Source: an uncultured Anaerolineaceae bacterium (lineage in GTDB: Bacteria > Chloroflexota > Anaerolineae > Anaerolineales > Anaerolineaceae). From it: DNA of 26,103 bases. The DNA is taken from the NCBI GenBank assembly GCA_964444335.1, contig CAYUGV010000005.1, forward strand, positions 1 to 26,103. The letters run 5' to 3'. The notes beneath the pieces were generated by a model, which saw only the letters and a list, made by a program, of their open reading frames with translations, searched no databases and was not told where the DNA came from. The translations under genes were made by a program, and so were the position numbers. Below are positions 1-26,103 of this stretch, one piece after another; the first letter of the stretch is position 1, and the number at the start of each line of letters is the position of its first letter.

Positions 1-590
1 GTCACGATCGTGCCAAAGCCCGAAAGGGTGAAGACGCGGTCCACTGGCAAGCGGGGGCGATTGAGATCGCGCTTGGGAGGCGTGTTGGCTAATAATTCCG
101 CGAGCTTAAGATTGAGTTGCTCCAAACCCTCTCCGGTTTTAGCTGAGACGCGTAAAATCGGAGCATTTTCCAGTGTGGTGCCTTCCACCAATTCCTGGGC
201 TTCAAGCTCGACCAACTCCAGCAATTCGCGGTCTGTTACCAGGTCGCATTTTGTCAGAACGATCAAACCGCGTGATATTTCAAGCAAGTCCAGTATGGCA
301 AGATGTTCGCGTGTTTGTGCGCTGACGCCTTCGTTGGCTGCGATCACAAGTAAAACCGCATCGATGCCGCCGATGCCAGAAAGCATGTTCCCCACGAAGT
401 CGCGATGCCCGGGCACGTCGATGATACCGATCGTTTCCCCTCCCGGCAACACCATGGAGGCAAATCCAAGGTCGATCGTCATCTCACGGGCGATCTCTTC
501 CTTGAGGCGATCCGGATTAGTGCCGGTCAATGCGGAGATCAGGGTTGATTTACCGTGATCCACATGCCCGGCTGTACCGACGATGTGCAT
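1..590 (-). CDS. selB: Selenocysteine-specific translation elongation factor SelB (N-terminal ~196 codons; runs off the window edge; missing from ORF track)
   Basis: Manual translation from ATG at 590: MHIVGTAGHVDHGKSTLISALTGTNPDRLKEEIAREMTIDLGFA...IIDVPGHRDFVGNMLSGIGGID...TKCD...PRLPVDRVFTLSGFGTIVT. G1 GHVDHGKS, effector MTIDLGFA, G3 DVPGH and 'RLPVDRVF..GFGT.VT' are SelB signatures. It starts 2 nt after the upstream TGA. Confidence 0.92.
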   Translation of the reverse strand, partial: MHIVGTAGHVDHGKSTLISALTGTNPDRLKEEIAREMTIDLGFASMVLPGGETIGIIDVPGHRDFVGNMLSGIGGIDAVLLVIAANEGVSAQTREHLAILDLLEISRGLIVLTKCDLVTDRELLELVELEAQELVEGTTLENAPILRVSAKTGEGLEQLNLKLAELLANTPPKRDLNRPRLPVDRVFTLSGFGTIV

Positions 591-592
591 GA

Positions 593-1786
593 TCAGCCAG
601 ACTTTTTCTCGAGGGACGGTGCGATTTCCTGGATGGAATTCTGATAAGCCATCAGGATGGATTGTACATGGCGCAATGTGCTTCGGTTGAGGACCTCGAG
701 TTGGTCTCGAATGGATGCAGTCAGGTCGTCAACTTCCTGCAGTTGAGCTGCCAGGTCCTTGAACTGCTGCGCGTTCTCGCGACTCTGTTCTTCCTGTGAA
801 AGCATGTAGTTCGTCCAACGTTTTACATCATCCGATTTAAAGCCAGTCCATTCCTGGCGGAAGCGTTCATCGTTCAGTCTCTGGAACTCTGTAATTTCAT
901 TGATCCGGCGTTCAAAACGCTGCGTAACTTCATCCGCACCGCTGACAGCCTTGCTGACTGCCTGGCGGGCAGCTTCAAGGTCTTCCATCTGTTTGTTAAG
1001 GTTCAGGTTAACCTTATCAATCTCAACGAAACGTTTTTCCCAGGCGGCGAAGGTCTTGTCTTTTTCGACAAGCGAGTTGTTCACCTTTTCGATGAAGACA
1101 GACTGCGCTTGCTTGCGGTCTTTTTCAAACGTCTGCAATTCAGCAATGCGCGTATCCAACGTGCGGAAACTATCACTGAAGCTGTCGAAGCGACTGCGTG
1201 TCTCTTCCAAACGCTTGCGCACTGAGGCGACTTCTCCTTGTAAATCCGTCAGGCGCTTGGCTTCCTGGCGGCGGCTTTCCTCCAGTAAGTTCAAAGAGCG
1301 GCGATAATCCTCATCGAAGCGCCCCACTTCCTGAACCTTGACCTTTAATTCATCAATCAAGCGGGCAAGACGTGCATCTTCAACCTTATAGGTTCGCATT
1401 TCCGTTCGGATAGGTTCGATTTGCTCAGTGAAGGGGAAAACATCCGCAACAGATTTTCGCGTGGCTTCGATCTCGAGCTTTGTACGCTTGATAGCTTCAT
1501 TCAAATTGAGTTCAGCGCGTTCGTTGACGTCTCGGATCTGCTTGGTCAGGTCAATATTTAACCGGTCGATCCTGTTATCGTATTTGTCAAGAGTCGCCAT
1601 TTGATTTGTGTTTTTGTTAATCAGTAACTCGAGCTCTTTGATCTGTTTACGCAGGTTGAGGTTATCGCTCTCCAGCTGGTTTAAGCGGTTCTGCAAAGAA
1701 GCGAGGTTGTTTTTGTCATTTCGACGTTCGTTGTCGAGCCATTCGACACGCTTCTCAAGTTGTTCAATTCCAGAATAGTCGTCCAT
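593..1786 (-). CDS. Long coiled-coil protein of unknown function (397 aa)
   Basis: Nearly continuous E/K/R/Q/L-rich heptad pattern with no TM segment or signal peptide. SD-like AAAGGTGA lies just upstream of the ATG. Confidence 0.85.
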   Translation of the reverse strand: MDDYSGIEQLEKRVEWLDNERRNDKNNLASLQNRLNQLESDNLNLRKQIKELELLINKNTNQMATLDKYDNRIDRLNIDLTKQIRDVNERAELNLNEAIKRTKLEIEATRKSVADVFPFTEQIEPIRTEMRTYKVEDARLARLIDELKVKVQEVGRFDEDYRRSLNLLEESRRQEAKRLTDLQGEVASVRKRLEETRSRFDSFSDSFRTLDTRIAELQTFEKDRKQAQSVFIEKVNNSLVEKDKTFAAWEKRFVEIDKVNLNLNKQMEDLEAARQAVSKAVSGADEVTQRFERRINEITEFQRLNDERFRQEWTGFKSDDVKRWTNYMLSQEEQSRENAQQFKDLAAQLQEVDDLTASIRDQLEVLNRSTLRHVQSILMAYQNSIQEIAPSLEKKSG

Positions 1787-1814
1787 AGTTCACCTTTCAG
1801 TGGAAGCTGATGTG

Positions 1815-1820
1815 ATTATA
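1815..1820 (-). promoter_or_regulatory. Putative internal -10 box (TATAAT) for coiled-coil gene + selB
   Basis: Perfect TATAAT on the minus strand in the 57-nt gap, 28 nt upstream of the ATG at 1786. No clear -35. Confidence 0.4.
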
Positions 1821-1843
1821 CAATGTTTACCCATCCTGTCATC

Positions 1844-3280
1844 CTAATTGGGCGGTAGGAGGTGGATGAAGGGATCCAGCAAACTTAAAAAAGGATTAAG
1901 AAAAACATGGGGCAACAACCCCATCAGCATTGACAGGAGAGTCATAAAACAAAGGACAAAAATCTGCCACAAGGATTCTTTGCCATTGATGGAATCGGCT
2001 GGCGATGAGGAATTTGGATCGGTGGTGAGCAAGGTATGCATCAGACGCAGGATGAAGAGTGCCATACCTGCCACTCCCAAACCAATCAAAGGGGTGTAGT
2101 GGTATGCCAGGCCCGCGCCGCTGTTCCAGAGCATGCGTTTGGCGGGGAAGAGCCCAAAGGCAGGCAAACCGAGCAAGGTGAGCAGGCTGATGACCAGGGA
2201 AAGGCTGTGGAAAGGTAACGTGGTGAACATACCACGCAAGGACGTAAAACTACCGTCAATTTCCGGCGCAATCTGTTGAATGGAACTCAGGGTGTAAGCC
2301 CACTGCCAATATGCAAGCGCCCGGGGCAGAATGCTAAGCGCCAGCGCTTCCCCTCCCCCTTGACCGATCAGGCCGATTGCAAGCACCGAATATCCGGTTT
2401 CGATCAGGATAATGTACGCCAGTATGCGGTTGACTTTGGTCTGAAGAGATGCCAACACACCCCCAGCCAGCAGGGTGAGAACGCCTGCCCACTGTATCAC
2501 CGTCAAAATCCCGGTTTGATTCCTAAGCCAGGCAAATTGATCCAAAACTTTTAACAAGAACAATGCCAGGATGCTCTGCTGCATCAAAAAGACAAAACTG
2601 AAAACCCACGGATGCGCTTTTTCGGCAAGCATTGGAAGCCAGGAGTGGAGCGGAAAAATGTTCAGCCACAGTGAAAAACCAATGAGAATCATCACTGTTC
2701 CGCGCAGGATCAAGGTACTGGCACTCGGGGCGGATTCAATGCCTGCAACCATCCAACCACTTAGCAGAATGAAAGGCATCGCGACTGTCTGTGAGACCAG
2801 GTAACGCATCACGCCGCGGTCGGTTTGTTCTCCACGTGGGGTGAGCAGCAGAATGCTGATCAGAACGATCAACTCCACGATCAACGCGGCATAAAGGAAT
2901 GGCTCCACGGAGAGGGTTGTGACCCACAATGCCGTTATAGTCAGAGAGACTGTCGGAAACCATCGGCTTACTGAAAAACGCAATCCGGCAATGTTCCACA
3001 GGAAGCTGAAGAGATACATGATCGCAACAGTTTTCAGTTGGCTGCCGGTGAGGATCAAAGCCCGGTTGAGGATCAGGAAAGTGTCGTCGAACAGGAAATT
3101 CCTCCCACCCAGCGTAAAGTCAAGATTCTGCGGGAGGATAAAAGCTGCTACTGAAAGCAAAAGACTGCCCAGGCAGGCGATCCAGACCGAGAGCTTATGC
3201 AATCGATGAACAGCACTAAGTACCAGGCTGAGCAGAAGAGGGAAAAAGATCCAGATTGTGGGAGTGCTCATCAGGTTCAT
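1844..3280 (-). CDS. NuoN/MrpD/HyfF-like proton-conducting-transporter family membrane protein, degenerate (478 aa)
   Basis: About 14 hydrophobic segments. Motifs LIVELIVL (TM5 Glu), IFPLHSWLP, QTKVNRILAY..ETGY and LLGLPAFGLFPAK match the NuoN/MrpD fold. ATGA overlap with the upstream gene at 3277-3280. Confidence 0.75.
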   Translation of the reverse strand: MNLMSTPTIWIFFPLLLSLVLSAVHRLHKLSVWIACLGSLLLSVAAFILPQNLDFTLGGRNFLFDDTFLILNRALILTGSQLKTVAIMYLFSFLWNIAGLRFSVSRWFPTVSLTITALWVTTLSVEPFLYAALIVELIVLISILLLTPRGEQTDRGVMRYLVSQTVAMPFILLSGWMVAGIESAPSASTLILRGTVMILIGFSLWLNIFPLHSWLPMLAEKAHPWVFSFVFLMQQSILALFLLKVLDQFAWLRNQTGILTVIQWAGVLTLLAGGVLASLQTKVNRILAYIILIETGYSVLAIGLIGQGGGEALALSILPRALAYWQWAYTLSSIQQIAPEIDGSFTSLRGMFTTLPFHSLSLVISLLTLLGLPAFGLFPAKRMLWNSGAGLAYHYTPLIGLGVAGMALFILRLMHTLLTTDPNSSSPADSINGKESLWQIFVLCFMTLLSMLMGLLPHVFLNPFLSLLDPFIHLLPPN

Positions 3281-3876
3281 TCGGACCTGCCCTCCACGTC
3301 TTTGACGATGAAATAGCAGCCAACAAGCGCGAGGCTCAAATTAACAGCGGTGAAAAGCGCTTCGAGCACCCGCGAGAACTCCAGGCTTGCATATAGCAAT
3401 TCGAATCCTGAGAGAAACGTCAGTAAACCAATAACCAGGTAGAGAGGTTCGGTAATGGTGCCCATCTGGAACAAGCCAAAGAAGACCAATCCCAGGCTGG
3501 CAGTGAGGAGAATTTGACTGCTTTGTGGAAAAACAGATTGCTGCATTCCGGATGCGACCAAGTAACTGATCAGAACAAGCAGAATAGCGATTGTCCCGCG
3601 AAAGACTTCTCCGGAAGAAAGGCGTCGACGTTTACGGATTGACTCGACCAAACCTGAAGAAACCAGGGTCATATAGAGCATGACGCTGACCATCAGTCCA
3701 ACGATCAGTTTGATCCCGGCAAGCATCGGAGAGCGAACCTCAAGAATAACCAAAAAAATGCAAGTATATTGCAGCGCCAAAGCAAGCAGGTTCAGCGCCC
3801 ATTGACGCCTCACCAGGTTGATCGCCGCGGCAAGCAAGAGGACAGCAACTGCGATAATGTGCATTGTCTCGTTCAT
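3277..3876 (-). CDS. HyfE-like (NuoJ/K-related) small membrane protein (~199 aa)
   Basis: About 6-7 TM segments. The C-terminal GLFQMGTITEPLYLVIGLLTFLSGFELL resembles the HyfE/NuoK-like segment. Start reassigned from 3936 to the ATG at 3876 (MNETMHII), which forms an ATGA overlap with the upstream stop. Confidence 0.55.
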   Translation of the reverse strand: MNETMHIIAVAVLLLAAAINLVRRQWALNLLALALQYTCIFLVILEVRSPMLAGIKLIVGLMVSVMLYMTLVSSGLVESIRKRRRLSSGEVFRGTIAILLVLISYLVASGMQQSVFPQSSQILLTASLGLVFFGLFQMGTITEPLYLVIGLLTFLSGFELLYASLEFSRVLEALFTAVNLSLALVGCYFIVKDVEGRSE

Positions 3877-5486
3877 GGTTGACCAACCCTTGTATAGATC
3901 AGGATTGCCATGACCAAAAGGAAGAATATGGACCAAAGGACACCGGCTTCACCCTCGAGTACCTGTCGGAAAAAGCCCGCAACATCACCCAACCGCGCAA
4001 AGAGCCAGCGCGCGATCGCGTAAACCCAATCCAGGCTGAAGACGACACGCAAAGCGTTCAGAACTTGATGCCCCAATCGATAGAAAGGAATTTTTGCCTT
4101 GAAACCTTCGCTGGTAAGTTGCAACCCGATTCTATTGGTGATGACACCGCCCACCAAAACCAATCCGATACTGGCAACGCTTCCCCACCAAACACCAATG
4201 GTGAGCACATCCGGCCAACCAACCAGGTTCAGCACCAATATGGTTTGGATAATGAGGATCAGACCAAGCGGGTAAGTGATGCGGGCATACTTTTCCAGGC
4301 CAGTGACGGTGCTGTTGGCTTCGAGTATGTAACGCAGGTAACCACCCACCAGCATCGCATGGCAAATGATCATCACAATGCCAGGCAGGTTTACCCCGTT
4401 TCCAAGTACCGCGCTCCAACCTGAAGCTGCCAGTGTGTAAGGAACGCCCAAAAGTCCGATCAATCCCAACAGGGGGATGAAACGTACTCTACGGATAGGG
4501 GGATCGAATAAAAAAAGGACACCACCGGTCAGAAGCAGCGCCAACCCCCAAACCCGGCTTTGGGCAGGTTCTCCGTTGAGGGCAGATCGCAGAGCAAAAG
4601 CCGAAAGCGCCACAATCCAGTAAGGTCTGCCTTCGTTTGTGTTGGCACGAGTGAGCCACATGGCTGAAGCGTAAAGGGCTGCAAGGACGGTCAGGACACT
4701 GATTACCGATACCAGGCTTTGATTCAAAACCAGGATCTCAGAGGGTAAGTGCGCAATTAAAACCAGGGCGGAAACAACCGGAGCTAAGCGCAGCAATAGA
4801 TCGGTTCCGCGCCGAAGCTCCGGGATATCCTGAACCATAAGGTTCAGAGGCAGCACTCCCAATCGCAATCCGGCTGCAACAAGGAAGAGCAAGCTGGCGG
4901 TTGGGGGAATCTGTGTGAAGTCCAACCCAGCGGTCACTTGCCAACCTACCGCAGTCGCAGCAACCAGGACGAACGTGCTGATCAATCTCACGCCATAGAC
5001 AGTGGTCACTTTTCCGTTTGCCCCTGGACTGCGGAGAAAATTGAGGACGTAAATCATCTCCACCAAGTCTGTTACCGCCCAGGCAATTGCCATAGTTAGC
5101 GGTCCTCTTGCCATGACAGAAACAAGGTTCAAGCCAGTCAGCGCCAGTGCGGCAGCCCAATTGGTGGGAGAGGTGTTGGAGGAAGCCCGGCTGGAATCAG
5201 TCAGGATCACGGCGATGCACAACGCCAGGATGGCAACCATGTAATGCCAGTTGATGTAATCAATGCGGAAGGCAATCACGGTATGGTAGAGGGATTCAGG
5301 CAGCCAGCGGATCAGTTCTACTTCCATTGGTAGGTAAAGCCTCAGGAAAAATGTTCCGAGCCAGGCAAGGGCAGCGCCGGCAATTGCGATGATCCAGGAG
5401 CGCGCAAAGTTTGGCTTGACTGCCTGGCTGATGGTCAGGGCGATGGCAGGAAGCCATAATAAGCCAAATATTCCAATCAGGATCAT
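3873..5486 (-). CDS. NuoL/MrpA/HyfB-like membrane protein, strongly degenerate (537 aa)
   Basis: About 15 TM segments. FRIDYINW (N-terminal 'F.lD.ls' motif), AAGLRLGVLPL (TM7 motif with K>R) and C-terminal LDWVY...EGEAGVLW resemble the NuoL lateral helix and final TM. Confidence 0.6.
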   Translation of the reverse strand: MILIGIFGLLWLPAIALTISQAVKPNFARSWIIAIAGAALAWLGTFFLRLYLPMEVELIRWLPESLYHTVIAFRIDYINWHYMVAILALCIAVILTDSSRASSNTSPTNWAAALALTGLNLVSVMARGPLTMAIAWAVTDLVEMIYVLNFLRSPGANGKVTTVYGVRLISTFVLVAATAVGWQVTAGLDFTQIPPTASLLFLVAAGLRLGVLPLNLMVQDIPELRRGTDLLLRLAPVVSALVLIAHLPSEILVLNQSLVSVISVLTVLAALYASAMWLTRANTNEGRPYWIVALSAFALRSALNGEPAQSRVWGLALLLTGGVLFLFDPPIRRVRFIPLLGLIGLLGVPYTLAASGWSAVLGNGVNLPGIVMIICHAMLVGGYLRYILEANSTVTGLEKYARITYPLGLILIIQTILVLNLVGWPDVLTIGVWWGSVASIGLVLVGGVITNRIGLQLTSEGFKAKIPFYRLGHQVLNALRVVFSLDWVYAIARWLFARLGDVAGFFRQVLEGEAGVLWSIFFLLVMAILIYTRVGQP

Positions 5487-5508
5487 AAGATAATCTCAAT
5501 TGAAAGGA

Positions 5509-6924
5509 TCAAAGAATTTCGCCTGCCTGGCGATGAATAAAGCGTCCTTCGCCAGCTTTACCGAACCAGTTTTGACCGTCAACGATCAATTTTCCTCGCA
5601 AAAAGACTTTGACAGGGTAACCACGCAGTTTCCAACCTTCATATAAATTATAGTCTGTGCGGTGGTGCGCCCAAGCCAGCCCATAGTCCAACTCTTTTTC
5701 CGGATTCCACAAGGTGATATCCGCATCCGATCCTTCGGCGAGAGTGCCTTTTTTGGGATAGAGACCAAAGATCCGGGCAGGATTGGTAGCGGTCAATTCC
5801 ACAAAGCGGTTCGGGGTGATGCGGCCGGTGTTAACAGCATGGGTCCAGAAAACCGGCAAGCGGTCTGCTAACCCAGGCAGGCCATTGGGAATAAGAGTGA
5901 AGTTTTCTTTGCCAAGTTCTTTTCCCGGAATGGCAATTTCCCTGCCTTCATAAACGATTGGCTTTCTGCCATTGAAGAAGAACGGACAATGATCGGTCGC
6001 CAGGACCTGGATGGTACCATCCAGCAGGCCTTGCCAGAGCCCTTGCTGGTCAACTGGCTTGCGCATAGGCGGTGAGCAGATCCATTTTGCGCCGTCAGGG
6101 CGTTTGAGGTCGTCTTCGGTGAAAAAGAGATATTGAGGGCAAGTCTCACCCATGGCAGGGACTGCATGTTTGCGGGCGTATGCAAGCTGATCCACCTCAC
6201 CAGCCACGTTCATATGAACAAGGTAAAGGGGTGAATCTGCCTGGGCTGCCAGGGCAGCTGCACGCAAGCTAGCTTCCACCTCGCCCCAGGCAGGTCGGGT
6301 GCGGGCATGCTGGATGGGAGCAGTTTTTCCAGCAGCGAGCGCTTCTGCCACCAGGATGTCGATCACATCCCCATTTTCAGCATGGACCATGGTGAGCAGA
6401 TTATTTTTTCCACCGATCCGCATGACCTTGAAGATATTACCGTCATCCAACCGCAGTCGGCCGTTATAAGCGGTGAAAACCTTCATGCTGGTGACACCCA
6501 ATCGGGGCAGGTCAGGAAGTTCTTCAGCGACCTGTTCGTCGAAATGAGTGATGTTCATGTGAAAACTGTAATCGATGCTGGTTTTTGGGTCCGCCATGGC
6601 ACGATGCCGCGCGATATTTTCTGCGAGGCTGACAGGCTCCTGTGAAACAAAATCGATCATGGTGGTAGTGCCGCCAAAGGCAGCCGCTTTTCCACCAGTG
6701 TAATGATCATCCGCGGAAATCGTACCAAACATTGGCAGATCCAGGTGTACGTGCGGGTCCACGCCGCCGGGGAGGACTAAAAGACCGCTGGCGTCAACAA
6801 TTGCTGCGTCAGGGTCTACGATACGTTCATCGATCCGGCGTATGATCTCATCCTCCACCAGCAAATCCGCCTTGCGGGTCGTTTGCGCGGTGACAATCGT
6901 TCCATTCTTGATGAGCGTTTTCAT
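5509..6924 (-). CDS. hydA: Dihydropyrimidinase / D-hydantoinase (HyuA/HydA family)
   Basis: PGGVDPHVH (HxH), GGTTT, carboxylatable Lys in SMKVF, HAENG, CSPPMR, ATDHCPF, PNGLPG. Confidence 0.93.
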   Translation of the reverse strand: MKTLIKNGTIVTAQTTRKADLLVEDEIIRRIDERIVDPDAAIVDASGLLVLPGGVDPHVHLDLPMFGTISADDHYTGGKAAAFGGTTTMIDFVSQEPVSLAENIARHRAMADPKTSIDYSFHMNITHFDEQVAEELPDLPRLGVTSMKVFTAYNGRLRLDDGNIFKVMRIGGKNNLLTMVHAENGDVIDILVAEALAAGKTAPIQHARTRPAWGEVEASLRAAALAAQADSPLYLVHMNVAGEVDQLAYARKHAVPAMGETCPQYLFFTEDDLKRPDGAKWICSPPMRKPVDQQGLWQGLLDGTIQVLATDHCPFFFNGRKPIVYEGREIAIPGKELGKENFTLIPNGLPGLADRLPVFWTHAVNTGRITPNRFVELTATNPARIFGLYPKKGTLAEGSDADITLWNPEKELDYGLAWAHHRTDYNLYEGWKLRGYPVKVFLRGKLIVDGQNWFGKAGEGRFIHRQAGEIL

Positions 6925-6930
6925 AAAACC

Positions 6931-7497
6931 TCACTTTTTCGCGGAAGTAATGCCGCTCAATAAAGCCAACAAGGTTGGATCCAGGGGAATTTCCGGCAGG
7001 GGAGCCGCATTGTAGGCTTCGCTCCGCGATGCGCGCTCTCGCAGCGCCGCCCAGAGGACTGGTCGTTCCTGGTCGTGTACAGGCAGGTCGCCCAGTTCTT
7101 TCGCATCCCGAACGTGCCGCATGGTCGTGTAGAAGAAGGTCACACGTTTCCAATTGCCGGCGGGAATGGGCTTGGGTAGTTCGATCAGACCGCCCAGTTG
7201 AAGCTTGAAATACTCTTCATTTGCCCTGGGGTGGTCCGGTTGGTCGCGAAAGAGTTGATCACGGGTGGTCAGTTCATGCCCAATGATCGGCGCCAGCCAT
7301 CTGATCTGCCAGCGTTCCCTGGCACCAAAGCTGCCAGTCTGATAGAGCGCCAGGTAGTCGACAGCAATCACCTTGGGGGCGTTTTTCAGCGGAATGCGAT
7401 ACCAGCCCAGAAGGCGGGCAATGTCGAGATCCCTTTGGTTGGGGATGATCGCCACCAGCACCAGGCTGGTATCGTCAATTGTCTCTAGCGCGCTCAA
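6931..7497 (-). CDS. Conserved hypothetical protein, possibly a stand-alone PUA/EVE-like domain (188 aa, TTG start)
   Basis: AAGGAG SD upstream of TTG at 7497, with 9-nt and 6-nt gaps to its neighbours. Motifs LVAI..N.RD..IA...GWYRIP, DYLALYQT..F, GHEL..R.QLF.D.PDHPRA.E.Y.K.QLG, W.RVTF..T. The fold call is from recall, not a search. Confidence 0.75.
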   Translation of the reverse strand: MSALETIDDTSLVLVAIIPNQRDLDIARLLGWYRIPLKNAPKVIAVDYLALYQTGSFGARERWQIRWLAPIIGHELTTRDQLFRDQPDHPRANEEYFKLQLGGLIELPKPIPAGNWKRVTFFYTTMRHVRDAKELGDLPVHDQERPVLWAALRERASRSEAYNAAPLPEIPLDPTLLALLSGITSAKK

Positions 7498-7506
7498 ATG
7501 GCTCCT

Positions 7507-8976
7507 TTAGAGCTCAACCTTCGCCTTGTGGTTGAACTCCTCGATCAAGGCATCGATCTCAGGCTGCTGGGCCTGGACTTCGAGCCAATAATCCGGGTCA
7601 TACCATTGGTCCATGATCTCGCTGTAGGTGCGTCCCTGCTGTTCAACCCAGGTGTAATACTTCAGGTTGTGGATGCGTTGGCGCTCGCGATAACCAAGCT
7701 CTTCCATATAATCGGTGGTAACACCTTGCAGGTAGCGGGCTTCGTCGGCGATGGCATTTTCCTTGCTGTACTCGCCGAATTCTTCGTGCATCTCGATCAG
7801 GCGGCTCTGATAGAGTTCCATCGAGTCAGTCAGAACGGTGAGGACAATATCTTTCTCAGTCAATTCGTTGTACTTGGCGAATTTGATGGCGGAGAGCAGG
7901 TTGGAGATGCTGGAGAATCCCAGCAGGTCGAGCTGATTGACGAAATCGGCGTCGAAGCCAGAGTCGATTAGATGCTGTTTACCTGCAGGCTCATTGAAGA
8001 GACGCGCAAGGTTAACCACTGCGTTGTCATCGATGGCTGTGACGAAGTCAGTGTTCTTCACATTATGTACCCAGGGGACGTGCTTGTCACCAATGCCTTC
8101 GATGCGGTGCGCGCCAAAACCGTTGTTGAGCAGGGTTGGGCACTGCAGCGCTTCACTCGCGATGATCTTCATACCGGGGAATTGCTGCTTGAGGTAGTCG
8201 CCCGTGGCGATCGTACCAGCAGAGCCGGTTGCAGACGCGAAACCAGCGACGTGACCTTTTTCATCCAAAAGCTTGCGCGCTACTTGCTCCATGGCGTTGC
8301 CTGTGATCAGATAATGCCAAAGGTAATTGCCAAATTCCTCGAACTGGTTGAAGATCATCAGATCCTCGCCGCTACGGCGGAGTTCCCAGCATTTATCAAA
8401 GATTTCCTTGACGTTTGATTCAGTGCCTGGTGTGGCGATGACTTCATCTGCCACATTACGCAGCCACTCAAAGCGTTCCTTGCTCATGCCTTCCGGCAGA
8501 ATGGCAACAGATTTACAGGCAAGAAGATGCGAGTCATACGCACCACCACGGCAGTAGTTGCCGGTGGAGGGCCAGACTGCTTTTTGGGTGGTGGGGTCAA
8601 ACTGACCAGTCACGAGGCGCGGCACAAGGCAGCCAAAGGCAGCGCCAACCTTGTGGACTCCGCAGGGGAACCACTTGCCCACCAGGGCAACCACCCGGGC
8701 TTTGGTGCCGGTGAAACTGGAGGGGAACTCGAGGTAGTTGACATCACCAAACAGACCGCCAAACGGTTTGGGTTCATTGTGCCAGGTGATGCGGAACAGA
8801 TTCAGAGGGTGCAGATCCCAAAGCCCGATCTCTTTCAGCCGGTTTTGGATGTCGGCGGGCACCAACGAGGGGTCGCGTTGCTGCGCCAGGGTGGGGATGA
8901 TGATCTTGCGTTCACGTACACGCTGCAGGGTGCGTTCGAGACGGTCTTGCATAATGGTTAAGTCAATTCTTGTCAT
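7507..8976 (-). CDS. Fold-type II PLP-dependent enzyme (PALP; 'subunit beta' family of unknown substrate), 489 aa
   Basis: KWFPCGVHKVGA (Schiff-base Lys), WPSTGNYCRGGA, SATGSAGT phosphate loop, HRIEGIG, terminal TDS. About 150 aa longer than CysK-type enzymes. SD AGAGGA. Confidence 0.85.
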   Translation of the reverse strand: MTRIDLTIMQDRLERTLQRVRERKIIIPTLAQQRDPSLVPADIQNRLKEIGLWDLHPLNLFRITWHNEPKPFGGLFGDVNYLEFPSSFTGTKARVVALVGKWFPCGVHKVGAAFGCLVPRLVTGQFDPTTQKAVWPSTGNYCRGGAYDSHLLACKSVAILPEGMSKERFEWLRNVADEVIATPGTESNVKEIFDKCWELRRSGEDLMIFNQFEEFGNYLWHYLITGNAMEQVARKLLDEKGHVAGFASATGSAGTIATGDYLKQQFPGMKIIASEALQCPTLLNNGFGAHRIEGIGDKHVPWVHNVKNTDFVTAIDDNAVVNLARLFNEPAGKQHLIDSGFDADFVNQLDLLGFSSISNLLSAIKFAKYNELTEKDIVLTVLTDSMELYQSRLIEMHEEFGEYSKENAIADEARYLQGVTTDYMEELGYRERQRIHNLKYYTWVEQQGRTYSEIMDQWYDPDYWLEVQAQQPEIDALIEEFNHKAKVEL

Positions 8977-8997
8977 GGTTGGATTCCTCTGATCTGT

Positions 8998-9969
8998 TTA
9001 TTTTTCTTCTACCCGATCCAGCCGGGTGGGGTCGAGGGTCTTTTCGGGTCCCTCGGCAACAATGTAAAGTGGACGACCTTTCGCTTCGTCGTAAATACGA
9101 CCGATGTACTCTCCGAGGATGCCCATGCCGATCAGCAGGATGCCTGCCAGGAAGATCATGGTCAGCCAGGTTGCCAGCACATATGTGAGGTCAAAGTGGT
9201 TAAAAACTGCCAACCCAAGGTAAACCAGCAGCAGGATCACGCTGAGAGCAACCAGGACGATACCGCCAGTGGTCAGCATTTGAAGCGGAAAAGTCGAAAA
9301 ACCGGTCACGGCGTTCATTGCCAGACGGATCATTTTCTTGAGAGGATAGTGGGTCTGCCCGGCATGACGCGCGGCACGTTTGTATTCCACGCCAATCTGC
9401 CTGAAGCCCACCCAGGCACCCATGCCACGCAGGATGCGGTTGCGTTCGCGCATCTGGTTAATAATGTTCAGTGCCTGGCGGTCGATCAGGCGAAAATCGC
9501 CGGTATTGAGCGGCATTTTGACATCGGTGATCTTGTAAATCAGCTTATAAAAGAGCGAGGCCGTGGTCAGCTTGAACCAGCTTTCCCCTTCGCGCTCGGT
9601 GCGCACTGCGTAAACGATTTGGTAGCCTTCACGCCATTTTTTTATCAAATCAAGGATCACTTCCGGTGGATCCTGCAAGTCCGCGTCGATAATAACGACT
9701 GATTGTCCCCGACTGTAATCCATGCCGGCAGTCACGGCGATTTGGTGCCCGAAATTCCGGGCAAAGATGATCGGGCGTACGCGTGAATCCTGAGAAGCAA
9801 GCTTACGCATGACATCCGTGGAGCCGTCCGAGCTGCCGTCATCCACCAGGATCAATTCCCACTCTTCGCCAGTCTGGTTCAACACTTCGCTGACGCGGGC
9901 GTAGAGCAGGGGGAGATTCTCGAGTTCGTTGTAAATTGGGGCTATGATGCTGAAGACAGGATCAGACAT
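8998..9969 (-). CDS. GT2 polyprenol-phosphate glycosyltransferase (GtrB/YkcC/ArnC-like)
   Basis: P.YNE, VDDGS.DGS, RNFGHQ.A..AG, DADLQDPP, GDFRL.DR, two C-terminal TMs, GEYIGRIY.E.K.RP.Y. Overlaps the upstream gene by 8 nt with SD GGAGGT. Confidence 0.92.
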   Translation of the reverse strand: MSDPVFSIIAPIYNELENLPLLYARVSEVLNQTGEEWELILVDDGSSDGSTDVMRKLASQDSRVRPIIFARNFGHQIAVTAGMDYSRGQSVVIIDADLQDPPEVILDLIKKWREGYQIVYAVRTEREGESWFKLTTASLFYKLIYKITDVKMPLNTGDFRLIDRQALNIINQMRERNRILRGMGAWVGFRQIGVEYKRAARHAGQTHYPLKKMIRLAMNAVTGFSTFPLQMLTTGGIVLVALSVILLLVYLGLAVFNHFDLTYVLATWLTMIFLAGILLIGMGILGEYIGRIYDEAKGRPLYIVAEGPEKTLDPTRLDRVEEK

Positions 9970-11218
9970 GGAGCACCTCCTTTAGTTGTTTCAATGTTGG
10001 CTCAATGATCGGGGCAGGCACTACGGCTCGCATGACGGCATTGACGTCTTTCAGCCCGCTGCCAGTGCAAAGTACCAGGGCGGGTTCGTCTGGGTGATGC
10101 AGACCTAGCCGGATGGCTGCCTGGAGCCCGGCATATGCCGCAGCGGCAGCCGGTTCCACGAAAAGGCCTGCTTTACCAAGTATCGGGATGGCTTGGAGGA
10201 TCTCCTGGTCTGAAACGGTCAGGAAGTACCCGCCGCTCTGCTTAACCCGTTTGAGTGCACGGAGTCCATCCCGCGGCAGGTCCACGCTGATGCTGTCCGC
10301 GACGGTTTTTGCGCTGACCGGTTCGATAACATCTTTGCCAGCCGTAAAAGCATTGAAAATGGCCGCGGAGCCTTCAGCCTGCACGCCCACCAGCCTGGGT
10401 AATCTTTCAATCCAGCCCAGAGCCAGCAAGTCGGCAAAGCCTTTGGCCACGCCGCTGAGGATGTTGCCATCACCCACCGGGATGAAAACGGTCATGTTTT
10501 GATCAAATCGATCGCGATTTCGCAACACCTGTTCCCAGATCTCGAGCCCAGCCGTCTTTTTGCCTTCCACGGTGTAGGGGTTGTAACCAGTGTTGCGGTT
10601 ATACCAACCGAGTTCATCTGAAGCTTCGATACTCAGGTCAAACGCCTGGTCATAGGTTCCATCCACCAACACAACCTTTGCGCCAAACGTCAATAATTGT
10701 GCCACCTTGGCGGGTGGAGCGCTGCGCGGTGCAATAATGACCGCTTTTTTACCCACACTGGCAGCCATGCAAGCCATGGCTGCGCCGGCGTTTCCAGTCG
10801 AGGCTGCTATGATGGTCTCAATGTCCGCCTCAATCGCGCGGGCGATCACCAGGGCGCTGGCACGATCCTTGAAAGACGCGCTTGGATTACGGCTCTCGTC
10901 TTTAATCCATAATTCACGCAACCCAAGGGATTTTTGAAGGGATTCAGGGCGGTAGACCGGAGTCCAACCCACCTGGTGCAAGGGTATCTGATTGAAACCG
11001 GGATCAGGAGCGGCAAGCAGTGGGGCGTAACGCCATATTGAGGATTCTTTGCTCCTCAATATGGCAGATTGATCAATTTCAACAGGATTTTCTTCAAAGC
11101 TGAAGTGGGTATCCAGGTTGCCACCACAGGTCAGACAGTTATAGGTGACCTCGTCGGGCGCAAAACACTGCCCACATTCAGAGCATTGAAAGTAGCTAAG
11201 CGGCATACTGTTTCCCAT
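9962..11218 (-). CDS. Threonine synthase-like PLP enzyme with N-terminal CxxC..CxxC zinc ribbon
   Basis: CSECG..CLTCGG, WRY..LL, G.TP, KDESRNPSASFKDR, ASTGNA, NPY..EG.KT, PVGDG, EPAAAAA.AG, TGSGLKD. No hom/thrB nearby, so the thrC symbol is withheld. The start may be the second Met (MPLSY). Confidence 0.85.
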   Translation of the reverse strand: MGNSMPLSYFQCSECGQCFAPDEVTYNCLTCGGNLDTHFSFEENPVEIDQSAILRSKESSIWRYAPLLAAPDPGFNQIPLHQVGWTPVYRPESLQKSLGLRELWIKDESRNPSASFKDRASALVIARAIEADIETIIAASTGNAGAAMACMAASVGKKAVIIAPRSAPPAKVAQLLTFGAKVVLVDGTYDQAFDLSIEASDELGWYNRNTGYNPYTVEGKKTAGLEIWEQVLRNRDRFDQNMTVFIPVGDGNILSGVAKGFADLLALGWIERLPRLVGVQAEGSAAIFNAFTAGKDVIEPVSAKTVADSISVDLPRDGLRALKRVKQSGGYFLTVSDQEILQAIPILGKAGLFVEPAAAAAYAGLQAAIRLGLHHPDEPALVLCTGSGLKDVNAVMRAVVPAPIIEPTLKQLKEVLHV

Positions 11219-11230
11219 TAAGTTGCGCAG

Positions 11231-11280
11231 GGATAAGGGGTGAATTTTAGAGTGCTCAAGTTCAACTCACCCGCTTATCC
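11231..11280. other. Long imperfect inverted repeat in the arcC to thrC-like intergenic region
   Basis: GGATAAG-GGGTGA (11231-11243) pairs with TCACCC-g-CTTATCC (11267-11280): 13 bp with one bulge. No U-tract on either side. Confidence 0.6.
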
Positions 11281-11318
11281 AGTTCAATTTCTACTATTCG
11301 TTTATTCTACCTTACCGA

Positions 11319-12266
11319 CTAAGGCACAATCCAGGTGCCGGTTTTGCCTTCGAGGGCGTCCTTGATGTGTTCAGGGTCGGTGATCAGAGCCTTCTTACCG
11401 CCCTGGTCCATGAATTTCAGGATGGCTTGGATCTTTGGCAGCATCGAGCCTTTGGCGAACTGACCTTCAGCCAGGTATGCACGGGCTTCAGCAACTGTCA
11501 TCTGGTCGAGCCACTTTTGGTCCGGCTTGTTGAAGTTGATCGCCACTTTTTCGACCGCGGTGCTGATCAGGAACAGATCGGCTTTGATCATGCTGGCAAG
11601 AATGGCTGAGCCAAAATCCTTGTCGATTACAGCTTCCACGCCGGTGAGATCGCCATTTTCAAGCTGCATCACCGGGATGCCGCCGCCGCCAACCGCCACG
11701 ACCACAAATCCATGGTCAATCAAGCTGCGGATTGCGTCTGCTTCAACAATGGTTTGGGGGATGGGGGAAGGGACAACACGGCGCCAACCGCGACCGGCAT
11801 CTTCCACCATGGTCCAGCCTTCTTTGGACATCTTCTCTTTTGCGGCTGCCTCATCCATGAAGGAACCGATGGGTTTGGTTGGGTTCTGGAAAGCAGGGTC
11901 GTTACGATCGACGATGGTCTGCGTGATCACAGTGGCAGCTTGCTTCTCGATCCCGCGCAAGCGGAATTCGTTGTGCAGGGCTTGCTGGAACATATAGCCG
12001 ATGGCACCCTGGGTGTCCGCGCCACAATAATCCAGCGGAACTTCGTGCAGCTCGTGGGACGCGATTTCAGAGCGGCGCAAGATAAAGCCTACCTGTGGAC
12101 CGTTTCCGTGCGTGACAACCACATCCCAGCCATCAATGATCATGCTGGCGATGTGCTTCATCGTTTCCACTGCAGCCTGATACTGATCTGGAACAGTCTG
12201 ATGGTTCTTGTCTTTGATTAATGCGTTACCGCCTACTGCAACTACTGCCAAACCTTTGCTTTGCAT
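11319..12266 (-). CDS. arcC: Carbamate kinase (315 aa)
   Basis: VVAVGGNAL, THGNGPQVG, A.TQG.IGY, NPTKPIG.F, EDAGRGWRRVVPSP.P, GGGGIPV, EAVIDKD, GSMLPK. Start reassigned to the ATG at 12266 (MQSKG), which has an AGGAGA SD. Confidence 0.96.
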   Translation of the reverse strand: MQSKGLAVVAVGGNALIKDKNHQTVPDQYQAAVETMKHIASMIIDGWDVVVTHGNGPQVGFILRRSEIASHELHEVPLDYCGADTQGAIGYMFQQALHNEFRLRGIEKQAATVITQTIVDRNDPAFQNPTKPIGSFMDEAAAKEKMSKEGWTMVEDAGRGWRRVVPSPIPQTIVEADAIRSLIDHGFVVVAVGGGGIPVMQLENGDLTGVEAVIDKDFGSAILASMIKADLFLISTAVEKVAINFNKPDQKWLDQMTVAEARAYLAEGQFAKGSMLPKIQAILKFMDQGGKKALITDPEHIKDALEGKTGTWIVP

Positions 12267-12303
12267 ATAAAGAATCTCCTCGGAAGTCCTATTATTATTT
12301 GGT

Positions 12304-13689
12304 TTAAACTTGTAACAGGCGTTTGGTCGCCTGGTTGTGTTTCTCAATTTGTTTGTGAACATCAAGTGTAGTCAGGTGACCTTCCCTCACGATAACCTTA
12401 CCTCCGATGACGGTCCAATTAGCCTTAACTGGTTGGCAGAAGAGGATCGTGGCAAGGGGGTCGGTGATCGCGCCGGCATAGTCCAGTTGGTCCAGGTCCA
12501 TGGCGAAGAAATCCGCGCACTTTCCAACCTCGAGCGAACCGATATCTTTACGGCCGAGCACCGAAGCGCCGCCGCGAGTGGCAATCGAGAGCGCCTGGCG
12601 GGCGGTCATCAGGGGAGGGGCGTCTGGCGCGGAACGTGAAGCGCCTTTGATGCCGCTGTTGAGACGCGCGAGCAATAACGCCTGCCGGACTTCATTTAGC
12701 ATGTGCGAACCGTCGTTGCTGGCAGAGCCATCCACGCCAAGCCCCAGCTTTACTCCGCGAGCCAACATGTTCATTACCGGCGCGATGCCGGAAGCAAGCC
12801 TCATATTGGAGGATGGGCAGTGAGCCACGCCGCAACCATGGTGGGCGTAAAGATCCATTTCGGCTTCGTTCACCCAGACAGAATGGGCAAACCAAACGTC
12901 ATCCCCAATCCAGTCGACCGTCTGCATGTAAGCCACTGGCTTGTGTCCGAATTTCGCAAGGCAGAAGTCGTCTTCGTCTTCGGTCTCGGCCAGATGGGTG
13001 TGGAGGTGGACGCCATATTTACGTGCCATGGCTGCCGACTCACGCATCAGTTCGCCTGTCACGCTGAAGGGGGAACACGGCGCGAGGACAATCTGAAGTT
13101 TGGACCCGGGTTTGGGGTCATGGTAGCGCTGGATCAGGCGTTCGCTATCTTTGAGGATGTTCTCTTCGGTGTCCACGACGGAATCCGGTGGAAGCCCGCC
13201 CTGCGACTGCCCAAGGCTCATTGATCCGCGCGAAGCGTGCAGGCGCACTCCGATCTCTGCAGCGGCAGAGATCTCATCGTCCAGCTTGCTGCCATTGGGG
13301 AATAGGTAGAGGTGGTCCGAAGCGGTCGTGCAGCCTGAAAGTGCGAGCTCTGCCAGGGCGGTTTGCGTGCTGGTGAAGATATCTTCCGGGTTCATGCGCG
13401 CCCAGATCGGGTAGAGCGTGGTCAGCCAATTGAAAAGGTTGGCGTCCTGCGCAGCAGGCAAAGCGCGAGTCAGGGTCTGATAAAAGTGGTGATGGGTGTT
13501 AACAAGACCCGGCAGAACCACATGGTGCCGCAGGTCGAGCACTTCGTCCGCAGTTTGTGGCAAGTCAGCCTGGCTTCCGATCTGTTCGATGAAACCATCC
13601 CGGCAGAAAATTGCGGCATTTTTCAATTCGCGGTCTTGCCCGTCCATAGTGACGATCAGGTCAGCGTTTTTGACGAGTAGGGTCGGCAT
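12304..13689 (-). CDS. 8-oxoguanine deaminase / AtzB-like metal-dependent amidohydrolase
   Basis: PGLVNTHHHFYQTLTRA, LF.WL..LYPIW, GCTT.SDHLY, RGSMSLG.SQGGLPPD, APCSPFSV, HTHLAET, AHCPSSNMRLASG, GVDGSASND. These match the Pseudomonas PA0142-type 8-oxoguanine deaminase family. Confidence 0.88.
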   Translation of the reverse strand: MPTLLVKNADLIVTMDGQDRELKNAAIFCRDGFIEQIGSQADLPQTADEVLDLRHHVVLPGLVNTHHHFYQTLTRALPAAQDANLFNWLTTLYPIWARMNPEDIFTSTQTALAELALSGCTTASDHLYLFPNGSKLDDEISAAAEIGVRLHASRGSMSLGQSQGGLPPDSVVDTEENILKDSERLIQRYHDPKPGSKLQIVLAPCSPFSVTGELMRESAAMARKYGVHLHTHLAETEDEDDFCLAKFGHKPVAYMQTVDWIGDDVWFAHSVWVNEAEMDLYAHHGCGVAHCPSSNMRLASGIAPVMNMLARGVKLGLGVDGSASNDGSHMLNEVRQALLLARLNSGIKGASRSAPDAPPLMTARQALSIATRGGASVLGRKDIGSLEVGKCADFFAMDLDQLDYAGAITDPLATILFCQPVKANWTVIGGKVIVREGHLTTLDVHKQIEKHNQATKRLLQV

Positions 13690-13704
13690 GAAAACCTCCA
13701 GGGA

Positions 13705-14586
13705 TTATTTCTGGTCAGCCAATTCAGCTGCGTGAAGGGTGTTTTTGAGCAGCATGGCAATGGTCATTGGTCCAACACCGCCAGGGACCGGGGTGATGGC
13801 ACCGGCAACTTCTGCCACTTCATCAAAAGCCACGTCGCCCACAAGGCGATAGCCTTTTTTGGCGCTGGCGTCTTCTTTTTGATTAATGCCCACATCGATT
13901 ACGATTGCACCCGGCTTCACCCATTCTTGCTTGACGAACTCGGGCTGACCAATGGCTGCCACAAGGACGTCCGCTTGCCGTACCACCGAAGGCAAGTCGC
14001 GCGTGCGGGAATGGCAGATCGTGACGGTGGCGTTGGCTTTGACGAGCAGCAGCGCGACTGGCATGCCCACGATATTGGAACGTCCAAGCACTACGGCGTT
14101 CGCGCCGCTTAGTTGCGCGCCGGCTTTCTCCAAGAGCACCATGCAGCCGGCAGGCGTGCAGGGGATAAAGACAGGTTCACGCCCTTTTTGCGCAAGGCGT
14201 CCGATGTTGACCGGGTGGAAACCATCGACATCCTTGTTAAGGTCGATCGCGGAGAGCACTTTTTCCTCGTCCAGGTGATGGGGGAGCGGCAGTTGCACGA
14301 GGATGCCGTTGACGGCAGGATCGGCATTGAGTTTCTGCACAAGCGTTTCAACTTCCTCCTGGGTGGCATCTTCGGGCAATTTGTACCCAAAGGAGTTGAT
14401 GCCAACTTCGGCGCAAGCCTTTTGCTTATTGCGCACATATACTTGCGAAGCCGGATTTTCGCCTACCAATACAGTCGCAAGACCTGGCGCTGAAAGACCC
14501 TTTTCCAGGCGGGTTTCGACCGCCGCCTTGACTTCGTCACGGATTTCCTGCCCGATTTGTTTTCCATCAATAATATTCGCGCTCAT
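13705..14586 (-). CDS. folD: Bifunctional methylene-THF dehydrogenase/cyclohydrolase FolD
   Basis: [78 protein letters not shown]. Confidence 0.98.
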
Positions 14587-14603
14587 GTCATCCTCCGAGG
14601 GTC

Positions 14604-14628
14604 ATTATACCCGAAAGGAAGGTATAAT
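14604..14628. promoter_or_regulatory. Back-to-back divergent -10 boxes (folD / udk) forming an 8-bp inverted repeat
   Basis: ATTATACC (14604-14611), a 9-nt spacer, then GGTATAAT (14621-14628). Each arm carries a TATAAT pointing outward. Only 48 nt separate the two start codons. Confidence 0.6.
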
Positions 14629-14634
14629 TTACGC

Positions 14635-15264
14635 ATGCCCACATCTTCCACTCCGTTAATTATCGGCATCGCCGGCAGTTCAGGCTCCGGCAAAACAACC
14701 ATGGCCCAGAGCATCCTTGAAGCGATTGGAAGGGACAAAATTGCTTTCCTGCCGCATGACGCTTATTACCGTGACCAGAGCGAAAAGACCTTTGAGGAAC
14801 GACTTCAGGTTAATTACGATCACCCTGATTCGCTCGAAACGGAGCTTCTGATCAAGCACATCCAGGCGCTAAAACGAGGTGAATCGGTAGATCTGCCGGT
14901 CTATGACTTCAAACAGCATACTCGCGCAGCAGCCACTGTTCACGTTGTTCCCAAACCGATCATCCTGGTGGAGGGCATCCTGATCTTCGTTGAACCGAAA
15001 CTGCGCAACTTATGCTCCATGAAACTTTTTGTGGACACGGATCAGGACATCTGTTTCATCCGACGTCTCCAACGGGATGTGACTGAACGCGGTCGTACGG
15101 TTGACTCGGTCATCAATCAATATATGAAAACAGTTCGTCCGAGTTTCATTGAATTTGTAGAACCCACAAAACGATTTGCTGATGTGATCATTCCTGAGGG
15201 CGGTCATAACACGGTAGCAGCAGAAATGGTCATCTCACGCCTTAAAGCTCTGCTGCCAGACTAA
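14635..15264 (+). CDS. udk: Uridine kinase (209 aa)
   Basis: IGIAGSSGSGKTT, D.YY, NYDHP.S.E, PVYDF..H.R, VEGIL, FVDTD.D...RRL.RD..ERGR, VRP....F.EPTK..AD.IIPEGG.N. Start reassigned to the ATG at 14635, because the longer ORF overlaps folD. Confidence 0.96.
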   Translation: MPTSSTPLIIGIAGSSGSGKTTMAQSILEAIGRDKIAFLPHDAYYRDQSEKTFEERLQVNYDHPDSLETELLIKHIQALKRGESVDLPVYDFKQHTRAAATVHVVPKPIILVEGILIFVEPKLRNLCSMKLFVDTDQDICFIRRLQRDVTERGRTVDSVINQYMKTVRPSFIEFVEPTKRFADVIIPEGGHNTVAAEMVISRLKALLPD

Positions 15265-15266
15265 TC

Positions 15267-15815
15267 GTGGAAGAAAAACCCAAATTCACCAAGCCGCAGC
15301 TCTTCTTCCGTTTGCTGCTGCTGATTTTGTTGATAGTGGGCACTGTCTTATTACTCCTCAATCGCGATAAAATCCAACACCTTGAAGTCTACGGATATCC
15401 TGGAATCTTCCTGATCTCGCTACTTTCAAATGCCACGATCCTGGTTCCGCTTCCCGGGGTGATGATCACCTCTGCTATGGCGATGGTGTTCAGCCCGTTC
15501 TGGGTGGCGATCGCGTCTGGGGCAGGGGCAGCACTGGGCGAACTTTCGGGATACCTGGTGGGGTTTGGTGGGCAACCCATGCTCGAAAAATCCGAAAGAG
15601 TCAAAAAGTTGACCGCTTGGATGCAGCGCAATCAGTCCTGGACTATCTTTCTGCTGGCCCTGGTTCCCAACCCGTTGTTCGACATGGCAGGTTTTATGGC
15701 CGGGGCTTCCCGGATGCCTGTCTGGAAGTTTCTCTTCTTTTGCCTGATGGGAAAAATTGCTAAGATGCTCGTATTTGCCTACCTTGGAGCGGGCATTTTC
15801 AGCGTCTTTAGATAA
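15267..15815 (+). CDS. DedA/VTT (SNARE-associated) membrane protein
   Basis: GTG start 2 nt after the udk stop. N-terminal TM, 'P.PG', G..GA.LGEL.GY..G, FL.ALVPNPLFDMAG..AGA..M....F......GK. Confidence 0.88.
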   Translation: MEEKPKFTKPQLFFRLLLLILLIVGTVLLLLNRDKIQHLEVYGYPGIFLISLLSNATILVPLPGVMITSAMAMVFSPFWVAIASGAGAALGELSGYLVGFGGQPMLEKSERVKKLTAWMQRNQSWTIFLLALVPNPLFDMAGFMAGASRMPVWKFLFFCLMGKIAKMLVFAYLGAGIFSVFR

Positions 15816-15871
15816 TAGACCCCCAAACGAGGTTTTGGATAAGTTTCCACACCAAAGAATTGATGCCTGTG

Positions 15872-15877
15872 TATAAT
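15872..15877 (+). promoter_or_regulatory. -10 box (TATAAT) 6 nt upstream of the rsmG ATG; probable leaderless transcript
   Basis: TATAAT-catgct-ATG, with no SD upstream. Confidence 0.55.
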
Positions 15878-15883
15878 CATGCT

Positions 15884-16612
15884 ATGAGTGATTGGATTGA
15901 ATTAACCGAGAAACATCTTGGAATTACGCTGTCTGACTTACAGCGGTTCCAGTTCCAGGTTGTGCAGGAAGAATTGTTGTTATGGAACGAAAAAATCAAC
16001 TTGACAGCGATCAAGGACATTAAAGGAATCCAGGAAAAACACTTTTTTGATTCTCTTACCTGCTTCATGGGTTTTGAAGAGTGGCCTGAGAGTATGATTG
16101 ATGTGGGCAGTGGGGCTGGATTCCCTGGATTACCGGTCAAGATCGTCAACCCGCAAATGCGGTTGACACTGGTGGAATCCGTCGATAAGAAGGCCAATTT
16201 CTGCCGTCACATCGTAGAGGAATTAGGTCTGACGGATGTTACCGTGCTCTCAAAGCGCGCTGAAGAAGTGGGGCGGTTGCCTGAGCACCGTGAAGCTTAT
16301 GATATCGCCATCGCGCGCGCGGTTGCTCCAGCACCAACCCTGGCGGAGTATCTTTTGCCTTTGGTCAAAGTGGGCGGACGTTGCCTGATGCAGAAGGGAA
16401 CAAGAGGTCCGGAAGAGGTAATACAGGCTGGCAGAATCGTTGACCTTTGCGGCGGTGAGATCAGTGACCTGTTTCACCTGGACTTTGAAGGCATCGAAGG
16501 TGAAGGCAACCTGATCATTATCGATAAGCTTCGCCAAACACCCGACGTATTTCCCCGGGCCGTCGGCATTCCTGCCAAGAAACCAATCCTTACTTTTAAG
16601 GGCTGGAAGTAA
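15884..16612 (+). CDS. rsmG: 16S rRNA m7G527 methyltransferase RsmG (GidB), 242 aa
   Basis: WNEKINLTAI, HFFDSL, IDVGSGAGFPG.P, L.ES..KK..F, RAE, ARAVA, P.VFPR..GIP.K.P. Start reassigned to MSDWIEL. Confidence 0.96.
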   Translation: MSDWIELTEKHLGITLSDLQRFQFQVVQEELLLWNEKINLTAIKDIKGIQEKHFFDSLTCFMGFEEWPESMIDVGSGAGFPGLPVKIVNPQMRLTLVESVDKKANFCRHIVEELGLTDVTVLSKRAEEVGRLPEHREAYDIAIARAVAPAPTLAEYLLPLVKVGGRCLMQKGTRGPEEVIQAGRIVDLCGGEISDLFHLDFEGIEGEGNLIIIDKLRQTPDVFPRAVGIPAKKPILTFKGWK

Positions 16613-16657
16613 CCAGTCGCATCCAATTGGGTTAATTTCTACTAAACAGATCAGCTT

Positions 16658-17674
16658 ATGAAAACAGAGATTACATTCTTTTGTGAATTACGCGCCGAAG
16701 CGTTGAAAAAACTATTCGAAGACCGCTTCGTTTTCGACGACTTGAAGACGCTTAACGCCGGCCTCTCGCTGGGAATACTGGATCTTTCCCCCGAGCGCGC
16801 GAATGTTATCAAAAAACTCAATCGGCTCGACATTCCAGTGACTGCCTGGCTGCTGTTGCCAGAGGAACAGGGTTACTGGTTCAATCTTGGCAACTACACT
16901 GAGGCTGCGGCGCGCTACCAGGAGTTCAAAGCCTGGAGTGAGCAAAACCAGCTGCAGTGGGCTGCGGTGGGGTTGGATATTGAAGCCGATATCAACGAGA
17001 TGAAGGAATTTGCCAATGAACGCGGAGCGGTCATTCAAAAAGCCCTCAAACGGCTGAGAGATACCAAAGCCTATCGAACTGCAAAAACAGCGTACACAGC
17101 GTTGGTCGCGCAGATCCATGCCGATGGATACATGGTGGAAAGTTATCACTTTCCACTGATCGAGGATGATCGGGATGCCGGATCTACGGTTGTTCAGCGA
17201 GCCGCCGGGTTGGTGGATGTGGCTGTTGATCGGGAAGTGCTGATGTTGTATTCGAGCTTCTTTAGACCACATGGGCATTCGATTTTGTGGAGCTACGCTC
17301 AAAAAGCCCAGGCAATCGGGATTGGCAATACCGGTGGCGGCATCCAGGCTGGCGCTCTTGAGAATGTGCCCTATTTGACTTGGGATGAATTCGCGACCGA
17401 CCTGCGCCTGGCACGCCGCAGCGGCAAGCCGATTTATGTTTTTAGCCTTGAAGGCTGTGTTAAACAAGGGTTTTTGCCACGCCTGGTCACTTTTGACTGG
17501 CAGGCAGAGGTCGATTTGCCCACGACCGCGTTGGTGTCTGCCGGCAGGAGTAGTCTGCATGGGTTGCTTTGGTTACTGGAGCGACCAATTGTGATCCTGG
17601 CAGGATTAGTGGGTGTGATTGGCACCCTGATGATGATCAAATCTCACGGAAAATCAAAGAAAAACGAAAAATAG
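16658..17674 (+). CDS. Hypothetical protein, alternating beta/alpha (TIM-barrel/glycoside-hydrolase-like) with C-terminal TM anchor
   Basis: Periodic beta/alpha pattern, AVGLDIE acidic motif, MLYSS, IYVFSLEG. C-terminal IVILAGLVGVIGTLMMI is followed by a Lys-rich tail. Confidence 0.7.
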   Translation: MKTEITFFCELRAEALKKLFEDRFVFDDLKTLNAGLSLGILDLSPERANVIKKLNRLDIPVTAWLLLPEEQGYWFNLGNYTEAAARYQEFKAWSEQNQLQWAAVGLDIEADINEMKEFANERGAVIQKALKRLRDTKAYRTAKTAYTALVAQIHADGYMVESYHFPLIEDDRDAGSTVVQRAAGLVDVAVDREVLMLYSSFFRPHGHSILWSYAQKAQAIGIGNTGGGIQAGALENVPYLTWDEFATDLRLARRSGKPIYVFSLEGCVKQGFLPRLVTFDWQAEVDLPTTALVSAGRSSLHGLLWLLERPIVILAGLVGVIGTLMMIKSHGKSKKNEK

Positions 17675-17740
17675 TTGCTTTTTGGAAGACCATATGGTCA
17701 AATTCCTCGCGCGGCCTGGAGACCGGCGAGAACTTTTAGG

Positions 17741-18568
17741 TTAGCTGAAGCTTTCCAATAACTTCGCCCACTCTGCGACGCTCAGAGTTTCAGCGCGGCG
17801 TGAAGGCTGGATGGCTGCTTTAAGCAACATGGCTTCGACCTCACCAGTTGACAGGCCTAACCCTGCTGAAAGCGAATTACGCAGCGTCTTACGTTTTTGT
17901 CCGAAACCCGCGTGCGCCAGCTTGAAAAACTGATCCAATTTCGCCGCAGGGATGAGCGGCTCGGGATGCAGGCGAATGCGCAACACCGCGGAATCCACAT
18001 CCGGCGCGGGGAAGAAGCTGCCAGCCGGGATAATGCCCGCGATCTCCGGCTCGCCGAACACAAACACCGAAAGTGAAAGCAGGCTCATCTTGCCGTCGCG
18101 TGCCACGATGCGCTGCGCGACCTCCTTTTGGATGGTCAGGATCACACGCGAAGGCTTGAGAGTCGCTTCGAGCAGGTGGCGGATGATGGCGGAAGTGATG
18201 TAGTAGGGGATATTCGCCACCACCACGTAGTTTTCCTGCTTAACGAGATTGGCAGGGTCGAGTTCAAGGATATCTCCGGGAACAATCCGAACATTCGAAA
18301 AAGACTTTAAAGCTTCTGCGAGCGGCTCAAGCATACACCTGTCAATTTCAACGGCTGTGACAAATGCGCTATTTTGCGCGAGCAGGTAAGTGAGGCTGCC
18401 CAAGCCCGCGCCAATCTCAAGCACTTCTTCGCTGCCAGTAAGTACAGCGGCGTTGATCACTTTCATCAGACCAGCAGGTTCGACCAGGAAGTTTTGCCCC
18501 AGGGACTTCTTGGGCTGGATGCCGTAGCGTTTCAACAGAGGTTGGATGTTCAGAAATTCAGGGCTCAT
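17741..18568 (-). CDS. rsmA: 16S rRNA dimethyladenosine transferase RsmA (KsgA), 275 aa
   Basis: PKKSLGQNFL, VLEIGAGLGSLT, VEID, GDIL, VVANIPY.ITS, IQKEVA.R, F.PAP.VDSAV, F.QKRKTLRNSL, RRAETLS. Start reassigned to the ATG at 18568 (ATGA overlap). Confidence 0.97.
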   Translation of the reverse strand: MSPEFLNIQPLLKRYGIQPKKSLGQNFLVEPAGLMKVINAAVLTGSEEVLEIGAGLGSLTYLLAQNSAFVTAVEIDRCMLEPLAEALKSFSNVRIVPGDILELDPANLVKQENYVVVANIPYYITSAIIRHLLEATLKPSRVILTIQKEVAQRIVARDGKMSLLSLSVFVFGEPEIAGIIPAGSFFPAPDVDSAVLRIRLHPEPLIPAAKLDQFFKLAHAGFGQKRKTLRNSLSAGLGLSTGEVEAMLLKAAIQPSRRAETLSVAEWAKLLESFS

Positions 18569-19944
18569 GGCAATATCGCTGCAACGTAGGCTGGCACTGG
18601 GGTGAGGAAGTAAATTACAGTCCAATCGTGCCAGGGGACGTAGTTTTCATCATCATACCCCAGGTCGATCCAGTACCTGCCTGGAATTCCGTAACCCGAA
18701 TCAGCGATGATGCCATGCCCATAACCGGGCACGTAGACCGGCTGCATTTCCAGTCCGTTGTACCAGGAGGCCGCTACCGCTATGATACCCTTTGTCAGAG
18801 GGATGCCAGAGCGTGTTTGCGCACCGTAGCTGAACTCGGATGGGTGGTAGGAGGTGGCATAAACGCTGACCTTGCGCCAGTATTCAAGCGTTTGCCCGTC
18901 CACCACCTCGGTTTTGACCACCACCTTGGTGCCCCAGCCTAACACTGCGTCGGCTGGATCGGAAGCTTTCCAAGGACCTTCATCCTTGGTGTATACCACC
19001 ACACCGTTTTCAAGGCGGCTTCGCTGGCGCGAGATAACCAAACCAAGTTGACCGGGAGTGACCACCGAGGTTGTGTCCAGTTCGGCTTCAGGGTCAAGCT
19101 GATAAGAATAACTGAAAGTGCTCTCATCCTTAACCAGCGAGATACTTTCCGTGCCCTTAATGAGCGTGATCTGGCCGTTGTCTGGCAATGGTTGGTCCTC
19201 TGGTGGGATGGTGCGGTCAAGGTTTTGAAGGGAAATGCCAAGCTCCGCCAAAGCTTCACCCACCGTGGGTGCAGCAGACATCCCGTTGACTACTTGATTG
19301 CCGATCATGATCACAATTCTTCGGGCTTTGGCAAGTGTGAAGGCGTTTTGGGCTTGGAGCAAAATGTTTGGTGAAGCGGATAGTCGGTCCTCGGGTTGTA
19401 ATTGGATTCCGGCTTCAAGAAGCGCTTCAGCCAGGGTTTCTTTTTGTGTGAATAGCACCCGGGGTTCGCCGCCAACATCCAATGTGAGCTGCTTTGCGGG
19501 GAGGAATTGCAGGCTGACCTCCGCGCCGATGGGTAATGGCGCGTATGGATCGATGATCATGCCGTCCTGCATCACTAAATCTTTCGGGAAGAGGCGTATC
19601 CCGGCTTGTTGCAGCAGATTAGCAGGTACAAGCTCCGCGCTTTGCAGCGTGACTTTCTCGCCGTTGTTTTCAATCTCCACCAAGCGGGCACGCTGAAGGC
19701 TCAGTTGGCTGGGTAAGTTGAAAGTGAAAGTGTCCGGATCAATCGAGGCGCGGTCGCCAGGTTCCAGTTCGTATTGGAGCTGGCGCAATAATCCACGGAA
19801 GGTGAAGGCGATGGCTTGCACGCGCAGGGTCTGCCCGTCGACCACGAGTCGGTAAGGATGCCAAAGGTGAGCAAACATCAATCCAAGCCCGCTCAGTGCG
19901 AGGGCAATACTCAGGAAAACCAACATCATTCGTTGTTTAGTCAT
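18565..19944 (-). CDS. YabE/RpfB-like cell-wall protein: N-terminal TM, four DUF348 (ubiquitin-like) repeats, G5, 3D lytic domain
   Basis: Repeats of type 'V..dG....v.t...Tv.eaL..aGI.l...D', a G5-like TPGQLG...ENG...GTK segment, and C-terminal ATSY...T.SG....G.IAV...VYVPGYG....DSG......IDL. Coupled to rsmA as in the yabE/rpfB-ksgA loci. Confidence 0.88.
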   Translation of the reverse strand: MTKQRMMLVFLSIALALSGLGLMFAHLWHPYRLVVDGQTLRVQAIAFTFRGLLRQLQYELEPGDRASIDPDTFTFNLPSQLSLQRARLVEIENNGEKVTLQSAELVPANLLQQAGIRLFPKDLVMQDGMIIDPYAPLPIGAEVSLQFLPAKQLTLDVGGEPRVLFTQKETLAEALLEAGIQLQPEDRLSASPNILLQAQNAFTLAKARRIVIMIGNQVVNGMSAAPTVGEALAELGISLQNLDRTIPPEDQPLPDNGQITLIKGTESISLVKDESTFSYSYQLDPEAELDTTSVVTPGQLGLVISRQRSRLENGVVVYTKDEGPWKASDPADAVLGWGTKVVVKTEVVDGQTLEYWRKVSVYATSYHPSEFSYGAQTRSGIPLTKGIIAVAASWYNGLEMQPVYVPGYGHGIIADSGYGIPGRYWIDLGYDDENYVPWHDWTVIYFLTPVPAYVAAILP

Positions 19945-19993
19945 GATTTCTTAAATGTATCACAGGCTTGAAAAACGTCAGCCCGGGGTACAC

Positions 19994-22900
19994 CTACGCC
20001 GGTGTCAAATCCAATTTCTGGATTTTTTGCAGGATTGTCAAAAGTCGGGCTTTCCATTCATCCTTGCTCAAATCAGTGATGTTAACCCAATAGCCGTTTT
20101 TTCCAGCCCGCACGTTCGGGTCAATATCCGGTAAGCCGCGGTCTTTTATGCCATTGGGCAGGGCAGGGTAAGAAAGCAGCACCTGGTTATTGTTGATACT
20201 GACGGAATCGATCCCGGCAGCTTCTCCGCGTAACTTGACCTTCATCTGGTAGAGCAGGTCCAGCACTCCCTGGGGGATCGGACCAAACCGATCGGCAAAC
20301 TCGATCTCGGTTTGAGCGATTTCAGTTTCGCTGCGCAGAGAAGCGATCCTTCGGTAAAGCTTGAGCCGCAGTTCCTGGTCGGGGATGTAGCTGGCTGGGA
20401 TCTCGCTTGAAAGCGGCAGTTCGACGTTGATATTGAGGCTCGGGGCTTCAACGGCAGGTTCTACTGGCAGCCCTGAATCGCTGCGCATAGCCTTCACAGC
20501 CTGGCCGAGCAACTTGGTGTAGAGGTGAAAACCAACGGCAGCGATATAGCCTGATTGGCGTGTGCCCAGCAAGTCGCCTGCGCCGCGCATTTCCAGGTCG
20601 CGCATGGCGATGGCATAGCCCGCGCCGAGTTGGGAGTTGTCCGCCAGGACTTCCAGGCGTTCCTCACCCTCCGGGGTGGGGGCGCGACGTTTATCGCGGA
20701 AGAGATAGGCAAATGCCCGCTGTGCGCCGCGTCCGACCCGACCGCGCAATTGGTAGAGCTGCGCGAGCCCGAAAGTATCAGCCCGGTCGATGATCAGGGT
20801 GTTGGCGTTGGGAATATCCAGCCCGGATTCGATGATCGAAGTGCACAAAAGCACGTCAATCTGCCCGCCGGTAAACTGCTGCATCACCTCAGCCAGCTGC
20901 TCTTCGGGCAGCCTGCCGTGCCCGATGCCAATACGGGCTTCGGGTACGAGGGTGGAGAGGTGGTTATAGACCGCCGGAATGGAGTGAATGCGATTGTGGA
21001 CAAAGAAAACCTGTCCGCCGCGGTCCAGTTCGCGCACGATCGCTTCGCGCACCAGTTTTTGATCATACGGCCCGACGTGGGTGATGATCGGCAGTCGTTC
21101 CTCGGGCGGTGAGTTGATATTGGAAATATCCCGAACGCCGCTGAGCGCCATGTAAAGCGTGCGAGGGATGGGAGTGGCAGTGAGGGTGAGCACATCCACC
21201 TCGGAACGGAGCTTTTTGAGGTGCTCTTTGTGGGTCACGCCAAAGCGCTGTTCTTCATCGATCACGACCAGCCCCAGGTCCTTGAACTTGACATCCGCTG
21301 AGAGGATGCGATGCGTGCCAATCAGGATGTCCACCTGCTTTTCAGCCGTCAGGCGGATGATCTCATCCTGGGCTTTGTTCGATCGGAAGCGGGAGAGCAT
21401 TTCAACGGTGACCGGGAAGACGGAGAGGCGCTGGCGGAAGGTTTCGTAGTGCTGCTGCGCGAGAACAGTGGTCGGCACCAACACCGCCACCTGTTTGCCA
21501 TTTGTCACCGCTTTGAAGGCGGCGCGCAAAGCCACTTCGGTTTTGCCATATCCCACATCGCCGCAGAGCAACCTGTCCATCGGACGTTTGGCTTCCATGT
21601 CGGCTTTGACCTGCTGGATGGCAAGCAGTTGATCCGGGGTTTCAATGTAAGGAAACGAGGCTTCCAGTTCTTTTTGCCAGTCGTTGTCCGGTTCAAAGGC
21701 ATATCCCTCAGCGGTCTGGCGCTTGGCGTAGAGCTCAAGCAGATCCTGCGCCACTTCCACCACGGCATGACGAACACGGCTTTTGGTCAGATCCCAATCG
21801 GCGCCGCCAAGACGGCTGAGGCTGGGAGGACCACTTTCGGGTCCAATGTAGCGGGTGATGCGGTCCGCCTGGTGAATTGGCACGTAAAGGACGTCGTTAT
21901 CTTTATACGCAATCGAAAGATATTCGCGCTGAACACCATCGATATTTGGGGTGTGGAGCCCGATGAACTTGCCGATGCCGTGATCCACGTGAACCACCCA
22001 GTCTCCCGGTTTGAGGTCCGCATAGACCGTCTCAGGAACATCGGCGTTGAACATGGGGCGCCGGCGGGGTTGCGGGCGGCTCCAGCCGAAAATTTCACTA
22101 TCGGAAAGCAGGTGCTGCTGGATTGCACCTTGCTTTAGAACCCAACCGCCTGAGATGGAGCCCTCAATAAAATGGTGTAGTGTAGCTTTCTCGTTTACTT
22201 CAGGATGGGTCTCTGTCCAAAGCTGCTTCAAGCGGGCAGCCTGCCGGGATACCACTGTCCAGGGAATGGCTTCATTATCGAGGGTCTCAATGTGGTACTG
22301 GTACTCCTTGAGACGACCGGCAAAACGTGGACCTGGTCCAAAATCCGCGGAGAGTGAGGATCCGCCTTCGGCGTTCGTGTGACCAAGCTCGAGCATTTGA
22401 TGCTGGCTGAGGCTGTCAGCTAATTCAGACCAGGTCAAATACGGAACAGGTGCATTCTCAGCCAGCGCATGGCTGGCAATTTGGTTTGCCCGGCGTTCAG
22501 TGGACTCTTCTTCGATATCATTGGCAGCCGCTTCAATGAATTCCTCACCGTCCAGTAAGACCAGGGCTTCCTTGGGAAGGAAGTCAATCAGGCTGGATGG
22601 AAAGCGGTAGAGCTCAGCGATTTGCAGTTCGGTCGGCTGGTAGGGCAACTCTCCCTCATCTGGCTGGTTGAGAATGAGCGCTTCAGATGCCGGGAAAAGA
22701 ACTGTTTGATCGAGCTTTTCAGTGGTACGTTGGGTGGTTGGGTCAAACAGCCGCAAAGTGTCGATCTCGGGACCAAAAAACTCGATTCGAACCGGCCATG
22801 GGCTGGAATGCGACCATGCATCCAAAATGCCGCCACGGCGGGAGAATTGACCCGGACGGACGACGATGTTGCTGTATTCATAGCCCAGCCTGACGAGATT

Positions 22901-23416
22901 GGCGCTGGTTTCCACCAGGTCGCGCTGCTCGGCCAGGCGAATGCGCAAGGTATGCTTCAGGAAGTCCCGCCGTGGAATGGTGCGGGTCATCGCTGCGCGA
23001 ATGGGGGCGATCACGACCGAATGGCTCTGGGGGGTGACAGCGCCTGGCAACCAATAACGGCTGAATTCCGTCAGCACGCGCAGACGGTCGTGGCGTGTGC
23101 CTTCGGACCAAGGCAGATCTTCGTAAAAAGAAGGATTGGGCTCAGCAAAGTAGAGATTGGTGCCTTCCGGCAGCCAAAATCCCAGTTCGTCAAAGAGCGA
23201 TAGTGCCCTATCCGCTCGATTTGTGAGCAAGAGGATGGGCTTATCGAGGTCGTGGTGCAAGGCAGCCAAAAGCGCCAGGCGAACTGCGCGTGGCAATCCC
23301 AAGCCGCGCAGGCTGCCGCCGGTGTAATCGCCTTCCTGGAGCCTAAGGAGCAAATCCTGATACGCAGTCAGACTCGAAAGCGGTGCGAGCAGCGGATGAT
23401 CAGCCGACTTCCCCAT
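19994..23416 (-). CDS. mfd: Transcription-repair coupling factor Mfd (1140 aa)
   Basis: UvrB-like N-terminus (GQFSRRGGILD), RID (GD.VVHVDHGIG.F), GDVGYGKTEVA, DEEQRFGV, TATPIPRTL, QLYQLRGRVGR, RDLEMRGAGDLLG.RQSG, C-terminal TRCF domain. Confidence 0.98.
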   Translation of the reverse strand: MGKSADHPLLAPLSSLTAYQDLLLRLQEGDYTGGSLRGLGLPRAVRLALLAALHHDLDKPILLLTNRADRALSLFDELGFWLPEGTNLYFAEPNPSFYEDLPWSEGTRHDRLRVLTEFSRYWLPGAVTPQSHSVVIAPIRAAMTRTIPRRDFLKHTLRIRLAEQRDLVETSANLVRLGYEYSNIVVRPGQFSRRGGILDAWSHSSPWPVRIEFFGPEIDTLRLFDPTTQRTTEKLDQTVLFPASEALILNQPDEGELPYQPTELQIAELYRFPSSLIDFLPKEALVLLDGEEFIEAAANDIEEESTERRANQIASHALAENAPVPYLTWSELADSLSQHQMLELGHTNAEGGSSLSADFGPGPRFAGRLKEYQYHIETLDNEAIPWTVVSRQAARLKQLWTETHPEVNEKATLHHFIEGSISGGWVLKQGAIQQHLLSDSEIFGWSRPQPRRRPMFNADVPETVYADLKPGDWVVHVDHGIGKFIGLHTPNIDGVQREYLSIAYKDNDVLYVPIHQADRITRYIGPESGPPSLSRLGGADWDLTKSRVRHAVVEVAQDLLELYAKRQTAEGYAFEPDNDWQKELEASFPYIETPDQLLAIQQVKADMEAKRPMDRLLCGDVGYGKTEVALRAAFKAVTNGKQVAVLVPTTVLAQQHYETFRQRLSVFPVTVEMLSRFRSNKAQDEIIRLTAEKQVDILIGTHRILSADVKFKDLGLVVIDEEQRFGVTHKEHLKKLRSEVDVLTLTATPIPRTLYMALSGVRDISNINSPPEERLPIITHVGPYDQKLVREAIVRELDRGGQVFFVHNRIHSIPAVYNHLSTLVPEARIGIGHGRLPEEQLAEVMQQFTGGQIDVLLCTSIIESGLDIPNANTLIIDRADTFGLAQLYQLRGRVGRGAQRAFAYLFRDKRRAPTPEGEERLEVLADNSQLGAGYAIAMRDLEMRGAGDLLGTRQSGYIAAVGFHLYTKLLGQAVKAMRSDSGLPVEPAVEAPSLNINVELPLSSEIPASYIPDQELRLKLYRRIASLRSETEIAQTEIEFADRFGPIPQGVLDLLYQMKVKLRGEAAGIDSVSINNNQVLLSYPALPNGIKDRGLPDIDPNVRAGKNGYWVNITDLSKDEWKARLLTILQKIQKLDLTPA

Positions 23417-23993
23417 TGTATTTGTTCATGGTTTTTGTAAGACCTTCATTGATGAAGGTTTGGCAAGCTTCGATGGCTGTCTGCAACACTATCTTCAGCA
23501 GTTCGTTTTCAGATGGCAAGAAATCTTTTAACACGTAGTCCACCGGGTCCATCTGCCCTGGTGGCCGGCCGATCCCCAAACGCATACGGGGGAAATCCTG
23601 TGTGCCCAGCTGGGTGATGATGGATGCCATGCCGCGCTGCCCGGAGGTGCCACCGGTGGGACGCAAGCGTAACATGCCTAAGGGAAGGTCGAGATCGTCA
23701 TGGATGACCAGGAGGTTGGAGAGTGGAAGTTTGAAAAAACGCAGCAACGGAGCAACAGCCCGTCCGGATTCATTCATGAAAGTCATCGGTTTGACAAGTA
23801 CAACCTTGTTCTCGCCAAATCTGCCCTCGCCGATCATAGCTTTGAACTTCAGGCGTTTCACTGGAATATTAAAGGCATCAGCTAATTCGTCGATCACCAG
23901 GAAGCCAAAATTGTGACGGGTATGGCGATAGGCCGGCCCCGGGTTGCCCAGTCCGACGATCATTACCGGAAAATCCTTGTTGATGTCTTCCAT
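23400..23993 (-). CDS. pth: Peptidyl-tRNA hydrolase
   Basis: IVGLGNPG..Y..TRHNFGF, KP.TFMN.SG, V.HDDLDLP.G..R....G...G.RG..SI, R.R.GIGRP, DYVL. Confidence 0.97.
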   Translation of the reverse strand: MEDINKDFPVMIVGLGNPGPAYRHTRHNFGFLVIDELADAFNIPVKRLKFKAMIGEGRFGENKVVLVKPMTFMNESGRAVAPLLRFFKLPLSNLLVIHDDLDLPLGMLRLRPTGGTSGQRGMASIITQLGTQDFPRMRLGIGRPPGQMDPVDYVLKDFLPSENELLKIVLQTAIEACQTFINEGLTKTMNKYNGEVG

Positions 23994-24018
23994 ATTCCCT
24001 CTGCTTTCGCAATCTTAT

Positions 24019-24027
24019 ATTTTAACA
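24019..24027 (-). promoter_or_regulatory. Extended -10 promoter (TGnTAAAAT) of the pth-mfd operon
   Basis: TGTTAAAAT lies 25 nt upstream of the pth ATG, with GAGGG SD in between. Confidence 0.5.
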
Positions 24028-24143
24028 CGGAAACTCTTCGGACAACCACAATTTAGATGTTTCAGAATGGGGTTGGAACGTAAAGCTAAATTGGTGAATT
24101 GGTGACCGAAACAAGCATTACCGACCCGAGAAGCATAAACACA

Positions 24144-24167
24144 ACAGACCGCTCAAGAGCGGTCTGT
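24144..24167 (-). terminator. Intrinsic terminator downstream of the 24187-24774 gene
   Basis: Perfect inverted repeat ACAGACCGCTC-aa-GAGCGGTCTGT, followed on the minus strand by TGTGTTT, about 20 nt after the stop. Confidence 0.75.
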
Positions 24168-24186
24168 CGATTGCTAAATTTTGAAG

Positions 24187-24774
24187 TTAGATAAACAAAG
24201 CCGGCAGGAATGAAACCGTGTCCTTGAACACTGCCCAAATGCTGCCACCAAAGATTATGATCGGGCAAAGGATGCAAAGGCACAGCACGAGCAGGACGAG
24301 CAGGATGATTGCCCAAACCGGGAATTTTTCCTTCTTGTCAGGGTTCGCGGGAGGGGTTGCAACGTAATCAACCACCTTGGGGGCTTCTTCAGCTTTTGGC
24401 GCTTCGGCTGGTGCGGGTTCTTCTGCTCCGGGAGTATAAAGATTGTCATTCCAGCGACCGGGATCGTCGGCGTCTTTGGTTACTGCTGCGCCCCAGCGGT
24501 CGGCTTCTGGCTGAGGAGGAACAGGGGTTTGAGGTGTTTCAGGTGTGCTCCATGTTTCGGCAGAAGCCTTGTGAAATTCATCTTTCACTTCGCTCCAATC
24601 GCTCTGCACGGTTTCTGCGGCTTGGGCAACTTGCTCCTGGGCGGCTTCATGAACTTCTTCGATGGGGAATTGCACCTGCTCCGCAGACTCTTCCACAGGT
24701 TTCCAGGCATTTTCAGCAGCATCGTTCACTTTATCTTCGAACTCCTGAGCTGCATTTTCAAGGTTTTCGTCCAT
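24187..24774 (-). CDS. Acidic low-complexity protein with Cys-rich C-terminal membrane anchor (195 aa)
   Basis: About 150 aa rich in E/A/Q/P, then KKEK and AIILLVLLVLCLCILCPIIIFGG. SD AAAGGA, TATAAT at 24819-24824 (minus) and its own terminator. Confidence 0.75.
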   Translation of the reverse strand: MDENLENAAQEFEDKVNDAAENAWKPVEESAEQVQFPIEEVHEAAQEQVAQAAETVQSDWSEVKDEFHKASAETWSTPETPQTPVPPQPEADRWGAAVTKDADDPGRWNDNLYTPGAEEPAPAEAPKAEEAPKVVDYVATPPANPDKKEKFPVWAIILLVLLVLCLCILCPIIIFGGSIWAVFKDTVSFLPALFI

Positions 24775-24937
24775 TTTTTATCCTTTCACAACAGGTCCAT
24801 TCGAAACTTACAGGATTAATTATACAACATCCAGGGGCACTGAAAAGGTGAAGGTTATCCGTGAACAGCAGGTTGTTTTTTTGCATGATACTCCAGAGGT
24901 CAATTTAGTTATAATTGGATAAGAAAGTGAGGTAATA

Positions 24938-25399
24938 ATGAAAAAATTTGTCGCTGAATTTAAGGAATTTATCACCAAAGGCAACGCGCTCGATTTGGCT
25001 ATTGGCGTTGTCATCGGCGGCGCCTTCGGCGCTATTGTCAAGTCGTTGGTTGAAGACCTGATCATGCCCATCATTGGCGTGTTCCTGGGCAAGGTTAATT
25101 TTGCCGACCTCTTCATCCAATTGAACAAGGCAACTGTAACTATTCCTGCGGGCACCACTTTGGCTGCCGCCAGGGAAGCAGGCGCTGTGGTCTTTGCATA
25201 TGGCAATTTCATCATGGCCATCATCAACTTCCTGATCATCGCTTTCGTCATTTTCCTGCTTGTCAAAGCCATCAATAAAGCCCGCAAACCAGCAGAAGTC
25301 CCTGCTGCAGCTCCTACAACCAAGATCTGCCCCTTCTGCAAGACTGAGATCCCGCTCGAAGCAACCCGTTGCCCTCACTGCACATCCCAGTTATCTTAA
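24938..25399 (+). CDS. mscL: Large-conductance mechanosensitive channel MscL with C-terminal zinc ribbon
   Basis: [49 protein letters not shown]. Tail [29 protein letters not shown] at 24910-24915. Confidence 0.96.
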
Positions 25400-25413
25400 T
25401 GACATCAGATATC

Positions 25414-25443
25414 AAAAAAGCTGTCCTGCCGGACAGCTTTTTT
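25414..25443 (+). terminator. Intrinsic (potentially bidirectional) terminator after mscL
   Basis: AAAAAAGCTGTCC-tgcc-GGACAGCTTTTTT: a perfect stem with A/U tracts on both sides. Confidence 0.88.
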
Positions 25444-25453
25444 GATTCAGGCA

Positions 25454-25462
25454 TGCTACAAT
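25454..25462 (+). promoter_or_regulatory. Extended -10 (TGnTACAAT) 6 nt upstream of the methyltransferase ATG; probable leaderless transcript
   Basis: TG-C-TACAAT-ttgcag-ATG, with no SD. Confidence 0.55.
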
Positions 25463-25468
25463 TTGCAG

Positions 25469-26103
25469 ATGCAAAATCAAATCCACTTTGGCGATAATTT
25501 GCCTTTCTTACAAAATCTACCGGGCAATTCAATCGATCTGATCTATATTGATCCACCGTTCAACACTGGTAAGCTGCAGTCACGCAGGCAGCTCAAAACC
25601 ACCCGTTCGGACTCGGGTGATCGGATCGGTTTTGGGGATCAAAGCTACAGCACTGAGGTCATCGCTACGCGGGATTATCGCGACAGTTTCAAGGATTACC
25701 GTGCCTTTCTTGAACCCAGGCTGTTGGAAGCCTACCGGATTCTCAAGCAATCTGGCAGTTTGTATTTCCATATCGATTTTCGAGAGGCGCATTACTGCAA
25801 AATTTTGCTGGATGAGATCTTTGGGCGGGAAAACTTCCTGAACGAGATCATCTGGGCGTACGATTTCGGTGGCCGGGCTAAAGACCGCTGGCCTGCCAAG
25901 CACGACAACATCTTTTTCTACGTAAAAGATGCGCATAATTACACCTTCAACAGGCAGGATATCGACCGCATCCCATACATGGCTCCCGGTTTGGTGGGGG
26001 AGGAAAAGGCAAAGAAGGGCAAACTTCCCACAGACACCTGGTGGCATACGATCGTAGGCACCAACAGCAAGGAAAAAACTGGTTATCCGACCCAAAAACC
26101 CCT
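25469..26103 (+). CDS. Beta-class N6-adenine/N4-cytosine DNA methyltransferase (partial; runs off the window; missing from ORF track)
   Basis: Manual translation: MQNQIHFGDNLPFLQNLPGNSIDLIYIDPPFNTG...LEPRLLEAYRILKQSGSLYFHIDFREAHYCKILLDEIFGRENFLNEIIWAY...KHDNIFFY...PTDTWW...EKTGYPTQKP. Catalytic DPPF comes first and the YPTQKP motif precedes the expected SAM-binding FxGxG. Confidence 0.93.
   Translation, partial: MQNQIHFGDNLPFLQNLPGNSIDLIYIDPPFNTGKLQSRRQLKTTRSDSGDRIGFGDQSYSTEVIATRDYRDSFKDYRAFLEPRLLEAYRILKQSGSLYFHIDFREAHYCKILLDEIFGRENFLNEIIWAYDFGGRAKDRWPAKHDNIFFYVKDAHNYTFNRQDIDRIPYMAPGLVGEEKAKKGKLPTDTWWHTIVGTNSKEKTGYPTQKP

Follow-up and report, generated by a model that had tools for sequence, protein, structure and literature searches.

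A probable reduced copy of the Chloroflexota-variant anaerobic urate cluster in an Anaerolineaceae genome, with two PLP enzymes as candidate replacements for YgeX

What do a folate enzyme, an amidohydrolase, a carbamate kinase, two PLP enzymes and a hydantoinase do side by side in an Anaerolineaceae genome? These genes lie on the minus strand at positions 5509-14586 of the window, the 26-kb stretch of DNA that was analysed (26,103 nt). A first-pass annotation had listed these six, and all are present on that strand and between those coordinates. It had overlooked two more, a glycosyltransferase gene and a 188-aa gene, and the string comprises eight co-directional genes. Successive intergenic gaps from folD to the hydantoinase gene are 15, 37, 100, -8, 21, 9 and 6 nt. 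The suggested Anaerolineae origin agrees with the 95% identity between one PLP protein (PLP489, below) and its homologue in the Anaerolineaceae MAG L005. The locus occurs in sludge and digester metagenomes. We consider it probable that these genes represent a lineage-specific and reduced copy of the recently discovered cluster for anaerobic, reductive degradation of urate (2,8-dioxopurine), in its Chloroflexota variant.

The amidohydrolase (12304-13689, minus strand) belongs to the 8-oxoguanine deaminase family, scoring 673 bits against NF006055 (cutoff 532) and 148 bits against the SsnA model (below its cutoff of 444). PDB matches include 3HPA (574 bits) and 7WW2, an '8-oxoguanine deaminase' (530 bits), and identity is 28% to GuaD and 26% to SsnA. 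In three relatives (L015, L037 and L049) the deaminase gene lies upstream of a carbamoyltransferase/carbamate kinase/ThrC-like module. By homology, it is the probable entry enzyme, converting 8-oxoguanine to urate. The family also accepts guanine and isocytosine (PMC6186785). The carbamate kinase, of YqeA/ArcC type (11319-12266, minus strand), exceeds the cutoffs of TIGR00746 (392 bits against 358) and NF009007 (415 against 266) and is 51% identical to E. coli YqeA. We took it as 315 aa from an internal ATG, the length at which its homologues are called; the longest ORF runs to 12365. The HyuA-type D-hydantoinase/dihydropyrimidinase (5509-6924, minus strand) scores 507 bits against TIGR02033 (cutoff 393), has D-hydantoinases as its best PDB matches (~395 bits) and aligns along its whole length with E. 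coli HyuA at 40% identity. It probably opens the ring of a ureido-hydantoin intermediate.

The two PLP enzymes are both of fold type II (PF00291). The ThrC-like protein (9962-11218, minus strand) carries an N-terminal Cys4 zinc ribbon. It scores 167.6 bits against TIGR00260 (cutoff 167.1) and 256 against NF006050 (below the cutoff of 303), and its best PDB matches are threonine synthases (145-174 bits). Where the ThrC motif NPxR[IL]EGQKT has its Arg, the window protein and all 48 cluster-linked orthologues have T, M or L. With this residue absent throughout the clade, we rejected a canonical threonine synthase. The second enzyme, PLP489 (489 aa; 7507-8976, minus strand), belongs to an uncharacterised family with a CysK/CBS fold. 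It scores 41.7 bits against PF00291 and 90.8 against the CysK model TIGR01139 (cutoff 351), and has helical extensions of ~85 aa at the N terminus and ~95 aa at the C terminus. Its AF2 model (mean pLDDT 88) has CysK, CBS and beta-cyanoalanine synthase as top Foldseek matches, with a target-normalised TM of ~0.8. K109, PSTGN and G-S-x-G-T (residues 251-255) are invariant. PLP489 thus has the CysK fold yet falls far below CysK cutoffs, and we rejected a biosynthetic CysK. The missing ThrC Arg and the low CysK score indicate that neither protein is a biosynthetic enzyme.

A search of 185,579 species genomes with PLP489 as anchor yielded 80 loci; genome-locus counts are given over 84. The ThrC-like gene accompanies PLP489 in 54 of the 84 genome loci, and carbamate kinase is co-located with it in 35. 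PLP489 homologues in other phyla (63-68% identical) sit, together with ThrC-like homologues, inside ygeW/ygeY/ssnA/Se-xdh/ygfK clusters, which bears out the kinship with the E. coli and clostridial urate cluster proposed in the first-pass annotation. Twelve loci labelled as other phyla span at least 15 kb; 10 of these have at least one urate-cluster hallmark gene within 10 kb, and 9 have at least two. Hallmark genes were called by NCBIfam (YgeY 707 bits against 321, YgeW 700 against 453, Se-dependent XDH 890 against 830, YgfK 1312 against 835); an SsnA-like gene in L060, at 387, was under the cutoff of 444. Neighbours conserved across phyla are Se-XDH, SsnA, YgfK, adenine deaminase and a BMP-family (PnrA-like) ABC-transporter binding protein.

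In Anaerolineaceae relatives, the syntenic block directly adjoins genes for SsnA, F420 enzymes or Se-XDH, which ties it to the upper pathway. L043 carries ThrC-like, glycosyltransferase, PLP489, 188-aa and hydantoinase genes (the last 63% identical to ours), followed by Nudix, SsnA (533 against 444), Fno, CofE, CofD, CofC and an LLM-class F420 oxidoreductase. The order in L057 is carbamoyltransferase, carbamate kinase, ThrC-like, PLP489 and Se-XDH (941 against 830). L049 has FolD, 8-oxoguanine deaminase, GntR, YgeY (474 against 321) and a carbamoyltransferase and, further along, ThrC-like, glycosyltransferase, PLP489, 188-aa and hydantoinase genes. YgeY is absent from loci with two carbamoyltransferases, and where YgeY is present there is just one carbamoyltransferase, a pattern that fits two ureido groups needing removal. 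Joint conservation goes beyond chance for carbamate kinase, ThrC-like, PLP489 and often the hydantoinase, which stay together across phyla, but not for FolD. These data support a purine-catabolic reading, by genomic association, of five genes: the deaminase, carbamate kinase, ThrC-like, PLP489 and hydantoinase genes.

The reciprocal survey drew on a different collection, metagenome loci anchored on YgeY; 42 of at least 12 kb each were counted. YgeX, the diaminopropionate ammonia-lyase that is the usual last enzyme, was present in 20 and a PLP489-like gene in 18 (17 with ThrC-like); none had both and 4 had neither. This exclusivity is significant (Fisher P ~2e-8; 1.6e-6 once identical E. coli loci are collapsed), by statistics that are not phylogeny-corrected. 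Most pair-bearing YgeY loci have the pair immediately upstream of ygeY. From its position and its mutual exclusivity with YgeX, we infer that the PLP pair replaces YgeX. Non-orthologous terminal steps, part of the original proposal, are thus borne out by a pair that sits inside genuine urate clusters. One genome locus, L082, has PLP489 and YgeX together without a ThrC-like gene, so PLP489 may catalyse a different reaction from that of YgeX.

The remaining three genes are not linked to the others across phyla, unlike carbamate kinase, ThrC-like and PLP489. FolD, a bifunctional methylene-THF dehydrogenase/cyclohydrolase (13705-14586, minus strand; THF_DHG_CYH PF00763 and C-terminal domain PF02882), scores 420 bits against NF010785 (cutoff 396). 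Only close relatives (L001-L005, L039, L049, L088 and L089) have it next to the deaminase gene. The adjacency is found in 7 of the 84 genome loci, from the closest Anaerolineaceae, and in 1 of 80 metagenome loci, a distant one, at about the chance rate. In addition, folD comes immediately after a housekeeping block (udk/rsmG/ksgA/mfd/pth) that precedes the string. FolD is probably a housekeeping passenger, and the THF-linked C1 branch proposed for it is not supported. The second gene encodes a PgfS/ArnC-like GT2 polyprenyl-phosphate glycosyltransferase (8998-9969, minus strand; PF00535) with C-terminal transmembrane helices, which is under all NCBIfam cutoffs. It separates the two PLP genes, shares an 8-nt overlap with the ThrC-like gene and keeps this position only within the Anaerolineae and the Ardenticatenia (36 of 84 loci; 0 of the 17 labelled as other phyla). 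It is probably unrelated to purine catabolism. The 188-aa protein (6931-7497, minus strand) has no Pfam, NCBIfam or PDB match, and its single-sequence AF2 model is unusable (pLDDT 43). It has an invariant G-W-Y-R-x-P motif and is Chloroflexi-restricted (39 of 84 loci), usually less than 2 kb downstream of PLP489. FolD, the glycosyltransferase and, probably, downstream membrane genes would be co-transcribed passengers.

How would these enzymes work together? Following the chemistry described for the pathway (bioRxiv 10.1101/2025.04.24.650524; PMC12507026), the deaminase would convert 8-oxoguanine (or guanine) to urate (or xanthine). Dehydroxylation, reduction and ring opening by SsnA would follow, with enzymes not encoded in the window, and the hydantoinase would then open ureidomethyl-hydantoin to 2,3-diureidopropionate. 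The ureido groups would be removed, in relatives by two carbamoyltransferases or by one plus YgeY, where carbamoyl phosphate would yield ATP via carbamate kinase. Finally, the PLP pair would form pyruvate and ammonia from a C3 amino acid of the 2,3-diaminopropionate type, either in a single step or in two; one of the two enzymes may be a racemase or act on a ureido-amino acid. For this scheme, the upper pathway and decarbamoylation enzymes must sit elsewhere in the window's genome; otherwise the locus would be a partial module only.

The locus alone is an incomplete pathway. E. coli YgeW, YgeY, YgfK, XdhA, XdhD, YqeB and YqeC gave no tblastn match (E<=1e-3) in the whole 26-kb window, as the absences reported earlier had it. 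Carbamoyltransferase, SsnA, XDH and F420 reductase genes were likewise not found in the window. Nor was a carbamoyltransferase, YgeY, SsnA or XDH found within 10 kb in six relatives (L001, L003, L005, L039, L088 and L089), and at least six related genomes (77-95% PLP489 identity) keep this reduced arrangement, with no reductase at the locus either. With no carbamoyltransferase at the locus, there or here, it is not apparent where carbamate kinase would obtain carbamoyl phosphate. Kinship with the urate cluster and the altered terminal steps survive from the original interpretation; ATP conservation is not supported, and the supposedly complete, rearranged pathway is better seen as a reduced variant copy in which SsnA and XDH are missing, as are the reductase and the enzymes of decarbamoylation.

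This clade may have a broken pathway or one put to another use. On a rival reading, the string would be an evolutionary remnant: the clade would have lost the upper pathway and carbamoyltransferases, and the genes would now serve other roles, such as arginine/carbamoyl-phosphate metabolism for carbamate kinase and the use of scavenged hydantoins or amino acids for the hydantoinase and the PLP enzymes. The absences above fit such a loss. So does the slot between the deaminase and ThrC-like genes, which holds GntR, carbamoyltransferases or YgeY in L015, L037 and L049 and only carbamate kinase here; where relatives do have a carbamoyltransferase, this is precisely its place. The clade's long contigs (0.7-2.3 Mb) are also missing from the 120 best carbamoyltransferase B homologues, although this is weak evidence. 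However, all genes are intact, within-clade identity is high (carbamate kinase 84-95%, PLP489 77-95%, deaminase 80-96%), and the preserved gene order argues for continued joint selection. Modules are also scattered in relatives, with carbamate kinase absent from the locus in L049 and L043 and the hydantoinase in L054 and L059, which makes it plausible that the missing genes lie elsewhere in the genome. We regard a remnant as unlikely.

Less likely still is that the cluster degrades pyrimidines or free hydantoins/dihydropyrimidines, with a dihydropyrimidinase opening dihydrouracil or dihydrothymine and the carbamoyl group harvested via carbamate kinase. The hydantoinase aligns best with D-hydantoinase/dihydropyrimidinase structures, and the TIGR02033 cutoff that it exceeds is that of a 'dihydropyrimidinase'. 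It is as distant from HyuA as from a pyrimidine-cluster enzyme, the dihydropyrimidinase of L085 (39% identity), which adjoins PreT/PreA-like genes, a CN-hydrolase and a cytosine/purine permease; in L085, a PLP489-like gene and a paralogue of it also stand in tandem. The deaminase family can convert isocytosine to uracil, and udk adjoins the string. Genomic context nevertheless disfavours this alternative. The window has no PydA/PreTA and no beta-ureidopropionase, beta-alanine-type products would leave the PLP enzymes no substrate role, and the cross-phyla neighbours are purine-specific.

An unrelated housekeeping run (FolD, threonine synthase, cysteine synthase and arginine-pathway carbamate kinase sharing a strand in a compact genome) is very improbable. 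In its favour, the whole neighbourhood, housekeeping block included, is syntenic in close relatives, which makes close synteny alone uninformative, the glycosyltransferase and 188-aa genes are interleaved, a promoter/terminator scan was no better than shuffled sequence, and metatranscriptome contigs cover the region evenly, the divergent folD/udk junction included, with no operon or induction signal. This reading is nevertheless largely refuted by the linkage of carbamate kinase, ThrC-like and PLP489 across other phyla and in compact GntR-headed operons, by the non-biosynthetic features of both PLP proteins and by the YgeY-anchored survey, in which the pair and YgeX exclude each other.

The arrangement in L043 corresponds to the Chloroflexota variant of the urate cluster noted in PMC12507026. 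In canonical urate clusters, ygeX occupies the slot upstream of ygeY, whereas in most variant clusters the PLP pair is found there instead. Across many phyla, roughly half of such clusters appear to have two uncharacterised vitamin-B6 enzymes standing in for YgeX.

The string at 5509-14586 consists of eight tightly packed genes on the minus strand, in an Anaerolineaceae bacterium from sludge and digesters. The first gene, folD (13705-14586, -), scores above two model cutoffs (NF010785, 420 vs 396; NF008058, 392 vs 355), and both of its THF dehydrogenase/cyclohydrolase domains are above cutoff. It is followed by an amidohydrolase (12304-13689, -) with 673 bits against a cutoff of 532 in the 8-oxoguanine deaminase model NF006055 and with PDB matches in the 3HPA/PA0142 family (3HPA, 574 bits; 7WW2, 530 bits). 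The same protein falls below the SsnA models (148 and 137 bits vs cutoffs of 444 and 455) and is 26% identical to E. coli SsnA. It therefore belongs to the 8-oxoguanine deaminase family, with 8-oxoguanine, guanine, isocytosine, and N2,N2-dimethylguanine as candidate substrates. The third gene encodes a carbamate kinase (11319-12266, -; TIGR00746, 392 vs 358) that is 51% identical to E. coli YqeA. Two fold-type-II PLP enzymes come next: a ThrC-like protein with an N-terminal zinc ribbon (9962-11218, -) and a 489-aa CysK-like protein, PLP489 (7507-8976, -). Between them lies a PgfS/ArnC-like GT2 polyprenyl-phosphate glycosyltransferase with C-terminal transmembrane helices (8998-9969, -), which overlaps the ThrC-like gene by 8 nt. 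The string ends with u188, a 188-aa protein with no family match (6931-7497, -), and a D-hydantoinase/dihydropyrimidinase (5509-6924, -; TIGR02033, 507 vs 393; IPR011778). The latter shares 40% identity with E. coli HyuA across 471 residues and is predicted to be a HyuA-type cyclic amidohydrolase. The first-pass annotation had listed six of these genes, all correctly, and had overlooked the GT2 and u188 genes.

The housekeeping flanks of the string are equally conserved among close relatives (77-95% PLP489 identity), which makes synteny at that distance uninformative. Therefore, we used PLP489, the most unusual protein, as an anchor. A HMMER scan of 1.8 billion representatives showed the PLP489 family to be small, with 338 clusters at E<=1e-30, and the scan with a six-sequence alignment, keeping one genome per species, yielded 80 loci. 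Neighboring ORFs were clustered and annotated with NCBIfam. PLP489 is 63-68% identical in loci labeled as other phyla or groups, including Desulfobacteraceae, SAR324, Vallitalea, other Bacillota, Halanaerobiales, Terriglobia, Acidimicrobiia, Opitutales, Polyangiaceae, and KSB1. At these distant loci it is usually accompanied by a ThrC-like ortholog (40-48%) and often by a carbamate kinase (47-62%). The distant loci lie unmistakably inside reductive-urate clusters. They encode YgeY (707 vs 321), the knotted carbamoyltransferase YgeW (700 vs 453), a selenium-dependent XDH (890 vs 830), and YgfK (1312 vs 835), together with HyuA-like hydantoinases and adenine deaminase; an SsnA-like amidohydrolase in one of them, L060, reaches 387 bits, under the 444 cutoff. 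Counting the hallmark genes ygeW, ygeY, ssnA, selenium-dependent xdh, and ygfK, at least one is present in 10 of the 12 loci labeled as other phyla that have at least 15 kb of sequence, and at least two in 9 of the 12. Conservation of the gene set in other genomes was thus found for the ThrC-like gene, the kinase, and PLP489, which are linked across phyla.

Within Anaerolineae, the block that is syntenic with the window (ThrC-like, GT2, PLP489, u188, and hydantoinase) is physically joined to the remaining pathway in relatives. At L043, on an Anaerolineaceae chromosome, two carbamoyltransferases and a BMP-family (PnrA-like) ABC transporter come before the block. After it come a Nudix hydrolase, SsnA (533 vs 444), Fno, CofE, CofD, CofC, and an LLM-class F420-dependent oxidoreductase. 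The region right after SsnA (L043:15838-20655) holds a full F420 set (Fno, CofE, a nitroreductase-like FbiB part, CofD, and CofC) plus the LLM oxidoreductase, so F420 cofactor biosynthesis and the purine cluster seem to share one locus there. The nearest relative beyond the window's clade, L049, carries FolD, 8-oxoguanine deaminase (681 bits), GntR, YgeY (474 vs 321), and a carbamoyltransferase, and further along the ThrC-like gene, GT2, PLP489, u188, and hydantoinase. Two other related loci, L015 and L037, share the order 8-oxoguanine deaminase, GntR or adenine deaminase, carbamoyltransferases A and B, carbamate kinase, ThrC-like, GT2, and PLP489. At L057 the order is carbamoyltransferase, carbamate kinase, ThrC-like, PLP489, and selenium-dependent XDH (941 vs 830).

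We conclude that the window's string probably represents the known reductive urate (2,8-dioxopurine) cluster in a reduced variant of the Chloroflexota type. The pathway of this cluster was worked out in 2025 as an eight-enzyme route ending in YgeX (bioRxiv 10.1101/2025.04.24.650524; PMC12507026). A relation to this cluster and non-orthologous terminal steps had both been proposed in the first-pass annotation and are retained here; its complete pathway, ATP conservation, and FolD branch are not.

The reduction is real within the window. As claimed earlier, YgeW, YgeY, YgfK, and Xdh are absent across the entire 26 kb by tblastn. The queries E. coli XdhA and XdhD and the selenium-dependent XDH of L060 had no tblastn match in the window, and its ORFs contain no such Pfam domains. 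When we looked for a dearomatizing reductase (YgfK, UacX, or an F420 LLM enzyme), the window had no YgfK match and no DHO_dh or Bac_luciferase domain; such a reductase is found in the related loci L043, L068, and L082. The M20 hydrolase YgeY, present in L049, has no match in the window, and carbamoyltransferases are absent from it by tblastn and curated models, with the carbamate kinase being found. The missing genes are stably absent at the loci of the window's clade, as they would be if the pathway had been lost there and the remaining genes repurposed. However, those remaining genes are strongly conserved and keep their order, and we regard such a remnant as unlikely.

A second alternative is that the string degrades pyrimidines or hydantoins instead of purines. 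The hydantoinase is equidistant from HyuA and the PreTA-linked dihydropyrimidinase, so identity cannot assign either function, and the deaminase family is also active on isocytosine. Against this, the conserved neighbors are purine-specific and the window is without PydA or PydC. No window ORF has a DHO_dh/Fer4_20 or CN_hydrolase domain, and the hydantoinase is the only enzyme resembling a member of the PydA/PreTA-PydB-PydC set, namely PydB. Pyrimidine or hydantoin degradation is therefore improbable.

In the established pathway, YgeW and YqeA produce ATP from 2,3-diureidopropionate, and the second ureido group is hydrolyzed by YgeY (bioRxiv 10.1101/2025.04.24.650524; PMC12507026). Among the loci studied, those with two carbamoyltransferases have no YgeY, and loci that do encode YgeY have only one transferase, a pattern that fits the removal of two ureido groups. 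Transferases A (ATCase-like) and B (OTC/YgeW-like) are 29% identical to each other. These data suggest a possible ATP gain from each of the two ureido groups in the two-transferase form. Tandem divergent carbamoyltransferases stand upstream of the kinase at L015:4618-6660, L037:4267-6419, and L054:5607-7585, as in many Chloroflexi; the ATCase-like one scores 250 vs 237 with TIGR00670, and the OTC/AOTC/YgeW-like one is below all cutoffs. Conservation is very high for both. The large contigs of the window's clade are not among the best 120 homologs of carbamoyltransferase B, which is weak evidence because all 120 are at least 82% identical. The stretch from the deaminase to the ThrC-like gene, which varies among the relatives, can be called a "decarbamoylation slot," and the kinase alone occupies it in the window's clade. 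Neither a transferase nor YgeY is encoded in the window, so no source of substrate for the kinase is visible at the locus, and the description of this genome as ATP-conserving is unsupported.

The last step of the pathway also differs. The window indeed has no canonical YgeX: the ThrC-like protein scores 66 bits vs 276 with the YgeX model NF006058, and alignments to YgeX are only partial, at 26-33% identity. Nor do the two PLP enzymes appear to be the biosynthetic ones. The ThrC-like protein is borderline for one threonine synthase model (TIGR00260, 167.6 vs 167.1), falls below another (NF006050, 256 vs 303), and matches ThrC structures with 145-174 bits. The Arg of the ThrC motif NPxR[IL]EGQKT, the phosphate-binding R160 in Thermus threonine synthase, is kept in all four PDB ThrC structures; the window protein has Thr instead, and 48/48 cluster-linked orthologs have T, M, or L. 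PLP489 is far below the cysteine synthase models (TIGR01139, 90.8 vs 351; TIGR01136, 83.5 vs 344). Its AlphaFold model (pLDDT 88) superposes on CysK, CBS, and beta-cyanoalanine synthase and keeps the PLP lysine and the PSTGN and G-S-x-G-T loops, with N- and C-terminal helical extensions that have no PDB counterpart. Since model scores and motif fail, we dropped the assignment of the pair as a true thrC and cysK. A role for PLP489 in delivering selenium to the selenium-dependent XDH was also dropped, as it stays among genes of the lower pathway even at sites with no XDH in the vicinity (L054, L059, and the window).

As a reciprocal test, we used YgeY as the anchor in a separate collection of metagenome contigs, in which 42 loci span at least 12 kb. 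YgeX is encoded at 20 of the 42 and a PLP489-like protein at 18 (17 of them also with a ThrC-like protein); none has both, and 4 have neither. This exclusivity has a Fisher p of 2e-8, or 1.6e-6 when identical E. coli contigs are collapsed, both values ignoring phylogeny. The association extends to a more distant PLP489 subfamily (33-41% identity). In most such loci the pair sits directly upstream of ygeY, which is the position of ygeX in canonical clusters and in E. coli. We infer that the PLP pair is a non-orthologous replacement of the diaminopropionate ammonia-lyase YgeX. Pure chance co-orientation of the window's genes is contradicted by the cross-phylum linkage together with this YgeX exclusivity.

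One exception to the exclusivity was found. At L082:8574-12656, PLP489 is directly followed by a genuine YgeX (NF006058, 493 vs 276), with no ThrC-like gene and no YgeY within 10 kb. PLP489 may therefore not simply duplicate YgeX chemistry. The pair could act by stereoinversion followed by elimination; alternatively, a ureido-amino acid (albizziin, for instance) could be its direct substrate for beta-elimination or beta-replacement. Neither 2025 paper names the pair proteins (bioRxiv 10.1101/2025.04.24.650524; PMC12507026), and the only model that Li et al. used to score YgeX was Pfam PF00291 (PMC12507026), which makes YgeX and the pair indistinguishable. We tentatively propose that the pair could be an unrecognized, widespread terminal module of the urate pathway, with a share of about one half among YgeY-anchored clusters and a spread over several non-Chloroflexi phyla. 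It would replace YgeX by a two-enzyme chemistry possibly different from simple DAP deamination, alongside two carbamoyltransferases in many Chloroflexi, where both ureido groups could yield ATP.

PLP489 also has a large and similarly uncharacterized paralog family, the P0141 type, which is 42% identical to it; its context at L086 is uninformative. On a Chloroflexi contig (L085:8516-11398), a PLP489-like gene (490 aa) stands in tandem with a 465-aa P0141-type paralog. About 4-10 kb away (L085:15228-21398) are genes for a CN-hydrolase, PreT/PreA-like dihydropyrimidine dehydrogenase, dihydropyrimidinase, and a cytosine/purine permease.

Three genes of the string are less clearly tied to the pathway. 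FolD had been read as a THF-linked C1 branch. Its adjacency is confined to the window's clade and L049 (7/84 genome loci) and to one of 80 metagenome loci, a frequency near chance, and folD also borders the housekeeping block. We therefore dropped the FolD branch as unsupported. The GT2 gene interrupts a catabolic operon, which is odd, yet its place between the PLP genes is stable: it is kept in 36 of 84 loci, every one from Anaerolineae or Ardenticatenia, and in 0/17 loci labeled as other phyla. The u188 gene occurs in Chloroflexi only, about 2 kb or less downstream of PLP489 (39/84 loci), and may encode a partner or regulator of PLP489. It also stands beside PLP489 in loci with no other cluster gene (L010, L013, and L019). 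The protein has an invariant G-W-Y-R-x-P motif; 22 orthologs scanned individually gave no Pfam, NCBIfam, or PDB match, and its single-sequence structure model (pLDDT 43) is unusable.

The genes flanking the string are housekeeping or unrelated. One flank has udk (divergent), a DedA/VTT protein, rsmG, ksgA, a DUF348/G5 protein, mfd, pth, and mscL. The other, downstream of the hydantoinase, has three membrane proteins (1844-5486, -), one distantly NuoN/MrpD-like, a 397-aa coiled-coil SMC-like protein (593-1786, -), and the N-terminal 196 residues of selB, cut by the window edge (3-590, -). This order of membrane proteins, coiled-coil protein, and selB is kept in 14-16 Anaerolineaceae loci, and the presence of selB indicates that the genome uses selenocysteine. 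ORFs without a family match lie at 16658-17674 (+), 24187-24774 (-), and 25580-26095 (-); the 338-aa ORF keeps its place beside rsmG in close relatives.

The likely start codons of folD and the divergent udk (14635-15264, +) are separated by about 48 nt (14587-14634), so both promoters must overlap coding sequence. The longest udk ORF, starting with TTG at 14557, would overlap folD. Scans for promoter-like and terminator-like sequences gave no signal (4 vs 9.7 and 18 vs 16.5 expected, respectively). Rfam (E<=0.1) and tRNA scans found nothing, and by the former there is no purine, ZTP, or THF riboswitch. Sludge metatranscriptome contigs from RNA libraries span the entire region, but their depth is flat and they run across the divergent folD/udk junction; they establish neither operon nor induction. 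A contig from run X28 joins 6610 to 11679, skipping 5068 nt with a shorter side of 21 nt, and is most likely an assembly chimera between strains.

These data suggest that the uncharacterized PLP pair forms the end of a large share of urate clusters in Chloroflexi and in several further phyla, with sludge and sediment among the source environments, and that such clusters often use two carbamoyltransferases in place of YgeW and YgeY. The choice of markers for anaerobic purine degradation in metagenomes is affected, as PF00291 alone conflates YgeX with the pair. For biochemistry, two enzyme families gain sharply defined candidate substrates. In abundant digester Anaerolineaceae, this locus holds only part of the pathway, and the question becomes whether genes elsewhere complete it or the cells cross-feed on intermediates.

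Compared with the E. coli ygeW-xdhD and C. sporogenes 2,8-dioxopurine clusters, the window shares the HyuA-type hydantoinase (40%), the YqeA-type kinase (51%), and an adjoining purine deaminase, a position held by guaD in E. coli. Relatives have this block linked to YgeY, YgeW-related carbamoyltransferases, SsnA, selenium-dependent XDH, and YgfK. The window differs in lacking XdhD/XdhAC, YgfK, SsnA, YgeW, YgeY, and YgeX, in having the ThrC-like and CysK-like pair in place of the last, and in a deaminase of the 8-oxoguanine deaminase family rather than GuaD or SsnA. The reported Chloroflexota uricolytic variant has an F420-dependent luciferase-family reductase near SsnA (PMC12507026, 'Variants'). 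L043 resembles it, with SsnA, F420 genes, and the LLM F420 oxidoreductase directly after the window-syntenic block, whereas the locus in the window's clade is without SsnA, the F420 genes, the two carbamoyltransferases, and the BMP ABC transporter.

As in substrate-level phosphorylation of the arginine-deiminase type, the orthologous kinase of relatives directly follows one or two carbamoyltransferases. In contrast, the window's kinase has no adjacent carbamoyltransferase, and the relatives' enzymes are an ATCase-like protein and an OTC/YgeW-like paralog with putative roles. The pair shares its fold, PLP lysine, and ASTGN/PSTGN loops with ThrC and the CysK/CBS clade. Unlike these, the ThrC-like protein lacks the motif Arg and scores at or below cutoffs, PLP489 is far below cutoff (91 vs 351) and has terminal extensions, and both genes are cluster-linked to catabolic genes. 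Relative to YgeX, two proteins stand in for one; the ThrC-like protein is 26-28% identical over only about 170-210 residues, PLP489 has only a 46-residue match and extra helical extensions, and L082 encodes both PLP489 and YgeX. However, the pair has the same PLP fold type as YgeX, takes the same place beside ygeY, and is mutually exclusive with it in occurrence, which implies that it serves the same pathway step.

Follow-up and report, generated by a model that had tools for sequence, protein, structure and literature searches.

A CysK-clade PLP enzyme and a threonine-synthase-like partner as a candidate ending of the reductive urate pathway

Across phyla, a fold-type II PLP enzyme of 489 aa (PLP489), encoded in the window analyzed here (the whole 26,103-nt stretch of DNA), is genuinely tied to the hydantoinase/carbamate kinase purine pathway, and its carrier genomes usually encode a second PLP enzyme resembling threonine synthases (ThrC-like). 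With moderate confidence, we interpret the two as a module of two enzymes that ends the reductive uric-acid/purine pathway, in which the ThrC-like enzyme would act as the deaminase. The latter looks like the closer analogue of YgeX, the enzyme that ends the pathway as published, and PLP489 appears to be a companion enzyme that works on 2,3-diaminopropionate (DAP). The end of the gout-relevant anaerobic urate pathway probably differs, then, in many bacteria.

In E. coli, a single enzyme, YgeX (also DpaL), turns DAP into pyruvate and ammonia. It was not until 2025 that the reductive urate pathway was elucidated, in two studies that both take YgeX as its last enzyme (PMC12507026; bioRxiv 10.1101/2025.04.24.650524), with albizziin (3-ureidoalanine) as a pathway intermediate (PMC12507026) and DAP accumulating in ygeX mutants of C. 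sporogenes or E. coli (bioRxiv 10.1101/2025.04.24.650524). One of the two scored “YgeX” in other genomes by the generic PF00291 alone, and since this generic family cannot separate YgeX, PLP489, and ThrC-like enzymes, such scoring blurs the three; cysteine-synthase-like and threonine-synthase-like enzymes go unmentioned in the urate-pathway papers examined. The pathway is now used to recognize which gut bacteria degrade uric acid and as a basis for probiotics against hyperuricaemia and gout. If the pair is the real ending in many anaerobes, surveys that require ygeX would overlook about a third of the ygeY-carrying Clostridia and most of the Anaerolineae carriers in our sample, two large families now labeled “cysteine synthase” and “threonine synthase” would be misannotated, and at least one new PLP activity would have to be assigned.

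PLP489 is encoded on the minus strand (positions 7507–8976) as a single open frame with an ATG start, preceded at ~9 nt by a Shine-Dalgarno-like AGAGGAA and separated by 21 nt from the preceding glycosyltransferase gene. Since it has 8000 or more matches among database proteins and its close relatives (75–95% identity) are of the same length, it represents a real gene rather than a chance ORF. Relatives outside the phylum retain 62–68% identity, and the family is spread over more than ten phyla. The Pfam PALP model (PF00291) is matched narrowly above its gathering score (41.7 vs 35 bits, residues 129–322). The PLP motifs that the original prediction had read as intact (HK, STGN, GSAGT) are all present and align to solved CysK. 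The predicted Schiff-base lysine, Lys109 (8650–8652), follows His108 in a TrpB-like G-x-H-K-V-G context that aligns with the CysK lysine region and is found in 91/91 aligned family members, from both the main and a distant subfamily. The Asn loop S137-T138-G139-N140 (8557–8568) aligns with TSGN of solved CysK, where it is the substrate-carboxylate-binding loop, and the pattern PSTGN[YF] occurs in every aligned member, with Tyr141 replaced by Phe in 16 of the 91. The glycine loop G251-S-A-G-T255 (8212–8226), conserved family-wide, aligns with the GTGGT by which CysK holds the PLP phosphate; in the alignment, these two loops, Lys109, and Ser355/356 are in register with CysK. A further loop, G294-I-G-D-K-H299 (8080–8097), is family-specific and lies at the beta-substituent pocket, where the CysK counterpart is GIGAGF: A-G-F is thus replaced by D-K-H, within a stretch (HRIEGIGDK) that is invariant in the main and distant subfamilies. 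As part of the two-enzyme reading, and with the same moderate confidence, we regard PLP489 as a catalytically competent beta-family PLP enzyme.

The N- and C-terminal extensions beyond CysK size, also part of the original prediction, are real and confidently folded. In the AlphaFold model (mean pLDDT 95), solved CysK/CBS chains cover approximately residues 41–403, and two structure searches returned no solved chain spanning either extension. The first, helical and comprising approximately residues 1–43 (8848–8976; pLDDT 85–98), lies outside the solved-chain matches, which begin at model residues 40–46; by sequence, the CysK-like part starts near residue 85, and P28, L60, and W65 are invariant in the alignment. 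The second, also helical (approximately residues 404–489, 7510–7767; pLDDT 87–98), lies past the part of the model that solved chains cover and includes the pattern HNLKY-x-TW-[VI]-EQQG, conserved in the main family.

We placed PLP489 among known PLP enzymes from HMM scores and structural Z-scores. Its best HMM matches are CysK, CysM, and CBS, all far below their cut-offs (68–91 bits vs 344–510; CysK model TIGR01139, 90.8 vs 350.95), and the SbnA model reaches only 34.6 bits (cut-off 350), so that, as anticipated, PLP489 falls outside the assigned families. CysK/CysM/CBS enzymes also provide its best structural matches (22–25% identity, target-normalized TM-score 0.8–0.87, Z 32–35), sharing with it the lysine, the Asn and Gly loops, the QF-motif Gln, and the Ser that points to the pyridine nitrogen. 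However, the CysK hallmarks S-V-K-D-R and the hydrophobic GIGAGF are replaced across the family by G-x-H-K-V-G and G-I-G-D-K-H, PLP489 is longer by ~40–80 N-terminal and ~85 C-terminal residues, and its genomic setting is purine catabolism. Across the wider structural clade, Z-scores are 30–35 to CysK, CBS, CmnB, and SbnA vs 23.4 to DpaL. The DpaL/YgeX models (NF006058, TIGR03528) did not match PLP489 at E ≤ 0.01, and BLAST against the host genome’s own DpaL revealed no detectable sequence relationship (E = 0.39). PLP489 is neither a cysteine synthase nor a DpaL homologue.

That PLP489 could nonetheless be an ordinary sulfur-amino-acid enzyme (a variant cysteine synthase or CBS), its place in a purine cluster being mere inherited synteny, is suggested by the “cysteine synthase” label that databases attach to its relatives and by the identity of its top HMMs. 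The whole window is moreover syntenic within Anaerolineaceae, so that local linkage among close relatives is uninformative. We consider this reading highly improbable: the CysK, CysM, CBS, and SbnA models score at about a quarter of their cut-offs or less, the purine linkage is seen again, in other gene orders, in phyla that are unrelated, and the distribution is complementary to that of ygeX. Because a true CysK (316 aa, 417 bits) is encoded elsewhere in the host genome, on contig C154, PLP489 is not the housekeeping sulfhydrylase, in line with the original prediction.

Within the window, PLP489 belongs to one co-directional gene run with hyuA, yqeA, and an ssnA-type amidohydrolase gene. On the minus strand, this run includes a D-hydantoinase/dihydropyrimidinase, the counterpart of HyuA (5509–6924; TIGR02033, 507 bits, cut-off 393), and a carbamate kinase, the counterpart of YqeA (11319–12365; TIGR00746, 392 bits, cut-off 358). 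The match to the latter begins at residue 38–41, and its translation probably starts at the ATG at 12266, a position that would abolish the overlap with the upstream gene. That gene (12304–13689, minus strand) encodes an amidohydrolase of the SsnA/8-oxoguanine-deaminase group (NF006055, 673 bits, cut-off 532; the SsnA models remain below cut-off), with 44–47% identity to a second amidohydrolase that adjoins SsnA in pair-carrying Clostridia clusters. No ygeW, ygeY, xdhD, or ygfK was found within the window.

To look beyond this lineage, we collected 80 PLP489 loci with a 6-sequence alignment and compared linkage in Vallitalea, Desulfobacteraceae, SAR324, Halanaerobiales, Terriglobia, Bacillota, and Chloroflexota. 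In these loci, the neighbors are orthologues of hyuA, yqeA, ssnA, ygeW, ygeY, ygfK, and xdhD, i.e., the genes of the 2,8-dioxopurine pathway, with high scores for YgeW (668 bits), YgeY (707), YgfK (1312), and SsnA (557), and with best members reaching 51% identity to E. coli HyuA and 52% to E. coli YqeA. An adenine deaminase and a BMP-type ABC importer also adjoin PLP489. The linkage recurs in unrelated phyla, in differing gene orders. Serine-synthesis genes were not recurrent in these loci, and the small genes near the PLP pair in Clostridia and Halanaerobiales, considered as a possible third conserved component, encode HTH-cupin and TetR regulators.

This gene content bears on the proposal that PLP489 splits urea or carbamate directly off 3-ureidoalanine, bypassing YgeY and YgeX. 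The Asp-Lys-His loop could hold a ureido group, a ureido-handling CysK homologue is known (the O-ureidoserine synthase DcsD, PDB 3x44, which is among the structural matches of PLP489), and albizziin is indeed a pathway intermediate (PMC12507026). Yet a true YgeY is encoded adjacent or close to PLP489 in 11/11 Clostridia cases and found in 33/56 carrier genomes, YgeW-type transferases and carbamate kinase are retained in the clusters, no urease was seen in the loci, and the near-obligate ThrC-like partner would be left without an explanation. We therefore view such a ureido-lyase as quite unlikely, and the suggestion that PLP489 lessens the need for YgeY and YgeW did not survive, true orthologues of both sitting beside it.

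The ThrC-like gene lies at 9962–11218 on the minus strand, and its product carries an N-terminal Cys4 zinc ribbon; among solved structures, it is closest to threonine synthases (E 7e-50). An orthologue was found in 53/56 PLP489 carrier genomes. All 57 orthologues examined are changed at three positions that are invariant in four solved threonine synthases: STGNT becomes STGNA, NPxR becomes NPx[T/M/L], and VGNAG becomes VGDG, i.e., Thr, Arg, and Asn are lost and an Asp is gained. From Thermus thermophilus threonine synthase structures, we take these three positions to be those that bind the substrate phosphate. ThrC-like ORFs of 650–680 aa, considered as potential fusions, show no additional domain; these ORFs were probably called too long.

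Next, we evaluated the distribution of PLP489 relative to YgeX. Both are fold-type II PLP enzymes, and in clusters that are otherwise homologous each is found at the same place in the operon, beside ygeY; PLP489 differs in being paired with a second PLP enzyme. In 31 unselected ygeY-positive Clostridia genomes, the two are complementary: PLP489 is next to ygeY in 11 of the 12 genomes without ygeX vs 0 of the 19 with it (Fisher p = 1.4e-7, related genomes not being independent). None of these 19 has the PLP pair, and in the same 11/12 the ThrC-like gene, PLP489, and ygeY are clustered, mostly in that order. DpaL is absent genome-wide from 28/33 ygeY-positive PLP489 genomes, and the two enzymes occur together in 8/56 carriers, including the host. 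In the Chloroflexota sample, however, DpaL is enriched rather than depleted among PLP489 carriers (6/36 vs 4/215), and the host genome encodes a bona fide DpaL (494 bits, cut-off 276) on another contig, unlinked to PLP489. Since PLP489, ThrC-like, and DpaL coexist in 4/4 genomes of the host genus, the pair is no simple equivalent of DpaL there. The anti-correlation with ygeX expected by the original prediction is thus clear in Clostridia and fails in Chloroflexota; co-occurrence with ygeX, named beforehand together with missing hyuA/arcC linkage as an argument against the idea, is indeed seen in the host genus, but the linkage itself holds across phyla. The 77%-complete host genome includes four Mo-hydroxylase large subunits, and searches of it returned no YgeY at E ≤ 1e-40 and only a carbamoyltransferase of 29% identity; a 95%-identical relative (G006) encodes a YgeY (485 bits) adjoining a carbamoyltransferase on another contig.

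The original prediction had placed PLP489 in the YgeX slot. Its position beside ygeY in ygeX-less Clostridia agrees with this, but it does not occupy the slot alone, given the near-constant ThrC-like partner. One way to read the slot is that PLP489 itself is a non-orthologous DAP ammonia-lyase, with the ThrC-like enzyme as a helper: beyond its position and its absence from the ygeX clusters of Clostridia, the CysK clade readily forms aminoacrylate, Asp297 could hold the beta-amine and assist in its protonation, and three loci (L072, L074, L008) have PLP489 beside ygeY/ygeW but lack a ThrC-like gene in the vicinity. All three of these genomes nevertheless encode ThrC-like elsewhere, and CysK-type enzymes normally keep the aminoacrylate for a nucleophile rather than release it. 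Such a lyase would also be redundant in three lineages that combine PLP489 and DpaL without ThrC-like (G054, G049, and the 100% complete G580), including one with the gene order hyuA-PLP489-ygeX (G054). Conversely, ThrC-like occurs without PLP489 in at least four Chloroflexota genomes (G579, G697, G541, and G559), and in G579 it alone closes a complete cluster. We consider a DAP-lyase PLP489 unlikely. From the two reciprocal patterns, i.e., PLP489 with DpaL in lineages without ThrC-like, and ThrC-like in genomes without PLP489, the ThrC-like enzyme is the better candidate for a DpaL analogue. Among the genomes searched, none combined ThrC-like and DpaL without PLP489. A PLP489 subfamily of 46–49% identity in other Chloroflexota occurs without a ThrC-like gene. 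These exceptions come from a small number of genomes, MAGs among them.

In G597, the gene after the ThrC-like one encodes a bona fide CysK (361 bits, cut-off 351) with a GIGDGF loop, a pattern compatible with a beta-replacement role for PLP489, in which DAP plus sulfide or water would yield cysteine or serine and divert the C3 unit, either as an anabolic outlet or as a substrate for the partner lyase. A CysK/CBS-like core combined with a TrpB-like His-Lys motif, typical for the activation of poor leaving groups, would suit this chemistry as well. Against it, DpaL and ThrC-like can each close the pathway without such a step, the host already encodes a housekeeping CysK, and an anabolic branch would leave both the 62–68% cross-phylum identity and the tight operon coupling unexplained, which makes a beta-replacement role improbable.

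In the two-enzyme module that we favor, XdhD, a reductase, an SsnA-type amidohydrolase, HyuA, a YgeW-type carbamoyltransferase with carbamate kinase, and YgeY would convert the purine to DAP, and the ThrC-like enzyme, with its remodeled distal pocket, would together with PLP489 replace YgeX/DpaL at the end of the pathway. Judging from the distribution data, it is the ThrC-like enzyme that would act as the DpaL-like deaminase. For PLP489, we infer a 3-N-substituted alanine as the substrate, bound via the CysK-type carboxylate loop: this would be DAP or, less likely, 3-ureidoalanine, with the invariant Asp297-Lys298 of the GIGDK loop turned to the substituent on the beta-nitrogen, and with chemistry proceeding through an external aldimine or an aminoacrylate. 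The role we favor for it would be to supply or remove a form of DAP on which the partner lyase is unable to act. D-DAP and L-DAP might be interconverted, for example: the hydantoinase route is D-specific, and for a lyase derived from threonine synthase L-specificity is expected.

More tentatively, the pair may represent a chemically different ending of urate degradation, with a PLP489 activity new to the CysK scaffold, either a DAP racemase/epimerase or an N3-substituted-alanine lyase or beta-replacement enzyme. If true, such an activity would let a threonine-synthase-derived lyase use the D-configured product of the hydantoinase. To our knowledge, the CysK clade includes no racemase, and for the racemase reading no second-face base can be named in PLP489, in which Tyr141 is not an invariant residue of the family. 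SbnA and CmnB/VioB are CysK-clade enzymes that form N3-substituted DAP (ACEGA) in L-DAP biosynthesis, and the CysK scaffold can thus form, and in principle break, the C3–N bond of DAP derivatives. Structurally, PLP489 groups with them (Z 32.5 to CmnB, 8if7, and 31.6 to SbnA, 5d84); unlike these enzymes, it has no SbnB/CmnK-type dehydrogenase partner, and its setting is catabolic instead of siderophore or antibiotic biosynthesis. A two-enzyme precedent, in which stereochemistry is adjusted ahead of a fold-type II lyase, is offered by the cysteate racemase CuyB and D-cysteate sulfo-lyase (PMC11193023); there, however, CuyB is a PLP-independent racemase of the Asp/Glu type, whereas PLP489 is a PLP enzyme for which a racemase role is only proposed.

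Several other genes recur around PLP489. In the window, the two PLP genes are separated by a GT2 polyprenyl-phosphate-type glycosyltransferase gene (8998–9969, minus strand; Pfam Glycos_transf_2), which overlaps the ThrC-like gene by 8 nt and has no evident role in the pathway; it sits between the PLP genes in 33/80 loci, and in 0 of the other-phylum loci examined closely. Further recurrent neighbors, none of which hints at a mechanism, include an aminotransferase, GH18, transporters, PlsY, and an F420-type oxidoreductase, while folD adjoins PLP489 in its closest relatives only. Starting 9 nt after PLP489 on the same strand, a 188-aa protein (6931–7497) matches no Pfam or NCBIfam model, and no homologue was found among the small proteins of the Clostridia and Halanaerobiales pair loci. 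Its gene adjoins or is near PLP489 in 38/80 loci, and its look-alike clusters in the atlas are mainly from Chloroflexota, with weak PUA/ASCH-like leads.

The gene for the 489-aa fold-type II PLP enzyme (PLP489; 7507-8976, minus strand) is a single 489-codon ORF with an ATG start and an upstream ribosome-binding-like site (AGAGGAA), embedded in a series of closely spaced genes that all point the same way. These neighbors, all on the minus strand, include an amidohydrolase of the SsnA/8-oxoguanine-deaminase group (12304-13689; passing the "8-oxoguanine deaminase" model at 673 bits), a carbamate kinase (11319-12365), a threonine-synthase-like (ThrC-like) PLP enzyme (9962-11218), a polyprenyl-phosphate-type GT2 glycosyltransferase (8998-9969) overlapping the ThrC-like gene by 8 nt, a 188-aa protein starting 9 nt past PLP489 (6931-7497), and a D-hydantoinase (5509-6924). 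The mechanically called carbamate kinase ORF (348 aa, TTG start) overlaps its upstream gene by 62 nt, and the ATG at 12266 is the likelier start because the profile match begins only at residue 38-41.

The PLP489 family is large (at least 8000 database proteins matched) and unusually conserved, with 75-95% identity inside Anaerolineaceae and 62-68% in Desulfobacteraceae, SAR324, Vallitalea, Halanaerobiales, Terriglobia, Acidimicrobiia, Opitutales, KSB1, and Atribacterota. When ORFs were called in 80 PLP489 loci and clustered, the most common neighbors were the ThrC-like enzyme (46 loci), the 188-aa protein (38), and hydantoinase (37), followed by GT2 (33), carbamoyltransferases (32), and carbamate kinase (27), along with recurring M20 peptidases, Mo-hydroxylase subunits, GntR regulators, and BMP-type ABC importers. 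Checked against the E. coli ygeW-xdhD region and NCBIfam, neighbors proved to be true orthologues of YgeW (up to 67% identity, 668 bits), YgeY (73%, 707 bits), YgfK (1312 bits), SsnA (557 bits), HyuA, YqeA, and XdhD, and adenine deaminase is another neighbor. This neighborhood encodes the reductive urate (2,8-dioxopurine) pathway, in which, as described in 2025, YgeW (with YqeA making ATP) and YgeY strip 2,3-diureidopropionate of its two ureido groups, and YgeX splits the resulting 2,3-diaminopropionate (DAP) into pyruvate and ammonia (PMC12507026; bioRxiv 10.1101/2025.04.24.650524). Neither PLP489 nor the ThrC-like enzyme is mentioned in the publications on this pathway examined for it, and one published study counted "YgeX" via PF00291 alone. 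PLP489 works within an established pathway, but in a manner not described before. The observation behind the original prediction is confirmed, and its interpretation is partly supported.

We then evaluated the distribution of PLP489 relative to YgeX (DpaL, 2,3-diaminopropionate ammonia-lyase). A ygeX orthologue occurred in just 1 of the 80 PLP489 loci, and DpaL was found nowhere in the genomes of five phylogenetically distant PLP489 carriers. For an unselected sample, 399 Clostridia-class genomes were searched for YgeY, yielding 31 positives after leaving out the genome chosen as center. DpaL was present in 19 of these, none of which had PLP489 near ygeY (two carried an unlinked paralogue at 32-33% identity), and absent from 12, of which 11 encoded a PLP489-family protein (6 at 57-61% and 5 at 36-39% identity to the window protein), in each case adjoining or near ygeY (Fisher p = 1.4e-7, with related genomes not being independent). 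Based on these counts, PLP489 does occupy the YgeX slot, but not alone. Orthologues of the window ThrC-like enzyme (316-346 bits) were detected in the same 11 DpaL-less genomes and in no others of that sample, usually in the order ThrC-like, PLP489, ygeY. Across 56 PLP489-carrying genomes, YgeY exceeded its cut-off in 33, DpaL was present in 8, and a ThrC-like orthologue accompanied PLP489 in 53. The predicted filling of the YgeX slot holds for its position in Clostridia, although the slot is shared with the ThrC-like enzyme, and the expected anti-correlation with ygeX is found in Clostridia but not in the window's genus, where both are kept.

Specifically, the window's own genome encodes a true DpaL (contig C14:15989-17182; locus L097 9942-11207, minus strand; 494 bits vs a cut-off of 276), flanked by degV and murI with no purine gene linked, and conserved throughout the genus (4/4 genomes); the three other genomes all combine DpaL, PLP489, and the ThrC-like enzyme. 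PLP489 and DpaL without a ThrC-like orthologue (best matches ≤117 bits) were found in three lineages, i.e., Bacillota G054, with the cluster ygeY-ygeW-ssnA-ygfK-xdhD-hyuA-PLP489-ygeX, Anaerolineae G580 (100% complete, from the window's family), and Desulfuromonadales G049. At least 4 Chloroflexota genomes encode the ThrC-like enzyme without PLP489 or DpaL, including G579, whose complete cluster ends in the ThrC-like gene, while the ThrC-like enzyme and DpaL without PLP489 were found together in no genome searched. In one Chloroflexota family (G597; locus L127 8903-11201), a true CysK of ordinary length (361 bits, GIGDGF loop) comes directly after the ThrC-like gene, and the urate cluster holding both also encodes an FMN-dependent dehydrogenase and a metallo-beta-lactamase-fold protein. 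These combinations are read most simply if the DAP-deaminating step can be performed interchangeably by DpaL or the ThrC-like enzyme, with PLP489 a frequent companion able to serve either and dispensable in some clusters.

The nearest relatives of the ThrC-like protein are short bacterial threonine synthases (E 7e-50). It slightly exceeds the thrC cut-off (168.3 vs 167.1 bits) and is the sole thrC match to do so in the 77%-complete window genome, and annotation pipelines will label it threonine synthase. Yet three invariants of four solved threonine synthases are altered in all 57 orthologues compared (STGNT to STGNA, NPxR to NPx[T/M/L], and VGNAG to VGDG), at positions which we take to hold the substrate phosphate in the Thermus enzyme.

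For PLP489 itself, the PLP motifs noted earlier are real, aligning to solved CysK as Schiff-base lysine K109, Asn loop S137-N140, and phosphate loop G251-T255. The protein barely clears the Pfam PALP threshold (41.7 vs 35 bits) and falls far below the cut-off for all curated CysK, CysM, CBS, and SbnA models (top, CysK, 90.8 vs 351 bits). In an AlphaFold model (36-sequence input alignment, mean pLDDT 95), the core matched CysK, CBS, beta-cyanoalanine synthase, and the DAP-forming CmnB and SbnA by Foldseek (TM-scores 0.8-0.87, normalized to target) and VIA (Z 30-35), whereas DpaL (4d9g; Z just 23.4) and TrpB (Z about 22) were further away. The N- and C-terminal extensions noted earlier are also real, since residues 1-40 and about 404-489 are modeled as confidently folded helices although beyond every solved chain. 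Across 91 members of two subfamilies, family signatures were G-x-H-K-V-G, a TrpB-like His-Lys where CysK has S-V-K-D-R; P-S-T-G-N-[Y/F]; and H-R-I-E-G-I-G-D-K, whose G-I-G-D-K replaces the G-I-G-A-G-F of CysK in the beta-substituent pocket; the main subfamily adds H-N-L-K-Y-x-T-W-[V/I]-E-Q-Q-G in its C-terminal extension. PLP489 is a new subfamily within a known superfamily.

The CysK-type catalytic apparatus of PLP489 is intact, an invariant Asp-Lys stands where Ala-Gly-Phe lines the CysK leaving-group pocket, and some enzymes of its structural clade build the C3-N bond in DAP derivatives. We infer a 3-N-substituted alanine as substrate, most likely DAP, whose beta-ammonium group would pair with Asp297. 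PLP489 could alternatively be a stand-alone DAP lyase, or a replacement enzyme converting DAP to cysteine or serine. A third alternative, an albizziin urea-lyase, is the poorest fit, since the gene still has YgeY, YgeW-type transferases, and carbamate kinase beside it, which also contradicts the proposal that direct urea or carbamate elimination reduces the need for YgeY/YgeW. Our preferred idea, which taken by itself is more likely wrong than right, is that the need for a companion would be stereochemical, PLP489 being DAP-interconverting or enantio-complementary: a threonine-synthase-derived lyase would be expected to be L-specific, and such a PLP489 would account for two enzymes replacing one.

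Several additional features of these loci were observed. The 188-aa protein had no Pfam or NCBIfam match; Atlas clusters resembling it come mostly from Chloroflexota and give only weak PUA/ASCH/DUF1802-like leads (scores 0.81-0.84). GT2 lies between both PLP genes in 33/80 loci, not so in the examined loci of other phyla, and no role in purine breakdown is evident for it. The window amidohydrolase is 44-47% identical to a second amidohydrolase adjoining SsnA in PLP-pair Clostridia clusters (L099-L103), which the ygeX-bearing clusters inspected lack. Many Chloroflexota clusters (L015, L037, L054, L059, L062, L067) encode a tandem pair of OTCase-type carbamoyltransferases (about 315-330 aa), both under all curated cut-offs, followed by carbamate kinase, in genomes often without YgeY; there, phosphorolysis might remove both ureido groups, yielding two ATP per urate. 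Finally, the edge of the window carries selB (3-590, minus strand), and four Mo-hydroxylase large-subunit genes lie elsewhere in the genome (contigs C1, C12, C28), a gene content that would fit an organism with selenium-dependent purine hydroxylases.
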